A DNA stretch of 64,000 nt from contig UQPI01000001.1 of assembly GCA_900542945.1 (NCBI GenBank), forward strand, positions 6,215 through 70,214, written 5' to 3'. The position numbers and the translations under genes were made by a program. Source of the stretch: an uncultured Collinsella sp. (GTDB lineage: Bacteria; Actinomycetota; Coriobacteriia; Coriobacteriales; Coriobacteriaceae). The notes under the pieces were generated by a model. The model had not been told where the DNA came from. It saw nothing but the letters and a program-made list of their open reading frames with translations, and did no database searches. Each line of letters opens with the position of its first letter. The first letter of the stretch is position 1. Shown here in pieces: positions 1 to 64,000 of the stretch.

Positions 1-3000
1 CCCAACCCGTTTTATTGGACGAGTGACGGCTACGGCGTACTCCGAAACACGTTTGCAGAGGGTTCCTACGACTTCGGTTCCACGGACTCATCGACGGTCA
101 CGACTTTGCACAGCGAGAATGAGTTTGATGCCTACTACTTCGTGGCGACCAACGAGGGCGCTTCGAACGTGGCAACCGAGATGCTGCGGGACTACTACAA
201 GGTGACCGGTAACCCGGTACTGCTGCCCGAGTACGGGTTCTACCTTGGTCATCTTAATGCCTATAACCGTGACGGCTGGTCAACGACCTCGGGTCAAAAG
301 AAGTGGGAGACCAAGGGCAGCAAGTCCTCGAGCGAGAAGGGCGACGTTAAGTACGAGTCTGGCATGTCGACGGGCTACAAGCTCGACGGCACACTTGCGG
401 CCGAGACGCTCAACGGTGAGGGCCCTACGGTTGATACCGAGAACATGAAAGCGACCGATTTCGACCGCCAGTTCTCTGCTCGTCAGGTTATCGATGACTA
501 CGAGGACAACGACATGCCGCTCGGTTGGTTCCTGCCGAACGACGGCTACGGCGCCGGCTATGGCCAGAACGGTTACTACAAGACCGGCGGCGTCAACTCC
601 GACGGAACGAGCTCGGCTGACCGTCTTAACGCTGTGCGTGCCAATGTCGACAACCTTAAGAAGTTCACCGAGTATGCCAACTCCAAGGGTGTGAGCACGG
701 GCTTGTGGACCCAGTCCAACCTTGAGCCCGACAGCAACTCCGAGACCCCGTGGCACCTGCTTCGCGACTTCGACGCCGAGGTCAAGACGGGAGGCATCTC
801 TACCCTTAAGACCGACGTCGCCTGGGTTGGATCTGGCTACTCCTTTGGTCTTAATGGCATCAAGACAGCTTATGACACGGTGACGACCGGCGCCAACAAG
901 CGCCCCAACATCATCACACTCGATGGTTGGGCCGGCACGCAGCGCTTTGGCGGCATTTGGACCGGCGACCAGTATGGCGGTAACTGGGAGTACATTCGCT
1001 TCCATATCCCCACGTATATCGGTCAGAGTCTTTCAGGCAACCCCAACATCGGCTCCGACATGGACGGCATCTTTGGCGGCGACCCCATCATCTCTGCGCG
1101 TGACTACCAGTGGAAGACGTTCACGCCCTCTATGCTCGACATGGACGGTTGGGGCACCTACCGCAAATCGCCCATGACACACGGCGATCCCTACACAGGC
1201 ATCTCGCGCTTCTACCTCAAGCTCAAGGCGCAGCTCATGCCCTATATCTACACGAGCGCGGCCTCGGCGGCCAACATCGACACGGGTAACGGCGATGCCG
1301 GCCTGCCCATGATCCGCGCCATGCTGCTTTCCGACAACTCCGAGTACGCCGCAAGCACTTCGACGCAGTACCAGTATATGTTCGGTGAGAACTTCCTAGT
1401 GGCACCGGTGTATCAGGATACCCAGGCAGACGAGAACGGCAACGACATTCGCAATGGGATTTACCTCCCCAACTACGGCACCGACGAGAATCCCACCATC
1501 TGGATCGATTACTTCTCGGGTAAGCAGTATCGCGGCGGCCAGGTTCTCAACAACTACGAGGCTCCGCTTTGGAAGCTGCCGCTGTTTGCGAAGGCCAACG
1601 CTATCGTGCCGATGTACGCCGAGAACAACAACCCCGAGGCCGTGAGCGACACCAACACCAAGGGTACCGACCGCAGCCAGCGTATCGTCGAGTTCTTCGC
1701 CACCGAGGGCGACGGCACCTTTACGCAGTACGAGGACGACGGCTCCTCCATCGAGAACAACACGACTGAGGACGATTCCTACGGTACGATCGACAATATC
1801 TCCTACGGTGAGCATGTGAGCACCGTCTACAGATCCAAGGCCGCAGGCGGCACCGCGACCTTCACCGCCGAAGCCTCGCAGGGTGGCTACAACGGCTACG
1901 ACTCCAATCGCACCACGACCTTCGTGGCCAACGTGTCCGCCAAGCCCATGAGCGTCGTCGCCAAGAACGGCGGATCCGCGCTCAACGTGGTTGAGGTCGA
2001 CTCGCAGGAGACCTTTGACACCGCGACCCCCGAGGCCGGCCAGGCGGTCTACTTCTACAGCGAGACCCCTAACCTCAACCACTACGGCAGCGATGTGGAC
2101 GGCACCGAGGCCGAGCGGGGCGAGAGCTTTAACAACACCAAGATCACCACGAACCCCAAGGTCTACGTCAAGTTCGCGAAGACCGATGTTGCTGCGGCGG
2201 CGCAGACGCTCGAGCTGGGCGGTTTCGTGAACGCCGACGCCACGCTCACAGCCGATCGCCTCAACGAGAACCTCTCCGCACCCACGAACCTTGCTGCCCC
2301 CGAGGACGTCACGACCCCAACGAGCATCAAGCTCACCTGGGGAAAGGTCGATGGTGCTACCTCCTACGACCTTAAGGTCGACGGCACTGTGTTTGCCGTG
2401 GGTGATGCGGCCGAGTTCACGCACACCGACCTCGCCTACAATAGCAAGCACACCTACCAGATTCGTTCGCGCAACGCCGAGGGTTACTCCGCCTGGAGCG
2501 ATGTGCTCGAGGCGAACTCCGCACTCGATCCGTGGCGGAACGTCCCCGACGCCGAGGAAATCACCTGGGAGGGCTCACTTTACGGCAGCCATAAGGCCGA
2601 GCTTGCCTTCGACCATGAGTTCCAGTCGGGCGACGGCGGTTTCCACTCCGGTGGCAACGATCTAGGCAAGGCGCTTACCGTTGACTATGGACGCGCTTAC
2701 AAGCTCGATAAGCTCGAGTACTATCCGCGCGATGACGCCGGCAACGGCACTGTGACCAAGATGCGTGTTGAGACGAGTCTCGATGGCGTCCACTGGACGA
2801 GCCAGGAGGTCGATTGGGCACGTTCCGCTGATTGTAAGACGGTAGCGTTTGACGGCACCGTGGCCGCCCGTTACGTGCGCATGACACCGCTCGCCTCGGT
2901 CGGCAATTTCTTCTCCGCGTCCGAGATTGCCATCTACAAGACCGACGGCACGGATGGCTTCGCCGTGGGCTCCAACCTCAACAAGGCCACGATCTCCGAC

Positions 3001-5790
3001 GGAGACTACTCCAACATGAAGAACTATCTGGGCCTCGAGAACCGCGAGCCCGATACCCCGACGTTCGGTTCGCAGATCCGCGACCACTTCGCCGACCTCA
3101 ACGATAACGGCGTTTACGACGTCTACGATTACTCGTTCACCATGGCGGGTCTTGACGGCGGCACTAAACAAAAGGGCAAGGTCGCAGGTTCGCTCGCGGT
3201 GATTCCGAGCAAGACCGAGGTCGAGGCCGGTGATGAGATCACCGTTGATGTCTATGCGGCCGACGCCAAGAACGTCAACGCCCTGGGCGCTCTCGTCAAC
3301 TTCAAGAGCGACCAGTTCGAGTTTGTGTCCGAGAGCATCGCGCAGGACGGCTCGACTGCCGGCATGGAGAACCTGTCTCGCGAGAAGGTCCAGTTCGCGG
3401 ACAGAACGCAGACTATCAATCTCGCCTTTGCCAACCGCGGCGATGGCAAGCTCTACAACGGTACCGGCGCGGTGGCGAGTTTCAAGCTCAAGGCCAAGAC
3501 CGCCGGCAAGGTCGAACTGCCCTCGACATCTTGGCTCATCGGTCCGGCATGCGACGCACTTGAGTTTGCGAGCGACGGCACGGTGACGATACCGGATGTT
3601 CCTCAGCCAACGGTCGCCGAGTACGGTCAGGATGCCTTCAACATCACGATGACCAACGATGAGCTCACGACCGACGACGGGACCAACGTCGAGAAACTTA
3701 TCCAGCAGAAGAGCTATAACGCGCTGTTCGATAATAACGAGGGCGACAACGGCTTTGAGTTCCTATGGAACTGGAGCGGCAACTGGGACAGCGAGGGTAA
3801 GCTTCCGAGTTACGTGAAGCTTCCCACCACGATGACATTCGCATTTAAGACGCCGTCGAAACTCGATAGTGTCGAGGTCGTTAACCGCAACGGTGGCAAC
3901 GGAACCGTGCAGAAGATCAAGGCTGTCGTGACGTTCGAGGATGGCTCGACCCAAGAGTTCGCGGGCGGGGAGTACGATTCCTTCCGGGCTCGCTACGCCT
4001 TTGGCCTCTCTGCCGAGAACAAGGGCAAGAAGGCGACCAAGGTCGAGGTCACGCCGCTTGAGGCATCGGGTGACCAGATGCTCACACTGCGTGAGGTCAA
4101 CTTCAACTACACGCAGGGTGTCGAGGCCATCGAGGGTGTCGAGCTAGGCAAGAACCAGACCGAGTTCTTTGAAGGCGACGTTACGCTCGTCGACGCCAAG
4201 GCCACGCCTGAGAGCGCCGGCTACCCCTATGTGACGGTCGAGAGCTCCGACCCCTCTGTGGTAAGCGTCTCCGCTGTTCAGGCTGGCGATAGCGTGAGCT
4301 ACTACCTGCGTGCCAACAAGGCCGGCAAGGCAAAGATCACGGTGGCGTCGGTACTCGACCCCTCCAAGACCGCATCCTATGAGGTCGAGGTCAAGGCTGG
4401 TGTCGATACCTCTGCGCTCGTGGCAGCGCTTTCCAAGGCCGCGGGCTACAGCGAGTCCGTCTACACTAAGGATTCCTATGCAGCTCTCACCACTGCGGTC
4501 GAGGCGGCTCAGAAGCTCCTCGACGGCGGCCAAGGCAGCTATAGCAAGAAGGATGTCGCAGACGCCACAGTCAAGATCGAGAAGGCAATCGACGGCCTCA
4601 AGATGCGCCCTGTCGATGAGAAGATTCTCATCAACACGCCCGAGAACCGCAAGAACGTCAAGGTGGCCCGCTTCTCGAGTGAGGCCGACTACGAGGGCAG
4701 CAACGCCGTCAACGCTCTCGACGGCGACGAGCGGACGCTTTGGCACAGCGACTGGGCCCATGGGACCGGTATGCCCCAGTATCTGAGTGTCGACCTGGGC
4801 CGCGACTACGATCTCACCGACGTTACATTCCTGCCGCGCCAGGACGGCGGCACTAACGGCGATATCTTCGAGGCCGAGATACTGGTCTCCGACACTGCCG
4901 ACGGTTATGAGATGGGCACCGCCGCGTCGATGGGTACGTTCGCCTTCGACAACGACGGCCGCGTGCTCACCGACCGTGGCGACTGGAAACAGATGAGCTT
5001 TGGCGCCGCGCGCGGTCGCTACGTGACCGTCAAGGTGATTCACGCCGGCGGAGGCGACGTTGATGCCTACTGCAGCATGGCAGAGCTCAAGTTCTACGGT
5101 ACGGCCGTCCCCGATCCGGTGGCGAAGGATGATCTCGCTACCGCGATCGAAAAGGTTGATGCCGAGGTTGCTGCCGGCGACCTCAAGGCCGGTGACTACA
5201 CCGAGGCCTCCTGGACGGCGCTCGAGAACGCCCTGGCGAGCGCCCGCGCCATCTTGAGCGACGAGAACGCCACGCAGGACGAGGTCGACCATGCGCTCAG
5301 AGCGCTCGAGAGCGCCCGCGGCGCGCTCGAGAAGACCCCGGTGGCCCCGGTCGAGAATCCGACTAAGAAGCAGCTCAAGGCCCTGGTCAAGCAGGCGAAG
5401 GAGACTGACACCAGGGGCAAGACGGCCGAGTCTGTCAAGGTCCTGACGGATGCCATTACCTACGCCGAGGACGTCTTGGGTGATGAGAATGCTTCCGACA
5501 CCCAGATCCAGGCGGCCTATGGCCAGCTCAAGCTGGCCATTGAGAGCCTCAAGGATGCCGATTCCGGCAACCAGGGCGGCTCGGGCAACCAGGGTTCCGG
5601 CAATGGCTCGAACGGCGGCAACCAGGCGGGCAAGCCCGCAGGCGACAAGGCCCAGGGCAGCAAGAAGAACGGTTCGGCGATTCCCAATACCGGAGACCAG
5701 ACGGCGGCGACCGTCGCGACCGTCGGTGGTCTTGGCGCCATCATCGCCGCAATCGGCGCTTTCTTCCATCGTCGCAGCAAGGCTAAGTAG
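1..5790 (+). CDS. Large cell-wall-anchored multidomain glycoside hydrolase, 5' partial (GH31-like, possibly alpha-N-acetylgalactosaminidase type), with FN3, two F5/8-type-C (CBM32-like) and FIVAR modules and an LPXTG-like IPNTG sortase anchor
   Basis: Frame 1 is open from base 1 with no signal peptide at the first Met, so the gene continues upstream of the window. The motif GGIWTGDQYGGNWEYIRFHIPTYIGQSLSGNPNIGSDMDGIFGG fits the GH31 acid/base region (HWTGDN...GxDIxGF). F5/8 discoidin signatures are present (NALDGDERTLWHSDW...). An FN3 module is present (LTWGKVDGATSYDLKVDG). FIVAR-like helical repeats are present. The C-terminus is IPNTG, then a hydrophobic stretch, then RRSKAK, a sortase sorting signal. 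Confidence 0.7.
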   Translation, partial: PNPFYWTSDGYGVLRNTFAEGSYDFGSTDSSTVTTLHSENEFDAYYFVATNEGASNVATEMLRDYYKVTGNPVLLPEYGFYLGHLNAYNRDGWSTTSGQKKWETKGSKSSSEKGDVKYESGMSTGYKLDGTLAAETLNGEGPTVDTENMKATDFDRQFSARQVIDDYEDNDMPLGWFLPNDGYGAGYGQNGYYKTGGVNSDGTSSADRLNAVRANVDNLKKFTEYANSKGVSTGLWTQSNLEPDSNSETPWHLLRDFDAEVKTGGISTLKTDVAWVGSGYSFGLNGIKTAYDTVTTGANKRPNIITLDGWAGTQRFGGIWTGDQYGGNWEYIRFHIPTYIGQSLSGNPNIGSDMDGIFGGDPIISARDYQWKTFTPSMLDMDGWGTYRKSPMTHGDPYTGISRFYLKLKAQLMPYIYTSAASAANIDTGNGDAGLPMIRAMLLSDNSEYAASTSTQYQYMFGENFLVAPVYQDTQADENGNDIRNGIYLPNYGTDENPTIWIDYFSGKQYRGGQVLNNYEAPLWKLPLFAKANAIVPMYAENNNPEAVSDTNTKGTDRSQRIVEFFATEGDGTFTQYEDDGSSIENNTTEDDSYGTIDNISYGEHVSTVYRSKAAGGTATFTAEASQGGYNGYDSNRTTTFVANVSAKPMSVVAKNGGSALNVVEVDSQETFDTATPEAGQAVYFYSETPNLNHYGSDVDGTEAERGESFNNTKITTNPKVYVKFAKTDVAAAAQTLELGGFVNADATLTADRLNENLSAPTNLAAPEDVTTPTSIKLTWGKVDGATSYDLKVDGTVFAVGDAAEFTHTDLAYNSKHTYQIRSRNAEGYSAWSDVLEANSALDPWRNVPDAEEITWEGSLYGSHKAELAFDHEFQSGDGGFHSGGNDLGKALTVDYGRAYKLDKLEYYPRDDAGNGTVTKMRVETSLDGVHWTSQEVDWARSADCKTVAFDGTVAARYVRMTPLASVGNFFSASEIAIYKTDGTDGFAVGSNLNKATISDGDYSNMKNYLGLENREPDTPTFGSQIRDHFADLNDNGVYDVYDYSFTMAGLDGGTKQKGKVAGSLAVIPSKTEVEAGDEITVDVYAADAKNVNALGALVNFKSDQFEFVSESIAQDGSTAGMENLSREKVQFADRTQTINLAFANRGDGKLYNGTGAVASFKLKAKTAGKVELPSTSWLIGPACDALEFASDGTVTIPDVPQPTVAEYGQDAFNITMTNDELTTDDGTNVEKLIQQKSYNALFDNNEGDNGFEFLWNWSGNWDSEGKLPSYVKLPTTMTFAFKTPSKLDSVEVVNRNGGNGTVQKIKAVVTFEDGSTQEFAGGEYDSFRARYAFGLSAENKGKKATKVEVTPLEASGDQMLTLREVNFNYTQGVEAIEGVELGKNQTEFFEGDVTLVDAKATPESAGYPYVTVESSDPSVVSVSAVQAGDSVSYYLRANKAGKAKITVASVLDPSKTASYEVEVKAGVDTSALVAALSKAAGYSESVYTKDSYAALTTAVEAAQKLLDGGQGSYSKKDVADATVKIEKAIDGLKMRPVDEKILINTPENRKNVKVARFSSEADYEGSNAVNALDGDERTLWHSDWAHGTGMPQYLSVDLGRDYDLTDVTFLPRQDGGTNGDIFEAEILVSDTADGYEMGTAASMGTFAFDNDGRVLTDRGDWKQMSFGAARGRYVTVKVIHAGGGDVDAYCSMAELKFYGTAVPDPVAKDDLATAIEKVDAEVAAGDLKAGDYTEASWTALENALASARAILSDENATQDEVDHALRALESARGALEKTPVAPVENPTKKQLKALVKQAKETDTRGKTAESVKVLTDAITYAEDVLGDENASDTQIQAAYGQLKLAIESLKDADSGNQGGSGNQGSGNGSNGGNQAGKPAGDKAQGSKKNGSAIPNTGDQTAATVATVGGLGAIIAAIGAFFHRRSKAK

Positions 5791-5807
5791 CCCCAGCAAC
5801 AGCTAAG

Positions 5808-5851
5808 CAAGCGTGCCCGCCGTCCCACCCAAGGACGGTGGGCACGCTTTT
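5808..5851 (+). terminator. Rho-independent terminator of the glycosidase gene
   Basis: GC-rich hairpin AAGCGTGCCC...GGGCACGC followed by TTTTT. Confidence 0.7.
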
Positions 5852-6007
5852 TGAATGTAGGCGGAAAGCTCCGACCCTTCGGCCTTAATCTCGCAAAGCG
5901 TTCCGTCTCCCGCCGAACACATCAGCATCGGCGGCTATACTTGAATTATTTGCAGTTAAGGGTCGCGGATTCGCCGCGTCACCGCTCTCAACAGGAGGTC
6001 TTTGTTT

Positions 6008-6472
6008 ATGGCAGATCAAAAGCCGGTTGTCGGGATCATCATGGGCTCCAAGTCCGATCTGGGTGTTATGGAAGGCTGCACCGCCGAGCTCGAGGCGCTC
6101 GGTGTGCCCTATGAGCTCGTCATTGCGAGCGCACACCGCACGCCGGCGAAGGTCCACGAGTGGGCCTCGACTGCCGCCGATCGCGGTATCAAAGTGATTA
6201 TCGCCGCCGCCGGCAAGGCTGCTCACCTGGGTGGTGTCGTGGCTGCCTTTACGCCGCTGCCGGTTATCGGTGTGCCTATGAAGACGAGTGACCTGGGCGG
6301 TATGGATTCGCTGCTGTCGATGGTGCAGATGCCTTCGGGCGTACCCGTGGCCTGCGTTGCCATCAACGGCGCCAAGAATGCCGCCATCTATGCCACGCAG
6401 ATCTTGGGCGCATGCGACCCCGAGTACCGCAAGGTTATCGAGAAGATGAAGCAGGAGATGGCTGACGCCTAG
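6008..6472 (+). CDS. purE: N5-carboxyaminoimidazole ribonucleotide mutase
   Basis: VVGIIMGSKSDLGVMEGC...IAAAGKAAHLGGVVAAFTPLPVIGVP are PurE signature segments. AGGAGG lies 9 nt upstream of the ATG at 6008. The ORF track begins at the TTG at 6002. Confidence 0.9.
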   Translation: MADQKPVVGIIMGSKSDLGVMEGCTAELEALGVPYELVIASAHRTPAKVHEWASTAADRGIKVIIAAAGKAAHLGGVVAAFTPLPVIGVPMKTSDLGGMDSLLSMVQMPSGVPVACVAINGAKNAAIYATQILGACDPEYRKVIEKMKQEMADA

Positions 6473-6507
6473 GCGTTCCGCCGTTTCACCGCAGTATAAG
6501 GAGAGCC

Positions 6508-7506
6508 ATGTCCGACTATCAGGGAAAACGATTCAAGGCTTCTCAGATTCCCGATCCGTCGAAGCCGGGTGCTGCCCATGCGGCACAGCAGGGTCGGACA
6601 TCCTCTCCTCAGCAGCCGCGCACGCCGCGCCCCGTGACACCGGCGACGCATCGTCGACAGGACGCGCCGGCCGCATATCGACCTTCATCTTATAGCACCG
6701 CTAAGAAGCCGCCCCGGTCTTCATCGCATGCCACGCCGTCGGATTACACCGAGTCGCCGCGTAAAAAGCGCCGCTCCATCATTCCTATTCTGCTCATCAT
6801 CGTGGGCATCGGTCTGATTGTTGCCGCCGCTGCCATCTTTATCAATGCCCAGATTGGCTATAAGCAGGCGAGCGATTCGTATCAGAAAATCGAGAAGCAA
6901 TATGTAAGCGATAAGGACGCCAGCGGCGTGCCGATTATCGACTTTGATGCACTTGCTCAGACGAACCCCGAGATTGTGGGTTGGATTTACGTGCCGGGAA
7001 CCAACATCAACTATCCCGTGGTGCAGACCAACAACAACTCCAAATACCTCAACACGCTGTTCGACGGAACGGCTAACGCGTCCGGTGCCATTTTCCTGGA
7101 TAGCGATGACACCGCGCCGGGAATGGTCGACCAGCAGACCACGATCTACGGCCACCATATGAACGACGGATCGATGTTCAACGTGATTTCGGACACCACT
7201 GATCAGGCGACGTTCGATAGCATCGAGTTTGTGTACTACATCACGCGCGATGCGACGTATAAGCTGCGTCCGCTGGCGACCAAGGTGGTCGAGGACACGT
7301 ATGCCAAGGCGCGCACGACCAATTTTGAGGGCGACGACGGACTCAAGAACTACCTGTCCGAGATGCTCGACGGCGCTTCCGCCGTGGCGAGTGATGCTAC
7401 CGATCGTGCCGCTTCGGCAACTAAGGTTGTAACGCTTGTGACCTGTCGTTCGCTGTCGCTGAGCAACACACGCGCCGTCATGGTGCTCACGCCGGTCGAG
7501 GAATAA
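6508..7506 (+). CDS. Class B-type sortase with proline-rich cytoplasmic tail and N-terminal TM anchor
   Basis: VGWIYVPGTNINYPVVQTNNNSKYL, IYGHHM and the catalytic TLVTC motif match SrtB-family architecture. RBS AAGGAG is present. Confidence 0.75.
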   Translation: MSDYQGKRFKASQIPDPSKPGAAHAAQQGRTSSPQQPRTPRPVTPATHRRQDAPAAYRPSSYSTAKKPPRSSSHATPSDYTESPRKKRRSIIPILLIIVGIGLIVAAAAIFINAQIGYKQASDSYQKIEKQYVSDKDASGVPIIDFDALAQTNPEIVGWIYVPGTNINYPVVQTNNNSKYLNTLFDGTANASGAIFLDSDDTAPGMVDQQTTIYGHHMNDGSMFNVISDTTDQATFDSIEFVYYITRDATYKLRPLATKVVEDTYAKARTTNFEGDDGLKNYLSEMLDGASAVASDATDRAASATKVVTLVTCRSLSLSNTRAVMVLTPVEE

Positions 7507-7545
7507 GTTGTTCGAGAGTAGCTAATTTGGGACGGTAAGGGAGAA

Positions 7546-7965
7546 ATGATGCTTGAAAGTGGCAAATCGATGCCTTCGGTCGATTCGTGGCTGCGCGAAG
7601 CTAAGGCCGATGCTTCGGCGGCTGGCTGCGGCATGTACCTGACACACAATGGCGTGGTGCGCGCAACGCCCAAATCCGAGGCACGCGGCATCGAGACCGA
7701 TGGCGTGGCGCCTGGACACAGGGTGGGCGGCATGGTGTTTGGCTTCGATGCCGAAAAGGTGCAGGCCGCTATCGAGGCAACGCGCGCGATGCCGGGTATT
7801 GGCTATGTGCGCGTGTGGCTGGCGAGCGGCGAGCTTACCGTGGGCGACGACATCATGCTTGTGCTCATTGGCGGGGACATTCGCCCGCACGTGGTCGATG
7901 CGCTGCAGGCGCTCGTCGGTACCATCAAAAATGAGTGTGTGAGCGAGGTCGAGCGCGAGGCATAG
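7546..7965 (+). CDS. MoaE-like protein (molybdopterin synthase catalytic subunit-like)
   Basis: Pattern G.VR near the N-terminus and GELTVGDDIMLVLIGGDIRPHVVDALQ...IKNE resemble the MoaE core (GEL..GD.IV.V....HR). No moaD is adjacent. Confidence 0.4.
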   Translation: MMLESGKSMPSVDSWLREAKADASAAGCGMYLTHNGVVRATPKSEARGIETDGVAPGHRVGGMVFGFDAEKVQAAIEATRAMPGIGYVRVWLASGELTVGDDIMLVLIGGDIRPHVVDALQALVGTIKNECVSEVEREA

Positions 7966-8075
7966 GCTCCGACCGTCGCAAGCCATCGATAGGAAGCATG
8001 GGCCCGCTGGCAGCTCAGGATGAACTGCCAGCGGGCTTTCTTATGCATGGGGATGATTTGAGCCGGTGTTGGACA

Positions 8076-9305
8076 CTACACGCGGGTGGCATCCTTGGGA
8101 CTCATGGTCATACTCTGGAAACGGTTTTCCATGTACTCGTTATCGAAATACTTGCCGTAGAACTGCGCGACGGGAATATCCGGCTCCGTGCCGTTGACGC
8201 GCTGGTACCAGTAGTCGAGCGACTGCAGCGTCATGACGCCGTCGACCAGCATAATGACGGTAAAGATGACGGTAGCCGAGTAGCGGCTCTTCCACGGAAT
8301 CATGTTGATGAGCTTGAGCAGCCTCGGCAACAGCAGCTTGATCCAGATAAGGCCACCCAGGCCCCACAGGCAGGCAAAGCCCGTGCAGGTGCGTCCGCCC
8401 GTAAGGACGGCGAGTGGGTCGGGCATGCCGAACAGCTTCATGTGCGAGTAGCTCCACGAGACCACGCCAAATGAGGTCTGCATAAACCAGCCCACGAACA
8501 CCTCAAAGCTCGCGCCGAGCACAGCGCTTACCAGGAAAATGATGATGGGGTTCTTTTTATAGAAGCGGTTGAGCACCATGGTCATGAGTACGGCGCCAAA
8601 GCCATAGATGGGGCTGAAGGGACCAAACAGCATGCCGGCGCGGTTCTGGTAGACGCCCGGGTCGTCGACTGTCATATGCCAGATGTCCTCGGCGATCAGG
8701 CCGAGCACGCAGCAGACGAAGAATACCCAGAACAGGTTGAAGTAGTTGAGCTTGATGTAGCCCTCGCCGGTTTCATCGCGGCCGAGCATGCCCTCCGCCG
8801 CGGCGTCACGGTCGAGCATCTCCTGCAGGCGGCGCTGCAGTTCGCGCTCCTGGCGCAGCGTGGGGTCGACGGTTGCCGAAAGTGCAACGAGGATGCCGAG
8901 CTGGATCGCAGGACGCAGCAGGAAGGGCCCGATGCCCTGGAGCATCACGTCGACCAAAAGCTCGACGACGGTGAATGCAATAAGGATGTAGGACAGGCGG
9001 GCGGCGTTGCGGCGCTGGTTTTTGATAAGGTCCAGGCCAAAGATGATCAGGATGACGGCACTTGCCGCAGAGAGCATGATGCCGGCGACGATGAGTCCAA
9101 CCGAGACCAGCATATTGTCGCCGAGCTTTTCGGCGGCGTTGCCGTTGATGAGCGCGGTGATGACCTGCCACATAAAGGCAGCGACCGACGGGAGTGTGCC
9201 CACGCCGGATAGGATGCACAGGACGGCGTACACCTTAATGATGAGGGGGATCTTCTTGACCTCCGTGGCGCTGGGGACGCTGGGGTCGAGTTCGTTTCGA
9301 TCCAT
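8076..9305 (-). CDS. Polytopic membrane protein; C-terminal half resembles the putative ABC-transporter type IV family (PF06541-like)
   Basis: Multiple TM helices. The FWVFFVCCVLGLIAEDIW segment fits the F..YSF.GW..E hallmark of PF06541. Confidence 0.4.
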   Translation of the reverse strand: MDRNELDPSVPSATEVKKIPLIIKVYAVLCILSGVGTLPSVAAFMWQVITALINGNAAEKLGDNMLVSVGLIVAGIMLSAASAVILIIFGLDLIKNQRRNAARLSYILIAFTVVELLVDVMLQGIGPFLLRPAIQLGILVALSATVDPTLRQERELQRRLQEMLDRDAAAEGMLGRDETGEGYIKLNYFNLFWVFFVCCVLGLIAEDIWHMTVDDPGVYQNRAGMLFGPFSPIYGFGAVLMTMVLNRFYKKNPIIIFLVSAVLGASFEVFVGWFMQTSFGVVSWSYSHMKLFGMPDPLAVLTGGRTCTGFACLWGLGGLIWIKLLLPRLLKLINMIPWKSRYSATVIFTVIMLVDGVMTLQSLDYWYQRVNGTEPDIPVAQFYGKYFDNEYMENRFQSMTMSPKDATRV

Positions 9306-9590
9306 ACAGAACCTTTCTCGCTTTGTTGTCGGTTATAAGGATACGCCGCCGACCTGCCAAAAGACAGGACGAACGTCCCAATTGCAACTTTGTAATCCCC
9401 AACGGCGGACGCGGCGGCCATCTGGGGGCGCGGGCGCTTGCGCTGGACAGACCGATAAAATGTTTGGCCGCAAAACGGATTATTAGCTCGGTGGGCTTTT
9501 AAAAAGCGCTGCTCATGCGCTGGGGAGCGCGTCGCACCGTGCGTATAATAAGGCGGGTAACGCCAAAATACGAGGCTCTGAGGGGATGCC

Positions 9591-11261
9591 ATGTCTCAAG
9601 AAACCATCCGCGCGGCCGAGCGTGCCGCGGGACAGGTGAACGCCATGTCGACGTATGATCCGGACTCCGACCAGCTGCATGAGGAATGCGGCGTTTTTGG
9701 TGTCTGGGCGCCCGATCGCGACGTGGCTCGACTGACGTACTTTGGCCTGCGTGCACTGCAGCACCGTGGCCAAGAATCGGCGGGAATCGCCGTGGGTGAC
9801 GGCGGTACGGTTATGGTCCGCAAGGATCTGGGCCTGCTCGACCGCGTGTTCTCCAATGCCGACCTGTCGACGCTCTCCGGTCAGCTGGCCGTGGGTCATG
9901 TGCGCTACGGCACCGCCGGCGCCAAGAGCTGGGAAGCCTCTCAGCCGCACCTCTCTACCATCAATAGCGTCATTATCGCGCTCGCGCACAACGGTACCCT
10001 CGTCAACACCGACGAGCTGCGCCGCCAGCTGATCGAGCTGGGCGTGCCGTTCCTCTCCAATTCGGATTCCGAGGTCGCGACCAAGCTCATCGGCTACTTT
10101 ACCCAGCGTACGGGTCACCTGCGCGAGGGCATTCGCAAGACCATGGAGCTCGTGCGTGGCGGTTATGCCATGACGCTCATCAACGAGCAGGCGCTCTACG
10201 CCTTCCGCGATCCGCATGGCATTCGCCCACTGGTGTTGGGCAAGCTGGTGGACGAGGGCCTGGACCAGGCCGATACCGCATCCGTTTCGCAGCTGCCGTC
10301 GCAGGACGGCGCCGCGACGGTTGACGTTGCCACCCATGTCACCCGCGCCGGCGGCTGGGTCGTCGCCTCCGAGACTTGTGCGCTCGACATTGTGGGTGCC
10401 GAGTACGTCCGCGACGTCCGTCCCGGCGAGATTTTGCGCATCAGCGCCGAGGGCCTTGTGTCCGAGCAGGGCGTGCCTGCCGCCGAGGAGCCTGCTAACT
10501 GCATCTTTGAGCAGGTCTACTTCGCTCGCCCCGATTCCATCATGAACGGCAAGAGCGTCTACGCCTGCCGTTATGACATGGGTCGTCAGCTGGCACATGA
10601 GGAGCCCGTCGAGGCCGACCTGGTCATCGGCGTGCCCGACTCCGGCCTGCCGCCCGCGGAGGGCTATTCGCACGAGAGTGGCATTCCCTTTGGTGAGGGC
10701 CTTATCAAGAACCGCTACGTGGGCCGTACGTTTATCGAGCCTACGCAGGAGCTGCGTGCCATGGGCGTGCGTATGAAACTCAACCCGCTGCGCGACAACA
10801 TCGAGGGCAAGCGCCTGGTCGTCATCGACGACTCCATTGTGCGCGGCACCACCATGGTGCAGCTCGTAAAGATGCTGCGCAACGCCGGCGCCAAGGAGAT
10901 TCACATTCGCATCAACTCGCCCGAGGTCATCTGGCCGTGCTTCTACGGTATCGATACCGACGTGCAGTCGCAGCTCATCAGCGCCAACAAGACGGTCGAT
11001 GAGATCTGCGAGTACATTGGCGCCGATTCGCTGGCCTTCCTTTCGGTCGAGGGCCTGCTGAAGGTCATGCCCAAGGGCGGCTACTGCGACGCGTGCTTTA
11101 CCGGCCGCTATCCCGTGGCGATTCCCGAGAGCTTTGGCCGTGACAAGTTCATGGAGGGCTTTAAGCCCCGCAACCTGGACAAGCCGCTGCACTTTGACGA
11201 CGACGCCGTGGTCGAGAAATATGTCGACCGCAGCTGGGAAGAGGAGCACGGCGAGGCCTAA
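9591..11261 (+). CDS. purF: Amidophosphoribosyltransferase
   Basis: Propeptide is followed by the CGVFGV N-terminal nucleophile. The PRTase motif VVIDDSIVRGTT is present. The C-terminal Cys cluster is present. Confidence 0.9.
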   Translation: MSQETIRAAERAAGQVNAMSTYDPDSDQLHEECGVFGVWAPDRDVARLTYFGLRALQHRGQESAGIAVGDGGTVMVRKDLGLLDRVFSNADLSTLSGQLAVGHVRYGTAGAKSWEASQPHLSTINSVIIALAHNGTLVNTDELRRQLIELGVPFLSNSDSEVATKLIGYFTQRTGHLREGIRKTMELVRGGYAMTLINEQALYAFRDPHGIRPLVLGKLVDEGLDQADTASVSQLPSQDGAATVDVATHVTRAGGWVVASETCALDIVGAEYVRDVRPGEILRISAEGLVSEQGVPAAEEPANCIFEQVYFARPDSIMNGKSVYACRYDMGRQLAHEEPVEADLVIGVPDSGLPPAEGYSHESGIPFGEGLIKNRYVGRTFIEPTQELRAMGVRMKLNPLRDNIEGKRLVVIDDSIVRGTTMVQLVKMLRNAGAKEIHIRINSPEVIWPCFYGIDTDVQSQLISANKTVDEICEYIGADSLAFLSVEGLLKVMPKGGYCDACFTGRYPVAIPESFGRDKFMEGFKPRNLDKPLHFDDDAVVEKYVDRSWEEEHGEA

Positions 11262-11416
11262 AACCTGCCATGTAGGGACAGGTTTATTTTGGTAGGTTTT
11301 ACCTGCTGTTTTGTTGATATGACGGCGCGTGCTGTTATGGCGCGCGCCGAAATGGCGCAACTATGAGCACCGTTTGGCGCCTGCTCGTCAGACGGTAGTG
11401 GGAGAGGAAGGCTCAG

Positions 11417-12520
11417 ATGAGCGACAGCAAGCATGTGACGTACGAGGACGCCGGCGTCGATACCGCCGAGGGCGGCCGCGCCGTCGACGCTATTAAGCAG
11501 ATGGTCAAGGACACCAACCGCCCCGAGGTCATCGGCGGCATCGGTGGCTTTGGCGGCCTGTTCTCGGCCGCCGCGCTTAAGGATCTGGAAGACCCGATCC
11601 TGATTAGCGGCACCGACGGCGTGGGCACCAAGCTCGTGCTCGCCCAGATCATGGACCGTCACGAGACGGTGGGCCAGGACTTGGTCGCCATGTGCGTCAA
11701 TGACATTTTGGCTTCGGGCGCCGAGCCGCTGTTCTTCCTGGATTACGTTGCCATCGGTCACATTGAGGCCGAGCACATGGCAAAGATCATCAAGGGTGTG
11801 GCCGACGGCTGCAAGCTCGCGGGCTGCGCGCTCGTGGGCGGCGAGATGGCCGAGCACCCGGGCGTCATGGCCCCCGCCGATTACGACCTCGCTGGCTTTA
11901 CCGTGGGTGTTGTCGATCGTCCCAAGATGCTCGACCCCGCGAACGTTCGCCCCGGCGACGTGATTCTGGGCCTGCCTTCCACCGGCGTGCACTCTAACGG
12001 CTACTCGCTCGTGCGCAAGGTCATCGGCGTCGACGGCATCAAGCCGGGCACGCCCGAGGCCGCCGCTAAGGCCGAGGAGCTGAGCCGCCCGCTCGAGGAG
12101 CTCGGCGGTGCATCGCTGGCAGACGCTCTACTGGCCCCCACGCGCATCTACGTCAAGCCGATCCTTGAGCTGCTGCGCGGTGGCGCCAACGTTCATGCCA
12201 TTGCCCACATCACCGGCGGCGGTATTACCGAGAACCTCAACCGCGCGCTTGCCGACGACGTCGACGCTGTGGTCACCCGCAACGGTGCCGAGATGGGCTG
12301 GGACGTTCCGCCCGTCATCACCTATGTGTCGCGCCAGGCCGAGCTTGCGCCCAACGAGGCATGCAAGACCTTCAACATGGGCGTCGGCCTGTGCCTGATT
12401 GTCGCCCCCGAGGACGAGGCTGCCGTGACCGAGGCCCTGGTCGCGCTGGGCGAGAAGCCGTTCCGCGTGGGCGAGTGCGTCGAGGGTTCCGGTAAGGTCG
12501 TGTACTCCGATGAGCGCTAG
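11417..12520 (+). CDS. purM: Phosphoribosylformylglycinamidine cyclo-ligase (AIR synthetase)
   Basis: IGGIGGFGGLF and GTDGVGTKL signatures. RBS GGGAGAGGAAGG is present. Confidence 0.9.
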   Translation: MSDSKHVTYEDAGVDTAEGGRAVDAIKQMVKDTNRPEVIGGIGGFGGLFSAAALKDLEDPILISGTDGVGTKLVLAQIMDRHETVGQDLVAMCVNDILASGAEPLFFLDYVAIGHIEAEHMAKIIKGVADGCKLAGCALVGGEMAEHPGVMAPADYDLAGFTVGVVDRPKMLDPANVRPGDVILGLPSTGVHSNGYSLVRKVIGVDGIKPGTPEAAAKAEELSRPLEELGGASLADALLAPTRIYVKPILELLRGGANVHAIAHITGGGITENLNRALADDVDAVVTRNGAEMGWDVPPVITYVSRQAELAPNEACKTFNMGVGLCLIVAPEDEAAVTEALVALGEKPFRVGECVEGSGKVVYSDER

Positions 12521-13208
12521 CGAGCAGATGGCTGCTGCCGAGGGCCTGGGCTTTGTGCCCTACACCCGTCCGACCGGCACCGATACGGCCGAGCCGCTCA
12601 AGATTGGCGTGCTTATCAGCGGTTCGGGCACCAACCTACAGGCGCTGATCGACCTTATCGCCGCCGGCAAGCTCAACGCCTCGATTGAGCTTGTAGTGTC
12701 GAGCCGTCCTTCGGCCAAGGGCTTGCAGCGCGCCGAGCGTGCGGGCATCCAGACGCTCACGCTGTCCAAGGATGTCTATGCCGACCCCATCGCGGCTGAC
12801 GGGATCATCGCGCACGAGCTGCTCGAGCGCGGCTGCGAATACGTGGTGATGGCCGGCTACATGCGCATGGTGCACACGCCGCTGCTGGCGGCGTTCCCCA
12901 ATCGCGTGGTTAATCTGCATCCGGCGCTGCTGCCGAGCTTTACCGGCGCGCATGCGATCGACGATGCCTTTGTCCGCGGCGTTAAGGTGACCGGTGTGAC
13001 CGTGCACTTTGCCAACGAGATCTACGACAACGGCCCCATCATCGCCCAGCGCGCGCTGGCTGTCGAGGAAGGCTGGGATGTCGACATGCTCGAGGAGCAC
13101 ATCCATGCGATCGAGCATGTGCTGTATCCCGAGGTCGTGCAGATGCTCGCCGACGGTCGCGTCCACGTGCTGGAGAGCGGCAAGGTCGCAATTGATCCGG
13201 CACGCTAG
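12510..13208 (+). CDS. purN: Phosphoribosylglycinamide formyltransferase
   Basis: IGVLISGSGTNLQALID, VVMAGYMRMV and NLHPALLPSFTG motifs. The start overlaps the purM stop. Confidence 0.85.
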   Translation: MSASEQMAAAEGLGFVPYTRPTGTDTAEPLKIGVLISGSGTNLQALIDLIAAGKLNASIELVVSSRPSAKGLQRAERAGIQTLTLSKDVYADPIAADGIIAHELLERGCEYVVMAGYMRMVHTPLLAAFPNRVVNLHPALLPSFTGAHAIDDAFVRGVKVTGVTVHFANEIYDNGPIIAQRALAVEEGWDVDMLEEHIHAIEHVLYPEVVQMLADGRVHVLESGKVAIDPAR

Positions 13209-13351
13209 TCGTGTGTAAGAGGGCTCATTGAGCGTTCTTTGGGACGTAAGCGATCTAGAAAATCTGATAGGGCCCTGTCCGTGCGCGGGCGGGGCCCTTT
13301 TGTGTGGTCTACTCTACTTGCTATACTGCTAGCAAGTAGAGAGGAGCCGCT

Positions 13352-13696
13352 ATGGGTACAGCAACGGTGCAGCTCAACACACGAATCGACCCTATGCTCA
13401 AGGCCGGTGGCGATGCGGTCCTGACTCGTAATGGGCTGGGGCCGAGTGACGCCATTCGTGCGCTTTGGACCTATCTTGCCGAGCATCAAACGTTGCCGGG
13501 ATTTATGGTGACGGATAAGTGCGAGACGCCCCGTGCGAAGAGTCTTGCCGAACAGGGGTGTGGTCTGGCTTTTTCCTCATTGGGGTTGAGCTTCTCAGAT
13601 TTTGCGCCAGGCGAATCATCGGCGGACAACTGGGATGCCGTACGCGATGATATGTATGACGCGATGATTGCCGACATAGAGGCGAATTGCCGATGA
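13352..13696 (+). CDS. RelB/DinJ-family antitoxin
   Basis: VQLNTRIDPMLKAGGDAVLTRNGLGPSDAIRALWTYLAEH is a typical DinJ/RelB N-terminal RHH domain. It overlaps the downstream PIN gene. Confidence 0.7.
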   Translation: MGTATVQLNTRIDPMLKAGGDAVLTRNGLGPSDAIRALWTYLAEHQTLPGFMVTDKCETPRAKSLAEQGCGLAFSSLGLSFSDFAPGESSADNWDAVRDDMYDAMIADIEANCR

Positions 13697-14160
13697 TTGA
13701 GGCAAAGCGGCTCTTGGTGGACACGAATGTTTGGCTTGATTACTACCTGCAAGAGGGCGCATTCGACAACGTGAGAAGATTGGTTGAACTGGCCGAAGCG
13801 GGAAAGATCGACCTTCTGTACGCGCCAACGACGGCAAAGGACGTGTTCTACATCTTGCCTCGGCGTCTAGCTCGACGGAATGTGAATGGGATTAACGCTT
13901 CGTTCGGTCCGGCTGCATGGGCATGCGTCGAGCATATGATGCAGGTGGCAACGGCTTCCCCGCTTTCGATGGCGGAGTGCGAGATGGCGCGCATGCTTGG
14001 CAAGCGCATGCCGGACCTCGAGGACAATCTCATTATCGCCTCGGGCGATACGGCGGATGTTGACTACGTAGTCACGAGCGACCGACGCATGTTGGAGACG
14101 ATGCCCGAGGTATGCTTGACGCCCGCGCGCGCACTCGAGCTCATCGGGATCCTCGGCTGA
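13693..14160 (+). CDS. PIN-domain toxin (VapC-like)
   Basis: LLVDTNVWLDYY is the PIN motif with conserved Asp. It is translationally coupled to the antitoxin. Confidence 0.7.
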   Translation: MIEAKRLLVDTNVWLDYYLQEGAFDNVRRLVELAEAGKIDLLYAPTTAKDVFYILPRRLARRNVNGINASFGPAAWACVEHMMQVATASPLSMAECEMARMLGKRMPDLEDNLIIASGDTADVDYVVTSDRRMLETMPEVCLTPARALELIGILG

Positions 14161-14225
14161 CCTTGCATACCCCGTTTCGCTATCATATTGAGCATTGTGG
14201 CCCTCATGCAACTTTGGAGGACGGT

Positions 14226-14690
14226 ATGGCGGATAACGAAGCACTGTTTACGCCTGAGCTGGTGTTTTTTGATTGGGAGTGCGCGACGCCCGCCGAGGTG
14301 TTTGCGCGACTCGAAGGCGAACTTGCCCCACGCGGCTACATTGGCACCGGTTGGCTCGACGCCGTCCGCACGCGCGAGGATGCCTATCCCACGGGGCTTG
14401 CCATGCCGGCGGCCAACATTGCCATCCCGCATACCGATCCGGGGTTTGTGGCTAAGCCCTACATCGCGGTGGTGAAGCCGGCCACGCCCGTGACATTCAA
14501 TGCTATGGCGGGCATGGGTGCCCCTGTGCCGGCGCAGATCGTCATCAATTTGGGCATTGCCGAGCCGGGCGGCCAGGTCGAGGCCCTGCAAGCGCTCATG
14601 AATATCTTTATGGACGCGGACGTCGCAGCCGATGTGCTCGGCCAGACCACGCCCCAAGGCATGGTCGACGCCATCCGCCGCCACTTTTAA
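14226..14690 (+). CDS. PTS EIIA type-2 domain protein (fructose/mannitol/Ntr-type)
   Basis: LAMPAANIAIPHTD contains the phosphorylatable His motif. The overall EIIA-2 layout is present. GGAGG RBS precedes the ATG at 14226. The ORF-track N-terminal extension is unlikely to be real. Confidence 0.6.
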   Translation: MADNEALFTPELVFFDWECATPAEVFARLEGELAPRGYIGTGWLDAVRTREDAYPTGLAMPAANIAIPHTDPGFVAKPYIAVVKPATPVTFNAMAGMGAPVPAQIVINLGIAEPGGQVEALQALMNIFMDADVAADVLGQTTPQGMVDAIRRHF

Positions 14691-14824
14691 AGCCGGCACT
14701 TGGGGACTGTCCCTAACTGCCGGCAGAAAAGGAACGTCCCCAAGTGCCAGGGTTGCCCCTTTGTCGCGGGGGCTGCGTTGTGACACAATGGCGTTTGTTC
14801 GATTCGTGATGCGAAAGGCCAACT

Positions 14825-16045
14825 ATGGCAAACAAGAAAAAGAACTCCGAGGCCGTACCGACGCCCGAGCAGCAGGCCCGCGCCGCGTCGAGCTCTCGTA
14901 AGAAGCAGCGCAAGACGTACGTGTCTAAGACCGTCAAGATCGTTCTGGTGGTCATCGGCGTGCTGGCGATGCTGCTTTCCGTCTCGGCCATGGCATGCTC
15001 CGGCCTTATGTCGCAGGCAGAGGATACCTCGGGCTACAAGCTTACCGGCGGTGTGGCTGCCACTATCAACGGCACCAACCTCACCGAGGACACCGTGACC
15101 AAGCAGATCATGAGCATGCGCACGTCCTACGGCTACACCAAGGACAAGGACTGGGCGCAGTATCTGGTCGACAACGACCTCACGCCCAAAAAATATCGCA
15201 AGCAGCTCATCGACTCCTACACGCAGCAGATTCTGCTTCAGCAAGCGCAGAAGGAAAACGGCGTGACCGTCTCGGACGAGGAGGTCGAGAAGGCCTGGAA
15301 GGACGCCTGCAAGAGCGCCGGCGGCGCCAAGGCCTTTAAGAAGACCCTTAAGACCTACGGCTATACCGAGGACACCTACAAAGACTCGCTCAAGGAGAAC
15401 CTGGCACAGCAAAAGCTTAAGGACGCCGTGGCGCCCACCAGCAAGCCCAAGGACAGCGAGATCGTCGATTACATCAACGAGAACCTGTCTAACTACAACG
15501 ATGCCCGCCGCTCGTCGAACATCCTGATCAAGGTTGATTCCGACGCATCTGACGAGGACAAGGCCGCCGCCAAGGCCAAGGCGCAGGAGTGCCTGGACAA
15601 GATCAACTCCGGCGAGCTGAGCTTTGAGGACGCCGTGGAGCAGTACTCCGACGACACCGGCTCCAAGGAGAAGAAGGGCGATGTGGGTTGGGATAAGCTC
15701 ACCACCTTCGTCGACAGCTACCAGACGGCGCTCGAGGGGCTCAACAAGGGCGATGTGAGCGACGTGGTCGAGTCGACGTACGGCTACCACATCATCAAAT
15801 GCACCGACTACTTCCACGTTGATAACCAGGTTGATGACATCAACCAGGTGCCCAAGGCCATCAAAAAGTACGTTTCCAACGTGGTGAAGACGCAGGCAGA
15901 GAGCACTGCGTACAGCGAGTGGCTGGAGCAGTACAAGAAGGACGCCGACATTACCGTCAACCCCATGCCCAAGGATGTGCCCTACAACGTGAGCCTGAAG
16001 GGCGTTACCAAGAGCTCGACCGACGATTCGTCGACGACTGAGTAA
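14825..16045 (+). CDS. Parvulin-type peptidyl-prolyl isomerase / foldase (PrsA/SurA-like) with N-terminal membrane anchor
   Basis: N-terminal TM segment. SurA-like chaperone region. Parvulin signature ...GDVSDVVESTYGYHIIKC. Confidence 0.75.
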   Translation: MANKKKNSEAVPTPEQQARAASSSRKKQRKTYVSKTVKIVLVVIGVLAMLLSVSAMACSGLMSQAEDTSGYKLTGGVAATINGTNLTEDTVTKQIMSMRTSYGYTKDKDWAQYLVDNDLTPKKYRKQLIDSYTQQILLQQAQKENGVTVSDEEVEKAWKDACKSAGGAKAFKKTLKTYGYTEDTYKDSLKENLAQQKLKDAVAPTSKPKDSEIVDYINENLSNYNDARRSSNILIKVDSDASDEDKAAAKAKAQECLDKINSGELSFEDAVEQYSDDTGSKEKKGDVGWDKLTTFVDSYQTALEGLNKGDVSDVVESTYGYHIIKCTDYFHVDNQVDDINQVPKAIKKYVSNVVKTQAESTAYSEWLEQYKKDADITVNPMPKDVPYNVSLKGVTKSSTDDSSTTE

Positions 16046-16099
16046 TCATGGGACGGTGCTCGTGCGAGTGCCGCCCGCGCTATTGAGGAGGATTTGCAG

Positions 16100-16543
16100 A
16101 TGACCAACGAAGAGCTGCAGCAGGAAATGATCGCCGCCATGAAGGCCAAGGATAAGGTTCGCCTGTCCATCATTCGCCAGGTTAAGGCCGAAGTGAAGAA
16201 CATCGAGGTCAACGAGCGTCGCGATGTGACCGAGGAAGACGTCAACAGCATGATCAAGCGTCTGATTAAGCAGACGAGCGAGACGCTGGAGATGTCCATC
16301 AAGGCCGGCACCGACCAGGAGCGTACCGACAACCTGACCGAGCAGGTCAAGATTCTGGAGAGCCTGCTGCCCGCGCAGGTTTCGGGCAAGGAGCTCGAGG
16401 CTCTGATCGAGCAGGTCATCGCCGAGCTGGGCGCCACGTCCAAGAAGCAGATGGGCCAGGTCATGGGGGCGCTCGGCAAAGCCACCGGCGGCAACTTCGA
16501 CAAGCCTGCGGCGGCAAAGATCGTCGGTGCCAAGCTTGCCTAA
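16100..16543 (+). CDS. GatB/YqeY domain protein
   Basis: Full-length YqeY-like sequence (LQQEMIAAMKAKDKVRLSIIRQVKAEVKN ... QMGQVMGALGKATGGNFDKPAAAKIVGAKL). Confidence 0.8.
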   Translation: MTNEELQQEMIAAMKAKDKVRLSIIRQVKAEVKNIEVNERRDVTEEDVNSMIKRLIKQTSETLEMSIKAGTDQERTDNLTEQVKILESLLPAQVSGKELEALIEQVIAELGATSKKQMGQVMGALGKATGGNFDKPAAAKIVGAKLA

Positions 16544-16617
16544 GGGCCGATCGACACATAGCTGATAGCGAGGGGCGCCGACCACGTGGTCGCGCCCCTT
16601 TTTTGATGGCAGCTGAA

Positions 16618-16705
16618 GGGCACTCATTGGGGACAGACTTAAATGAGTACCCAACGAGCGGGTACTCATTTAAGTCTGTCCCCAATGAACGCCAATGAGT
16701 GGGTG
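16618..16705. repeat. ~90-nt near-perfect palindrome (28-bp perfect stem, 7-nt loop, extended outer stem)
   Basis: CATTGGGGACAGACTTAAATGAGTACCC aacgagc GGGTACTCATTTAAGTCTGTCCCCAATG with flanking GCACTCATTGG / CCAATGAGTG complementarity. It lies between the yqeY terminator and the ABC operon. Confidence 0.8.
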
Positions 16706-16805
16706 GAAGATTGCGGGTTCTTTACGGGAATGCAGTGTGGGCTGCGGAAACGTGGTTCTTTCCGTACAATAGTGCAATTCGTGTAAGCGCAGGGAAGGGA
16801 CATTC

Positions 16806-17537
16806 ATGGCAGACATGATCGAGATCAAGCATCTCAACAAGTACTTTGGCGACCTGCATGTGCTCAAAGATATCAACCTCACCGTCAAGCGCGGCGAGAA
16901 GCTCGTAATGATCGGGCCCTCTGGTTCGGGTAAGTCGACGCTCATCCGCTGCGTCGATTATCTTGAGGAGCCTACGTCGGGTGAGGTCATCATCGACGGT
17001 ACGCCGCTCACCAAAAAGAACCACCTGGAGATGGCTCGCAAGTATAGTTCCATGGTGTTTCAGCAGTTCAACCTGTATCCCAACATGACGGTGCTGGGCA
17101 ACCTGACGCTCGCGCCCATCAAGCTGCAAAAGAAGAGCAAGGAGGAGGCGACCGAGATCGCCATCGCCGCGCTCAAGCGCGTCGGCATGGCGCATAAGGC
17201 CGGCGAGTATCCGCAGAATCTCTCGGGCGGTCAGCAGCAGCGCATCGCCATCGCCCGTGCCCTGTGCACCAAGCAGCCTATTATCCTGTTTGACGAACCG
17301 ACCTCGGCGCTCGACCCCGAGATGGTCCAGGAAGTCCTGGACGTTATGATCGAGCTTGCGCAGGAGGATATCACCATGATCTGCGTGACGCACGAGATGG
17401 GCTTTGCGCGCCAGGTGGCCGACCGCGTCATCTTTATGGAGGACGGCCGCATTCTGGAGGAGGGCACGCCCGAGCACTTCTTCGATAACCCCGAGAACCC
17501 GCGCTGCCGCGAGTTCCTGTCCAAGATTCTGCACTAG
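16806..17537 (+). CDS. Polar amino-acid ABC transporter ATP-binding protein
   Basis: Walker [18 protein letters not shown] signature and Walker [12 protein letters not shown]. Confidence 0.9.
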
Positions 17538-17542
17538 GCGCG

Positions 17543-18421
17543 GTGATGGACATGACGGATATGACGAGGGCGGCCGTGTCGCGCCGTCACTTTTTGCAGC
17601 TGGCGGGCGCCGGCATGCTTGCGCTGACGGGGACCGCGCTTACCGGTTGCGGCAACTCCACCAGCGGCGAGGGCTCCGACAAGGGGTCCAAGCTTGCGGC
17701 CATCAAGTCGCGTGGCCATCTGAATGCCGGCGTTAAGAAGGACGTTCCCGGCTACGGTTATTACGACACCGCCAAGGGCCGCTTTGAGGGCATGGAAGTC
17801 GATTTGTGCTACCAGATCGCCGCTGCCGTCTTTGGCGTGAGCTACAAGGAGGCCCGCGCCCAGGAGCTTGTCGAGTTTACCGACGTAACGCCCAAGACGC
17901 GCGGCCCGCTGATCGATAATGGCCAACTCGACGTGGTCGCGGCGACCTATACCATCACCGACGAGCGCAAGAAGAGCTGGGATTTCTCGACGCCGTACCG
18001 TACCGACTACGTGGGACTCATGGTCAAGAAGCGTTCGGGCTTCACCTCGATTGAAGACCTGAACGGCAAGGTCATTGGCGTGAGCCAGGGCGCCACCACG
18101 CAGGGCCTGATCGAGCAGATGATCAAGGACAACGGCTTTAGCTGCAAGCCCGAGTTTAGGGCCTTTAGCGGCTACCCCATCATCAAGAGTTCGCTCGACG
18201 CCGGCAATATCGACGTCTTTGCCATGGACCGCTCCACGCTGGCCGGATACATGAACGAGACCGTTGAGCTGCTGCAACCCGAGGTCAAGTTTGGCGAGCA
18301 GGGCTACGGCGTGGCGACCAAGAAGGGCTGCGACCTTTCGGCCGTGGTCGATCAGGTGATTTGCGATCGCCTGGCCGACGGCTGGCTCGACCAAGAGGTC
18401 AAGACCTGGGGTCTTGTATAG
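17543..18421 (+). CDS. Amino-acid ABC transporter substrate-binding lipoprotein (Tat/lipobox signal)
   Basis: SRRHFLQLAGAGMLALTGTALTGCGN is a Tat-like signal ending in a lipobox. It has a family 3 SBP fold. Confidence 0.8.
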   Translation: MMDMTDMTRAAVSRRHFLQLAGAGMLALTGTALTGCGNSTSGEGSDKGSKLAAIKSRGHLNAGVKKDVPGYGYYDTAKGRFEGMEVDLCYQIAAAVFGVSYKEARAQELVEFTDVTPKTRGPLIDNGQLDVVAATYTITDERKKSWDFSTPYRTDYVGLMVKKRSGFTSIEDLNGKVIGVSQGATTQGLIEQMIKDNGFSCKPEFRAFSGYPIIKSSLDAGNIDVFAMDRSTLAGYMNETVELLQPEVKFGEQGYGVATKKGCDLSAVVDQVICDRLADGWLDQEVKTWGLV

Positions 18422-18446
18422 GCACATCGTCCAAGGAAGGAATCAA

Positions 18447-19193
18447 ATGCTCGAAGGATTATTTGACGCCGACCGTTGGTCGACGACATTTCAAAACATG
18501 GGGCCCTTCTGGGAGGGCTTTGGCGTGACGCTGCAGGTGGTCGTTGCCGGCCTGCTGCTGTCGCTGGTGCTGGGCACGCTGCTGGGCGTGTTCTCGACCA
18601 CCCGTTCGCGCGTGCTGCGCGCCATCAGCCGCGTGTACGTGGAGTTTTACCAGAACACCCCGTTGCCCGTACAGGTGCTCTTTATGTACATGGCCGGTCC
18701 GCAGTTTTTGCAGGCCATAACCGGTGCCGACCAGCCGGTGCGCATCGCGCCGTTCGTGCTGGGCTTCTTGGGCGTGGGTCTGTATCACGCGGCCTACATT
18801 TCGGAGGTCATCCGCACTGGTATCGAGGCGGTTCCGCGCGGTCAGATGGAGGCGGCCCAGAGCCAGGGCTTCACCCGTGCGCAGGCCTACTGGTACATCG
18901 TGCTGCCCCAGACGTTCAAGATCATTTTGCCGCCGCTGTGCAACCAGGCACTCAACCTGGTCAAGAACACGTCGGTGCTGGCGCTCGTGGCGGGCGGCGA
19001 CCTTATGTACCGTTCCGACAACTTTGTGAGTCTGTACGGCTACCTGCAGGGATACATCGTCTGCTGCCTTATGTATTTCATCATCTGCTTTCCGCTCGCC
19101 ATGCTGGTGCAGTGGCTCGAGCGCCGCTCCAAGGAGCGTCCGCGCGGCGTGAGCCTGGCCGAGCTGGGGCTCGACAACGTAGAGGAGGCCTAG
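18447..19193 (+). CDS. Amino-acid ABC transporter permease
   Basis: His/Glu/Gln/Arg/opine-family permease with EAA-like loop. RBS AAGGAAGG is present. Confidence 0.8.
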   Translation: MLEGLFDADRWSTTFQNMGPFWEGFGVTLQVVVAGLLLSLVLGTLLGVFSTTRSRVLRAISRVYVEFYQNTPLPVQVLFMYMAGPQFLQAITGADQPVRIAPFVLGFLGVGLYHAAYISEVIRTGIEAVPRGQMEAAQSQGFTRAQAYWYIVLPQTFKIILPPLCNQALNLVKNTSVLALVAGGDLMYRSDNFVSLYGYLQGYIVCCLMYFIICFPLAMLVQWLERRSKERPRGVSLAELGLDNVEEA

Positions 19194-19196
19194 CGC

Positions 19197-19835
19197 ATGG
19201 AAATCTTCAACGCGACCAACCTGCTCTACATTTGGGGCGGCTTTGTTAAGACAATCGAGATCTCGGCGCTGTCGATCTTTTTCTCGCTCATCTTTGGCAC
19301 GGTGCTGGCGCTCGTTAAAAGCTATGCGCCTCGCCCGTTCCGTATTTTGGTGAGCGCCTATATCGAGCTGTTCCGTTGCACGCCGAACCTGCTGTGGATT
19401 CTGTTTATCTACTTTACGGTGCAGGGTTTGGACATTGTGATTTCGACCATCGCCTTTACGCTGTTTACCAGCGCCGTTATGGCCGAGATTGTGCGCGGCG
19501 GCCTCAACTCGATTCCGCGCGGCCAGTTTGAGGCGGCGCAGAGCCAGGGCTTCGGCTTCTTTGCCACCATGCGCTACATCATTCTGCCTCAGACGTTTAA
19601 GACAATCATTCCGGCGCTGTTTAGCCAGTGCACGACCGTCATCAAGGACAGCTCGTATCTTTCGGGTATTAACGTGGCCGAGCTCATGTACACGGCAAAC
19701 GTCGTGATGGCCCATGCGATCGACTTGTCGCAGGTGCTTATGCTCTACGGCCTGGTGTTTGCGATGTACTTTGTGCTCAACTTTGGTATCTCGCTACTAG
19801 TCCGAGCTTACCAGCGTCGTGTGGTAGCCGCATAA
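19197..19835 (+). CDS. Amino-acid ABC transporter permease (second)
   Basis: Paralogous permease with EAAQSQGF motif. Confidence 0.8.
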   Translation: MEIFNATNLLYIWGGFVKTIEISALSIFFSLIFGTVLALVKSYAPRPFRILVSAYIELFRCTPNLLWILFIYFTVQGLDIVISTIAFTLFTSAVMAEIVRGGLNSIPRGQFEAAQSQGFGFFATMRYIILPQTFKTIIPALFSQCTTVIKDSSYLSGINVAELMYTANVVMAHAIDLSQVLMLYGLVFAMYFVLNFGISLLVRAYQRRVVAA

Positions 19836-19881
19836 TGTGACAAAGGGACAGTCCCTTTGTCACATAGAGAAAGGAATCGCG

Positions 19882-20505
19882 ATGAGCGATCTGGAGAATA
19901 AGAAGAATCCTGTGGTCATTACCATCGCGCGCGATTTTGGTGCCGAGGGCCACGAGATCGGACGCATCCTCGCCAACGAGCTGGGGATTCCGCTGTACGA
20001 TAACGAGCTGCTGGTGCGCGCATCGCTGCGCGCGGGCGAGTCGCTCGATAAGATGGCCGCCTATGACGAGCGTCTGGCTGTGGAGAACATGGCGTTTCTG
20101 CCCGACCGCTACGATGCGCGTTCGTACTCGGACAAGCTGTTCCAAAAGATGAGCCAGGTGATTTTGGATTTGGGCGAGACCGAGAGCTGCATTATCGAAG
20201 GCCGCCTGTCCGATTATCTGCTTCGTAACAACCCCAACCACATTGCCGTGCTCGTGACCGCACCCTTTGAGGACCGCGTTGAGATCGTACGCAAGAAGCG
20301 TGGTCTTAACAAAAAGAAGGGCGCCAAGCTGGTCAAACAGCAGCAGAAGGCGCGCGAGGCGTTCTATAAGCGCTACAGCGCCGGCAAGTGGAAGATGACG
20401 AGCGGTAAGGATATCGTCGTCAACCGCGCCAAGCTGGGGCGCGAAGGCTGCAAAGACGTTATCGCCGCTGCCTACCGCTACAAGGTAGCGCAGCTCGAAG
20501 CTTAA
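19882..20505 (+). CDS. Cytidylate kinase-like family protein (PF13189-type)
   Basis: VVITIARDFGAEGHEIGRILANELGIPLYDNELL is a typical N-terminus for this family. Confidence 0.6.
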   Translation: MSDLENKKNPVVITIARDFGAEGHEIGRILANELGIPLYDNELLVRASLRAGESLDKMAAYDERLAVENMAFLPDRYDARSYSDKLFQKMSQVILDLGETESCIIEGRLSDYLLRNNPNHIAVLVTAPFEDRVEIVRKKRGLNKKKGAKLVKQQQKAREAFYKRYSAGKWKMTSGKDIVVNRAKLGREGCKDVIAAAYRYKVAQLEA

Positions 20506-20507
20506 CC

Positions 20508-20885
20508 GACCAAAACCACCACAAAGGGGACAGGCACCTTTGTGGTGGTTTTGCTTTAGGCCGAGGGAAAGGCCTTGGCGGCAGTGCCTATCCTCGGCTT
20601 TTGCATAGTCTCGATCTGTAACACCAAGCCAGCGAAAATGGCTCTAACTGTTACAGATTTAGATGAACCGTTCGGCCGTCAGCCCAACGTCTTGATCTGT
20701 AACACCAGGCGGCATATTTGGCCTCTAACTGTTACAGATTGAGATGCGGCGTGGGCGGCCGGCACAATATCTCGATCTGTAACAACTGCAGGGCTCAACG
20801 GACTCCAGCTGTTACAGATTGAGACAAAACGACCGGGCAAGTCCCAAACCACCACAAAGGTGTCTGCCCCATCGTGGTGGTTTGG
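20508..20885. repeat. Composite hairpin-repeat locus: two 40-bp outer hairpins in inverted orientation bracketing three tandem palindromic units (TCTCGATCTGTAACA - variable 20-26 nt - TGTTACAGATYGAGA)
   Basis: Units at 20607-20665, 20689-20748 and 20768-20826. Outer hairpins CAAAACCACCACAAAGGGGACAGGCACCTTTGTGGTGGTTTTG (20508-20548) and its relative at 20836-20885. Arms are inverted, not direct, so this is not CRISPR. Confidence 0.8.
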
Positions 20886-20964
20886 GCGGCCGGCATAGAA
20901 AAAGTCCCCGCCGGGCGTGTGCTCGACGGGGGCTTTGCCGTTTGATGGCTAGCACTACAGGTGA

Positions 20965-22374
20965 TTACTCGCCCAGCAGGCTCTTGGTGATGGAAGCGGC
21001 GGCCTTCTTGCCGGCGCCCATCGCCAGAATGACCGTAGCGGCACCGGTGACGATGTCGCCGCCGGCCCAGATGCGGGGATCGGTGGTCTGGCCGGTCTCC
21101 TCGTCGGCGACGATGTAGCCCCACTTGTTGAGCTCCATCTTGCCGCCGATCTTCTTTGCGAAGGGGTTGGCGTTGGTGCCGATAGCCGAGATCGCGACGT
21201 CGCAGGGGATCTCCTCGATGGCGCCCTCGATGGGCACCGGGCGACGACGGCCGGACTCGTCAGGCTCGCCGAGCTCCATCTTCTGGACCTTGACAGCGCA
21301 CACGGAGCCGTCCTCGCCAGCGACAAACTCGAGCGGGGAGACGAGCGGCAGAACCTCGACGCCCTCGGCCTTAGCATGGTGCAGCTCGGCGCGACGGCAG
21401 GGCATCTCGTCCTCGGTACGGCGGTAGGCGATGATGGCGTGCTCGGCGCCCAGGCGCTTGGCGGTACGGACGGCGTCCATAGCCACGTTGCCGCCACCAA
21501 AGACGACGACGTTCTTGCCGTGCTTGGTGGGGGTGTCGTACTCGGGGAACTTGTTGGCCTTCATCAGGTTCACGCGGGTGAGGTACTCGTTAGCGAAGAA
21601 GACGTTGGGCAGGTTCTCGCCGGGGACGTTGAGGAACTTGGGCAGGCCGGCGCCGGTTGCCACGTAGATGGCGTCGAAGCCCTGCTCGAACAGCTCCTCG
21701 GCCGTGGCCATGTTGCCCACGACGGAGTTGTACTCAAACTTGACGCCCATGTCCTCCAGGCCGTCGATCTCGCGCTTGACGACTGCCTTGGGCAGACGGA
21801 ACTCGGGGATGCCGTAGACCAGCACGCCGCCGCCGGTGAAGAATGCCTCGAAGACGGTGACGTCAAAGCCGTTGCGGGCGAGCTCGCCGGCGCAGGTGAT
21901 GCCGGACGGGCCGGAGCCGACGACGGCGACCTTCTTGCCGTTCTTGGGGGCCATCTTGGGCGTGGAGGCGAGCTCGGGGCGGTCACCCAGGAAGCGCTCG
22001 AGCTGGCCGATGGCCACGGGCTCGGACTTCTTGCCGCGGATGCACTTGCCCTCGCACTGGTTCTCCTGCGGGCAGACGCGGCCGCAGATGGCGGGAAGCA
22101 TGGAGTCCTCGCGGATGGTATCGAGGGCGCCGCCGAAGTCCTTCGCGCGGATCTGCTCGATAAAGCGGGGGATGTTGATGTTGACGGGGCAGCCCTCAAC
22201 ACAGAACGGCTTCTTGCAGTTGAGGCAGCGCTCGGCCTCGGCCAGCGCCATCTCCTCGGTGAAGCCCTTGTCGACGGGGCGGAAGTCGCAGGCGCGCTCG
22301 GCAGCCGGCTCCTCGTTATCGGGGGTGCGGGGCGACTTCATATCGGCAACGAAACGACCGTTAACTAGTGGCAT
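20965..22374 (-). CDS. nfnB: NADH-dependent reduced ferredoxin:NADP oxidoreductase subunit B / glutamate synthase small-subunit-like
   Basis: N-terminal Cys-rich region (CLNCKKPFC...CPVNINIP). FAD/NAD Rossmann motif VAVVGSGPSGITCAG. It is paired with the upstream nfnA. Confidence 0.8.
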   Translation of the reverse strand: MPLVNGRFVADMKSPRTPDNEEPAAERACDFRPVDKGFTEEMALAEAERCLNCKKPFCVEGCPVNINIPRFIEQIRAKDFGGALDTIREDSMLPAICGRVCPQENQCEGKCIRGKKSEPVAIGQLERFLGDRPELASTPKMAPKNGKKVAVVGSGPSGITCAGELARNGFDVTVFEAFFTGGGVLVYGIPEFRLPKAVVKREIDGLEDMGVKFEYNSVVGNMATAEELFEQGFDAIYVATGAGLPKFLNVPGENLPNVFFANEYLTRVNLMKANKFPEYDTPTKHGKNVVVFGGGNVAMDAVRTAKRLGAEHAIIAYRRTEDEMPCRRAELHHAKAEGVEVLPLVSPLEFVAGEDGSVCAVKVQKMELGEPDESGRRRPVPIEGAIEEIPCDVAISAIGTNANPFAKKIGGKMELNKWGYIVADEETGQTTDPRIWAGGDIVTGAATVILAMGAGKKAAASITKSLLGE

Positions 22375-23204
22375 GCGCAGCTCTTTTCCTCATAGGCCTT
22401 GAGGGACTCGCCCTCTTCGGAACGGTAAGCGGCCTGGCGGGCACGAAGGTCATCCCAGTCGACCAGGGTGGCATCGAAGTCGGGGCCGTCGACGCAAGCG
22501 AACTTGGTCACGCCGCCCACCTCGACGCGGCAGCAGCCGCACATGCCGGTGCCGTCAACCATGATGGGGTTGAGCGACGCGGTGATGGGGGTGTCGTACT
22601 TCTGGGTGGTGAGGGTCGAGAACTTCATCATCGGAACGGGGCCGACGCAGAAGACCTGGCTCACGGCCTTGTCCTGCAGCAGACGCTCCAGCGGAGCGGT
22701 GACAACGCCCTGCTCGCCGTAGGAGCCGTCGTCGGTGGTGATGTGGATGTGGTCCTCGTCGAGGAGCTCGCGGAACTGGTCCTCCATGAGCAGGAGGTCC
22801 TTGGTGCGGGCGCCCATGATGGCGTGCACCTCGTGGCCGGTCTCGACCAGGTGCTTGGCGACCGGGAAGGCAATTGCCAGGCCGACGCCGCCGCCAATGA
22901 CGGCGCAGGGGCCCTCGGCCATCTCGGTGGGAACGCCCAGCGGGCCCACGACGTCGCGCAGCGACTCGCCGGCCTCGTAGGTGGACAGCATCTCGGTGGT
23001 CTTGCCGATCACCATGAAGATGAACTCGACCCAGCCCTCGTCACCGTTCCAGCCAGCTAGGGTAAACGGGACGCGCTCGCCCGTCTCGTTGGCGCGAACC
23101 ATGAGGAACTGTCCAGCGTGCGCATGCTTGGCGATTGCGGGCGCCTCGATGCGGAACTTGAACACCTTCTCCGAGAACTGCGTCTTCTCCAGGATCTTAT
23201 ACAT
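22365..23204 (-). CDS. nfnA: Ferredoxin-NADP reductase-like subunit A (sulfide dehydrogenase SudB-type)
   Basis: FNR-like FAD/NAD domain plus C-terminal 2Fe-2S Cys cluster CGCCRVEVGGVTKFACVDGP. It overlaps nfnB. Confidence 0.75.
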   Translation of the reverse strand: MYKILEKTQFSEKVFKFRIEAPAIAKHAHAGQFLMVRANETGERVPFTLAGWNGDEGWVEFIFMVIGKTTEMLSTYEAGESLRDVVGPLGVPTEMAEGPCAVIGGGVGLAIAFPVAKHLVETGHEVHAIMGARTKDLLLMEDQFRELLDEDHIHITTDDGSYGEQGVVTAPLERLLQDKAVSQVFCVGPVPMMKFSTLTTQKYDTPITASLNPIMVDGTGMCGCCRVEVGGVTKFACVDGPDFDATLVDWDDLRARQAAYRSEEGESLKAYEEKSCACH

Positions 23205-23578
23205 AGAACCCCTCTCTTGTTAGGGCGGCCGAACCGTGCCTCCACGGAAATGGACGGCAGCCCGAATAAAACCGTACGCGCACAGGCGTTGTGCAGACAT
23301 ACGGTGCAAATTATACCCTCATGGGCATGTCACTTACGTGTATCTTCGGCAGGTGGGAAAAGGGTTTATCCCGTCTGGCCTGCCAAAAAGGGACAGGTTT
23401 ATTTTGGTCGGTTTTATCAGGCAAAACGGCAAAAGGAGCCGGCTTCGCGCTTTGGTGAGGCCGGCTCCTTTTGAGGCATTGCATATGTATGGCGGCGCAG
23501 GGTTTATTGCGGAGCCGCCACTGTGGCGTTTCCGCAGATAAAACCTGCCAAAAGAAACCTGTCCCTAAATGGTAGGTT

Positions 23579-24208
23579 TTAGTGCTTGCCGTTGGCGGAG
23601 GCGGCACCGTTGACATGGTCGCGGGCATAGACCACGCCGTGCACGATGGCGAGGCCGGCGGCGTCGGCCGCGCGGGCGCAGGTGTCCTGGAAATCCTCGG
23701 CCTCGCGGGCGCGCAGCTGCTTGAGCACGTAGTCGGCCACGGCCATCTTGCCGGGAGGGTTGCCGATGCCGGTGCGGATGCGGCTAAAGTCGCGGCTGCC
23801 CATCTTGTCGATGATGGAGCGCAGGCCGTTGTGACCGGCATGGCCTCCGCCCACCTTGACGCGCACGTCACCGGCGGGAATGTCGAGCTCGTCGTGGATG
23901 ACGAGCAGCTCCTCGGCCTTGATCTTGTATTCGTGGCAGAGCTTGGAGATGGGGCCGCCCGAGGTGTTCATGTACGACTGCGGCTTGACCAGCACAATTT
24001 GGCGCTTGCCGCCCTCTTCCTCGGCATCGTTGATATTGATGAGCGCGACCTCGGCGCCGGCCTGGTTTTTCCAGTACGTGACGCCGGCCTGACGGGCCAG
24101 CTCGTCAATCGCCTTAAAGCCGGCGTTGTGGCGGGTCTCGGCATATTCCTCGCCCGGGTTGCCAAGCCCGGCAACCATGCGAATCTTAAGCGGCTGTGCA
24201 GCTGCCAT
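23579..24208 (-). CDS. pth: Peptidyl-tRNA hydrolase
   Basis: RMVAGLGNPGEEY...TRHNAGF...GGHAGHNGLRS signatures. An RBS precedes the second in-frame ATG. The ORF-track N-terminal extension is unlikely to be real. Confidence 0.85.
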   Translation of the reverse strand: MAAAQPLKIRMVAGLGNPGEEYAETRHNAGFKAIDELARQAGVTYWKNQAGAEVALININDAEEEGGKRQIVLVKPQSYMNTSGGPISKLCHEYKIKAEELLVIHDELDIPAGDVRVKVGGGHAGHNGLRSIIDKMGSRDFSRIRTGIGNPPGKMAVADYVLKQLRAREAEDFQDTCARAADAAGLAIVHGVVYARDHVNGAASANGKH

Positions 24209-24323
24209 GTTCATCCTTTCGTTGATTTGTCGCCTGCTATGGTGAGCGACCCTGTTGCCGCTGTCAAATGGAGGGCAATTGAGGTTGTTTGGGGGCGTTT
24301 GGACGGCCGTCAAAATCCGAGGT

Positions 24324-24525
24324 GGACAGGTAGTTCAGATACGTATAAGTTCTGAGGACTCGAAGTACTTAATTCGATGCCGATACGTTGTTTTGGAGCT
24401 TTAATTGGTCCATATGACGCTGTTTTGAAGTCTACCCTGCCTTCAAATAGGGCGAATGGTATAGAGATAACTGCAAAACAGTCTAATTCAATGTGTCCAT
24501 TTATACGTATTTGAACTAACTGTCC
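24324..24525. mobile_element. MITE-like element 1 (~200 bp) with 26-bp terminal inverted repeats GGACAGGTAGTTCAGATACGTATAAG
   Basis: Left TIR at 24324-24349. The reverse-complement copy (3 mismatches) is at 24500-24525. Confidence 0.7.
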
Positions 24526-24559
24526 AGCCCTGCTCGACGGCGCACGGGTGATTCGCCGT

Positions 24560-25687
24560 TTAGACCGGCGCGAGGCCGATTCCGGCCCGCAGAGCGTTGA
24601 GCCAAGCGGCCTGACGTTTGCGATAACCCTTGATGCGATAGCGGAACCGAACCCCAGTAAGTCGATGCATCGTCTGGGCGAAGGCTTCGAGCGCAACAAG
24701 GTCTTTCATTTGGTCGCGATTGATAACCAGGACGTGGATACCCATGGCTTTAAGGCCATTGTTGCGATTGCCATCGTGGATGCGAGCATTTTGAAGCTCA
24801 TGCCCAATTCCGTTGTATTCGTTGTCGACTCCTGCAGCTGGGCAATATAAGTCGCAGATGGCATAGGGGATGCCGGAGGACATGTTGACCGCAAGAGTGT
24901 CGAAGTCGATTCGATGGTTGAGTAGCAGGCCTCCCATGGGCAGGCTGCAACATCCGAATCCGCCAAAGCGCATGGGCGCTCCGAGAACGGCAAACATTAG
25001 GGATTCGGCTGGGGATGCAGATCCGGGTCGGGCGAGATTGACTGCCGTGCGAAACGAGGCGTAGGAGCTACTTTTGGCAAACTGTGCGACTGCTTCGAGC
25101 TCATTTATGGTTGTGGCAGGCTCGCATTTGTAGTGCGCCTGTTCGTAGCGGGTTTCGGTCTGCTGTTCGGCCGCCGACTGGTCGCCCCGGCAATCGAGGT
25201 CGTCCATCGCTTCGTAGCCATCGCCCTTGGGCCAGATGTCGTCATAGGCAATGGGGTATGTTGCCCCGGGAGGAAGGGAGTAGGTTCCGAGCAGTTCCAT
25301 GAGAAGCATCAAGGTTTTGGCGACTGATTCATTTTTGGAACAAAGCATGGCTGTCATGGCAGGAGACGTTGCGTAGATGTCGGCCTCGACGTGCATAATT
25401 GCACCTTCAGGAAGCGGAGCGGAGAGAATATGCTGAAGAAGTCGCTTGTCGGGGCGTCTGTTGTCTTCGTCTGAAACGAGAAGATCGAGCAGTTCGGAAT
25501 CAGCTTCATTCCAGGCATCGAGTATCGAAAGTGCGCCAAAGTCTATCGCGTCATTATTGGGAATGCAGCTAGCCAAGGCCTGTGCTTGCTGTTCACTATC
25601 AACGGAGTCCCAGGGTAGGGCAGAGTACGCCCGTCGTGCGCGACGAATTGCGCGGAGGGCGGAGAGATGTGAAATCACGGTCGTCAT
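24560..25687 (-). CDS. Hypothetical protein (375 aa) with no recognisable domain, inserted between pth and prs
   Basis: Long ORF with consistent codon usage. No family assigned by inspection. It is bracketed by the two TIR elements. Confidence 0.55.
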   Translation of the reverse strand: MTTVISHLSALRAIRRARRAYSALPWDSVDSEQQAQALASCIPNNDAIDFGALSILDAWNEADSELLDLLVSDEDNRRPDKRLLQHILSAPLPEGAIMHVEADIYATSPAMTAMLCSKNESVAKTLMLLMELLGTYSLPPGATYPIAYDDIWPKGDGYEAMDDLDCRGDQSAAEQQTETRYEQAHYKCEPATTINELEAVAQFAKSSSYASFRTAVNLARPGSASPAESLMFAVLGAPMRFGGFGCCSLPMGGLLLNHRIDFDTLAVNMSSGIPYAICDLYCPAAGVDNEYNGIGHELQNARIHDGNRNNGLKAMGIHVLVINRDQMKDLVALEAFAQTMHRLTGVRFRYRIKGYRKRQAAWLNALRAGIGLAPV

Positions 25688-25851
25688 AGCTATAACGTAC
25701 TAAGTTGGCGGCAGAATGCGACCGCCATACCGTTCTTTTCGCTCAGCGGGGCGCTGCGCGCCATGAACGGCTGGGTGTTATGAAATCGGTGGAATCGGTT
25801 GAGGGGATTGCAGGAAATTGAGCTCTGCCGCGAAGGTTGACGATAGCTACT

Positions 25852-26061
25852 GGACAGTTAGTTCAGATACGTATAAGGCGGCGGGCGTTCGAGGCGTTTC
25901 TAAGGGGCTTCGAGGGCGATTTGAGGGTAAATATGCGGCGGTTGTACTCGAAAACGATGAGCATTGGGCGGCATGGCATCCGCCGGGGAGCTCAGAACGC
26001 TCCGAACGGCCCTTTGGGGCTTTAAAAAAATACGTATCTGAACTAATTGTCCAGGGAAGGT
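25852..26061. mobile_element. MITE-like element 2 (~210 bp) with the same 26-bp TIRs and unrelated internal sequence
   Basis: GGACAGTTAGTTCAGATACGTATAAG at 25852-25877. Its reverse complement is at 26036-26061. The internal sequence differs from element 1. Confidence 0.7.
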
Positions 26062-26139
26062 TGGCGAGGGATAGAAAAAGGGTCGGAAGCGAGCTTCCGA
26101 CCCTTTAAAAGCATCAAAGATGATGCGATGCGCGTTGGA

Positions 26140-27126
26140 TTACAGTGCGAAGTCGCCGCCGACGAGCGTGGAGACGGGCTCCTCGTGGTAAACGGCGGAG
26201 ATGGCCTGAGCGAACTCCTCGGCGACCGAGATGGTCTTGATCTTGCCGCCGACCTCGACGGGGATGGCGTCGGTGACGACGCACTCGACGATGGGGGCAT
26301 CGTTCAGGCGCTCGATGGCCGGACCGGAGAAGATGCCGTGGGTGGCGCAGACGTAGATGTCGCCGGCGCCCATAGCCTTGAGCTCCTTGACGTTGGCGCA
26401 CAGGGTGCCAGCGGTGTCGATCATGTCGTCGTTGATGATGCAGGTCTTGCCCTTGATGTCACCGATGATGCCCATGACCTCGGCGGCGTTGTGGCGCGGA
26501 CGGCCCTTGTGGGCGATGGCCAGGTCGCAGCCGAGCATGTCGGACAGCTTCTTGGCGGCCTTGGCGCGACCCACGTCGGGGGAGACGACAACCAGGTTGT
26601 CGGTGTCGAAGTGCATGTCGTTGTAGTACTGGCCAAACAGCGGCAGTGCGGACAGGTGGTTAACCGGGATATCGAAGAAGCCCTGGATCTGACCCTGGTG
26701 CAGGTCGAGGGTGATGATGCGGTTGACGCCGGCGCGCTCGAGCAGGTTGGCGACGAGGCGGGCGGTGATGGGCTCGCGCGGGCCGGCCTTGCGGTCCTGG
26801 CGGGCATAGCCGTAGTGGGTGATAACGGCGGTGATGGAGCGGGCGGATGCGCGCTTGGCAGCGTCGGTGGCGATGAGCAGCTCCATGAGCATGTCGTTGA
26901 CGTTGCCGCCGGCCACGGACTGAATCAGGAAGACGTCGGCGCCGCGGACGGTCTCGTCGTAGCGGGCGTAAATCTCACCATTGGCGAACTGCTTTAGCGT
27001 AAGGCCCGAAAGCTCGACCCCAAGGTACTCAGCAATCTTCTGAGCGAGGGGACGGTTGGAGGAACCGGAATACACGCGGATGGACTTGCGCATATTCTCC
27101 GACTTCTCGGGATCATTAATCGGCAT
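26140..27126 (-). CDS. prs: Ribose-phosphate pyrophosphokinase
   Basis: RVYSGSSNRPLAQKIAEYLG start. PRPP-binding loop VLVDDMIDTAGT-like (IINDDMIDTAGT) is present. Confidence 0.9.
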   Translation of the reverse strand: MPINDPEKSENMRKSIRVYSGSSNRPLAQKIAEYLGVELSGLTLKQFANGEIYARYDETVRGADVFLIQSVAGGNVNDMLMELLIATDAAKRASARSITAVITHYGYARQDRKAGPREPITARLVANLLERAGVNRIITLDLHQGQIQGFFDIPVNHLSALPLFGQYYNDMHFDTDNLVVVSPDVGRAKAAKKLSDMLGCDLAIAHKGRPRHNAAEVMGIIGDIKGKTCIINDDMIDTAGTLCANVKELKAMGAGDIYVCATHGIFSGPAIERLNDAPIVECVVTDAIPVEVGGKIKTISVAEEFAQAISAVYHEEPVSTLVGGDFAL

Positions 27127-27317
27127 TACCCTTCTCCTTTATATCGAATGCCATATAGATGCCTTGTTGCATTGTAACCGCGCGGCGGGGTTTATCGAGT
27201 CTTGATAACGTCTTTACCGTCAACGGACACGAACCGACCACTCATCCGGCCGCGCAGGTCAGCATAGAAAAAGGAGCCGTCCCCATGGGAACAGCTCCTT
27301 AGATGCTTGGTAAAACG

Positions 27318-28730
27318 TTATACCTCGTCGTCCTCGTGCAGACGGCGGCGATAATCGGCGGCCCAGCCCTCAATATTTACCTGACGGGCGCGGCCCAGTC
27401 CGAGCGCGTCTGCCGGGACCGGCTCGGTGATGACGGAGCCGGCGGCCACGAGCGCGCCGTCGCCGATCTGGGCGGGCGCGACCATCATGGTGTCGGAACC
27501 GATGAAGGCATCCTTGCCGATGACGGTCTTGTGCTTGTGCACGCCGTCGTAGTTGCAGGTGATGGAGCCGGCACCCACGTTGACGCCGGAGCCCATGGTC
27601 GTGTCACCGATGTAGGACAGGTGCGGCACCTTGGAGCCCTCGCCGATCGTGGACTTCTTGATCTCCACGTGCGTGCCGGCCTTGGAGCCGTCGAGCATGT
27701 GGGTGCCCGGGCGCAGGTAGGCGCGCGGGCCGCAGTCGACGCCGTTCTCGATGACGGCGTCGATGGCGATGGTCTCATCGATGGTGCAGCCGCTGCCGAC
27801 GGTGGTGTCGGTGAGGCGGCTGTTGGGGCCGAGCTGGCACTCCTCGCCCACGGTGACGTGGCCGATCAGGTGCGTCTGCGGCCAGACGACGGTGTCGCGG
27901 CCGATGGTGGCATCAGGGCCGATCCAGGCCTGCGTGGGGTCGATGAAGGTAACGCCCTCGGCCATCCAGTGCTCGTTGATGCGGTCGCGCGCGATGGCGG
28001 TAAGCTGTGCGAGCTGGATGCGGCTGTTGACGCCCAGGCCGTCGCGGTAGTCGTCGCAGTGGAAGATGGAGACTGCCTGGCCGTGGCCCTTGAGGATCTC
28101 GAGCATGTCGGGCAGATAGTACTCGGACTGCGCGTTGTCGTTGCCGATCTCGTCGATGTGGGCGGCGAGCTGCGCGCCGTCGAAGGCGTAGCAGCCGGCG
28201 TTGCACTCCAGCAGTGTGGCGGCCTGCTCGGGCGTGCAGTCCTTCTGCTCGATGATGCGCTCGATCTGACCATCGGCGCCCAGCTTGATGCGGCCGTATC
28301 CGAAAGGATCGGGCGGGGTCATGGTCATGACGGTGCAGGCGAGCTCGCCGGTGGCGACGGTTTGCGCGAACTTGGCGACGGTGTCGGCGGTGATGAGCGG
28401 CAGGTCGCCGTTGAGCACGACGACGGGGCCTTGCGTGATGCCACAGGCCTCGAGCGCGACCTTCACGGCATGACCGGTGCCCAGGCGCTCGGTCTGCTCA
28501 ACGCACTCGACCTTGGTGGCACTGGTGGCGTAGGCGCCGTCGATGAGGGCGCGCATCTCGTCGGCGTGGCTGCCGATGACGACCACGACGCGGCTGCAGC
28601 CGGCCTTGATGGTAGCGTCGACGATCCACTGGACCATGGGCTTGCCCAGGATCTTGTGCGAAACCTTGCAGTGGTTCGACTTCATGCGGGTGCCCTCGCC
28701 GGCGGCGAGGATAATTGCGGTTGCGTCCAT
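27318..28730 (-). CDS. glmU: Bifunctional UDP-N-acetylglucosamine pyrophosphorylase / glucosamine-1-phosphate N-acetyltransferase
   Basis: AIILAAGEGTRMKS nucleotidyltransferase motif. C-terminal left-handed beta-helix hexapeptide repeats are present. The start is placed at the internal Met MDATAII. The ORF-track N-terminal extension is unlikely to be real. Confidence 0.85.
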   Translation of the reverse strand: MDATAIILAAGEGTRMKSNHCKVSHKILGKPMVQWIVDATIKAGCSRVVVVIGSHADEMRALIDGAYATSATKVECVEQTERLGTGHAVKVALEACGITQGPVVVLNGDLPLITADTVAKFAQTVATGELACTVMTMTPPDPFGYGRIKLGADGQIERIIEQKDCTPEQAATLLECNAGCYAFDGAQLAAHIDEIGNDNAQSEYYLPDMLEILKGHGQAVSIFHCDDYRDGLGVNSRIQLAQLTAIARDRINEHWMAEGVTFIDPTQAWIGPDATIGRDTVVWPQTHLIGHVTVGEECQLGPNSRLTDTTVGSGCTIDETIAIDAVIENGVDCGPRAYLRPGTHMLDGSKAGTHVEIKKSTIGEGSKVPHLSYIGDTTMGSGVNVGAGSITCNYDGVHKHKTVIGKDAFIGSDTMMVAPAQIGDGALVAAGSVITEPVPADALGLGRARQVNIEGWAADYRRRLHEDDEV

Positions 28731-28980
28731 GTGATCTCCTGTTACGTTATAGAGACGTGTGTTTGGAAACGATACACGGCGCAATATGATACCGCAGGCA
28801 TATGTTGAGCGCGTAGCGATTGGTTTGCGGCGGTTGAGGCTTGCGCCGCCGGCGTGGCGTTTGTGCTGCTTGCGTGCGGCGTTGGCGGTGCTGCGGAGCT
28901 GTCGTTTGAGCGAGGGGACGGGGGTGCCCGTGGACAACATACAAGAGGAGTTTGGCGGCGAGCCCGTCGCGGCATTCTCG

Positions 28981-29817
28981 ATGTCGCATCCGGCTGTGCC
29001 GGCCCTCTACATGGTGCTGACGCTGGGGCTCACCATGTTCTCGATGCAACCGGTGCTGATCGCGCTGTCGCTTGCGGGCGGGCTGGCGTATGGATTTGCG
29101 ACGCGTGGGGCTGCCCGCACGCTGGGCGCACTCCGCTGGCAGCTGCCGGTGATTTTGATCGTTGCGGTGCTCAATCCGCTGTTTAGCGCCTCGGGCTCGA
29201 CGGAGCTGTTCCGTATTGGTATGCGCGCAGTGTATCTGGAGAGCATGGTATACGGTCTGTGCATGGGCGGGCTGTTTGTGGCGAGCGTGCTGTGGTTTGA
29301 GGCGGCGGCGTCGATGCTCGAATACGATAAGGTGCTCGCGCTGCTGGGTAATACCGCACCGGTGATTGCGCTCATGATCTCGATGTGCATGAGGCTTATC
29401 CCGCAGTTTTTGCGCCGCGGTCGTACGGTGCTGGCGGTGCAGGATGCGATTGATGTGCCGGGCCGCGCGCCGGCCGACCCCGTACGCTCGCGCCTGCGGG
29501 CGTCGAGCGTGTTGATGGGCTGGGGCATGGAAGATTCGCTGGAGCGCGCGGACGCGATGCGCTCGCGCGGGTGGGGTGCCGCGACGCGTCGTACGACGTA
29601 TGCGCGGTATCGACTGGGGCGCAGCGACGTTGCCGCGCTGGCCGGGCTCGCACTGTTTGGTGCTGCCGCGGTGGCGGTGGCGTGGACCGCGACGACGCAG
29701 TATTCGTTTTATCCGCAGCTCTCGGTGCCGGCGCCGTGGCTGGGCTATGTCGTGTACGCTGCCTGGATGATGCTGCCTTGCGCGTTGCACGCGATTGATG
29801 AGAAGAGGTTTGGCTGA
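28981..29817 (+). CDS. ecfT: Energy-coupling factor transporter transmembrane component
   Basis: CbiQ/EcfT-like multi-TM protein immediately upstream of ecfA. The start is placed at the Met before the first TM helix. Confidence 0.6.
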   Translation: MSHPAVPALYMVLTLGLTMFSMQPVLIALSLAGGLAYGFATRGAARTLGALRWQLPVILIVAVLNPLFSASGSTELFRIGMRAVYLESMVYGLCMGGLFVASVLWFEAAASMLEYDKVLALLGNTAPVIALMISMCMRLIPQFLRRGRTVLAVQDAIDVPGRAPADPVRSRLRASSVLMGWGMEDSLERADAMRSRGWGAATRRTTYARYRLGRSDVAALAGLALFGAAAVAVAWTATTQYSFYPQLSVPAPWLGYVVYAAWMMLPCALHAIDEKRFG

Positions 29818-31460
29818 TGGCTCGGTTGGATAGGGGCCCGGTGTCGGGCGCGGCGTGCGGCCCGGATATTCCGGCGATTGAGGTGCAGGGCCTTGGTTTT
29901 GCCTATCCCGGGGCCGAGGCACCGGTGCTCGAGGGGCTTGATTGGCGTGTTCCCCAAGGTGCATTTGCGCTGCTTGTTGGCGGTACCGGTTCGGGTAAGT
30001 CGACGCTGCTGTCGCTGCTCAAGCCCGAGATCGCTCCGGCGGGCGAGCGCACTGGCGATACGCGCGTGCTGGGCGAGAACGTTGCCGACATGGACGTCCG
30101 GGCGTCCGCGGAGCGCGTGGGCTATGTGTTCCAGGATCCCGAGAACCAGATCGTGTGCGAAACCGTGTGGCACGAGATGGCGTTTGGCCTGGAAAACTTG
30201 GGGCTAGCACGTGATGAGATGCGCCGTCGCGTAGCTGAGACCAGCTATTTCTTTGGTCTGGAGGACTGGCTTCATCGCGATACCGATACGCTTTCGGGCG
30301 GCCGCAAGCAGCTGCTGTCGCTTGCCGCCGTCCTGGCGCTGCGTCCGCGTGTGCTGCTACTCGACGAGCCCACGTCTCAGCTCGATCCCGTTGCCGAGAA
30401 GAATTTTCTGCACGCGCTGTTTCGCGTGAACCGTGAGTTGGGCTGCACGGTTGTTGTGGCTACGCATCAACCGCGCCCAATGCTCGAGTATGCGACGTGT
30501 GCGTACCGGATTGAGGACGGTCGCGTGCGCGAGGTGGCGGATATGGCTTCTTTGGGACGCCGAGAATCACTGTTTTCCGACGACATGTTGGGGTGGGGTG
30601 CCGTCCGATGTGCAAAAAACGGAGTATTCAGCAGGCGTGAGGACAATTTGGGCTCTCTGGAGCCGCCCGGGGACGTATCGAGCGCGAAAAAAAGTTCGAA
30701 ATTGGACAAATCGTCCGAATTTGTGGCGCAAACGTCGCTCGAGAACGGCTCGGAAGCCTTCCCGCGCACGGATGGGAGCAGAATACTCCAAAAAATGTAC
30801 GGCGGGTCGGCTACCACCCTGGCAGGGAGCTGGTTTCGCTACGATCGCGCGGGCGGTTGGGTGCTGCGCGGGCTCGACGTGGCGTTTTCGGCCGGTGCGG
30901 TGCATGCGATCGTGGGCGGCAACGGATGCGGTAAGTCGACGATGCTTTCGGTGCTGGCCAAGACTGCCAAGCTGCAACGTGGTCGTATGGTGCGCGGGGC
31001 GGCCTCGGCTGCGCTGCTGCCGCAGAACCCCAAGGCCCTGCTGGTTGCCGAGACGGTGCGCGACGAGCTGATGGAATGGGCTTCGGCCTGCGGGTACGAC
31101 GAGGCTATGGCGCGGGAGCGCGCGGCGAGTCTGGGGCTCGCGGACTTGGGGGAGCGCCACCCCTATGACCTTTCGGGCGGACAGCGTCAGCTGCTTGCGT
31201 TGGCAAAGCTGCTGTTGATCGGCCCCGAACTGCTATTGCTCGATGAGCCCACCAAGGGTTTGGACCTGGCCAGCCGCCGCATCATCGCCCGCGCCCTGCG
31301 CGACCATGCGCAGGCTGGCGGCACCGTCGTCATGGCGACGCACGACCTAGACTTTGCCGAGCAGGTTGCCGATGACATTTCCATGATGTTTGATGGCGAG
31401 ATCGCCTGCATGGAGCCGCCGACCGACTTCTTTGCCGACAACGTGTTTTATAGGGCGTGA
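29817..31460 (+). CDS. ecfA: Fused duplicated ECF transporter ATPase (EcfA-EcfA')
   Basis: Two ABC cassettes with Walker A GGTGSGKST and GGNGCGKST and two LSGG signatures. Confidence 0.85.
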   Translation: MARLDRGPVSGAACGPDIPAIEVQGLGFAYPGAEAPVLEGLDWRVPQGAFALLVGGTGSGKSTLLSLLKPEIAPAGERTGDTRVLGENVADMDVRASAERVGYVFQDPENQIVCETVWHEMAFGLENLGLARDEMRRRVAETSYFFGLEDWLHRDTDTLSGGRKQLLSLAAVLALRPRVLLLDEPTSQLDPVAEKNFLHALFRVNRELGCTVVVATHQPRPMLEYATCAYRIEDGRVREVADMASLGRRESLFSDDMLGWGAVRCAKNGVFSRREDNLGSLEPPGDVSSAKKSSKLDKSSEFVAQTSLENGSEAFPRTDGSRILQKMYGGSATTLAGSWFRYDRAGGWVLRGLDVAFSAGAVHAIVGGNGCGKSTMLSVLAKTAKLQRGRMVRGAASAALLPQNPKALLVAETVRDELMEWASACGYDEAMARERAASLGLADLGERHPYDLSGGQRQLLALAKLLLIGPELLLLDEPTKGLDLASRRIIARALRDHAQAGGTVVMATHDLDFAEQVADDISMMFDGEIACMEPPTDFFADNVFYRA

Positions 31461-31464
31461 TGGG

Positions 31465-32178
31465 ATGACGGATTATCGCGTCGCGCGCCTGCTCGCAAAA
31501 CTGGAGATACCGCTGCTGCTGGCGGTGCCAGCCGTGATGGCTGCGGCGTTGCTGGCGGGCGTTGAACAGGCGGCGCTTGCCATGCTTGTCGTGGTGGCGC
31601 TGGTGCTCGCGCTGTTCTTTGCGGGCTACGAGGCGTCGCGCCCGGGCTTACGCCAGATTGTGCCAACGCTGGTTCTGGCGGCGTTGGCTGCGGCGGGGCG
31701 CATTCTGTTTGGCCCCATTCCCGACTTTAAACCGGTGAGCGCCATCGCCATTATCGCGGGGGCGACGCTTGGTTGCCGCAATGGTTTTATGGTTGGCGCG
31801 CTGGCGGCGCTGACCAGCAATTTCTTTTTTGGACAGGGCATGTGGACGCCGTGGCAGATGTATGCCTGGGGGCTCGTGGGATACGTTGGCGGTGCGTTGG
31901 CGCATGCCGGCGCTTTTGATCGCGCCGATGGCACCGTGCGTATGCCGGCGCTGTTGATCTACGGCTTTGCTTCGGGTTTGCTGTACGGCGTTGTGATCAA
32001 CGCGTATGACATCATTGGGTTTGTACAGCCGCTCACGTGGGCGGGTGCCATGGCGCGTCTTGCCACCGCCGTACCGTTCGATATCACGCACGGCCTTGCG
32101 ACCTGCGTGTTTTTGGTCGCCCTGTACAAGCCTTGGTGTCGCCGCATCAACCGAGTCGTCGTGAAATACGGGCTGTAG
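31465..32178 (+). CDS. ECF transporter S (substrate-capture) component
   Basis: Small 6-TM protein directly following ecfA. The start codon overlaps the ecfA stop. Confidence 0.55.
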   Translation: MTDYRVARLLAKLEIPLLLAVPAVMAAALLAGVEQAALAMLVVVALVLALFFAGYEASRPGLRQIVPTLVLAALAAAGRILFGPIPDFKPVSAIAIIAGATLGCRNGFMVGALAALTSNFFFGQGMWTPWQMYAWGLVGYVGGALAHAGAFDRADGTVRMPALLIYGFASGLLYGVVINAYDIIGFVQPLTWAGAMARLATAVPFDITHGLATCVFLVALYKPWCRRINRVVVKYGL

Positions 32179-32179
32179 G

Positions 32180-32714
32180 GTTGGTTACGCCGGGGCGGGA
32201 ATCAATACTGCCGAAGTGCCATTTCAAAACTATGCCGGTTTACGGGGCTAGATTAGCGCGGGCCGACCATACCAGCATTTTTCGAAATAGGGCACACCGT
32301 CTACCTGCGATTTTATTATCTCGGAATTGCGTATGGTTAGGGGTTCGCGATTCAGCCCCGTAAACCGGCAAAGTTTTGGAATGGCCGGCTGAGATGACGG
32401 GCATCGTGGCCCTCAGAGAGCCAAATTGATCCATTTTCTTCCGTCCCCAGATGTCCCCAGGGAATCAGTTGACGGCGCTTGCCACGAAACTGGCCCATCT
32501 ACTACGTTTAGCTTGATGCCCCCGACAATGTTCGCGTTTTATGAAAAACCGCAGGCTTTCTACCTGCGGTTTTCTTTTGGCGTTGTTCGCTGTGGTTGAG
32601 GGTGGTGGCTTAAACGTAGTAGATGGGCGTGTTTCGTGGCGGATGGGTCACACGGATACCCTCACGAGGCCCAAAATGATCCGTTTTCCTCCGTCCCCAG
32701 GGGATCAGTTGGGG
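32180..32714. repeat. Repeat-dense convergent intergenic region (25-bp inverted repeat pair, ~45-bp direct repeat pair, 18-bp inverted pair, central hairpin)
   Basis: CAAAACTATGCCGGTTTACGGGGCT (32222) vs its reverse complement (32353). CAAATTGATCCATTTTCTTCCGTCCCCAG... (32422) is repeated at 32672. CCATCTACTACGTTTAGC / GCTTAAACGTAGTAGATGG. Hairpin AAAACCGCAGG...CTGCGGTTTT at 32542-32575. Confidence 0.7.
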
Positions 32715-33533
32715 CTAGGGCTCTAGCGTGAGGGTGACGGGGCAGTGGTCGCTGCCAAAGATGTCGCTGCGGATGCCGGTGTCGCGTACGTTGTCGGCGA
32801 TTGCGTCGCTTACCAGGAAGTAGTCGATGCGCCAGCCTGCGTTGTTCTTGCGGGCATTAAAGCGATAGCTCCACCAGCTGTAGACGCCCTCGACGTCGGG
32901 GTTTGCCGTGCGCCAGGTATCGGTAAAGCCGGCGTTGAGCAGCTCGGTAAACTTGCCGCGTTCTTCGTCCGAAAAGCCGGCGTTGCCGCGGTTGGACTTG
33001 GGGTTCTTAAGGTCGATTTCCTCGTGCGCCACGTTAAAGTCGCCGCAGGTCACGACGGGTTTGCCGGTCTCGCGCTCGAGTGCGTTCAAAAAGCCGCGGT
33101 AGGCATCGTCCCAGGCCATGCGCACATCGATGCGCGCGAGCTCATTTTGGGCGTTGGGCGTATAGACGTCGACAAACCAGAATTTGTCGAACTCCAGCGC
33201 GCAGACGCGGCCCTCGGTCGCGGCTTGGGCAACGAGCTCGGCAGCCTCGCCTTCGTCGGCGTAGGGTAGCAGCGCGTCGGCGTGCAGCACGCGCAGCGGT
33301 TCCTGGCGGCTAAAGACCGCAGTGCCCGAATAGCCTTTACGCTCGGCGTAGCTCCAGGTTTGGTGATAGCCGGGCAGGTCAATATCGACCTGGCCTTCTT
33401 GCAGCTTGGTCTCTTGCAGCGCCAGGATATCGACGTCGAGTTCTTGCGCGATCTGGATAAAGCTCGGGTCCTTTTTGAGCACGGCGCGCAGGCCGTTGAC
33501 GTTCCACGAGGCGAAAGTGTAAGTCTGAGGCAT
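32715..33533 (-). CDS. xth: Exodeoxyribonuclease III (AP endonuclease)
   Basis: FASWNVNGLRA...ILALQETK...SDHCPV motifs. Confidence 0.9.
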   Translation of the reverse strand: MPQTYTFASWNVNGLRAVLKKDPSFIQIAQELDVDILALQETKLQEGQVDIDLPGYHQTWSYAERKGYSGTAVFSRQEPLRVLHADALLPYADEGEAAELVAQAATEGRVCALEFDKFWFVDVYTPNAQNELARIDVRMAWDDAYRGFLNALERETGKPVVTCGDFNVAHEEIDLKNPKSNRGNAGFSDEERGKFTELLNAGFTDTWRTANPDVEGVYSWWSYRFNARKNNAGWRIDYFLVSDAIADNVRDTGIRSDIFGSDHCPVTLTLEP

Positions 33534-33647
33534 GGTGTCCTTTCGACGGGGTTGGCAGGCTTAAGATTAGCGCAACAGGGGCGGGGCGGGCCCCGCGGAC
33601 GACGGCGCAATCGCAGTCGCCCCGATCAACAAGGACGGAGGGCTCAT

Positions 33648-34400
33648 ATGACGCAGGCAATATCGGATCCCAAGCAGGCCTCCGCCGCGCTGGCGGAGCT
33701 TTTTGATACCCACAAGCGCGTGGTCTTCTTTGGCGGCGCGGGTGTTTCCACGGCAAGCGGCATTCCCGATTTTCGCAGCGTGGACGGCCTGTATCACCAG
33801 CAGTTTGCCTATCCGCCCGAGACCATGCTGTCGCACAGCTTTTACGAGACACATCCGGCGGAGTTCTTCGACTTTTACCGAACCAAGATGATCGCGCTTA
33901 ACGCTAAGCCCAACCGCTGCCACACCAAGCTGGCCGAGCTGGAGCGCGTCGGCAAGCTTGATGCCGTGGTGACGCAAAACATCGACGGCTTGCATCAGAT
34001 GGCGGGCTCGCAGCGCGTGTTTGAGTTGCACGGATCGGTCCATCGCAACATTTGCCAGTCGTGCGGAGCGGTCTATAGCGCCGAGTGGATTTGCTCGCGC
34101 GAGCACGAGGACGCCGCGGGCGTGCCCGTGTGCCCCGCGTGCGGTGGTCGCATCAAGCCCGATGTGGTGCTATACGAAGAGCCGCTCGACGAGCATGTGC
34201 TGACCGGCGCCGTTGCCGCCATCGCCGCGGCCGATGCCCTCATTGTGGGCGGGACCTCGCTCGTGGTGTATCCGGCGGCGGGCCTTACGCGCTACTTTAC
34301 CGGCGATACGCTGGCCATTTGCAATCTAGCTCCCACCGATCAAGATGCAAATGCCGACCTGCTGATTTCTTGCGACATCGCGGCCGCGTTTGCGTTCTAG
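33648..34400 (+). CDS. cobB: NAD-dependent protein deacylase (sirtuin)
   Basis: GAGVSTASGIPDFRS Rossmann motif, QNIDGLH, and zinc ribbon CQSCG...CPACGG. RBS AAGGACGGAGGG precedes the ATG at 33648. Confidence 0.85.
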   Translation: MTQAISDPKQASAALAELFDTHKRVVFFGGAGVSTASGIPDFRSVDGLYHQQFAYPPETMLSHSFYETHPAEFFDFYRTKMIALNAKPNRCHTKLAELERVGKLDAVVTQNIDGLHQMAGSQRVFELHGSVHRNICQSCGAVYSAEWICSREHEDAAGVPVCPACGGRIKPDVVLYEEPLDEHVLTGAVAAIAAADALIVGGTSLVVYPAAGLTRYFTGDTLAICNLAPTDQDANADLLISCDIAAAFAF

Positions 34401-34494
34401 CCCGTGTGCGCGGATACAATAGAAAGACTGATTGCAAAGCGACCCCGCCGCCTGCGCCCGAGCGCGGCGGCGCGGGCATTTGAGGAGGATGTTC

Positions 34495-36237
34495 ATGGCG
34501 AACGATAGCAAGACATGGCGGTGCGGAAAGTACGAGCTCAGCTTTGACCGTCCGCGCATCATGGGCGTCCTCAACGTGACGCCCGATTCGTTTAGCGACG
34601 GCGGGGAGCACTTCGACCCGGATGCCGCAATCGAGTACGGCCTGGCGATACTCGACGCCGGCGCCGACATCATCGACGTGGGCGGCGAGTCCACGCGCCC
34701 TGGTTTTACCCCGGTCAACCCCGACGAGGAGGCTCGCCGCGTGCTGCCCGTGGTGCGCGCGCTGGCCAAAGAGGGTGCCATCGTCTCGATTGACACGCGC
34801 CACGTGGCGGTTGCCAAGGCGGCCGTGCGCTGCGGCGCCTCTATTGTCAACGACGTGACGGGCTTCACCGACCCCAAGATGGTCGAGTTTGTTAAGACGA
34901 GCGCCTGCGGCGTTATCGTGATGCACGCCGGCGAGGTCGCCGCCCCTGCTCGTACGCACGCGACGGTGCAGCTTGATACCTCGGCTGCGGCGTTTGTTGC
35001 CGAGAAGGCACGCGAAGCGGCCGCCGAGGCCGCGCGCGAGGCCGAGAAGCCAGCCCGTCGCCGTCGCGGCAAGTTGCTGGGCGAGCCTAAGCCGGAGGCC
35101 AAGCTTCCGGGTGGCGTGGTGCAGCCCTCGTTGCCGTTTGGCGAACCTGAGCCCGCGACCGAGCCTGCAAGCGAGCAGGAGACGCCTGCCGCCGAGCAGG
35201 CTGCTGCCGCCGAGACCGTCGCGCCCGCGCCCGAGGCCGCGCCCGCAGCCACCGAGGCCGCATCGGAGCCCAATGATCACCTGGCGGCCATGATGCGCCG
35301 CAGCGCCCGCCGCGAGGAGGCCTACGTGCCCACCTCTCAGCTCCGCCGCTTCACCCTGCCCGATTCGGCGCCCATCATGCGCCGCGTTATGGGCTTTCTG
35401 TCCGACCAGGCCCGCACGCTCATCCACGCCGGCGTGTCGCGCGACCGCATCTGCATCGATCCTGGCCCGGGCTTTGGTAAGTCGGCTAACGAGGACATCG
35501 TCATCCAGCGCGAGACTGCCAAGATGGCGTCACTGGGCTATCCGCTCATGTGCGCCGTATCGCGCAAGCGCTTTGTGGGCGCCGTCTCGGGCGTGACCGA
35601 GGCCGCCGAGCGCGATGCCGCTACGTTTGGCGTGTGCCTGGGCGCCATCCAGGCCGGTGCCAACATCGTGCGCGTGCACGACGCCGCGGGTTTTGCGCAG
35701 TTCCTGAACGGCTACTGGGCGGTTGCCAAGCCGCAGCCGCGCCGCGCGTTTGTGGCCGTGGGCTCCAACCTGGGGCATCGCTGTGACAACATCCGCGCCG
35801 CACGCGACATGATCGCCGAGATTCCACTCACCTGCGTGTCCAACTCCTCCAAGATCTACGAGAGCGAGCCGGCCTACGAGACGCGTCAGGACGCGTTTGC
35901 CAACGCCGTCATCGAGATCAAGACCGAGCTGGCGCCGTTGGTGCTGCTCGACGAGCTCATGAAGATCGAGGCCGAGCTGGGCCGCGACCGCTCCAAAAAG
36001 GCCAAGGCCAACGGCCCGCGCACCATCGACCTGGATCTGCTGTGGATGGACGGCGAGACCCACGGGGGCAAAAAGCTGCGCCTGCCGCATCCGCTGATCG
36101 GCGAGCGCGACTTTGTGCTGGTGCCGCTCGAGGATCTGATGCACGATCCGGCGCGGTTCTTCCGCTACAACGGCGTCGAGGTCAAGGGGCCCGAGGACCG
36201 CGTGGGCCATATCGTGGGCGAATTGGGGCGCATGTAG
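34495..36237 (+). CDS. folP/folK: Dihydropteroate synthase - HPPK fusion (FolP-FolK) with ~110-aa Ala/Glu/Pro-rich low-complexity insertion inside the DHPS domain
   Basis: DHPS motifs GVLNVTPDSFSDGG, DIIDVGGESTRPG and ICIDPGPGFGK are split by the EAAREAEKP...APAATEAA insert. C-terminal HPPK motifs AFVAVGSNLG and RTIDLDLL are present. Confidence 0.85.
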   Translation: MANDSKTWRCGKYELSFDRPRIMGVLNVTPDSFSDGGEHFDPDAAIEYGLAILDAGADIIDVGGESTRPGFTPVNPDEEARRVLPVVRALAKEGAIVSIDTRHVAVAKAAVRCGASIVNDVTGFTDPKMVEFVKTSACGVIVMHAGEVAAPARTHATVQLDTSAAAFVAEKAREAAAEAAREAEKPARRRRGKLLGEPKPEAKLPGGVVQPSLPFGEPEPATEPASEQETPAAEQAAAAETVAPAPEAAPAATEAASEPNDHLAAMMRRSARREEAYVPTSQLRRFTLPDSAPIMRRVMGFLSDQARTLIHAGVSRDRICIDPGPGFGKSANEDIVIQRETAKMASLGYPLMCAVSRKRFVGAVSGVTEAAERDAATFGVCLGAIQAGANIVRVHDAAGFAQFLNGYWAVAKPQPRRAFVAVGSNLGHRCDNIRAARDMIAEIPLTCVSNSSKIYESEPAYETRQDAFANAVIEIKTELAPLVLLDELMKIEAELGRDRSKKAKANGPRTIDLDLLWMDGETHGGKKLRLPHPLIGERDFVLVPLEDLMHDPARFFRYNGVEVKGPEDRVGHIVGELGRM

Positions 36238-36939
36238 ATGATCGAGATGAATGCTGTTGCCGCCGGCACCGAGCTCGACGCGGCGCGTGACGCGGGCCGC
36301 GAGGGCGTGTCCGCGGGCTGGTGCGCGTGGAGCGCGGGCGATGCTTCGCTGACGTTTTCGCTGGTCGTTCGCCCCGACGTGAACATGCACGCCTTCCACG
36401 GTCTTCCGTTTGTGGCCGCGATGGGCATGATGGACGCGCTCGTGGGCACGACGTCGACGCCGGGCCTGGGCCTTGCCGGTAAGGTGGGTATCCAGTGGCC
36501 GAGTGACATCGTGTGCGGTGCGCCTGCGTTTGAGACGTCACTCGCGCGTGTTGCCGTGAACGGCGGTGCCGGTGCTGCGGGCATGTTTGCCGCGGTGACG
36601 GTTGATATTGAACGTGCGGCGCTGGGCGAGCTTGGCGTGGATATGGCCGACGAGGTGCTGGTCGAGGCATTGGCCACCGCCGTGCTGACCCGCGTGGACA
36701 CCTGGGCGGTTGCCGCCAACACACCACAGGGCGCTGCCGGCCCGCTGGCTCCGGTGCTGGGTGAGTACTTCGATATGGTGCCGCTGCTGGGTCGTCAGGT
36801 TGCGGCGGTGTCGCCCAACGGTTTGCCGCTTGCGGTCGGTGTGTTTGCGGGCCTGGACATCTGGGGCCGCGCGACCATCAAGACCGATGCCGGCGAGCAG
36901 GAGTTTCCGCCCGAGGCCGTGCGCATTCGCGGTCTGTAG
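36238..36939 (+). CDS. BPL/LPL-family protein (degenerate biotin-protein-ligase-like)
   Basis: The layout DAGREGVSAGWCAWSAGDASLTFSLVVRP resembles the BirA GRGRRGR.W.S..G..L.FSL.L.P region, but the canonical GRGRRG is not conserved. Confidence 0.4.
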   Translation: MIEMNAVAAGTELDAARDAGREGVSAGWCAWSAGDASLTFSLVVRPDVNMHAFHGLPFVAAMGMMDALVGTTSTPGLGLAGKVGIQWPSDIVCGAPAFETSLARVAVNGGAGAAGMFAAVTVDIERAALGELGVDMADEVLVEALATAVLTRVDTWAVAANTPQGAAGPLAPVLGEYFDMVPLLGRQVAAVSPNGLPLAVGVFAGLDIWGRATIKTDAGEQEFPPEAVRIRGL

Positions 36940-37037
36940 CGCGGGGCGTTCGCGTCCAAAGACAACAATGACAACAAGACCCTCCTCGGCCTGTGCCGGG
37001 GAGGGTTTCGCCTATCTGGGGAATGGGTTGCCAGCGC

Positions 37038-37166
37038 CCTATTCCTCAAAACTGAAAATCTTTCGATTTTGAGGAATAGAATTAAGCCAGCTCGGCCTTT
37101 AACGAGGTATACTCGTTGCAGAGTCTATTCCTCAAAACTGAATAATTTTCGTTTTTGAGGAATAGC
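37038..37166. repeat. Two palindromic hairpins CTATTCCTCAAAACTGAA-N-TTTTGAGGAATAG upstream of the ATPase cassette (third copy at 38393-38441)
   Basis: Near-identical inverted repeats at 37038-37081, 37124-37166 and 38393-38441 bracket gene 37192-38388. Confidence 0.8.
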
Positions 37167-37191
37167 GATAGAAGACCACAGGGAGGCACCA

Positions 37192-38388
37192 ATGAAACTC
37201 ATCAATAGAACGTCATATATGGACACGTTGACGAGCCTTATTGGCGTACCGGACATCAAGGTCATAACGGGCATTCGCCGTAGCGGTAAGTCAAAATTGC
37301 TCGAGGCCCTCCGCGATTACGTGGAGGCAAATCTGTCCAATTCGAATGTCATCCATATCAATTACAACCTCGACGAGTTCGAGGGCCTGCTCGAATATCA
37401 TGCCCTGCTCGCCTATGTGAAAGAGCATCGAGTGTCCGACAAGCAAAACTCCCTGCTTATCGACGAGGTTCAGATGTGCGACGGCTTTGAACGCGCGATC
37501 AACAGCCTCCATGCATCCGAGCAGTACGACATCTTCATCACCGGATCGAACGCCTTTTTGCTGTCGAGCGATCTGTCGACGCTCTTTACGGGGCGCACGT
37601 TCGAGATCGAGGTTTTCCCATTCTCGTTTGAGGAGTATCGCCTCTATAGTGACGAGGGCGAGGTCGATCGCGACTTCGATGAGTACGCGAGAACCGGCGG
37701 TATGTCCGGCTCTTACCCTTATCCACTGCAGGAGCAGCGCTACCAATATCTCTCCAATGTCTTCAAAACGCTCATCGTGAGGGATATCGTGCAGCGGCAT
37801 AACGTGAGAAACGAATCGGCACTGCTGCGCATTGCCGATTACATGATGGACAACGTCTCCAATATAACGTCGGCACGCAACATTACAGATGTTTTGAATG
37901 CGGATGGGCTAAAGATTACGAACAAGACGGTCGGCACGTACATGGGGTACCTGTGCGATGCGTTTGCCTTCTATAAAGTTCGTCGGTACGACATTCGCGG
38001 CAAAAAATACCTTAAGAGCGGCGAGAAGTATTACCTGGCAGACCACGCGTTCAAATACGCACTGCTTGGTACACGTGATATGGATTGGGGACGCGTATAC
38101 GAGAACATGGTGGCCATCGAGCTGCTGCGCCGCGGATACGAGGTATACGTCGGTGTGCTCTATAAAAAGGAAATAGACTTTGTAGCAATCAAGCGAAGCG
38201 AGAAGCTCTACATTCAGGTGAGCGACGACATCAGCTCGGATAAGACGTTTGAACGCGAGATTTCGCCACTGCTGAGCATTGGCGATGCGTATCCCAAGAT
38301 GATTCTTGCCCGCACGCATCACGAGGCCACGGATCGCGATGGGGTGCAGATCGTGGACCTGGCGAGGTGGTTGTGCGGCGAGGCTTAG
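37192..38388 (+). CDS. AAA-family ATPase with DUF4143-type C-terminal domain
   Basis: Walker A GIRRSGKSKLLE in an AAA_14-like N-terminus, typical of the ATPase/DUF4143 family. Confidence 0.7.
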   Translation: MKLINRTSYMDTLTSLIGVPDIKVITGIRRSGKSKLLEALRDYVEANLSNSNVIHINYNLDEFEGLLEYHALLAYVKEHRVSDKQNSLLIDEVQMCDGFERAINSLHASEQYDIFITGSNAFLLSSDLSTLFTGRTFEIEVFPFSFEEYRLYSDEGEVDRDFDEYARTGGMSGSYPYPLQEQRYQYLSNVFKTLIVRDIVQRHNVRNESALLRIADYMMDNVSNITSARNITDVLNADGLKITNKTVGTYMGYLCDAFAFYKVRRYDIRGKKYLKSGEKYYLADHAFKYALLGTRDMDWGRVYENMVAIELLRRGYEVYVGVLYKKEIDFVAIKRSEKLYIQVSDDISSDKTFEREISPLLSIGDAYPKMILARTHHEATDRDGVQIVDLARWLCGEA

Positions 38389-38474
38389 CAAAAAAATCCT
38401 ATTCCTCAAAACTGAAAAATTTTCGATTTTGAGGAATAGGATTGGCGGCTGGTTGCTGCGACCTGGCGTTTACT

Positions 38475-39248
38475 CTATCCCAGCTCCTGCATGCGGCGGT
38501 AGATTTCGCAGATGCCCTTGATGGTGAGTTGCCCGTCGACCACGTCGAAGGCATCGGTCGAATCGGCGACAATGCCGGCGAGACCGCCCGTGGCGATAAC
38601 GGTGGCATCCTCGCGGCCCAGCTCGCGCTTCATGCGCGTGACCAGGCCCTCGGCCATGGCGGCGGCGCCCATCACGGCGCCGACCTTGATGCACTCTTCG
38701 GTGTCGCGACCGATGGCGTGTTCGGGCGCCTCGAGCGGCACGCTGGCGAGCTTGGCGGCACGGGCGGCAAGCGCGTCCATGGAGATGCGGATGCCCGGCG
38801 CAATCGCCCCGCCAATGTAATAACCGTCCTCATCGATGACGTCGATATTGGTCGCGGTGCCAAAGTCCACCACGATTGCCGGCGCGCCGTAGAAAGTCTC
38901 GGCCGCAACGGCGTTGGCGACGCGGTCGGCACCTACGGCTTGGGGGCGCGCCGCGCGCAGCTTGGTCACGGCAGCCGTCTGCGGCCCGATGACGATGGCA
39001 TCCGCCGCGATGCGGTCGGCCACGGCGTGCCACTCGCGCGAGAGCTGCGGCACCACGCCCGCAAAGGCGATCGCATCGACCGCATCGAGCGAGAGGCCGT
39101 ACATCTTAAAGAAACCCATCAGGCGCACGTGGATCTCGTCGGCGGTATAGGAGCGGTCGGTGGGCATGCGCCACGACTGCACCAGCTCGTCTCCGTCAAA
39201 CAGGCCCATGGCCGTCTGCGTGTTTCCCATATCGATAGCGAGCAGCAT
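38475..39248 (-). CDS. coaX: Type III pantothenate kinase
   Basis: MLLAIDMGNTQT start and DFGTATNIDVI...GGAIAPG motifs. The ORF-track extension to 39590 reads across the tRNA gene and is an artefact. Confidence 0.85.
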   Translation of the reverse strand: MLLAIDMGNTQTAMGLFDGDELVQSWRMPTDRSYTADEIHVRLMGFFKMYGLSLDAVDAIAFAGVVPQLSREWHAVADRIAADAIVIGPQTAAVTKLRAARPQAVGADRVANAVAAETFYGAPAIVVDFGTATNIDVIDEDGYYIGGAIAPGIRISMDALAARAAKLASVPLEAPEHAIGRDTEECIKVGAVMGAAAMAEGLVTRMKRELGREDATVIATGGLAGIVADSTDAFDVVDGQLTIKGICEIYRRMQELG

Positions 39249-39444
39249 GTCTACTCCCGGTGTCGGCATAAAAGGACGCGCACCATTGTATACGTGCCAT
39301 CGACGGCGCTCGGCTGTGATTCGTTTACGGTGATAAGGGCTGAGAGGTTTAAATATGAAGGAATTATGCTCTACGAGATTTTCCTTGCCGTTTACCGAAC
39401 TCCCACGTAATATTCTTTCTTGCGCACATGAGGCGCCCAGACAT

Positions 39445-39521
39445 TGCGGGGTGGAGCAGTCTGGTAGCTCGCCGGGCTCATAACCCGGAGGTCGTAGGTT
39501 CAAATCCTGCCCCCGCGACCA
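39445..39521 (+). tRNA. tRNA-Met (CAT), initiator-like
   Basis: GCGGGGTGGAGCAGTCTGGTAGCTCGCCGGGCTCATAACCCGGAGGTCGTAGGTTCAAATCCTGCCCCCGCGACCA is almost identical to canonical bacterial tRNA-fMet. It has three G-C pairs in the anticodon stem and encoded CCA. A hairpin plus T-run terminator follows at 39530-39565. Confidence 0.9.
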
Positions 39522-39611
39522 AGAACTTGCAGCTCGTCGGCCTAGCCGGCGAGCTTTTTTGTTATTCCGGGACCGTGTTTTTCGGTCCAATTCTCAGCCT
39601 CTCAAACAAAA

Positions 39612-39748
39612 TCTCGATCTGTAACATCTAGACCCGATTTGGGCGGCTAGGTGTTACAGATCGAGATGTTGAGTCCCCGCCTGGACGGTTTGTCTAAATC
39701 TGTAACACGAGGGATGGATTTTGCCGAGTAACTGTTACAGATCGAGAC
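39612..39748. repeat. Two further copies of the TCTCGATCTGTAACA...TGTTACAGATCGAGA hairpin unit
   Basis: Units at 39612-39672 and 39688-39748 have the same 15-bp arms as the 20.6-kb locus and different spacers. Confidence 0.8.
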
Positions 39749-39889
39749 AAACCGACGGGCCGCCCCGCCCCATCCACCTGCCGCTACCTGCTGTCTGCCG
39801 ATTTCCGTTGCACCACTGTGCTCCCATGCCATATCCTCTAGACAACTACGCGGCACCATCGCCGCCGCGCCTACAAGAGAGGAATGTCC

Positions 39890-41920
39890 ATGACCGCACC
39901 TGCATCCAAGCTGCTCCAGCCCATTACGGTTGGCCCCCTTGAGCTCAAGAACCGCATTATGTTCCCGCCGCTAACCACCGGCTACGAGGAGCGCGACGGT
40001 TCCATCGGCGAGCGCAGCCTGGCTTTTTACGAGCGCCTGGCCCGTGGCGGCGTGAGCTACATCGTCATCGGCGACGTCGCTCCCGTTATGACCGCAAGCC
40101 CCACGCCCAAGCTGGCGACCGACGCTCAGATCCCCACGTTTAAGGCGCTGGCCGACGCCGTCCACAAGCACGGCGCCAAGATCGCCCTGCAGCTGTTCCA
40201 CCCCGAGTACGACGTGCCCGGCGTCGGCCGCATGGTCATGGGCTCCATGGCCGCTGCGAAAGCTGCTCAGGAGGCAAAGGCCGCCGGCGACGAGGAGACC
40301 TTTGCCGCCAAGATGGCCGAGTCCAACGAGATCCGCAAGCAGGCCTACGCCAAGCTGCACCACGACATGCAGCACTTTGTGAACGAGGCCAGCGTGGAGC
40401 AGCTCGCCCAGATCAAGGAAGCCATCGCCGCCTCGGCCGCTCGCGCACAGCAGGCCGGGATCGACGCCATCGAGGTCCACGGCGACCGCCTGGTGGGTTC
40501 GCTGTGCTCGGCCATCCTCAACCAGCGCACCGATGAGTACGGCGGCTCGTTCGAGAACCGCGTCCGCTACGCGCTCGAGGTCGTCGCTGCCATTAAGGAG
40601 GCCGCGCCGCAGCTGATGGTGGAGTACAAGCTCCCCGTGATCATGGAGAACCCCGACGGCACGCCGCGCGGCAAGGGCGGCCTGCAGCCCGACGAGGCCT
40701 GCGAGTTTGCCAAGCTGCTCGAGGGCGCGGGCATCGATATGATCCAGGTTGCGCAGGCCAACCACACCGGCAACATGGGCGACACCATTCCGCCCATGGG
40801 CGCCATGCCCTACAACTGGACGCTGCCCGTGGCCGAGCGCGTCAAGGCCCTGGTCTCCGTGCCGGTGGCCACCGTCGGCCGTGTTGTCTCGGTCGAGGCC
40901 GGTGAGAAGATTCTGGAAGACGGCTCGGCCGACATCATCGCCTATGGCCGCTCGCTCATGTGCGACCCCGACATTGCGCTGAAGGCCGCCACGGGTGAGC
41001 CCATCCGCGAGTGCCTCAACTGCAACAAGGGCTGCGTCGACGCGATTCAAAACCGCAAGTACATCTCGTGCGTGCTCAACGCCGAGAACGGCGACGAGGC
41101 GACCATCGCCATTAAGCCGGGCGAGGGCGACAAGAAGATCGCCGTGGTGGGCGGCGGTATTGCCGGCCTGGAGGCCGCGCGCGTGGCGGCCAAGCGCGGC
41201 TACGACGTGACCGTCTACGAGGCGAGCGATCATCTGGGCGGCCAGATTGTGCTGGCGGCTGCGCCCCCGCGCAAGGACGAGATCATGCGTTCGGTCGAGT
41301 ATTACGAGAAGATTCTGCCCGGCCTGGGCGTGAAGGTTGAGCTCAACCACGCCGCTACGGCCGAGGACCTCAACGCCGCCGACGCCGCGATTGTGGCTGT
41401 GGGCGCGCACGACGTGGTCATCCCCGTTCCGGGCGCCGACTCGGAGAAGGTCGTCTCGAGCTGGGACGTGCTGGCCGGCAAGGTGGAGCTTACGGGCCGC
41501 GTCGCCGTCATCGGCGGCGGCCTGGTGGGCACCGAGACTGCCGAGTACCTGCTGCAGCACGGCTGCGAGGTGGCGATTGTCGAGATGCTCGACAAGATTG
41601 CCGCGGGCGAGTCCGAGACCATTCTGCCGCTGATCATGAGCGACTTTGCCGAGCACAACGTGGAGCAGCACGTGAAGACCCGCCTGACCGCCATTACCGA
41701 CGAGGGCGTGGAGGCCATTCACACCACCGAGGACGGCACCGAGGAGCCGGTGAGGATCGCCTGCGATTACGTGGTGATGGCCGTGGGCTCCAAGGCCAAC
41801 GCGTTTGACCTGGATGGCGTGACGGTGCCCGTGACCTGCGTGGGCGACTGCTCGGGCGAGCGTACCGCCGATATTGCGAGCGCCATTCGCACGGCGTATC
41901 ACGCGGCCAACGAGCTCTAA
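39890..41920 (+). CDS. NADH:flavin oxidoreductase (Old Yellow Enzyme / 2,4-dienoyl-CoA reductase-like) with C-terminal FAD/NAD(P)-binding domain
   Basis: N-terminal OYE-like TIM barrel (LKNRIMFPPL...GVSYIVIG), 4Fe-4S Cys region (CLNCNKGC), then Rossmann KKIAVVGGGIAGLEAA. Confidence 0.8.
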   Translation: MTAPASKLLQPITVGPLELKNRIMFPPLTTGYEERDGSIGERSLAFYERLARGGVSYIVIGDVAPVMTASPTPKLATDAQIPTFKALADAVHKHGAKIALQLFHPEYDVPGVGRMVMGSMAAAKAAQEAKAAGDEETFAAKMAESNEIRKQAYAKLHHDMQHFVNEASVEQLAQIKEAIAASAARAQQAGIDAIEVHGDRLVGSLCSAILNQRTDEYGGSFENRVRYALEVVAAIKEAAPQLMVEYKLPVIMENPDGTPRGKGGLQPDEACEFAKLLEGAGIDMIQVAQANHTGNMGDTIPPMGAMPYNWTLPVAERVKALVSVPVATVGRVVSVEAGEKILEDGSADIIAYGRSLMCDPDIALKAATGEPIRECLNCNKGCVDAIQNRKYISCVLNAENGDEATIAIKPGEGDKKIAVVGGGIAGLEAARVAAKRGYDVTVYEASDHLGGQIVLAAAPPRKDEIMRSVEYYEKILPGLGVKVELNHAATAEDLNAADAAIVAVGAHDVVIPVPGADSEKVVSSWDVLAGKVELTGRVAVIGGGLVGTETAEYLLQHGCEVAIVEMLDKIAAGESETILPLIMSDFAEHNVEQHVKTRLTAITDEGVEAIHTTEDGTEEPVRIACDYVVMAVGSKANAFDLDGVTVPVTCVGDCSGERTADIASAIRTAYHAANEL

Positions 41921-42012
41921 GCAAGAAAGCTATCGCGTATTGAGTGGGCGGGGAGTGCCGTATCGGTGCTCCCCGTCTTTTTGCCAATAGAGTGTCCCTG
42001 ACCAGCGGGTTC

Positions 42013-42100
42013 AGAAAATCCGAATCTTTAGAACATGAAAATCCGAATTATATAAATACGAAAATCCGAATCACAACCACCCGAAAATCCGAATTTGCTA
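42013..42100 (+). repeat. Five direct iterons GAAAATCCGAAT spaced ~12 nt, upstream of the second DUF4143 ATPase
   Basis: cagAAAATCCGAATc...tGAAAATCCGAATt...cGAAAATCCGAATc...cGAAAATCCGAATt. Confidence 0.8.
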
Positions 42101-42153
42101 CAGTGGAATAGAGGAATCAGAAAGCAGGAACTGGAAATCTGCGGGGGTGGCTC

Positions 42154-43458
42154 ATGGCGGGCGAGAGGCTACATCGGGACGGATACATCCCACGTATCGT
42201 GGATGCGCAAATCGAGCGCTACCTTCGTGTCTTTGGCGCGGTCGAGATTGCGGGCACCAAGTGGTGCGGCAAGACGTGGGCCGCGCTCGAGCACGGGGCG
42301 TCCGTCTCGTATGTCGACGAGAATCTCGACCTCGCGCGTGCCGACCCGGCGATGATGTTGCTGGGTGACCGTCCGCATATTATCGATGAGTGGCAGCGCG
42401 TTCCCCAGATTTGGGACTACGTTAGACACGAGGTTGACCGCACCCGGGGCACGCGCGGCGCCTATATCCTCACGGGTTCCGCCACGCCTGCGTTTGGCTC
42501 AAAGGCGGAGGCGCCCGCGCATAGTGGAGCCGGCCGCATCGGCCGCGTCCGCATGCACCCCATGACGTTTGCCGAGACAGGTGAGTCCAACGGCAAGGTG
42601 AGCCTGGCGGGCTTGTTTGAGCATCGTTTTGAGCCCTGCCGGTGCGATGGCGATACGCCGGGGCTTGTCGAAGCCGCCTGCCGCGGCGGCTGGCCCGAGG
42701 CGATCGATATGGTTTCGGCTGACGCCCAGCTCATCGCCCGCGAATATCTCAACACCACATTTTCGAGCAGCTTCCCGGCGGTCGGTCTCGACCCCGATAT
42801 TGCTCGTCGAGTCTCCGCATCGATCGCGCGCAATCTGGGACAGGCAACCACGTATAAAACGATTCTTATGGATATGTTCGGTGCCGAGGAGGAACCCGCA
42901 GCGTTTGCCGACGAGACCAAGGTGCGTAGGTACCTGGATGCCCTCAAAGGCATGTTCATTCTCGAGGAGGTCCCCGGTTGGGTTCCCGCCGCGCGCGACA
43001 AACGGCGCTTTACCGTCAAGCCCAAGCGCTATCTGGCAGATCCGAGCCTTGCTTGCGCCTTGCTAGGTATGTCCTTGCAGGCGCTGCTTGCCGACTGGCA
43101 GACATTTGGTCTGGTGTTTGAGAATTTGGTCATACGCGACCTTTCGGTCTACGCACGTTCGCTCGACCTGCTGGATAGCACGCCCGTGCGCTATTATCGC
43201 GACGATTCGGGCCTTGAGTGCGATGCTATCGTGCAGCTAGCCGACGGACGGTGGGCCGCCTTTGAGATTAAGGTGAGTGAAGATAAAGCGAGCGCCGGCG
43301 TCGAGAGCCTCAAGCGCGTTCGCAAGAAGGTCTGTGGAAATCCCCGTTCACGCACACGCGAACCGGAGTTTATGGCCGTGATTGTGGGGGTGGGTGAGTA
43401 CGCCCGCGAGGTCGAGGACGGTATCTACGTGATACCCGTGCGCGCGTTGGGGTGTTAA
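42154..43458 (+). CDS. AAA-family ATPase with DUF4143-type C-terminal domain (second copy)
   Basis: Walker A GTKWCGKTWAALE. Same architecture as 37192-38388. Terminator hairpin at 43463-43490. Confidence 0.7.
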   Translation: MAGERLHRDGYIPRIVDAQIERYLRVFGAVEIAGTKWCGKTWAALEHGASVSYVDENLDLARADPAMMLLGDRPHIIDEWQRVPQIWDYVRHEVDRTRGTRGAYILTGSATPAFGSKAEAPAHSGAGRIGRVRMHPMTFAETGESNGKVSLAGLFEHRFEPCRCDGDTPGLVEAACRGGWPEAIDMVSADAQLIAREYLNTTFSSSFPAVGLDPDIARRVSASIARNLGQATTYKTILMDMFGAEEEPAAFADETKVRRYLDALKGMFILEEVPGWVPAARDKRRFTVKPKRYLADPSLACALLGMSLQALLADWQTFGLVFENLVIRDLSVYARSLDLLDSTPVRYYRDDSGLECDAIVQLADGRWAAFEIKVSEDKASAGVESLKRVRKKVCGNPRSRTREPEFMAVIVGVGEYAREVEDGIYVIPVRALGC

Positions 43459-43534
43459 GGGGCAGCACGCCGTGTGTCCGCTGCCCGGTGCTACGGATCA
43501 GTGCAAGGGGGTCAGGCTTGTTTGCACCAAGGGT

Positions 43535-43735
43535 TTGACATATGGGGGGGGGAGGCCGCTGGCGCTAACGAGGGCGTGTTAAGGGTGCTCGACTGGCTTA
43601 AACGCACCCTTAACCTCATCTTCACCTCAAATGAGGCTAAGATGAGGTTAAGATGAGGCAAGCAAACAACTGGGCAAATGCTGAAAATAGGGTGCTGTTA
43701 ACCTCAAAATGAGGTTAAGATGAGGCAAAGCTCGA
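43535..43735 (+). promoter_or_regulatory. Candidate regulatory region: TTGACA followed by a G9 homopolymer, then nested palindromes including a 21-bp perfect palindrome TTAACCTCAAAATGAGGTTAA
   Basis: TTGACA 43535-43540. G-run 43544-43552. Hairpins GTTAAGGGTGC...GCACCCTTAAC and TTAACCTCATCTT...AAGATGAGGTTAA. Duplicated AAGATGAGG motifs. Lies ~350-550 bp upstream of the SipW-type operon. Confidence 0.4.
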
Positions 43736-44079
43736 AGGGGTGTGCGAACCGTTCCGCGGACAATGCGCGCCTTAAGCCAACGATGAGCCTGGGTCGATTT
43801 TCGATTTCAACGCAACACCTGAGCCTTTCCCCTGCACCACGTTGGCGCAAACTAACCTGTCCCCCTCGCACCAAGCCCTTGGCGCGCGGGACAGGCTGCT
43901 GCTTGTAATCTTTAAGACATCATTAAGGCTTGCGCTGTGGAGCAAACCGCAGGTCAATGCTATTCTTTTACCTTATCGTATGGTGTTGTATTCTGCCTGA
44001 ATTCTATGCCTACGAGCAACGGATTGATCGCGACCAAGCGGAAAGGATGGCACGCCCGCTAGCAGGGCAAACGTAAACG

Positions 44080-45132
44080 ATGAGTGGCATGGACCGACAT
44101 AGCGAGCTCCAGCAGCACAAGACGGTGGCCGAGTACCGCCAAGCTGCCGACGAGCACGCGCGGACCCTCAAGGATTTCTGGAAAGATTTCCTGGTGAGCG
44201 GTCTGTTTGTGCTGGCCGCCATCGTTGCCATCTTTGCATGCCTGGCCTGGTTTGCCGCGAATAACCGAGTGAGCGCCACGGGGAGCACGATCGGGGCGAA
44301 GGGTCCGCGGTTTGTGCTCTCGGGAACGCAGGGCGGCACGGCGGGCAAGTACGACGCCCAGGACAACTACGCGTCGGACAGTACAAGCCTTGCCGTGAAC
44401 AATCTTTTCAACCTCAATAACATGAGTGCCGATGGCAGTCTCTCTCCGGGGTCGGCTGGTCAGCTCCAGCTCAACGTCAAGCCGCTCTGTAATGACCTGC
44501 GTGATATCACGGTGGAAATGACCTGGGAAATCTCTGTCCAGACGAGCGCTGCGGGCACGGGCGGCACCGCTACGGACGCATCGAAAAACGAAGAGATCAT
44601 CAACTCGCTTAAAAATCTGGTGCGCGGCCATATCCTGGTTTTCCAGGGCAAAGACGACTCTGGCTTTTACTCGAATCCGCTGGTCCCCACGACCACCACG
44701 GTGACCCAGGACGGGGCCAGCGTCACCGTCATTACGCAGAGCTTTACCATCCCGGCGCGGAGCTTTTGCGCTGAGGGCTCAAATAGCACGACAAGAACCG
44801 TACCCAAAACCCTCTACTGGATTTGGCCGGAGCAGTTTAAGAGCTATGTTCGCACGGGTAATGCCGGCTACGGCGGCAACCTTTTTGCAAGCACAGACGC
44901 CGGTTACACTGCCCTCGTCGGCGACATCAACAATAACCACGCGCGCTATTTCCGCGCCGACAGCACGAGCGTTCCGGGCCAGGCGCCCAGCGAGGTTCCG
45001 CCTGTCAAGGCCGGCATGTCCTCTGCATTTGTGGAAGCCTGCGCCGGCTATTACAACAACGCCGACGAGGTTATCGGCAAGAATATCAAGTACATTCGCG
45101 TGCGCTTTACCGCCAAGGAGGCGGATAAATAA
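44080..45132 (+). CDS. TasA/camelysin-like protein with SipW-cognate-type signal peptide (paralog 1)
   Basis: Cytoplasmic N-tail, one TM/h-region, then LAWFAANN and SATGS resembling the A.F.D / AAGTLDL motifs of SipW substrates. Beta-rich extracellular region. No sortase motif. Confidence 0.5.
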   Translation: MSGMDRHSELQQHKTVAEYRQAADEHARTLKDFWKDFLVSGLFVLAAIVAIFACLAWFAANNRVSATGSTIGAKGPRFVLSGTQGGTAGKYDAQDNYASDSTSLAVNNLFNLNNMSADGSLSPGSAGQLQLNVKPLCNDLRDITVEMTWEISVQTSAAGTGGTATDASKNEEIINSLKNLVRGHILVFQGKDDSGFYSNPLVPTTTTVTQDGASVTVITQSFTIPARSFCAEGSNSTTRTVPKTLYWIWPEQFKSYVRTGNAGYGGNLFASTDAGYTALVGDINNNHARYFRADSTSVPGQAPSEVPPVKAGMSSAFVEACAGYYNNADEVIGKNIKYIRVRFTAKEADK

Positions 45133-45951
45133 ATGGACGAGCAGCTTAACGCCCGCGAGCAGGGCGATATCAAGCACAACGAAGAAGTGGTGAACTCCGG
45201 CGACGACGGGTTCGGCTCGCACGGCGAGGCGCGTCCGGCTGGCCGCATCGAGCGCATCGAGACTTGGGTGAGCGGCCACCGTCGCGAATCCCTTGCCATC
45301 ATGGGCCTGGTGGCCGTGCTTCTCGTGTTGCTGGGATTGACGCTCGGATGGTTTGTCGATGCCAATCACGGCTCCACCGTTGGTAAGATCAAGGAGCCGG
45401 CGGAGCTCAAAGTGCTGGGCCCCAACGCTACGGCAACAGAGCAGATCGACCTGAGCTACAACCCCGAATACGGCGATACCAAGACCGGTAACACGGTGAC
45501 GCTCATGCGCCCGTTTTGCGTGCAGACGGGCGGCGATGGGTTTGAGCTGCAGCTTGCGAATACGACCAACATTGAAGGTCTCACTATCGAGCTGTATAAA
45601 GCCGAGAATCCGGGCCCAGGTGATACTTCCGACGTGAGCGGCACTGCGGGCGGCAAGCCCTATAGCTGGAAAATGTCTGAAACGGATCTGCTGAAGGACT
45701 TTAAGCTCATTAAGACCGAGCCGGTCCCCGGTGCAAACGACCCTACATTCAAGGACTACCAAAAGGTCCAACGCAACGCGCGTCCGCTCTACCGTTTCAA
45801 GGTGTTCAACAAAGACGAGCTCAATGCCAAGACGCTCGACGGCTCGACTGGCAACGACACGCTTAACTTCATCATCAAGCTTTCGTGGGACGAGAGCGCC
45901 AAAGAGACCGACGTGATCTATGTGATCGCGCGCAACACGAGCGGTATGTAG
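45133..45951 (+). CDS. TasA/camelysin-like protein with SipW-cognate-type signal peptide (paralog 2)
   Basis: Same architecture (…LLGLTLGWFVDANHGSTVG…). Strong AAGGAGG RBS. The start abuts the previous stop. Confidence 0.5.
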   Translation: MDEQLNAREQGDIKHNEEVVNSGDDGFGSHGEARPAGRIERIETWVSGHRRESLAIMGLVAVLLVLLGLTLGWFVDANHGSTVGKIKEPAELKVLGPNATATEQIDLSYNPEYGDTKTGNTVTLMRPFCVQTGGDGFELQLANTTNIEGLTIELYKAENPGPGDTSDVSGTAGGKPYSWKMSETDLLKDFKLIKTEPVPGANDPTFKDYQKVQRNARPLYRFKVFNKDELNAKTLDGSTGNDTLNFIIKLSWDESAKETDVIYVIARNTSGM

Positions 45952-45965
45952 GAGAGGGGGCGCAC

Positions 45966-46910
45966 ATGGAGAAGCAAGGGAGGCAGCAGGATGCCGAGCG
46001 CGAGCAGCTGGCAAAAGGCAAAAGCCTAGTCAAGAATAAGCTGGTTGTGGCGGCAATCGCACTTGTTTGCGCCGTGGCGCTCGTGACGGGTGGTTACTTT
46101 ACCTATTCCGCCTACACCGCCAACGGATTTCTAAAGTCCGTCGCCGCAACGGGCACCGCGCAGAACCTGTTTGCGAGCGATTTGCTCACGGGCTATATGA
46201 GTGCGCCCAGCAACGACGACCTCGACCGTGCCCAGCGCTCCGTTACGGTGTATCCCAGCGGCGGACAGTGCAGCTTCACCTTTAGCATCTACAACTATTT
46301 GCTGAGCAATAGCAACTTCTGCAACGACAAAAACGTGACGTACACCTTAACGGTCGAGGGGCATGGGCTCGATGATGCCACGTGGAGTTATGCGCCCCAG
46401 CCCAGCGGCAGCGTCACACTTCCGGAGAATCAGCCCACCAAGCACGACTACACCGTGACGTTCCCTGAGGACAAGTTGGGACATGCCTACTTTGTGATTA
46501 GGGCGACGGTTGTTTCGGACAAGAGTCCCGGCACCGAGCTCACCTGTCTGGCGGCGAAAGTCGTGCCGTCAAAGAGGGCCGAGGTCAAAACCGCTGCGGT
46601 TGAGGGCGCGCTTGTTGATGAGGCTGGCGAGTTTGCTGATTACGCTGCGTACAACTACCGCGTGACGGTTACGGGCGCACCGGCAAACGTCACGCTCACG
46701 TGGGGGGAGAACGCGGAGATCGACCCGTTCTTCAAGATCAACCATGGCGCGACGGTGAATGTTGAAAAACACAAGGCTACGTTCACCATGGAGCCGGGTT
46801 CGATGGTCGTCAACTTCTATCGAGCGGACGGCAAAACGCCCGATTCCTGGGGTGACCTGGGCATTAGCGTGAGTGGAACCACCCAAACGGGTACGACGGA
46901 GACTCAATAA
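45966..46910 (+). CDS. TasA/camelysin-like protein with SipW-cognate-type signal peptide (paralog 3)
   Basis: KNKLVVAAIALVCAVALVTGGYFTYSAYT closely follows the SipW-cognate pattern (KK.L..A..LGLALVGGGT.A.F.D). RBS GGAGAGGGGG is present. 15 bp after the previous gene. Confidence 0.55.
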   Translation: MEKQGRQQDAEREQLAKGKSLVKNKLVVAAIALVCAVALVTGGYFTYSAYTANGFLKSVAATGTAQNLFASDLLTGYMSAPSNDDLDRAQRSVTVYPSGGQCSFTFSIYNYLLSNSNFCNDKNVTYTLTVEGHGLDDATWSYAPQPSGSVTLPENQPTKHDYTVTFPEDKLGHAYFVIRATVVSDKSPGTELTCLAAKVVPSKRAEVKTAAVEGALVDEAGEFADYAAYNYRVTVTGAPANVTLTWGENAEIDPFFKINHGATVNVEKHKATFTMEPGSMVVNFYRADGKTPDSWGDLGISVSGTTQTGTTETQ

Positions 46911-46949
46911 CTCTGGCAGCAGAGTTTTAGGATAAGAGGTACGGAATCG

Positions 46950-49900
46950 ATGAGAACGGTAAAGCGCATACTCGCAGAGTTCATGACGGTGGTCATGGTG
47001 CTCCAGGCATGCTCGCCCACGGTGGCCGCCGTGGCGGCCGGCTGGCAGAACATTTCGAGCGAGATTGCCGCCGCGTCTGCGGAGGCATCGGATGCAGCCG
47101 AGAGCGGTGAGACCAACGGCGACGCCGCGAATGGGTCTGGGTCGAGTGATATCGGCGCCGCGGGTGACGGTGCCGAGGATGGTGCTGCGAAGGACGACGC
47201 TGCAACGGGCGATACTTCCGATAGTGCTACGGGTTCCGATTCTACGGGCGACCAGACGGAAGGCGATGATACTGCTGGGGATGCCGCCGCTGATGATGCC
47301 GATCAAAATGCTGGTGATGAGGCTTCGGAAGACACTGCGGCCCAGGCGGGTGCGACGATCACAGATTTGAATAAGCTTGTCGAGCTGCTCAGGGCTAATG
47401 GTGCGGAAAACGTCGAGCTCAAAGACGACGGGAGCGGAATCCGAAGCCTCGATGTCAAGTCGTCGGAGGCGTTCGCCGTCCTGTCTAACGCCGACGCTTC
47501 GCTTTACTATGATGCGCAGATCAAGGTTATCATCACGGGCGATGCGAAGCTCACCGAGTCGGCTAAGAACGGCATGTCTTTCCAGGGCCTTGGCAGTGAT
47601 GAGCATCCGTTTGAAGGCAAAATCTATAGGTCGTTGAATGGCGTTGATAGCCCTGTTGAGCTTACGTCTAACCGGACGGTTTTCAATAACTTCAAACTGA
47701 CTGACCAAAACAATACGGTCAAGATAAAGTGGATAGGCGCAACTACCTATAGCGCGCCGATGGTCGCTACGAAGGTCAGCGGTGGGGGCAAGACGCTCAA
47801 CGCTGTGGTCAACATCGCAGATCCCGTAGGCACCGGCGGGACGGATACGACTTCCGCTCTGACGGCGCCCCTTTTGGGTGAGGCGATGGGTGACCTTACT
47901 ACAGAGGTCACCTATGGCCCTGCCGGTTCTCTCGAGAAGCTCAACGTAAATGCAGCGGGAAACATCGGTCTTTTAGCGAATACAGTCAAGAGCGGAACCT
48001 TTACGGTGGGGTCTGTTAAGTTTCCCGATAGCCTTGCCGCGGGCGGTGTCGTCAAGACGAGCTCCGGTAATGCCGGTCTGCTCGTAGGCACGGTCGAGGA
48101 TGGCGCGACTCTAAACGTCGGCACCCTTAATGTTCCCGCTGTTACCGTTCAGTCTGAAAGCGGTTCCGCCGGTGGCGTCGTGGGCCTCGTCGGTTCGAAC
48201 ACAGGCGCCACAGTCAAGGTCACGGAGGCTCTCGACCTGCACATGCTCACCGTCAAGGGCACCACCGCCAGTGGCGGCTTCATCGGTAAGGCGACCAAGC
48301 TCGCGCTGGGCGCGGACAACAAGAAGTTCACCTGTCCCGCCAACGTCGGCGATAAGAACAGCAAAAGTTCCGGCGGCTTCATCGGCGACGTTAGTTTTGC
48401 CGGCCCGGTCGAGTTTGCCAACAACGACCAAATCGATACGGGCGAGGGCGTGAATCTTGGCCAAAGTGGGGACACGGGCGCGGGCGGCGTGTTCGGTCTC
48501 CTGGACACAACGAACGGCGATGTCGCAATATCAGGTGGCTTGTATACTAGCAAACTGGTGACGGGCTCCAGCTCCATCTATGGCGGTCTGGTCGGTAGAG
48601 TTCAGGATGTGACCAACACAGAGAAGTCGAACAACACCCTTCATATAAAGACGGGTGCCGCGGGCAACCGCTGTTCGGTTGATACTACATGCAGCGTCGC
48701 GCCACGACTGGCAGGAGGCCTGGTCGGCTGGGTGGCAAAGAGCAACAATACTGGAGGCGTTGTAATCGTTGACGGCGCGGACGTCACGTGCCATTCTCCA
48801 AAAGCCAATGGAAAGAACTGCGGGTTTGGCGGTGTTGTTGGCGCCTTGGATAGCGGCTATAGCGTGGGCGGGCGTTCGCGTTTTGGAATTCTGGACTGCG
48901 GGGACGTTCGCGTTGAAACTGATAAAAACGAATCAATCGCATGTGGTGCCGGAATTGTGGGTTCGGCATGGAACGGCGTCTTGCGCTTGCGTGGGACTAC
49001 CGATTTATCCGATTGCAAGCTCGAGGCCAACGGTAATACCAGCCAAATTCTTAGATCCTTGGATGGATGCGCCCCATTGGTGTTTGCTCTAGGTTCAGGC
49101 TCGGATGCTGAGGCAACGAACGATAATTATTGGCTTTACAAACGTCCTGCTGCGGCGAGGATCGATGACCTGACCTATAACCAGGTTATCCGCCTGACCG
49201 GAGAGGAGGGCAAGCTCAGCAAGGATCTTATTAAACTTGATGAAAGCACCTTTTATCAGCCGTTGTGCAATCTGAGTGGTGCTCCAGATGCTGGCAGCAG
49301 TGCTGGCTACTCTTGGGGTAAGCAGCTACGGTCCCAAAATGGTGACGGGAAGTCGGGTACATACCTCATTAATGATGCGGATACATTCGCATGCATTGCC
49401 ATGACGGTCCAAACGAACGGCTACTTTGGCGGTCTATTCGGCATCGGCACGGCTAACATTACGAGCTGGTATGGTAATAGTGGGAATGCTATCTCAATTA
49501 CTTCCGACATTGACCTGCGAGGCACAGGCCTTGAAGGTCTTGCATGTGATGGGTCCGGGCGAGTTAACGCTTTCGTAGGGGCTGTCGAGGGAAACCATCA
49601 TACCGTTACCTTGGCGATTGGCGAACCTTACGGTACGCGCAACGGCAATGCGCTTGGCGCAAACGATTCGACTGAAGGGAACGGCAAGATTTACCGTCAC
49701 AGCCGTCTGGGCCTCTTTGCCGCTATCGGCGGTGGCGCGACGGTGAATAACCTTACCGTCGATGGCGTTATGAAGTTCGATAACGGCTTAGGCGTCGACG
49801 CTGGCTCGCTTGCGGCAACTATCACTGGCAAGGCAACACTCAACGGCGTTACGTGCAAGCCGAAAATCACCTGCGATGATACGTTCGGCAACGATGTCAA

Positions 49901-52900
49901 CATTGGCGGCATTGCTGGTAGCGTGAGGGGTGGTGGAACCGTTACTTTCGGCAGCAGCAACATAAGTGGCAGCACGAAGGCGCAAGCGACCGTCAAAACG
50001 GGCGCTACCCTCAACGGCAACACGCGCATTGGCGGCGCTATCGGTTATGTGGCGGACGTTGTCGCTATCGTCAACGTGACGAGTCTCGAGGTCGGTGACG
50101 CGACGACGAGCGAAAATGCGATTACCGCGGGCGACAGCGCGAGCAATAAGAAATCCCAGGTCGGCGGCTTCATCGGCTGCATCGCTCAAGGGACGCAAGA
50201 GAAACACGTCAACATCACGGGCCTTTCGTTCGACTCGTTCAGCATGACCGTTGGCAAGAACGGTGACGCGAAGAACGGCGCCGGTGGTCTTCTGGGCTAT
50301 AGCTGGGGCAATACTGTTGTCACCATCGGGGATAGCAGCAAAAACACCAGCGTTAGCACGTATGCCCTCAAGACAACCAACGCTTCCATAACCGCTAATA
50401 GCTCAAGTGAACTCGGCGGCCTCGTATACGCCGCTAGTGGCCAATGGATCATCAACGACTATGCGATCGATCTTTCGAACGCAACCATTAATGCCGATAA
50501 GGTAACGGTACTTGGTCTGCTCATCGGTCGAGGCGGTAGGACGGAGAATTCCACAACATATGGAGTGGAAACTTATAGCGGCTTGTATCTGGAGAACAAG
50601 GCGGGTTGGGACACTGCATATAAGATCAATGGTGTTGCTGCGGGCAATGGCGTGAAAATCAACAACACGGCAATCAAAAGCAACGACAATGCTACTTCGT
50701 TTGATGAATGGGTCGGCAACAGCACGAGGCCTGCCTATGGAAATAAAGACGCCAGCAAACTCATGGACGGCGAATGGAATGTCGTCGTTTCGCTTCATAC
50801 CAAAGACGGCGTTAATGACGGTAAGCTCGACATGAGCGGAGAGCCGGGAAACGACAACAGCTATCGCAACCGTTCCGATTTCGGCAAGAACCACAACACG
50901 AATGCCTGGACGAGGTATTACTACAACCTCGACAAAGCCTATGCGGCACTTGGGCAAGGCAGCTCCAAAATTAGCAAAATCGATACGGCGGAAAAGCTGC
51001 TCTTATGGTCCGCTTACCGCTATGCTCCAGCCGCAATTCGCTCGATGATTGTGCCGCAAGCGTTCAACGACGCCGTGGCCATCGGCGGCGAAAGCGGCAG
51101 AAGCGTCGAAATTGATTTGACGGGCTATAGTTACTATCCCACCCAGCCGAACGGAAAGGTGACGGTTGGTAATGCGACCATCACCTTCCATTACTCCGAC
51201 ATCAAGGCCGAGCAGAAAGGCAACAAGCTGAACTCTGCTGCTACCCAGCACGAGAACATGCACTGCGGTCTTTTCCGAACGGTGGCAAATGGCGATCTTA
51301 CGGTGAACGCCGTCACTTTGGGTGGCACTGTTGGGCCCGTTGTCAATGACGGGAGAAGCAAGAATGATATTGCCGCCGCGGGTGGAAGCTCTTCGGGCGC
51401 GCTGGTGTGTCGCTACGTGTATGGGTCTAACAATGGCACGACCACCACTATTAGAAAAATCTCGATTGATGGCCTTACGTTCAACAATTTGACCGTCGAT
51501 GGCGCTAGTGAGGCCACGGGCGCTGATGCTTATATGCCTCTGCTTATAAACGAGATGCAGACGTACGTGAACCTGAGCGCGAAGAACATCACGGCCACGG
51601 GATACGGCCGCAACACCAAGGTGGCAACCTCACTTTTTGGAAGACTGGGCGTGGGTTCGAGTGCCGACCAGGTTACGGCGACGTTTGGTACCATCAACGT
51701 GCCGAGTGCTACGAACAACGCCATCTTTACCCGTGCAAGCTTGCTTGAGAGCTTTGGCTACGGCGAGGGGAAGACCGGCTCGGCGGTGTATACCTTTATA
51801 AAGGATGACCAGACAAACGATAAGGTCACATTCGGCAGCGAGATCGACTCGAAGGGCGAATACTCTGGTAAGCAACTCTGGTACTACAACGAGAGCACCT
51901 ATGGGACCCGCGCTGGCCTCGTCACCGTTGACAACAAAGAGGCAAATGCGGGTACTCCGCAATTCGGCGGTTATCTCCCGTATGTGAAAAAGGGCAATGT
52001 CAACGAAAACAAAGTCCAATACCACGAAATCAAAGTTAACCAGCGTGTGCCCAAGCTTACGACGGGCTGCGGTACCTATGGCGATCCCTATGCCATAACT
52101 AAAGCATCAGAGCTCAACACGGTTGCTGAGTATATCAACACGCAAAATGCAATCGACGGTTGGGAAGTAACGATTGCCGCCAATCAGGAAGAGCTATGTC
52201 AGCGTCGTTCGTCCAGTGAGAATACTGAAAACGAAGTGACGTACATCTACAAACAGGCGAACAAAACATGGGAGAGGAAGACGGAGGATAACACCACCGA
52301 CTCTGGGGATTCGCTTGACGATGCGACGATGCACCGCTATCTCCAAAGCGCCTACTACAGTATCGAGCCGGTTGATAGCGAGGGAAATAGGACCGATACG
52401 CTTGTGCTCGATACCACCGCTTTCCAGGGTTTGGGCAATCAGAGCAACCCGTTCAGGGGGGTTGTTGTTGGCAATCTGAGGGACGGCGGTTTAGCGACCA
52501 TCAAGATTGACAAGCCCGAAGGCGCAAGCGCGCTTTCCGGATTGATCCCGTATAGCTACGGCAGCGTTGTGAGCAATCTGAATATTGAATACTCGGGCAC
52601 GGCAACCTCAATTGCATATAAGAGTAAAGATACATCTGGTGTGCCTGGCGCTTTTTTTGGCGGTGTGATCGGTTGCATCATGGGCGGTGACAATATCATC
52701 GATGGCGTGTCGGTGAATGCGGATGCCGGCTTTAGCGTTGCTGGGGCGGCAGGCGATAATGGCGGCGGCGCGCACCTTGTGCCCGTTGGCGGCTACGTTG
52801 GTGCTGTTGCGGGTGGCGGCGTCATCTTCCGCAACTCTTCGCGCGGCGACGGTGCCCTTAACCCCTGGCATGGCGCCGGTACTTCTCTCTATGACAACCC

Positions 52901-55900
52901 GTATGTTGGCCGCGTGATTGACGGCTATGCGTTCAGCGAGCTTACCGATGGTAGGAGTCTCGACAACACTGATCGCAACTACAAGGTGAACAATCTGGAT
53001 ACTTCGAAGACGGGGTGCATCAAGACGGATGCGACGCAGGGCCGCTATAGGGGAGACGACGCCAATAGCTCTGCGATAACCACAACCGTCAATGACTCGC
53101 AGGGACTGCTCGTACTCTCGGCCATCATCAGCAGCGGTGCGGCCGGCGGTTCGGCGAATACGAATACCACGAACGATGCGTATGGAACGTATGCGGGCTC
53201 GCGTGCCTACATGGGCGGCAACAACGCAAAGGGAGTGTACCAATTCGGCAACAAGCAATACGGCAAAGTTCGCAATGCGAGCTATGCATCCGTTGGAAAG
53301 CCGGGGAGTGCCGACAGCGATTTTGCCGATGCGAAAAACGATGACATGAAAAGCCCCGGTATCCAGTGGGAGGGTAACGCGCTCGACTACACAGGCGATG
53401 GTTCGGGCGTTAACTCCCCCTACCTGATAAAGAAATACGCGACGTGGCAGACGGGCTACGTCTGTGCCGCGCAGGTCTCGGGAATGGATTTGCGGTTCGT
53501 GAACACGAACAAGGACATTGATCCGGACAAGGACATTGATTATGACATGACGCCTTACGGTACGGGTTACACGGGTCTTTCGGGCCGCTACTACTCAAAC
53601 GCATGCGCATCCGGTAAGGGCGCCGACCGCGATCGCATCGTGCCGCTTGTTGCGTGCATCAACGGCGACGACGGTGCAAAAATTAAGGTCGGTAGCAAGA
53701 AGGCCAACAAGGTATATGGGGTCACGGAGTACGCCGACGATAATTACAAACTCACCGGATTGGGCGCTCTCTTTGGCACCGTAACGTACACCTCGACCAA
53801 CGTGTCGGGGAGTATCGGCACTCCGGCAACGGACGGCGCTGCTGCTACGGGCAACGGCGGCTATACCGTCCAGAACCTAAAGTTCGATGACTGCAATATT
53901 TCTCTTACGTATATCAATGCAGCCGGCGCCCCCAGTGGTTCGGGTAATGAGCAGGTTGGCGTCGGTCTGCTTGCGGGTACTACGGCGAACGCGAGCTCGC
54001 TGGCAGATTACGGCAAATATGCAGGAATTACCATGGATAACTGCAGGGTGAATGGCCCCAATAACGTTGGCGGATTGCTCGGCGCATCCGGCTATGGTAG
54101 CCGCAGGACTGACAAAGATGCAACTTTGCTGGTGAATCGTAACGATGAATCACAAGCGACAACGCGCTATTCTCCGGTCAAACTTTACGATTGCTCTTAT
54201 AGCAACATGGACATTTCTGGCGTGCAAAACGTCGGTGGCTTCGTCGGCAAGCTGAACAAAAATTCCGCTGGTGGCGTTTGGACAAAAACGAACATGTCTA
54301 TTGCCAAGAATTCCACGATTATGTCAACTGCTTCTAACGCAAGGACCGGCGGTGTCGTGGGTCTTGCTGGAGGTGGTTTCCTGGTGAACACCGATGATGC
54401 TGGAACGCCTTCGCAGGGTGCCGGAAAGGCGGAGATCAGCAATGTCACGCTTCAGCCGGCAGCATCGAGCGCGACCGAGGGGACCGGCGGCCTTATCGGA
54501 AGGTCCGAAAATGGAATCGTGTCTGTCTACAATCTGTGCATCCAAGGCGACGTGCAGAGTAAAACGGTATTTGGTGTTAGAGGATCGAATAATCTTAAGT
54601 ACGTTGCTGGTGCAGTTGGCGAAGCGGCTTCGGGCGGTGCATTTAAGTTCGATAGCTGTGTAATAAAAGACATCTATCTTGGTGCTCGTGAGTGCTCTGC
54701 CGGTTTAATCGGTGATCTGAAAGGTGGGTGTGCCCTCGAGGTCAAGAATTCAACTATCACTGGACTGGTCGTCGATGGTTCGTATTCTGGTAGTGTTGTT
54801 GGCTCGATCGGTAACACGGCGAACTCTGTCACGCTTTTGAATTCGACCATTGGCGAGAATAACTTTACCGGTAGCAAGAACGCTGCATGGAACTCATCGC
54901 TGGGAAATTGTTCTGGTGGCGTGTCTGGCGATGGCCGTGGCTCATTTAGGCTCGTAAACGTGCTCATGGATCGCAATATCTTTGGGGCGCAAACTAGCCA
55001 GGGATATTTGTTCGGAAATAGTTCATCCGCTGATCTTGTCAACGTTTTTGTCGCAGGAATTGCCATTAGACCAAACAGTGCGAGTGAATCGCTCAAGCTG
55101 ATGCGCAATTCTTCCGGCACCGACGACCTTAAAAAAGTGAACAAAAAGTCATACATCGCATTTGCTGCCTATGAAGACAAGCTTTCCGATGCCAAGGGCG
55201 CGACACTGTATGGCAACGATGCTGCGAACGGCAATGTGACGCCGGCCGTTTCGCCCTACGTGACTACGAGTCCGGTGAGCGAGCTGGCGGTGCGTGCCTC
55301 CGACAACGACACCACCGATCGCCATCTGTTTGGCGACGGCATGAACGTTCCTGGTGCAGCGACTATCAAGGACCAAGCGGGGACCAACGTCACCAACCGT
55401 TATACCTACACCAATATCGGTGGCATCGATAAAGACGGCGCCTATCAAAATACCTCGAGCTACGATGCCTCATCCGTGGCGAGTAAGTTCAATTCGAATA
55501 ATGATACAAGCAACAACCAAGCCACAACGGATTTCCCTGTTTTGGTGATCTCTGGCAACGACAACACGACGGTCAAGAGCTATCTAAACATCATCACGAA
55601 CGGCGGCTTCTCCGACGCTTGCAGATTGAATAACGAGAATGGCACCAATCCGCACGTGACGGCCAAAGCAGAGGTTTTCCAACTCAAGGATGGTGTGTTC
55701 GTTAAGGACGATGACGCGTCGAACAATCCCACGCTTCGCGTAGTGAACAACGGCAAGAACAATATGTCGTTTAGCCCAAGCTCCGATTGGGACAACGGCA
55801 AAGGTCGCTTTACGCTCCTGACCGTTACCTTTACCGAGGCGGGTCAGAGCTACAACGTTCAGGTGCCGATCATCGTTAAGCGCAAGCTCGAGATTGATTT

Positions 55901-57857
55901 CACTGCAACATATGATTACGGCACCAACTTTAAAGAAAGTGATTACGCTAACCTTGGAAAAGATGCACACGTGCTTACGAGCTTTGGCGAGCCGATGACG
56001 GGTCTGCTTACCTGGACATACAATTCTGCCAATGGGAAGGAAGTCGACTTTGGCTGGGACAGCTATATGGCTGCTGGCGGCTCGATGAAGGGGCTTGGCA
56101 AGAGCATCCTCTTCAATGGTGCCGACGGAAGGTTGCCCCAAGGCACCCAGCTTACGCTCATCGATGCGAACGTTGATGGCAAAGCCGGTGGCAGAGAGTA
56201 CCACTATACGGTGGGCGAAGGCGGAGCAACGAGCGTTTCCCTGAGCGGAAATGCGGGCTTTGAGGATTCTGCGGGCAATCCATATCAGGAGCGATGGCTG
56301 AGCGAGATTTTGGATGTGTATGCCGAAAAGGATGGCGCCGGCACATGGGCCGAGTGTAATAACGAGGCAGAGGCGACCGCTAAGGCGAAACTCGGAGATA
56401 CGTGGAAGCTGTTTAAGGTTGCAGGCGCTGACGTTCCCAGCAAAAGTCGCTATACGCTAAAGGTACCTAAGGAGGAGAAAACCGGCAGGGAGCAGCGTGC
56501 GTCGGAGAGCGTCTACCTAGTTGTCAACGTGCCCAAGTCGGGCGACGGCATGACGCAAGCTAATATCAACGGTTTTACGGCTTCGTCTATTGACTCGAAT
56601 TCTTCGGGTGCCCGCATATCTTGGAATCTGCATCACGTCTTGCGCACCGGTGGCGAAGATAATCAAAACAGTACGGCATCGACATACAGCATCTTGTCCA
56701 ATTATGAGCAGAGTGTAGTCGACAATAAAAATGCGGCGCGCATTCCGGTTTCAAAGTCGGAGGACGGTGCCGCCTATGTGCTTTCTCTTGACGTCAAAGA
56801 TACGGTTACGTTTAGCCCGAGCCAATACTATACAGAGAGTGACCATCTGTTCTATCAGCTCGATACATCGCTGTGTCGCTATGGCGCCAACAACAACCTA
56901 ATGGGAGTAAGTAGTTTCCCGAGCGGAACCTCGGCAATTGCGAAGTTTTATGTTGCCATCGGCGGTCAGAACTACAGGTGGAATGGCGGCGATTGGGAGC
57001 CGTGTGACGCTTCGACGCCTGCGTTCACGCAGACCGTGACGGATACAGGCGATGATTCGTTGAAGCTCAAGCTCGATTATGACCTCGCCGGAATCCGCAA
57101 GATCGCAACGGACGGATCCTTTACCGTGCGTACGGTGGTGGAAGAGATTCGCCTTACGCCGGACGGCTGCAACAAGGTTATCTCCCTGTCCAAGCAGTCT
57201 GGCGAGGACGCCTGTACCAAGATGTCCTATACCGCCAAGCTTTCGACGCGTAAGGAAGGTCTTAATACCTCGAGCCTGACGCAGACGAAGCCCGGTAACG
57301 TCGGATACTATCGCATGGACACGGGTGATACGACCATTACGCTTTCTGCGCCAGATAAGTCGCAGCTTGGTATTAACGTGGACGACCTACGTCCGATCGC
57401 GAATGGCACGATTGGTCTGGGTGCCACGTATGAACTGGGTGGTCTTAGCAATGCCGCCGAGGCAATCGCGAACGCCGACTCTGTTGTGTACACGCTCGCG
57501 CTTCAGCGCCGCGGAACCGACGGCACGTATGAGAGCGTAACGGATGATATCTCCAACTACGTAACGGTGACGGAGAGTAAGCTTGCCGCGGCCGCTCCCT
57601 CCGGTAGCACGATCACCTTCACTGACTCGAAGGAGAATGGCAAGTTCAAAACGCAGAACGGTGACACTACGTTTAGCCTGCCCTTTACCGTTAAGGTCAA
57701 CACGCAGGTTGAACAGCGTGAGCAGTTCTACGCGAACTATCGATTGGTAATGAGAGCGAGCCTGGTTAAGGGTGACGTGGCGAGCGCAAAGCCTCAATCG
57801 CCCGACTATGTGACCTATACGCTCACGAGGGTGAACCTCAACGGCATCGACCACTAG
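46950..57857 (+). CDS. Giant secreted protein (3635 aa): Sec signal peptide, ~100-aa acidic low-complexity linker, then very long beta-helical region packed with GLUG-type motifs (GGLVG/GGVVG/GGFIG) and a second module opening with GCGTYGDPYAI
   Basis: N-terminal MRTVKRILAEFMTVVMVLQA...AAVAAGW signal. Dozens of GG[LVFI][LVI]G repeats across the whole length. G.G..DPY.I module start at about aa 1700. No LPXTG or other anchor at the C-terminus. RBS AAGAGGT is present. It lies 40 bp after paralog 3, consistent with one operon. Confidence 0.8.
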   Translation: MRTVKRILAEFMTVVMVLQACSPTVAAVAAGWQNISSEIAAASAEASDAAESGETNGDAANGSGSSDIGAAGDGAEDGAAKDDAATGDTSDSATGSDSTGDQTEGDDTAGDAAADDADQNAGDEASEDTAAQAGATITDLNKLVELLRANGAENVELKDDGSGIRSLDVKSSEAFAVLSNADASLYYDAQIKVIITGDAKLTESAKNGMSFQGLGSDEHPFEGKIYRSLNGVDSPVELTSNRTVFNNFKLTDQNNTVKIKWIGATTYSAPMVATKVSGGGKTLNAVVNIADPVGTGGTDTTSALTAPLLGEAMGDLTTEVTYGPAGSLEKLNVNAAGNIGLLANTVKSGTFTVGSVKFPDSLAAGGVVKTSSGNAGLLVGTVEDGATLNVGTLNVPAVTVQSESGSAGGVVGLVGSNTGATVKVTEALDLHMLTVKGTTASGGFIGKATKLALGADNKKFTCPANVGDKNSKSSGGFIGDVSFAGPVEFANNDQIDTGEGVNLGQSGDTGAGGVFGLLDTTNGDVAISGGLYTSKLVTGSSSIYGGLVGRVQDVTNTEKSNNTLHIKTGAAGNRCSVDTTCSVAPRLAGGLVGWVAKSNNTGGVVIVDGADVTCHSPKANGKNCGFGGVVGALDSGYSVGGRSRFGILDCGDVRVETDKNESIACGAGIVGSAWNGVLRLRGTTDLSDCKLEANGNTSQILRSLDGCAPLVFALGSGSDAEATNDNYWLYKRPAAARIDDLTYNQVIRLTGEEGKLSKDLIKLDESTFYQPLCNLSGAPDAGSSAGYSWGKQLRSQNGDGKSGTYLINDADTFACIAMTVQTNGYFGGLFGIGTANITSWYGNSGNAISITSDIDLRGTGLEGLACDGSGRVNAFVGAVEGNHHTVTLAIGEPYGTRNGNALGANDSTEGNGKIYRHSRLGLFAAIGGGATVNNLTVDGVMKFDNGLGVDAGSLAATITGKATLNGVTCKPKITCDDTFGNDVNIGGIAGSVRGGGTVTFGSSNISGSTKAQATVKTGATLNGNTRIGGAIGYVADVVAIVNVTSLEVGDATTSENAITAGDSASNKKSQVGGFIGCIAQGTQEKHVNITGLSFDSFSMTVGKNGDAKNGAGGLLGYSWGNTVVTIGDSSKNTSVSTYALKTTNASITANSSSELGGLVYAASGQWIINDYAIDLSNATINADKVTVLGLLIGRGGRTENSTTYGVETYSGLYLENKAGWDTAYKINGVAAGNGVKINNTAIKSNDNATSFDEWVGNSTRPAYGNKDASKLMDGEWNVVVSLHTKDGVNDGKLDMSGEPGNDNSYRNRSDFGKNHNTNAWTRYYYNLDKAYAALGQGSSKISKIDTAEKLLLWSAYRYAPAAIRSMIVPQAFNDAVAIGGESGRSVEIDLTGYSYYPTQPNGKVTVGNATITFHYSDIKAEQKGNKLNSAATQHENMHCGLFRTVANGDLTVNAVTLGGTVGPVVNDGRSKNDIAAAGGSSSGALVCRYVYGSNNGTTTTIRKISIDGLTFNNLTVDGASEATGADAYMPLLINEMQTYVNLSAKNITATGYGRNTKVATSLFGRLGVGSSADQVTATFGTINVPSATNNAIFTRASLLESFGYGEGKTGSAVYTFIKDDQTNDKVTFGSEIDSKGEYSGKQLWYYNESTYGTRAGLVTVDNKEANAGTPQFGGYLPYVKKGNVNENKVQYHEIKVNQRVPKLTTGCGTYGDPYAITKASELNTVAEYINTQNAIDGWEVTIAANQEELCQRRSSSENTENEVTYIYKQANKTWERKTEDNTTDSGDSLDDATMHRYLQSAYYSIEPVDSEGNRTDTLVLDTTAFQGLGNQSNPFRGVVVGNLRDGGLATIKIDKPEGASALSGLIPYSYGSVVSNLNIEYSGTATSIAYKSKDTSGVPGAFFGGVIGCIMGGDNIIDGVSVNADAGFSVAGAAGDNGGGAHLVPVGGYVGAVAGGGVIFRNSSRGDGALNPWHGAGTSLYDNPYVGRVIDGYAFSELTDGRSLDNTDRNYKVNNLDTSKTGCIKTDATQGRYRGDDANSSAITTTVNDSQGLLVLSAIISSGAAGGSANTNTTNDAYGTYAGSRAYMGGNNAKGVYQFGNKQYGKVRNASYASVGKPGSADSDFADAKNDDMKSPGIQWEGNALDYTGDGSGVNSPYLIKKYATWQTGYVCAAQVSGMDLRFVNTNKDIDPDKDIDYDMTPYGTGYTGLSGRYYSNACASGKGADRDRIVPLVACINGDDGAKIKVGSKKANKVYGVTEYADDNYKLTGLGALFGTVTYTSTNVSGSIGTPATDGAAATGNGGYTVQNLKFDDCNISLTYINAAGAPSGSGNEQVGVGLLAGTTANASSLADYGKYAGITMDNCRVNGPNNVGGLLGASGYGSRRTDKDATLLVNRNDESQATTRYSPVKLYDCSYSNMDISGVQNVGGFVGKLNKNSAGGVWTKTNMSIAKNSTIMSTASNARTGGVVGLAGGGFLVNTDDAGTPSQGAGKAEISNVTLQPAASSATEGTGGLIGRSENGIVSVYNLCIQGDVQSKTVFGVRGSNNLKYVAGAVGEAASGGAFKFDSCVIKDIYLGARECSAGLIGDLKGGCALEVKNSTITGLVVDGSYSGSVVGSIGNTANSVTLLNSTIGENNFTGSKNAAWNSSLGNCSGGVSGDGRGSFRLVNVLMDRNIFGAQTSQGYLFGNSSSADLVNVFVAGIAIRPNSASESLKLMRNSSGTDDLKKVNKKSYIAFAAYEDKLSDAKGATLYGNDAANGNVTPAVSPYVTTSPVSELAVRASDNDTTDRHLFGDGMNVPGAATIKDQAGTNVTNRYTYTNIGGIDKDGAYQNTSSYDASSVASKFNSNNDTSNNQATTDFPVLVISGNDNTTVKSYLNIITNGGFSDACRLNNENGTNPHVTAKAEVFQLKDGVFVKDDDASNNPTLRVVNNGKNNMSFSPSSDWDNGKGRFTLLTVTFTEAGQSYNVQVPIIVKRKLEIDFTATYDYGTNFKESDYANLGKDAHVLTSFGEPMTGLLTWTYNSANGKEVDFGWDSYMAAGGSMKGLGKSILFNGADGRLPQGTQLTLIDANVDGKAGGREYHYTVGEGGATSVSLSGNAGFEDSAGNPYQERWLSEILDVYAEKDGAGTWAECNNEAEATAKAKLGDTWKLFKVAGADVPSKSRYTLKVPKEEKTGREQRASESVYLVVNVPKSGDGMTQANINGFTASSIDSNSSGARISWNLHHVLRTGGEDNQNSTASTYSILSNYEQSVVDNKNAARIPVSKSEDGAAYVLSLDVKDTVTFSPSQYYTESDHLFYQLDTSLCRYGANNNLMGVSSFPSGTSAIAKFYVAIGGQNYRWNGGDWEPCDASTPAFTQTVTDTGDDSLKLKLDYDLAGIRKIATDGSFTVRTVVEEIRLTPDGCNKVISLSKQSGEDACTKMSYTAKLSTRKEGLNTSSLTQTKPGNVGYYRMDTGDTTITLSAPDKSQLGINVDDLRPIANGTIGLGATYELGGLSNAAEAIANADSVVYTLALQRRGTDGTYESVTDDISNYVTVTESKLAAAAPSGSTITFTDSKENGKFKTQNGDTTFSLPFTVKVNTQVEQREQFYANYRLVMRASLVKGDVASAKPQSPDYVTYTLTRVNLNGIDH

Positions 57858-57860
57858 TTC

Positions 57861-57915
57861 CGAAGCCAACTAGCTTCGCAAAGGGGGCGGCAACCACCCG
57901 GTGGCCGCCCCCTTC
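57861..57915 (+). terminator. Terminator hairpins after the giant gene
   Basis: AAGGGGGCGGCaaccacccggtGGCCGCCCCCTT plus small hairpin GAAGCCAACTAGCTTC. Confidence 0.65.
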
Positions 57916-57920
57916 AACTC

Positions 57921-58036
57921 CCCACCATCTTTCCAGCTTTCCACTTAACTTAACACTTAAGGTGGAAAGCTGGGTAGAAAGCTGGAAAGTTAGGTGGAAA
58001 GCTGGTAAGTTAAGTGGAAAGCTGGAAAGTTGGGAG
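57921..58036 (+). repeat. ~115-bp repeat A: palindrome CCACCATCTTTCCAGCTTTCCAC..GTGGAAAGCTGG followed by tandem GTGGAAAGCTGG(A/T)AAGTT iterons (direct copy at 59549-59644)
   Basis: About 90% identical copies flank gene 58044-59513 in direct orientation. Copy B lacks one iteron. Confidence 0.85.
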
Positions 58037-58043
58037 GTTCGGC

Positions 58044-59513
58044 ATGAACGAGGAATGGTTGGCGCAGGTCATTCATCACCTGCGAACAATAGGAAACGAC
58101 ACCCAGCAGTACGAGGTAAAAGAAGCCAAGGGAGCGCTTCCAAAGAGCATCGTCGAGACGCTCTCGGCATTTTCCAACGCGCAGGGCGGCTTTATCATCC
58201 TCGGCATTTCCGAAAAGAACGGGTTTACGCCTGTCGATGGTTTCGATGCTCGCAAGATGCAAGACGCTCTCTCTTCTGCGTGCGAAAAGCTGACGCCCGT
58301 TGTGAGGCCGGATATCCAAGTGGTTCCCTTTGAGGGAAAACTGGTGCTTTGTGCTCGCATCAAAGAGATGCATCCGCGCGATAAGCCCTGCTATATCACG
58401 GCGCGTGGAATGTACGATTCGTCCTTCCTCCGTACGGGCGACGGCGACCGGCGTATGACTCCCTATGAGGTCGACCGCTTTATGGAGGAGCATGTTCAGC
58501 CCACATACGATGACGAGCCAGTCGAAGGCGCCACGCTCGAAGATCTTGACGCCGATCTTCTGCAAGGGTTTATAAAACGCCAGCGCGAGCTGCATCCTAG
58601 GATTTTGGGCGCCAGAAGCGATGAGGAGATTCTCCTTGACCTGCATGTGACCAAAAAGGTGGAGGACGCAATCGTGCCGACGCTTGCTGCTATTGTTGCG
58701 ATGGGACGGTTTCCGCAAAAGTTCTTCCCACGTCTCAATGTGACCTTTACGGCGTATCCCGGGACCACAAAAACGCAGCGAGTAAGCGACAACAAGCGTT
58801 TTCTGGATTCGCAGACCATTTTGGGGCCGATCCCTTTCATGATTGAAGACGCGCTTGCCGCCGTTGCAAGAAACACCCGAAACGCTGCGGTGATTGAGGG
58901 GGCATTTCGGAAAGATGTGCCCGACTATCCGCCCGTGGCACTGCGCGAGGCAGTGGCGAATGCGCTCATGCATCGCGACTACTCTTCCGCCGCGCGCGGC
59001 TCACAAGTGCAGGTCAACCTGTATATCGACCGTGTCGAGATTCTCAATCCCGGAGGACTGTACGGCGATGTCACAGTCGATTCGCTGGGAACTTCTGGAG
59101 TTTCGTCATCCAGAAACCAGTTTCTTTCAAATATCCTCGAGACCACGCCGTACCCAGGCGGTGGCTACGTGGTCGAAAACCGTGGCACCGGTTATCAGGA
59201 GATAGGCGAGCAGCTTGAGCGTGCAAACATGTTGCCGCCCAAACCAAAAAACTCGACGGTTTCTTTTTCTCTGACGTTCGATAAGCGAAAGATAATGCAG
59301 GCGGAACAGGCGACCTCCGTAGGGCATGTGGACGAGGCAATCTTGGGTTACCTGGCAACGCATTCTTCGGCTTCGGCCAAGGAGCTCACGGAGGCTTCGG
59401 GTTTGAGCAGGAGCGCCGTTTCCAACCACATAAAAGGTTTAATTGGCGCGGGCAAGATTGAACCCATGGAGCCACCGCGCAGCCCGCGACAACGGTATCG
59501 ACTCGCGCGGTAG
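58044..59513 (+). CDS. COG2865-type putative transcriptional regulator (Schlafen/AlbA_2 divergent-AAA domain + HATPase-like + C-terminal wHTH)
   Basis: YEVKEAKGALPKSIVETLSAFSNAQGGFIILGISEKNGFTPVDG is the hallmark AlbA_2 N-terminus. C-terminal HTH-like LSRSAVSNHIKGLIGAGKI. RBS GGGAGG precedes the ATG at 58044. Confidence 0.75.
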   Translation: MNEEWLAQVIHHLRTIGNDTQQYEVKEAKGALPKSIVETLSAFSNAQGGFIILGISEKNGFTPVDGFDARKMQDALSSACEKLTPVVRPDIQVVPFEGKLVLCARIKEMHPRDKPCYITARGMYDSSFLRTGDGDRRMTPYEVDRFMEEHVQPTYDDEPVEGATLEDLDADLLQGFIKRQRELHPRILGARSDEEILLDLHVTKKVEDAIVPTLAAIVAMGRFPQKFFPRLNVTFTAYPGTTKTQRVSDNKRFLDSQTILGPIPFMIEDALAAVARNTRNAAVIEGAFRKDVPDYPPVALREAVANALMHRDYSSAARGSQVQVNLYIDRVEILNPGGLYGDVTVDSLGTSGVSSSRNQFLSNILETTPYPGGGYVVENRGTGYQEIGEQLERANMLPPKPKNSTVSFSLTFDKRKIMQAEQATSVGHVDEAILGYLATHSSASAKELTEASGLSRSAVSNHIKGLIGAGKIEPMEPPRSPRQRYRLAR

Positions 59514-59548
59514 GGCTGTTCGTTGTTCTTGCTTCGGCTTTCCGGCTT

Positions 59549-59644
59549 CCCACCATCTTTCCAACTTTCCACTTAACTTAACACCTAAGGTGGAAAGCTG
59601 GGTGGAAAGCTGGAAAGCTAGGTGGAAAGCTGGAAAGTAAACGG
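59549..59644 (+). repeat. Repeat B, direct copy of the iteron-containing repeat
   Basis: See repeat A. Followed by a G9 tract at 59671-59679 and an AT-rich stretch. Confidence 0.85.
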
Positions 59645-59918
59645 AAGACTGACATGCTAGCTCGGAGGCTGGGGGGGGGTTAATAATTGCACAAACCATA
59701 CCAAGCCAAACAAAAAGATATCAATCTGGTTGGTAAAACACCCTCACTGAGCTGCGAGCTAACTAGCTGCGTAAATAGAACGTAAAGAAATGTCGCAAAT
59801 AAATGGCAAATGCCCAGATGCCGCCGTTGCTATTTTCAATTAACTGCTACGCGCGAACAGCAAAATGCTACTATCTAACATGCACGTAAGAAAGCAGATT
59901 AACGGTTAAGGCTAAGAA

Positions 59919-60323
59919 GTGGCAGGTATGTCGGAAGCAACTAGGACTCGCACGCATGCGCCCGAGGTTAGGCAGCGCGCCGTCGAGATCCTCCAAGAGG
60001 GGGTCGGCCATCGCGCCCTCGCCGCGGAGCTTGGCATTCCCCAGGCCACGGCTCGTCAGTGGGCCCGCGCATATGCCGTGGGCGGTGCCGATGCTGTTCT
60101 CAACGCCGGTTCGCATCATCACACCTATTCGTACGAAGTTAAGCTCGCCGTGGTCAAGGACCGCTTGGAAAACGGCTTAACGGTTCGCGAAGCCATGATC
60201 AAGCACAAGATTCCCAGCGAGTCTTCGGTCAAGGCTTGGTGCCGCCAGTATCGCGAGAGCGGTGAATCCGCGTTGGTCGATAAGCCGCGCGGTCGCAAGC
60301 CGCGCGTTAAAAAGACGGAGTAA
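59919..60323 (+). mobile_element. Solo IS3-family transposase OrfA (HTH) remnant; no OrfB
   Basis: VRQRAVEILQEG...LGIPQATARQWARAY and ...TVREAMIKHKIPSESSVKAWCRQYRESGESALVDKPRGRKPR match IS3/IS150-group OrfA. The next gene is a hydrogenase subunit, so the IS is truncated. The preceding 59.65-59.9 kb is markedly AT-rich. Confidence 0.7.
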
Positions 60324-60579
60324 CGAAAACGTGCGCCTATGGGGCGCATTTTTTCTATCGCGATGCCCCTCTAAGGGCTCTTTCGGATCGGATAAGGCTG
60401 CCGTGGAGTGGGGCGCGCCCTGCACTGCCGCGACGGGGCCCCATATTGCTCTAATACGGACAAGCTCCTTGCCCCGCACGTCCAAAGTCCCACAGTTGGC
60501 CGAAAGCCCGCCATCAGGTGCTCAAATTAGCGCTATAACGTAATACATGTATAGCGTTTTTGCATGGGGGAGTGATGGT

Positions 60580-63462
60580 ATGACGCTACTGTATTTCCTT
60601 ACCCTGTTTCCGCTGGTACCGGCGCTGGGCATGCTGCTTGCGCGCGGTGACCGAGCCCGCGACGCGGTGGGGCTCATAGGCTCCGGCATCATTATGGCGG
60701 TGACGGTTGTAGTCGCCGTCATGTTTTTTGGCACGGGTCCGCAGAGCTTCGAGGTGGCACCGGGCACCTCGCACATGCTCTCCGTCATCAGCTCCGTCAT
60801 CGACGTCATCCTGTGCGCCGTCATCCTGTACAACGCGTACAAATATAGGAACGCGCTCACCACGGTGCTCGGCATAATCCAGCTGGTGGGCTCGCTCGCC
60901 TTTGCAGCCATGACGCTGCCCGCGGCCGAAGCCGTCACGGCGACGCCGCTCTACCTAGACTACATGAGCGTGATTATGGTCCTCGCCGTCGGCATCGTCG
61001 GCAGTCTGATCTGCGTGTATGCCTTGGGCTACATGAAGGACTTCCAGGCGCACGACGAGCACGAGGCAGCGCTGCGCGGGCAGACCGCGCCCGACCGTCG
61101 CCCGCAGTTCCTGGCGCTTATGTTCCTGTTCCTCTCGGCCATGTTCGTCATCGTGACGAGCGATAACCTGGAGTGGCTGTTCTGCGGTTGGGAAATCACC
61201 ACCGTGTGCTCGTTCCTTATGATTGGCTACACGCGCACGCCCGAGGCCATTAAAAACGCCTTCACCCAGATCATCCTCAACATGCTGGGCGGCATCGCGT
61301 TTTTGGCGGGGCTTATGTTCTTGCACGTTAACGGCATGCCGCTGACCATCTCGGGCATGATCGATCTTGCCGGCGCTGGTACCGCGCAATCTGCGCTACT
61401 GGTGATGCCAGTCGTCCTGCTGTCGCTTGCCGCGCTCACCAAGGCCGCGCAGATGCCGTTCCATACCTGGCTGCTCGGTGCTATGGTTGCCCCCACTCCT
61501 ACGAGCGCCCTGCTGCACTCGTCCACCATGGTCAAGGCCGGCGTGTTCCTGATGGTCAAGCTGAGCCCGCTTTATGCCATCTATCCCGTGACCGGCTTCA
61601 TGGTCACGAGTGTGGGCGCCATCACGTTTTTGCTCGCTGCCCTCATGGCCATCTCGCAGAGCAATGCAAAACGCGTGCTTGCGTACTCCACTATCTCCAA
61701 CTTGGGCCTGATCAGCGCCTGCCTGGGCGTCGGTGCGCCCGAGGCCGTCTGGGCTGCCATCTTCCTAATCCTGTTCCACACGGTGGCAAAGTCGCTGCTA
61801 TTCCTGTGTGTGGGCACGGCCGAGCATCATATCGGCAGCCGCAATATCGAGGACATGGACGGTATGTTCAGCCGTATGCCGCACCTGACGCGCCTGATGA
61901 TGCTGGGCATTATGGGCATGTTCGTGGCCCCTTTTGGCATGCTCGTGTCCAAGTGGGGCGCCCTGGTGGCGTTTGCGCAGACCGGCAACGTGCTCATGAT
62001 CATGGTGCTTGCCTTTGGCTCGGCCGCGACGTTCTTCTTCTGGGGCAAGTGGCTTGCCAAGCTTTCGGGCGTCGACCCCACGGCTCAAAACGTTGAAGTC
62101 AATGTCCATAAGACCGAATGGATGGCGCTCAACACCATCGCCGCGCTGCTGATTCTGTGCTGCGTGGCGTTCCCGGTTATCTCGAGCGGTCTGGTGTCGC
62201 CTTGCCTGGCCATGGTGTTTGGCCGCGTGCCGTACGTTATTGGCAAGGACTCCATGTATCTGATGGTGGTTATCGTGGCGTTTATCGCCGTGGTGCTGCT
62301 GACTTCATTCCGCGTGAGCAACAAACCGCACGTAAACGTATATCTTTCGGGCGTGGGAACCGACAAATATCGCCATTTCCGCGGCTCGATGGGACGCGAG
62401 GTGAAGGCCGAAAAGCGCAATTGGTACTCGGAGGACGCCCTTGGCGAGAAGCGTATTGGCCCCGCGGGCAGCGTCGTGTGCTGCAGCATTATCTTGTTTG
62501 CGCTGCTGTGTTGCGCGTGGATTGGGCCCGAGCGGCTTGCCATGAGCGCGCCCTCGGTGCTGCGCGGCAAGTATTTCGAAGGCTCGGGTGTCGTGGGTAT
62601 TTTTATTGGCACCGTGGTGTTTGCCCTGCTGGCGCCGCTTGTGGGCGGCCTGATCGACGGTCTTGACCGTAAGCTTTCGGCCCGCATGCAGGGCCGCGTG
62701 GGCCCGCGCTTGCTGCAGCCCTTCTACGACGTTGCCAAGCTGCTGCGCAAGGCTCCTGCCAGCGTAAACACCATGGACGATACCTACATGGCGTGCGCGC
62801 TCATCTTTACCGTGGTGGGCGGCGGCATCTTTGTGTCGGGCTCTAACACGCTGCTGTGCGCCTTCATGGTTACGCTCGCTGCAATCTTTGTGGTGCTGGC
62901 GTCCGCCTCGACGCAAAGCCCGTTTGCGCAGGTCGGCGCGGACCGCGAGCTGCTGCAGGTCATGAGTTACGAGCCCGCCGTTCTGCTGATGAGCGTGGGC
63001 CTGTACCTTGCCACCGATAGCTTCGACTCCATCGCCGTAACGGGGCAGTCGGCCCCCATCATCGTGTACAGCGCGCCCATTTTCCTTGCGCTGCTCGCGG
63101 TGCTTACCATCAAGCTGCGCAAGTCGCCGTTCGATCTTTCGTACTCGCATCACGCGCATCAGGAGATCGTCCAGGGCGTCGCCACCGAGATGAGCGGCGG
63201 CACGCTGGCCAAGATGACCCTTATGCACTGGTGCGAGACCGTGCTGTTTTTGATGTGGGTGGGCATGTTCTTTGTCTGGGACAACCCGGTGAGCTGGGTC
63301 GTAGCCCTGGTCGTGATGGCCGCGACGTATTTTGTCGAGGTGCTGATCGATAACACCTTCGCCCGTAGCACCTGGCGCAGCTGCTTTAAGCTCGGCTGGG
63401 GCGTGGCGCTGGTGTTTGGCCTGCTCAACCTTATGCCCATCCTCGTCGACGTGTTTATTTAG
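60580..63462 (+). CDS. Group-4 NiFe hydrogenase / formate-hydrogenlyase membrane subunit: fusion of NuoL/HyfB-like antiporter module and NuoH/HycD-like module
   Basis: PF00361-type motif MPFHTWLLGAMVAPTPTSALLHSSTMVKAGVFL. C-terminal GLIDGLDRKLSARMQGRVGPRLLQPFYDVAKLL matches NuoH/HycD. GGGGGAG RBS precedes the ATG at 60580. Confidence 0.75.
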   Translation: MTLLYFLTLFPLVPALGMLLARGDRARDAVGLIGSGIIMAVTVVVAVMFFGTGPQSFEVAPGTSHMLSVISSVIDVILCAVILYNAYKYRNALTTVLGIIQLVGSLAFAAMTLPAAEAVTATPLYLDYMSVIMVLAVGIVGSLICVYALGYMKDFQAHDEHEAALRGQTAPDRRPQFLALMFLFLSAMFVIVTSDNLEWLFCGWEITTVCSFLMIGYTRTPEAIKNAFTQIILNMLGGIAFLAGLMFLHVNGMPLTISGMIDLAGAGTAQSALLVMPVVLLSLAALTKAAQMPFHTWLLGAMVAPTPTSALLHSSTMVKAGVFLMVKLSPLYAIYPVTGFMVTSVGAITFLLAALMAISQSNAKRVLAYSTISNLGLISACLGVGAPEAVWAAIFLILFHTVAKSLLFLCVGTAEHHIGSRNIEDMDGMFSRMPHLTRLMMLGIMGMFVAPFGMLVSKWGALVAFAQTGNVLMIMVLAFGSAATFFFWGKWLAKLSGVDPTAQNVEVNVHKTEWMALNTIAALLILCCVAFPVISSGLVSPCLAMVFGRVPYVIGKDSMYLMVVIVAFIAVVLLTSFRVSNKPHVNVYLSGVGTDKYRHFRGSMGREVKAEKRNWYSEDALGEKRIGPAGSVVCCSIILFALLCCAWIGPERLAMSAPSVLRGKYFEGSGVVGIFIGTVVFALLAPLVGGLIDGLDRKLSARMQGRVGPRLLQPFYDVAKLLRKAPASVNTMDDTYMACALIFTVVGGGIFVSGSNTLLCAFMVTLAAIFVVLASASTQSPFAQVGADRELLQVMSYEPAVLLMSVGLYLATDSFDSIAVTGQSAPIIVYSAPIFLALLAVLTIKLRKSPFDLSYSHHAHQEIVQGVATEMSGGTLAKMTLMHWCETVLFLMWVGMFFVWDNPVSWVVALVVMAATYFVEVLIDNTFARSTWRSCFKLGWGVALVFGLLNLMPILVDVFI

Positions 63463-63473
63463 GAGGCGGCATC

Positions 63474-64000
63474 CATGGATCATAAAATGTCGCGCTCGCC
63501 GTGGGTTATTCATTACGACGGCTCGAGTTGCAACGGATGCGATATCGAGGTGCTGGCCTCGCTCACGCCACTGTTCGATGCGGAGCGCTTTGGCGTGGTC
63601 AATACCGGCAACCCCAAGCATGCGGATATCTTTTTGGTGACGGGTTCGGTCAATGCTCAGAACCTGCCTGTCGTGCGCCAGATTTACAACCAGATGCTCG
63701 AGCCCAAGTGCGTGGTGGCCTGCGGTATCTGCGCGTGCTCGGGCGGTGTGTTTCGCGATGCCTACAACGTGATCGGCGGCGTGGATCGCGCGATTCCCGT
63801 GGACGTGTACGCGCCCGGGTGCGCTATTCGCCCCGAAACGGTGATCGATGCCATCGTGGAGGCGTGCGGCATCCTGGACCAGAAGGAGGCCGTGATGCGC
63901 GCCGGCGGCGATCCGCTCACCGTGGGCGGTGCCGCAACCTGGGACGGCGGCGTTGGGCTGGGCGAGGACGGGTTTGTGGCTGCGGGGGCCGGGGCTGACG
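63474..64000 (+). CDS. NuoB-like NiFe hydrogenase small subunit (HycG/EchC-type), 3' partial
   Basis: Open frame from the ATG at 63474 to the window end. Cys motifs CNGCD, GSV, CGICACSGG and PGC are typical of NuoB-family small subunits. Confidence 0.75.

What the first reader, a model, noticed from the sequence alone, without database searches (positions are those of the whole stretch)
43535..43735. G9 homopolymer immediately after a TTGACA hexamer plus nested palindromes upstream of the fibre operon: possible phase-variable or regulated promoter
Poly-G/C tracts of 9 in a promoter spacer are a classic slipped-strand phase-variation switch for surface structures such as Bordetella fim and Neisseria. 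Here G9 follows TTGACA on the same strand as the operon. Downstream lie a 21-bp perfect palindrome (TTAACCTCAAAATGAGGTTAA) and duplicated AAGATGAGG motifs that look like an operator. The distance to the first ORF (~500 bp) is long and no clean -10 is visible, so this is tentative.
Basis: partly seen in the sequence, partly recalled or inferred. Interest (0 to 1): 0.55.

Follow-up and report, generated by a model that had tools for sequence, protein, structure and literature searches.

The report
Orphan repeat array plus unstable G-tract
The supposed switchable promoter is a patchwork recombination junction in a Collinsella accessory island: a G-run that does change length between strains but has no promoter partner, next to a leftover ("solo") copy of a repeat array that in other strains brackets a Schlafen-type defence-like gene with a DNA-binding domain.

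Summary
The sequence features are real. TTGACA is at 43535-40, G9 at 43544-52 (three bases later, not adjacent), and the 21-bp perfect palindrome at 43698-43718. The "duplicated AAGATGAGG" is eight copies of an 11-bp unit in two clusters (43609-43663, 43697-43730).

The promoter reading is not supported. No -10 hexamer lies 16-19 nt after TTGACA. TTGAC is the last five bases of a 1.6-kb DUF4143-ATPase cassette. In other strains that cassette abuts the operon leader as a terminator-like hairpin. The G-run varies from G5 to G10 in 14 homologous sequences with nearly invariant flanks, so it is hypermutable. A second G9 (59671) with no promoter context varies the same way. Many strains keep the operon without this segment.

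The palindromes are a 140-bp array found at this locus in about 35 Collinsella genome loci. In several, two copies bracket a 497-aa Schlafen(AlbA_2)-GHKL ATPase-winged-helix gene. A paralogue in this window (58044-59513) and homologues in Bifidobacterium and Eggerthellaceae carry arrays of the same design, each with its own motif.

Best reading: an orphan binding-site array for an absent winged-helix protein. The operon's promoter most likely lies in the conserved leader (43882-44079). The cognate gene-array pairing was not mentioned in the two papers I searched.

The parts
41940..43539 (+). 1.6-kb DUF4143/AAA_14 ATPase cassette: terminator hairpin, four GAAAATCCGAAT repeats at 42014-42094, gene 42154-43458, and a 3' hairpin module ending ...TGCACCAAGGGTTTGAC.
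   Evidence: Pfam AAA_14 + DUF4143. PADLOC candidate PDC-S01, E=1e-53. In L022 the same 1602 bp (96% identity) lies on the other side of the array and abuts the leader. Tandem repeat.
43523..43540 (+).
   Evidence: The module occurs once per homologous locus, either directly before the operon leader or, as here, before the G-run segment. In L084 and L012 it scores as a terminator-like hairpin with a T-rich tail.
43540..43595 (+). 56-bp junction segment between the cassette end and the array. It contains the G-run. Positions 43573-43585 duplicate the DUF4143 stop-codon region.
   Evidence: Direct repeat D5. BLAST homology of L054 and L087 to the window starts at 43573, directly after the DUF4143 gene, so they lack 43459-43572.
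43544..43552 (+). G9 homopolymer, hypermutable in length.
   Evidence: Among 14 independent sequences: G5 x1, G6 x1, G7 x3, G8 x7, G9 x1 (this window), G10 x1. One variable site in the 30 nt upstream in 13 of them. The 50 nt downstream are identical in those 13. L031, the fourteenth, has a few substitutions.
43596..43735 (+). Solo ATGAGG-type repeat array. Units at 43609-19(-), 43620-30(-), 43631-41(+), 43642-52(+), 43653-63(+), then a spacer, then 43697-707(-), 43709-19(+), 43720-30(+). Includes the 21-bp palindrome 43698-43718.
   Evidence: 29 distinct copies from Collinsella loci are mostly about 90% or more identical, with the ATGAGG and TAAG cores almost invariant. The array flanks the 497-aa SLFN_AlbA_2/HATPase_c_4 gene on both sides in L084, L087, L031, L033, L017 and L026.
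43501..43871 (.). 30-nt inverted repeat arms (43501-30 and 43842-71, 83% complementary), with the 7-bp direct repeat TGCACCA (43523-29 and 43834-40) around the 311-bp G-run/array segment.
   Evidence: I1. In L012 the two arms form a simple hairpin with a single TGCACCA in its loop and no insert. L003-L006 and L011 also lack the insert.
43736..43881 (+). Array tail (43736-43769, conserved with the array) and a variable segment (43770-43881) that is missing in L031, L035, L065, L069 and L079.
   Evidence: BLAST block structure.
43882..44079 (+). Conserved operon leader, with the extended -10-like TGCTATTCT at 43958-43966. Most likely site of the operon's own promoter (inference).
   Evidence: A 73-nt block, 43906-43978, is almost invariant in 12 strains with and without the insert. 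The leader is 90-99% identical even where gene 1 is only 44-45% identical. Motif position.
44080..57857 (+). Four-gene 'fibre' operon. Three proteins (350, 272 and about 314-341 aa) have an N-terminal membrane anchor. The fourth is a 3635-aa secreted protein rich in G, A, T, S and N. None reaches a Pfam gathering score.
57922..58035 (+). Upstream array (TGGAAAG motif) of the paralogous Schlafen-GHKL-wHTH gene. It contains the extended -10-like TGGTAAGTT 32 nt before the start codon.
58044..59513 (+). REG2: 489-aa SLFN_AlbA_2 + HATPase_c_4 + winged-helix protein, 22% identical to the gene that owns the ATGAGG array.
59550..59640 (+). Downstream array of REG2: same motif and same orientation as the upstream one.
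   Evidence: L111 lacks REG2 and has one solo array here.
59671..59679 (+). Second G9, lying exactly at the right junction of the 17.75-kb accessory island (41920-59670).
   Evidence: Lengths are G7 x6, G8 x2, G9 x2, plus the interrupted GGGGGAGG in L097. Island-less strains read GGGGGAGGGG at this site and join 41919 to 59671.

Best explanation
The interval is a composite recombination junction inside a 17.75-kb strain-variable island of a Collinsella (aerofaciens-group) genome. It is not a dedicated switch promoter.

(1) TTGAC(A) is the end of a 1.6-kb DUF4143-ATPase cassette. Its terminal hairpin plus T-rich tail looks like a terminator and, in other strains, sits directly against the operon leader.

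(2) The G9 lies four bases beyond that cassette end, in a 56-bp junction segment. It slips in length like other long G-runs here. It has no -10 partner, and no consequence for the operon can be seen.

(3) The palindromes and AAGATGAGG repeats are a 140-bp 'solo' copy of a repeat array. In other Collinsella strains two direct copies of this array bracket a 497-aa Schlafen(AlbA_2)-GHKL ATPase-winged-helix gene.

Inferred mechanism: the 11-bp units, spaced about one helical turn apart, are binding sites for that protein's winged helix. The upstream copy acts as its autoregulatory operator/promoter. Recombination between the two direct copies removes or adds the gene and leaves one array. In this window the cognate gene is absent, so the array is probably an orphan relic (or a site awaiting the gene).

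The fibre operon is most likely transcribed from the conserved leader at 43882-44079 (candidate extended -10 TGCTATTCT at 43958-66).

Shown: the anatomy, the presence/absence patterns, the G-run polymorphism, and the array-gene association. Inferred: protein binding, autoregulation, and the promoter position.
For: Indel and mosaic structure:
- The 311-bp G-run/array segment is present in the window and in L002, L007-L010, and absent in L003-L006, L011 and L012, which keep the operon.
- The cassette 41940-43539 is contiguous in L022 on the other side of the array and abuts the leader.
- The TTTGAC module occurs once per locus, and is terminator-like in L084 and L012.
- There is no promoter-like site in the interval.

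G-run:
- G5 to G10 with conserved flanks.
- The second G9 at an island junction is equally variable.

Array:
- The genome scan found it only in Collinsella and always at this locus.
- Array-gene-array occurs in L084, L087, L031, L033, L017 and L026. L068 shows gene-array-gene. Solo arrays occur in about 15 genomes.
- Solo-array genomes show no second ATGAGG locus.

Cognate pairing:
- REG2 in this window carries TGGAAAG arrays on both flanks, and a solo version exists in L111.
- A third paralogue, in L041, carries ATCTGTAACA inverted-repeat units on both flanks.
- Homologues in two Bifidobacterium genomes, an Eggerthellaceae genome and an unidentified metagenome contig have arrays of the same layout with different motifs.
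- Upstream and downstream flanks share 23-66 8-mers against about 5 in shuffles.
- The recognition helix differs between lineages.
- An extended -10-like TGnTAnnnT sits in the upstream array, but not the downstream one, in 4 of 4 REG2-like lineages.

Leader: conserved at 90-99% where gene 1 is only 44% identical.

Protein family: SLFN + GHKL 'Schlatpase', more than 90% with a C-terminal HTH, ATP-driven tetramers (bioRxiv 10.64898/2026.05.29.728809). The pSlfn-HisKinase-HTH class makes up 19% of prokaryotic Schlafens (PMC13056530).
Against: - There is no binding, transcription-start or expression data of any kind.
- The solo array is as well conserved as its flanks, so a function independent of the missing gene (for example a trans-acting paralogue, or a role for the operon) is not excluded.
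- Arrays on both flanks are not explained by simple autoregulation.
- In the ATGAGG family no clear promoter motif was found in the upstream array.
- Most distant relatives (22-34% identity) in viral contigs lack flank-sharing arrays, so the pairing is clade-limited.
- G-run lengths come from assemblies, mostly metagenomic, so some differences could be assembly or sequencing error.
- The leader promoter is a motif match only. TGnTAnnnT is expected about 0.5 times by chance in 550 nt.
Confidence: 0.6

Rival explanations
1. One reading: TTGACA is a -35 element, the G-run lies in the promoter spacer, and slippage (G8/G9/G10) switches the fibre operon on and off, as in Bordetella fim or Neisseria opc/porA.
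For: The TTGACA and G9 are on the operon strand. The run length differs between otherwise near-identical sequences, G5 to G10. The downstream genes look like a surface fibre.
Against: - For every observed run length the hexamer 16-19 nt after TTGACA is GC-rich (GCTGGC, CTGGCG, TGGCGC...). The scan finds no promoter.
- TTGAC is the end of a mobile cassette and terminator-like module.
- The run is 528 nt from the start codon, with a separately conserved leader in between.
- Six related strains carry the operon without the segment.
- An unrelated G9 varies equally.
Confidence: 0.06
2. The G-run is a functional contingency locus acting by another route. For example, it could change read-through from the DUF4143 gene across its disrupted terminator, or alter the helical phase between upstream DNA and the array.
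For: The run is the fastest-changing site in an otherwise conserved segment. The terminator-like tail TTTGACTTTT of other strains is replaced here by TTTGACATATG9. Both G9 runs lie at junctions of inserted DNA.
Against: No element with a length-dependent geometry was identified. The cognate array-binding gene is absent. Run variation is seen equally at a site without such context.
Confidence: 0.1
3. The arrays are primarily recombination sites (att-like or element ends). The Schlafen-GHKL-wHTH gene plus one array is a small mobile or excisable cassette, and the solo array here is the empty or excised site.
For: - All three states exist at one locus: no array, solo array, and array-gene-array, plus gene-array-gene.
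- A solo TGGAAAG array is present where REG2 is missing.
- The arrays are direct repeats on both flanks in several genera and different neighbourhoods.
- Many Logan contigs carrying family members are one unit long, about 1.6-1.7 kb, and L104 starts and ends in the same 30-mer.
Against: Ordinary homologous recombination between 140-bp direct repeats gives the same patterns. No recombinase domain is detected in the protein. Unit-length contigs are expected from assembly breaks at repeats. ATGAGG arrays are at one locus per genome. This model is not exclusive of the binding-site model.
Confidence: 0.2
4. The array acts as RNA. It would be a structured 5'/3' UTR element, or a repeat-derived RNA that binds and restrains the Schlafen nuclease, analogous to type III toxin-antitoxin repeats.
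For: The arrays reach to within 10-25 nt of the start codon, so at least part is probably transcribed. In L084 the strong hairpin with a T-run lies after the downstream array (sequence). The units can form long hairpins. The substitutions seen in the arms are mostly G·U-compatible on the + strand.
Against: - There is no Rfam match.
- Only 2 of 30 pairs show more than one Watson-Crick type. Most variation is at unit positions 7-8 and leaves mismatches.
- Forward units outnumber reverse units.
- The protein has a winged-helix DNA-binding domain whose recognition helix varies with the motif.
- The units are 11 nt, not 34-37 nt.
Confidence: 0.1
5. The 311-bp segment is an invertible promoter (inverton) bounded by the 30-nt inverted repeats, or a MITE inserted with a 7-bp target duplication.
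For: 30-nt arms that are 83% complementary flank 311 bp. TGCACCA is duplicated at both edges, and L012 has the empty site.
Against: - No copy in the opposite orientation was found among about 40 homologous loci.
- No recombinase gene lies near.
- The arms pre-exist as a hairpin without the insert. The left arm belongs to the DUF4143 cassette.
- The insert has no terminal inverted repeats of its own and no other copies in the window or genomes.
- Alternative indel boundaries exist against other strains.
Confidence: 0.04

Closest known systems
Slipped-strand promoter switches (Bordetella pertussis fim C-tract; Neisseria opc/porA poly-C/G; H. influenzae hif) - from general knowledge; cf. PMC1891110
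   Same: A long G/C homopolymer in an intergenic region upstream of surface-structure genes. Its length differs between closely related strains.
   Different: The run is not between a -35 and a -10. The supposed -35 is the end of a mobile cassette. The run is 528 nt from the gene, and a conserved leader lies in between. The operon exists without the run.
Autoregulatory operator arrays of HTH proteins: phased direct/inverted repeats as for OmpR/PhoB-type boxes, toxin-antitoxin operators, and defence-system repressors such as CapW/BrxR (general knowledge)
   Same: Short units repeated at about one helical turn, in inverted plus direct arrangement, immediately upstream of the gene for a winged-helix protein. 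A promoter-like motif is embedded in the upstream arrays of the REG2 lineage.
   Different: A second, near-identical array follows the gene. There are up to eight units per array. The DNA-binding domain is fused to a Schlafen nuclease-like domain and a GHKL ATPase. In this window the array is orphaned.
Plasmid iterons with winged-helix Rep initiators (general knowledge)
   Same: Multiple direct repeats cognate to a wHTH protein encoded next to them. Repeat sequence co-varies with the protein.
   Different: The setting is a chromosomal single-gene unit with no replication genes or AT-rich origin. The units are 11-12 bp rather than 17-22 bp, and inverted copies are always present.
REPtrons (RAYT transposase flanked by its REP/BIME palindromes) (general knowledge)
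   Same: A single-copy gene bracketed by palindromic repeats specific to that gene lineage. One family here (ATCTGTAACA units) is also dispersed at other intergenic sites (20614-20819, 39617-39742).
   Different: The protein is not a Y1 transposase. The flanking arrays are in direct orientation. The ATGAGG family is confined to one locus per genome.
Solo LTRs / attL-attR of integrated elements (general knowledge)
   Same: Three allelic states: empty, solo repeat, and repeat-gene-repeat. These are explained by recombination between direct repeats.
   Different: No integrase or reverse transcriptase is present. The repeats are themselves arrays of short binding-site-like units.
Prokaryotic Schlafen defence proteins / 'Schlatpase' supradomain (PMC13056530; bioRxiv 10.64898/2026.05.29.728809)
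   Same: The gene that owns the array has the SLFN_AlbA_2 + GHKL (PF13749) + C-terminal HTH architecture. Those papers report it as the commonest prokaryotic Schlafen class.
   Different: In the passages found by my term searches, those papers describe sensors such as Ig-like domains or an Argonaute core and do not mention flanking repeat arrays. The HTH class was among neither paper's tested systems as far as I read. No defence function is shown for the Collinsella proteins.

Membership tests
Slipped-strand phase-variable promoter (fim/opc/porA type) | Homopolymer or short repeat long enough to slip (about 8 or more) | tested here: met
   G9 at 43544-43552.
Slipped-strand phase-variable promoter (fim/opc/porA type) | Tract length polymorphic among strains with conserved flanks | tested here: met
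   G5 to G10 in 14 sequences. Caveat: the data are assemblies, not read pile-ups.
Slipped-strand phase-variable promoter (fim/opc/porA type) | Tract lies between recognisable -35 and -10 elements (or between an activator site and the -10), so that its length sets promoter geometry | tested here: not met
   No -10-like hexamer lies 16-19 nt after TTGACA for any observed length. The scan finds 0 promoter-like sites. TTGAC is a cassette end and terminator tail.
Slipped-strand phase-variable promoter (fim/opc/porA type) | Tract belongs to the regulatory region that the controlled gene always carries | tested here: not met
   Six related strains have the operon and leader without the segment. Other strains have array and leader without the G-run segment.
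Slipped-strand phase-variable promoter (fim/opc/porA type) | Expression switches with tract length | not testable with these tools
   Needs isolates, reporter fusions or RNA data.
Invertible promoter (inverton) | Inverted repeats bounding a few hundred bp | tested here: met
   30-nt arms, 83% complementary, 311 nt apart.
Invertible promoter (inverton) | Both orientations found in populations or strains | tested here: not met
   All array and leader matches are co-oriented in about 40 loci.
Invertible promoter (inverton) | Site-specific recombinase encoded nearby | tested here: not met
   Neighbouring genes are an oxidoreductase, a DUF4143 ATPase, the fibre genes, the Schlafen-HTH gene, an HTH_28 protein and a Nuo-like protein.
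MITE | Target-site duplication at an otherwise empty site | tested here: inconclusive
   TGCACCA is duplicated against L012. Against L054/L087 and L022 the boundaries differ.
MITE | Terminal inverted repeats belonging to the insert, and multiple dispersed copies | tested here: not met
   The insert ends are not complementary. The motif is found only at this locus.
Cognate binding-site array of a Schlafen-GHKL-wHTH gene (grouping proposed here) | Array of 11-12-bp units, reverse copies followed by forward copies | tested here: met
   The same layout is seen in REG2, L099, L100, L103 and L105.
Cognate binding-site array of a Schlafen-GHKL-wHTH gene (grouping proposed here) | Two direct copies flank the gene, and the motif is specific to the protein lineage | tested here: met
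   Met for homologous arrays in other strains and for REG2 in this window.
Cognate binding-site array of a Schlafen-GHKL-wHTH gene (grouping proposed here) | Cognate gene adjacent to this particular array | tested here: not met
   No such gene lies between 41920 and 44080. The only family member in the window (58044-59513) has a different motif. Hence 'solo/orphan'.
Cognate binding-site array of a Schlafen-GHKL-wHTH gene (grouping proposed here) | The protein binds the units | not testable with these tools
   Needs EMSA, footprinting, DAP-seq or ChIP.
Type III toxin-antitoxin repeat RNA (ToxIN-like) | Tandem direct repeats of about 34-37 nt, followed by a terminator, upstream of an endoribonuclease gene | tested here: not met
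   The units are 11 nt in mixed orientation. The array runs up to the ribosome-binding site with no terminator. No Rfam match.
REPtron | Flanked gene is a RAYT (Y1 transposase), with inverted flanking REPs and dispersed copies | tested here: not met
   The domains are SLFN_AlbA_2, HATPase_c_4 and wHTH. The arrays are direct repeats. There is one locus per genome.

The most novel reading that the evidence does not exclude
Schlafen-GHKL-wHTH ('Schlatpase-HTH') genes of Actinomycetota form a two-part unit with their own flanking repeat arrays. The arrays would load several copies of the protein next to its gene. That loading could both repress the gene and hold a potentially toxic Schlafen nuclease in an inactive DNA-bound oligomer. 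The direct arrays would also let the unit be gained, lost or amplified by recombination. Solo arrays like 43596-43735 would be the footprints of that turnover. This would be a new control principle for a very common but untested class of bacterial Schlafen proteins.
Probability: 0.2. Interest if true: 0.75.

Novelty: new variant of a known kind. Interest (0 to 1): 0.45.

Why it matters
For the original question the result is deflationary. A textbook-looking "TTGACA plus G9" is a by-product of cassette junctions, and length variation of a G-run alone should not be read as a switch.

The by-product is more useful. The commonest class of bacterial Schlafen proteins (Schlafen-GHKL-HTH) has no known sensor input or DNA target. 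Here each gene appears to come with its own candidate DNA target, the flanking arrays, whose motif changes along with the recognition helix. That makes the DNA specificity and regulation of this class directly testable.

It also explains presence/absence polymorphism, and probably assembly breaks, at these loci in gut Actinomycetota.

Tried and rejected
- Rfam, permissive E-value search over 43300-44300: only chance-level eukaryotic miRNA/snoRNA hits.
- Sigma-70 and terminator scans of the interval: none found.
- Metagenome scan for the G-run flanks: only one extra locus, so read-depth-like statistics were impossible.
- Covariation test of the two hairpins on 29 distinct copies: no support.
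- Inverton and MITE readings rejected (see rivals).
- NCBIfam: no informative hit for the Schlafen-HTH, DUF4143 or fibre proteins.
- PDB sequence search: only domain-level hits (2kyy, 3lmm, Slfn8).
- Distant relatives in viral contigs: flanking arrays mostly absent, so the pairing cannot be claimed for the whole superfamily.
- Extended -10 motif in ATGAGG-type upstream arrays: not found.
- The G-run as part of a conserved small ORF (43474-43656): rejected, because length changes shift the frame and the segment is dispensable (reasoning).
- Literature search for Collinsella phase variation: nothing relevant.
Full report
**Observation.** The sequence features exist.
- TTGACA is at 43535-43540. 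G9 is at 43544-43552, three bases (TAT) later, not adjacent.
- The 21-bp perfect palindrome is at 43698-43718. The first long ORF starts at 44080.
- The "duplicated AAGATGAGG" is really eight copies of an 11-bp unit ATGAGGYTAAG: two reverse and three forward at 43609-43663, then one reverse and two forward at 43697-43730.
- The unit is strongly over-represented: 6 matches against 1.07 expected, and 0 of 100 shuffles reach 6.
- The G-run alone is not unusual: 40 of 100 shuffles give as many G8 matches.
- No sigma-70-like promoter or terminator is scored in 43300-44300. There is no credible Rfam match.

**Organism and locus.** Exact-protein look-ups and a genome scan place the window in the Collinsella aerofaciens group.
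- The segment 41920-59670 (17.75 kb) is an accessory island. It holds a DUF4143 ATPase gene, the finding, a four-gene operon ending in a 3635-aa secreted protein, and a Schlafen-type gene.
- Eight related contigs join the oxidoreductase gene (up to 41919) directly to 59671.
- Within island-bearing strains, the stretch between the oxidoreductase and the operon is a mosaic. The observed orders are: array only; DUF4143 then array (this window); array then DUF4143 (L022, L043); array-gene-array (L084, L033, L017, L026); DUF4143-array-gene-array (L031, L087); gene-array-gene (L068); or no array (L003-L006, L011, L012).

**The TTGACA.**
- In L022 the 1.6-kb DUF4143 cassette (window 41940-43539, 96% identical, contiguous) lies on the other side of the array. 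Its last bases...CAAGGGTTTGAC, abut the operon leader.
- The 17-nt module TGCAyCAAGGrTTTGAC occurs once per locus, either against the leader or, as here, before the G-run.
- In L084 and L012 it scores as a hairpin with a T-rich tail, that is, terminator-like.
For every observed G length the hexamer 16-19 nt downstream is GC-rich (direct reading).

**The G-run.**
- Across 14 independent homologous sequences the lengths are G5 (1), G6 (1), G7 (3), G8 (7), G9 (this window only) and G10 (1). In 13 of them the 30 nt upstream have one variable site and the 50 nt downstream are identical. L031 has a few substitutions.
- Near-identical contigs differ from the window only by this one base. The run is therefore hypermutable, subject to the caveat that these are assemblies.
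- The window's other G9 (59671-59679) sits exactly at the island's right junction. It reads GGGGGAGGGG in island-less strains, and varies G7/G8/G9 with no promoter context.
- Length variation is thus a general property of long G-runs here, not evidence of a switch.
- The run lies in a 56-bp junction segment (43540-43595). That segment is missing from strains that have the array (L084, L054, L087) and from strains that have the operon without the array.

**The palindromes.**
- The 140-bp array (43596-43735) is present at this locus in about 35 Collinsella genome loci. The 29 distinct copies are mostly about 90% or more identical.
- Variation is concentrated at the two bases between the cores and in the spacer between the two clusters.
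- Where a 497-aa gene with SLFN_AlbA_2 and HATPase_c_4 domains and a C-terminal winged-helix-like region is present, one array lies immediately upstream, ending about 20 nt before the start codon. A second, direct copy begins at the stop codon.
- Genomes with a solo array show no second ATGAGG locus, so the cognate gene is probably absent from them, as it is from this window.

**Generality.**
- The window's own family member, REG2 (58044-59513, 22% identical to the 497-aa protein), is flanked by arrays of the same layout built from TGGAAAG units (57922-58035 and 59550-59640). L111 lacks REG2 and retains one array.
- A third paralogue (L041) is flanked by ATCTGTAACA inverted-repeat units.
- REG2 homologues of 55-69% identity were checked in Bifidobacterium sp. 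ESL0728, B. thermophilum, an Eggerthellaceae MAG and an unidentified metagenome contig. Each lies in a different neighbourhood. All have arrays on both flanks, with lineage-specific motifs: GGTCAGTTAAG, GTGGCAAGTTAAG, ATGGAAAGTTAG and TAGTAGTCAAA.
- Upstream and downstream flanks share 23-66 8-mers against about 5 in shuffles. Most control genes in the window share 3-13. Three controls scored higher: two at 21 and 24, and the first DUF4143 gene at 39.
- The winged-helix recognition helix differs between lineages.
- In four of four REG2-like lineages the upstream array, but not the downstream one, contains an extended -10-like TGnTAnnnT 32-101 nt before the start codon.
- The pattern is clade-limited. 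Among 22-34% identical relatives in viral contigs, only L123 clearly shows it, and L122 has an upstream array only.

**Where the operon promoter probably is.**
- The 169-198 nt before gene 1 (43882/43911-44079) are conserved in all strains, with or without the insert.
- They remain 90-99% identical even where gene 1 has diverged to 44-45% amino-acid identity.
- They contain TGCTATTCT at 43958-43966. This is a motif-level inference only.
- In L084 a strong hairpin with a T-run lies between the downstream array and the leader (sequence). That argues that transcription from the array does not feed the operon there.

**Mechanism.**
- What is shown: the anatomy, the allelic states, the run polymorphism, and the array-gene pairing.
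- What is inferred: the units are binding sites for the protein's winged helix; the upstream array is an autoregulatory operator/promoter; and recombination between the direct copies adds or removes the gene, leaving solo arrays.
- Two recent papers describe the domain pair as a "Schlatpase" supradomain, with more than 90% of such proteins carrying a C-terminal HTH. They report that ATP drives tetramerisation and that the Schlafen domain is a tRNA-nuclease effector (bioRxiv 10.64898/2026.05.29.728809). They list Schlafen-HisKinase-HTH as 19.2% of prokaryotic Schlafens (PMC13056530).
- My term searches within those two papers found no mention of flanking arrays.
- A multi-site array fits an oligomeric DNA-binding protein. 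Why a second array follows the gene is unexplained. Candidate reasons are looping, sequestration or mobility.

**Rivals.**
- The spacer-switch model fails its defining test, the -10 element.
- The inverton reading fails because no inverted copies occur in about 40 loci, no recombinase is nearby, and the arms pre-exist as a hairpin.
- The MITE reading fails because the insert has no terminal inverted repeats of its own and is single-locus.
- An RNA role is neither supported nor excluded by covariation: only 2 of 30 pairs have more than one Watson-Crick type.
- An att-like or mobile-cassette role for the arrays remains possible and is compatible with the binding-site model.

**Verdict.**
- As a phase-variable promoter the finding is not supported.
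- As an observation it is real, and it resolves into an unstable G-run at a cassette junction plus an orphan copy of a gene-specific repeat array.
- The array-gene pairing was not mentioned in the two papers I searched and is experimentally tractable.

Noticed in passing
window 41920-59670: The whole fibre operon and its flanking cassettes form a 17.75-kb accessory island. Eight related contigs join the oxidoreductase gene directly to the HTH_28 gene, with about 450 bp between them.
   Followed up: yes
window 59671-59679: A second G9 lies exactly at the right island junction. It varies G7/G8/G9 between strains and reads GGGGGAGGGG in island-less strains. Both G9 runs of the window sit at junctions of inserted DNA, which I cannot explain.
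   Followed up: partly
window 57922-58035, 58044-59513, 59550-59640: A Schlafen(AlbA_2)-GHKL-wHTH gene is bracketed by two direct arrays of TGGAAAG units. The upstream array carries the extended -10-like TGGTAAGTT.
   Followed up: yes
window 20614-20819 and 39617-39742: Arrays of about 55-nt inverted-repeat units (TCTCGATCTGTAACA-N25-TGTTACAGATTGAGA, 81-nt period) lie at two intergenic sites, between convergent genes and after tRNA-Met. In L041 the same units flank a third Schlafen-GHKL paralogue. They may be a REP/BIME-like dispersed family.
   Followed up: partly
window 37040-37080, 37128-37168, 38400-38440: The first DUF4143 ATPase gene (37192-38388) is flanked by three copies of a 41-nt palindrome, CTATTCCTCAAAA...TTTTGAGGAATAG: two upstream and one downstream. 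Its flank-sharing score of 39 is far above other control genes.
   Followed up: partly
window 42014-42094: Four direct repeats of GAAAATCCGAAT (period about 23) lie just upstream of the second DUF4143 gene. They are part of its mobile 1.6-kb cassette.
   Followed up: no
window 42154-43458 and 37192-38388: The second AAA_14+DUF4143 ATPase (42154-43458) matches the PADLOC single-gene phage-defence candidate PDC-S01 (E=1e-53). The first (37192-38388) has the same Pfam domains but was not scanned against PADLOC. The locus behaves like a small defence-gene hot spot.
   Followed up: partly
L089:3600-3880 (and L090-L098, L111): A roughly 270-bp insert with 23-nt terminal inverted repeats (GGACAGTTAGTTCAGATACGTAT...) lies between the giant gene's terminator and the REG2 array. 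It is absent from the window and looks like a MITE.
   Followed up: no
window 43882-44079: The operon leader stays 90-99% identical across strains whose first operon gene is only 44-45% identical. This suggests a conserved regulatory module or a recombination boundary.
   Followed up: partly
window 44080-57857: No operon protein reaches a Pfam gathering score or has an NCBIfam match. Three have an N-terminal cytoplasmic tail plus one membrane helix. The 3635-aa protein has a signal peptide, no LPXTG motif and no internal exact repeats.
   Followed up: no
one search hit list; L104: Many Logan contigs that carry family members are about 1.6-1.7 kb, one gene plus one array. L104 begins and ends with the same 30-mer. 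The flanking direct arrays appear to break short-read assemblies.
   Followed up: partly

Follow-up and report, generated by a model that had tools for sequence, protein, structure and literature searches.

Four adjacent genes of a gut Collinsella, here called g1 to g4, encode three small proteins and a giant one, and the public annotation of this module (~14 kb) reads 'hypothetical protein' throughout. Do they form a functional unit, and what might it do at the cell surface? The original prediction, based on the 64-kb stretch of DNA analysed here (the window), saw an operon of three TasA/camelysin-like proteins with SipW-cognate signals and a GLUG-repeat giant, and proposed a candidate sortase-independent surface fibre or adhesin system. 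Our follow-up partly confirmed the observation and lent partial support to its interpretation: the operon and the general layout of the proteins stood; according to profile and fold searches, neither the TasA nor the GLUG label holds.

Operon structure and conservation

Table 1. Positions of the genes and other features of the module, numbered from the first nucleotide of the window.
Feature	Position	Strand	Size	Remarks
g1	44080..45132	+	350 aa	ORF list
g2	45133..45951	+	272 aa	ORF list
g3	45966..46910	+	314 aa	ORF list, start corrected to ATG 45966
g4	46950..57857	+	3635 aa	ORF list
Conserved 5' part of g1	44080..44301	+	aa 1-74	Tail, membrane helix and juxtamembrane motif; outside the hypervariable region
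Hypervariable mosaic region	44302..55253	+		g1 ectodomain, g2, g3, and g4 aa 1 to about 2768
Conserved 3' part of g4	55254..57857	+	~870 aa	C-terminal, poorer in Gly
GC-rich hairpin	57881..57914	+		24 nt past the g4 stop; inverted repeat I8, 15-nt arms, 93% complementary

The four co-directional genes are packed as proposed (gaps of 0-40 bp), with spacings of 0, 14 and 39 nt between g1 and g2, g2 and g3, and g3 and g4, respectively, and the ATG of g2 lies immediately 3' of the g1 stop codon (stop-start coupled). The claim of good ribosome binding sites stood for three genes: Shine-Dalgarno-like sequences precede g2, g3 and g4, but none was obvious on inspection upstream of g1. GTG 45885 was rejected as the start of g3 in favour of ATG 45966, which agrees with an independent gene call in a related locus (L001). 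The hairpin downstream of g4 is likely the operon terminator; it was absent from the list of a consensus terminator scan because it lacks a T-run.

Synteny comparison revealed the same four-gene order, with sizes of about 350, 240, 310 and 3,500 aa, in six divergent loci from two phyla, including contigs of 39-46% GC, one of which is attributable to [Ruminococcus] torques. In the cross-phylum loci all four proteins are orthologous, at 25-32% identity. Orthology of g4 to the giants of L091 and L089, at 30%, extends along the entire protein, and g2 orthologues with 31-41% identity were identified by BLASTP and tblastn in L003, L089 and L091; the g2 orthologue of [Ruminococcus] torques is WP_144367711.1, annotated 'Uncharacterised protein'. 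A homologue search with the g3 profile retrieved close Collinsella relatives only. At least 216 species-level genomes of Collinsella and Coriobacteriaceae contain the module, whose place on the Collinsella chromosome is fixed, between housekeeping genes. The flanking genes of L089 and L091 are different ones, and the four genes are still found together there. Tight packing and strong co-conservation of this order thus indicate that the four genes are one real operon, conserved in gut Collinsella and Lachnospiraceae.

Properties of the encoded proteins

None of g1-g4 matched an entry in Pfam, NCBIfam, PDB, PHROG or PADLOC, and sequence searches of the PDB, with single sequences as well as with family profiles, returned no match and did not retrieve TasA. 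The profile checks proposed for the TasA and GLUG assignments were all run and all failed. Peptidase_M73 (PF12389) did not match at E<=1 in g1-g3 of the window or in nine orthologues from L003, L089 and L091; TIGR04088, the SipW-cognate signal, matched neither full-length g1-g3 (E<=1) nor ten N-termini from the window and the same three loci (E<=10); and GLUG (PF07581) matched neither whole g4 (E<=1) nor eight fragments of it (E<=10). Fold searches revealed no TasA-like jelly-roll (5of1/8aur): Foldseek on the g1 model (pLDDT 64.5) placed the TasA fibre 8aur at rank 11 with E 0.05 and TM 0.16-0.22. A literature search found no description of this four-gene module. By these searches none of g1-g4 fits a curated family, and the module defines four protein families that curated databases could take up.

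The layout described for the small proteins was found as stated, with one N-terminal hydrophobic segment each (18-23 residues), no C-terminal anchor, and the motifs LAWFAANN, LGWFVDAN and GGYFTYSAYT present as quoted. From the N-terminus, g1 comprises a tail of ~36 aa, a hydrophobic helix (aa 37-56), the motif A↓WFAANNRVSATGSTIGAK and the ectodomain; g2 a tail of ~50 aa, a hydrophobic helix, the motif G↓WFVDANHGSTVGKIKEPAELKVLGPN and the ectodomain; and g3 a tail of ~25 aa, a hydrophobic helix, the putative cleavage site TYS↓AYTANGFLKSV and two tandem domains (arrows mark predicted sites). The end of the hydrophobic segment obeys the -3/-1 signal-peptidase rule in 37 of 37 members of the g3 family, and the g1 and g2 orthologues display the same pattern. 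In all three proteins an aromatic pair comes after the predicted site, and a conserved extension (15-20 residues) leads up to the first strand; in the g3 family the residues next to the site are A-[YF]-T, with F-[AS]-S-x-x-L further on. Low-GC relatives of g3 have ordinary presequences of 24-36 aa. The Collinsella proteins carry long acidic N-regions of up to about 55 aa, which are atypical for signal peptides. Alignments of orthologues place the conservation of g1-g3 at the C-terminal end of the hydrophobic helix, and a class III signal (G↓(F/M)xxxE before a hydrophobic helix) is absent from g1-g3 and their orthologues. The N-terminal segment, in which hhalign pairs AWF with AAY, is the only similarity among g1, g2 and g3; they were rejected as paralogues, as BLASTP found no relationship and hhalign found only this segment in common.

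The same segment carries the resemblance to TasA. The g3 family aligned with TasA by hhalign at E 0.0027, with a probability of only 11%, but collinearly on three motifs (T-AAYT with TWAAFND, lFSSnyL with TFASGTLDL, and IyN with FEN); PDB chain 8aur_A shows that mature TasA begins at AFND. For g1 (E 0.82) and g2 (E 0.072) the alignment covered only the hydrophobic segment. Within the g3 family, TIGR04088 was found in 3 of 37 members at E>=0.012 and is still the NCBIfam model that matches most members. On these comparisons the N-terminal layout of the small proteins is reminiscent of TasA-type signals at motif level only. The statement that the window holds no SipW-type peptidase was correct, in that the signal peptidase I signature S-x-S-M-x-P is absent from every real ORF of the 64 kb. 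Next to the module, genes for a signal peptidase are likewise absent in L001, L003-L006, L089 and L091; the flanks of L101 and L103 are too short to be counted here.

The g1 ectodomain, with the conserved motifs GHILxF, YWIWPxxF and YYNxADExIG, is modelled with moderate confidence (pLDDT 64.5) as a beta-sandwich with helices. AF2 modelled g1 residues 16-61 and g3 residues 22-61 as continuous helices, and the g1 helix bears small residues at every third to fourth position (F43, A47, A50, A53, A56) that are invariant across phyla. For g3 the model shows two tandem Ig-like (CnaB-type) stalk domains, about aa 70-205 and 210-306, both complete beta-sandwiches (pLDDT about 97) with no obvious missing strand; in the fold search they resembled Gram-positive pilin and adhesin stalks.

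As predicted, g4 has features of a secreted protein with an acidic linker: a Sec-type signal peptide, whose V-x-A cleavage site at about aa 27-30 is conserved, is followed by acidic low-complexity sequence to about aa 135 (20% Asp+Glu in the first 200 residues) and by a long Gly-rich region with GGxxG motifs and GxxxDPY cap-like motifs. It is not made almost entirely of GLUG-type repeats. The pattern GG[LIVFM][LIVFM]G occurs in only 15 copies, mostly at aa 408-627, 827-1112 and 2374-2513, with an isolated copy at 1904; many of the GGxxG-type Gly residues are invariant across orthologues. Self-BLASTP was empty, without internal repeats, and g4 was accordingly rejected as a tandem-repeat protein. 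A lipoprotein reading (VLQAC↓SP in the window) was dropped because the Cys is not conserved, the orthologues of L003, L089 and L091 having a V-x-A signal peptidase I site in its place. Likewise, an HExxH metalloprotease reading (QHENMH, aa 1433-1438) was dropped because three of six orthologues have another residue instead of the Glu; both His are invariant among these six. The C-terminal part of g4 probably consists of beta-sandwich domains. It gave weak, non-significant hhalign matches to g3 domain 1, and a pilin-like domain common to g4 and g1-g3 was rejected on hhalign of 300-residue windows (probability <=5.5%). The giant has no LPXTG or transmembrane anchor, again as predicted; across all four proteins, LPXTG-like motifs near the C-terminus and C-terminal hydrophobic segments are absent, and no sortase family was found in the module or among the called genes of related loci. 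Known wall-binding domains (SLH, LysM, CWB, WxL, GW) were not detected by Pfam in whole g4 or in fragments.

Variation between Collinsella alleles

By sequence comparison, the module is among the most variable loci between strains. Relative to L003 and to L093, L095 and L100, DNA identity in the hypervariable mosaic region ranges from undetectable to 74%, with flanks at 92-98%. The upstream border is sharp: identity to L003 is 94% up to 44302 and then collapses, and aa 1-74 of g1 are invariant among alleles whose ectodomains are 35-50% identical. At the other end, the conserved 3' part of g4 retains 92-95% DNA identity to alleles that are at most 67% identical upstream of it. Breakpoints lie at several places inside the region, and alleles of g1-g3 assort independently of those of g4: type-A g1-g3 alleles occur with at least three very different g4 variable regions. 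An exchange of the variable region as one co-adapted block was rejected in view of these combinations and of the breakpoints. Since type-A g1-g3 accompany differing g4 variable regions, co-variation gives no support for contact with that part of g4.

Models of display and comparison with known systems

The gene order, the orthology, the N-terminal motifs, the Ig-like fold modelled for g3 and the hypervariability, all established above, are the basis on which the role of the module may be judged. The module probably serves as a surface adhesin or fibre that does not depend on sortase. More specifically, we give about even chances to the reading that the four genes are a conserved module for the sortase-free display of a giant secreted protein at the cell surface. 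Here g4 would be exported by Sec and its signal peptide cut at the conserved V-x-A site, which would leave it without an anchor of its own. The small proteins would be exported via their similar N-terminal hydrophobic segments, ending in a signal-peptidase-type site, and would serve g4 as dedicated partners (an anchor, adaptor or short stalk) by holding or presenting it. The likely membrane-proximal anchor would be g1, whose N-terminal tail is long and whose membrane helix has a conserved face of small residues; g3 and perhaps g2 may be set free and attach via their N-terminal extensions, possibly through strand complementation. Recombination would have diversified the exposed parts in Collinsella, as expected of a structure that phages or host antibody recognize. 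In this model surface location and adhesin function are deduced from sequence features, complex formation among the four proteins is a prediction, and cleavage is predicted from residue rules only. Recurrence of the gene order with orthology of all four proteins, the common N-terminal pattern, the stalk-like domains of g3, the anchorless secreted g4, the hypervariable interior and the tight gene packing speak for it; the lack of co-variation with the g4 variable region, the moderate confidence of the g1 model, the atypical acidic N-regions and the lack of a domain common to g4 and g1-g3 count against it.

In a rather unlikely variant, a sharpened form of the original proposal, g1-g3 would be donor-strand-exchange fibre subunits of the TasA/ABP/tafi kind: after cleavage each N-terminal extension would enter the sandwich of the next subunit, with g4 as tip adhesin and an uncleaved g1 as membrane anchor or terminator. 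The conserved extension between predicted site and first strand in all three families, the three collinear motifs shared by g3 and TasA (E 0.0027), the AFND start of mature TasA and the standing of TIGR04088 as the best-represented NCBIfam model in the g3 family are consistent with such a fibre, which would not need a dedicated SipW, because archaeal ABP is processed by a generic peptidase (PMC9245690); multi-subunit fibres with tip, adapter, shaft and anchor exist, as in tafi (PMC11821415). However, the hhalign probability of 11%, the sparse TIGR04088 hits (3/37 at E>=0.012; none in ten N-termini), the lack of a Peptidase_M73 match and of a signal peptidase gene in or beside the module in any locus judged, and the complete sandwiches of the g3 model argue against it. 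An unlikely reading that dispenses with cleavage takes g1-g3 as non-structural, bitopic membrane proteins that serve the giant as dedicated chaperones, export or folding helpers, or a sensor, and g4 would then either leave the cell or stay attached to the wall through its conserved C-terminal region. Hydrophobic segments long enough to span the membrane, continuous AF2 helices in g1 and g3, and a g1 tail and helix face conserved across phyla fit this reading, as do the independent assortment of g1-g3 and the g4 variable region and the conservation of the g4 C-terminus between alleles, which recalls wall-binding domains of S-layer proteins. Yet in the low-GC relatives of g3 the signal peptides are of the textbook cleavable kind and follow the -3/-1 pattern perfectly, Ig-like stalks are a fold seen more typically in structural surface proteins, and g4 has no known wall-binding domain detectable by Pfam.

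It is highly improbable that the association merely reflects a mobile or defence-related island, for example a phage-derived receptor-binding fibre or part of neighbouring defence-like genes. A flanking AAA_14/DUF4143 gene does match PADLOC PDC-S01 (1e-53), a flanking Schlafen/AlbA_2 gene with 96-nt repeats on both sides matches pAgo-associated PADLOC models (1e-16), and the cross-phylum distribution implies horizontal transfer; but g1-g4 themselves match neither PHROG nor PADLOC, the AAA_14 gene is missing from other alleles, the Collinsella module sits at a fixed position between housekeeping genes, and in L089 and L091 the four genes stay together while their flanks differ.

As a putative display module, the operon resembles several known systems in part. 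Like TapA-SipW-TasA of Bacillus subtilis and archaeal AbpA/AbpB, it encodes small secreted beta-sandwich proteins together and involves no sortase; TasA (TWA↓AFND...TFASGTLDL) and g3 (TYS↓AYTAN...LFASDLL) are alike in site, aromatic pair and N-terminal extension, and TapA and AbpB, as accessory anchor or nucleator beside a main subunit, offer a further parallel. Unlike the tasA operon, the module has no sipW, no Peptidase_M73 or TIGR04088 match and no TasA-like jelly-roll, and it has three unrelated small proteins instead of one major subunit; the tasA operon in turn has no counterpart to a 3,500-aa giant partner. Sortase-assembled Gram-positive pili, made of tip adhesin, shaft pilin and base pilin with sortase C (for example CppA, EbpB, LrpA, BcpA, RrgB), likewise combine several small subunits with one large adhesin, but the module lacks LPXTG, C-terminal anchor, pilin motif and sortase gene. 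Donor-strand heteropolymers (type 1 and P pili, FimH-FimG-FimF-FimA; archaeal tafi, TafC-TafE-TafA-TafF) share small Ig-like subunits with a conserved N-terminal extension, a larger terminal adhesin without one, and a subunit proposed as anchor; in contrast, the module has no chaperone, usher or dedicated peptidase gene, its hosts are monoderm, and strand exchange is hypothetical here. The type IV minor-pilin/PilY1 complex also sets small proteins with an N-terminal helix and beta-rich head beside a large Sec-exported non-pilin adhesin, whereas the module lacks the class III signal (G↓FxxxE) and genes for prepilin peptidase, ATPase and platform, and its conserved motif lies at the outer, not the inner, end of the helix. 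Giant beta-solenoid surface proteins such as Giant1-5 of Apilactobacillus kunkeei (PMC12863079) and serine-rich repeat adhesins resemble g4 in being secreted, 3,000-8,000 aa long and Gly-rich, with regions that in g4 are putatively solenoid-like, and in strong intraspecies diversification by intragenic recombination. They differ in not being described with three conserved small exported partners, and g4 has no detectable similarity to any solved or curated family.

The boldest reading is a third kind of Gram-positive surface appendage, with processing at a TasA-like site, three different Ig-like subunits, N-terminal strand complementation, a membrane-embedded g1 base and a hypervariable tip of 3,500 residues (g4), independent of sortase and type IV machinery, and horizontally shared between abundant Actinomycetota and Lachnospiraceae of the human gut; this combination as a whole we consider doubtful. 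Bacteria of the Collinsella aerofaciens group and relatives of [Ruminococcus] torques are common human gut commensals that association studies have linked to disease. To our knowledge, almost nothing is known of their surface structures. If the module is a surface adhesin or fibre, it would be an example of giant-protein display by monoderms without sortase, would contribute four definable protein families to curated databases, and would be a likely determinant of strain-specific colonization, IgA recognition or phage adsorption.

A four-gene module and its surroundings

The operon of three small exported proteins (g1, g2 and g3) and a giant (g4) belongs to a Collinsella of the aerofaciens group and is flanked by housekeeping genes. 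As originally predicted, the four genes are co-directional with short gaps (0, 14 and 39 nt), and Shine-Dalgarno sequences of good quality are present upstream of g2, g3 and g4. An independent gene call on an identical metagenomic contig also places the start of g3 at ATG 45966 and not at GTG 45885. Also borne out were the single hydrophobic segment near the N-terminus of each small protein and the lack of a cell-wall anchor in g4, whose sole signal-like segment is N-terminal; no LPXTG or C-terminal anchor was found in g1, g2 or g3.

Coordinates of the module and of other features in the window
Feature	Position	Strand	Description
Very large secreted protein	106-5790		1894 aa
AAA_14/DUF4143 paralogue	37192-38388
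AAA_14/DUF4143 ATPase gene	42154-43458		between Oxidored_FMN gene and g1
Repeats	43609-43730		intergenic, upstream of g1; 23-nt unit AAGATGAGGTTAAGATGAGGCAA x3, plus 21-nt inverted repeats
Upstream ATG frame	44048-44079		in frame with g1
g1	44080-45132	+	350 aa ORF
g2	45133-45951	+	272 aa ORF
g3	start ATG 45966	+	314 aa ORF
g4	46950-57857	+	3635 aa ORF
QHENMH motif	51246-51263		g4 aa 1433-1438
GC-rich hairpin	57881-57914		downstream of g4
Palindromic element, copy 1	57918-58013		96 nt, imperfect
Schlafen/AlbA_2-HATPase_c_4-HTH gene	58044-59513		between the palindromic copies
Palindromic element, copy 2	59546-59641		96 nt, imperfect

The ATG upstream of g1 has a good Shine-Dalgarno sequence (GGAAAGG), and its frame ends at TAA 44075-44077, 3 nt ahead of the g1 ATG. 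In other strains this frame is open and g1 begins MARPQAGQTQA-MSGM...; g1 in the window is either re-initiated or has a start site differing between strains. The repeats further upstream, which could be an operator-like site or an insertion relic, lie just outside the stretch conserved with the Collinsella allele L003, which begins at 43911. The AAA_14/DUF4143 gene is missing at that position in four Collinsella alleles (L003-L006); in PADLOC it hits PDC-S01, a candidate defence family (E 1e-53). Downstream, the two palindromic copies are 93% identical; the Schlafen/AlbA_2 gene between them matches PADLOC pAgo- and Aga-associated models (about 1e-16), and its protein is identical in contigs bearing different g4 alleles. 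In the very large secreted protein at the start of the window, a GH31 glycosidase is joined to F5/8 type C, NedA-like, fn3, Big_2 and FIVAR domains; with g4 it is the second of this size. Downstream of the module, at a distance of about 8 kb, some Collinsella contigs encode a 2178-aa VWA and FctA (pilin-type) protein (L093 18942-21470; L098 18927-21470), so that a conventional pilus or adhesin locus is also nearby.

Conservation and variability

Relatives of g1 numbered 866 at 90% clustering, all without an assigned name. When one genome per species was scanned, 216 species-level genomes contained a relative; all 80 loci listed were from Collinsella, Coriobacteriaceae or MAGs. An allele whose g1 is only 47% identical occupies the corresponding place in the chromosome with the same four-gene arrangement (341, 268, 333 and 3560 aa). 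An exhaustive search with g3 among 1.84 billion proteins returned just 127 representatives, nearly all of about 300-340 aa and alignable over their full length. Among the most divergent of them, two with 24-29% identity come from contigs of 46% and 39% GC, with gene orders of 353/241/308/3728 aa and 350/238/317/3529 aa, respectively. BLASTP showed orthology of all four proteins (g1 26-27%, g2 31-33%, g3 27%, g4 30% identity over 3,400 residues), and the same gene order was seen in two further divergent alleles. Given this orthology on divergent contigs, the co-conservation on which the original prediction depended is clear. The 39% GC module is linked by exact matches to [Ruminococcus] torques and other Clostridia, where its proteins are labelled 'Uncharacterised protein' or 'hypothetical protein' at source. 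The genes g1-g4 form a conserved module that has crossed phyla. A lone g3 homologue beside an IS110 transposase, with no giant gene, on an Acetatifactor-like contig (L087 10001-10954) is probably a disrupted module.

Within Collinsella, DNA identity to L003 is 93-95% from the genes upstream as far as codon 74 of g1 and collapses at 44302. At the far end, identity between alleles recovers at 55254 (g4 aa about 2769), where it is again 92-95%, and reaches 94-98% further downstream. The next gene is protein-identical in contigs with g4 alleles of 3551-3567 aa. The variable interval does not behave as one cassette: type A alleles of g1-g3 pair with at least three different g4 variable regions, and breakpoints fall inside g4. 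Co-variation in this mosaic lends no support to the idea that the small proteins touch the variable part of g4. A hypervariable mosaic bounded by conserved ends is the pattern expected where diversifying selection acts on a structure exposed at the surface.

The small proteins and the giant

Searches of Pfam and NCBIfam with g1-g4 gave no meaningful match, including to Peptidase_M73 (TasA/camelysin), TIGR04088 (SipW-type signal) and GLUG; PHROGs, PADLOC and PDB sequence searches with single sequences and family profiles were likewise empty. The predicted SipW-cognate signal was not recovered: TIGR04088, although the NCBIfam model matching the most g3 relatives, matched just 3 of 37 (best E 0.012) and had no hit among ten N-termini drawn from four of the modules. 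The g3 of the [Ruminococcus] torques-type contig L091 (4323-5273) gave a Pfam DUF5305 match at noise level (E 0.071), a lead only; TafG, which in archaeal tafi is associated with dedicated signal peptidases, belongs to DUF5305 (PMC11821415).

The small proteins are not detectable paralogues, and profile-profile comparison found a single element common to them, the hydrophobic segment with a short stretch directly following, where AWF of g1 and g2 aligns with AAY of g3. In the g3 family, position -3 is T/S/A/V and -1 is A/S/T/G in 37 of 37 members, followed by A/I/V and Y/F, and the presequence of low-GC members is a normal Gram-positive signal peptide of 24-36 residues. Orthologues of g1 (C-L-A|WF, C-I-A|WF, G-I-A|WF) and g2 (T-L-G|WF, S-L-S|WF, S-Y-A|WF, V-G-A|WF) have comparable residues, so that in all three families a signal peptidase I site can plausibly be placed at the corresponding point, followed by a conserved 15-20 residue segment before the folded domain. 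The g1 tail of about 35-45 residues, unlike those of g2 and g3, is kept across phyla and, together with an invariant small-residue helix face (F43, A47, A50, A53, A56), suggests that g1 works in the membrane.

A confident AlphaFold2 model of g3 built with 37 diverse relatives (pLDDT 89.3) consists of a helix (22-61) plus two beta-sandwich domains resembling the pilins EbpB, LrpA, BcpA and RrgB and antigen I/II C-terminal domains. Given these matches and the absence of TasA from the top 60, g3 is modelled as an Ig-like stalk-type surface protein and not as a TasA jelly-roll. Mature TasA starts AFND (PDB chain 8aur_A is identical to its sequence from residue 28), and hhalign placed T-AAYT~TWAAFND, lFSSnyL~TFASGTLDL and IyN~FEN of g3 and TasA collinearly (E 0.0027, probability 11%); g1 and g2 aligned with TasA through the hydrophobic segment only. 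The original prediction therefore had a sound eye for the motif, but likeness to TasA is confined to N-terminal design and family membership is not established. As it stated for the SipW type, the window holds no signal peptidase gene, and none lies beside the module in other loci with recovered flanks. A TasA-like mechanism could do without such a gene, since archaeal ABP filaments are processed by a generic peptidase (PMC9245690).

The giant had been described as made almost entirely of GLUG repeats, a description that did not hold: GG[LIVFM][LIVFM]G occurs 15 times, mostly in aa 408-627, 827-1112 and 2374-2513, no internal repeats were detectable by BLAST, and GLUG remained absent with g4 cut into eight fragments (E<=10). 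Many Gly positions are invariant in orthologues and cap-like GxxxDPY motifs recur, compatible with a solenoid. An acidic linker precedes a Gly-rich region reaching about aa 2770; the final ~870 residues are Gly-poorer. The signal peptide n- and h-regions (RRI[L/I]AG[F/I]LA...) and V-x-A site are kept across phyla, and g4 is not generally a lipoprotein, as orthologues do not keep the Cys that the window has in LQAC. Six orthologues spanning the phyla all retain both His, the Gln and the Met of QHENMH; the Glu varies (QHYMMH, QHYTMH, QHMNMH), so this is not a classical HExxH protease site, although it could bind metal.

Possible roles of the module

The reading with most support, to which we give about an even chance, is that a sortase-independent module displays the giant secreted g4 with the three small proteins as partners; these exported Ig-like proteins would then anchor it, adapt it or form a short stalk for it. 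A true donor-strand fibre with g1 at its base and g4 at its tip, by analogy with TasA/TapA, type 1 pili or the archaeal tafi (PMC11821415), is a less likely but live alternative. About as likely as the fibre is that g1-g3 stay uncleaved in the membrane and have accessory functions only. There is little to suggest a mobile element or a defence island: g1-g4 match nothing in PHROGs or PADLOC, and the four genes remain together where the Lachnospiraceae flanks differ.

All public names of the module proteins are 'hypothetical' or 'uncharacterised', and our literature search found no paper describing the module. It is similar in logic to known kinds of surface system but lies outside the families tested. 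If strand-exchange assembly were demonstrated, it could represent a new class of Gram-positive appendage.
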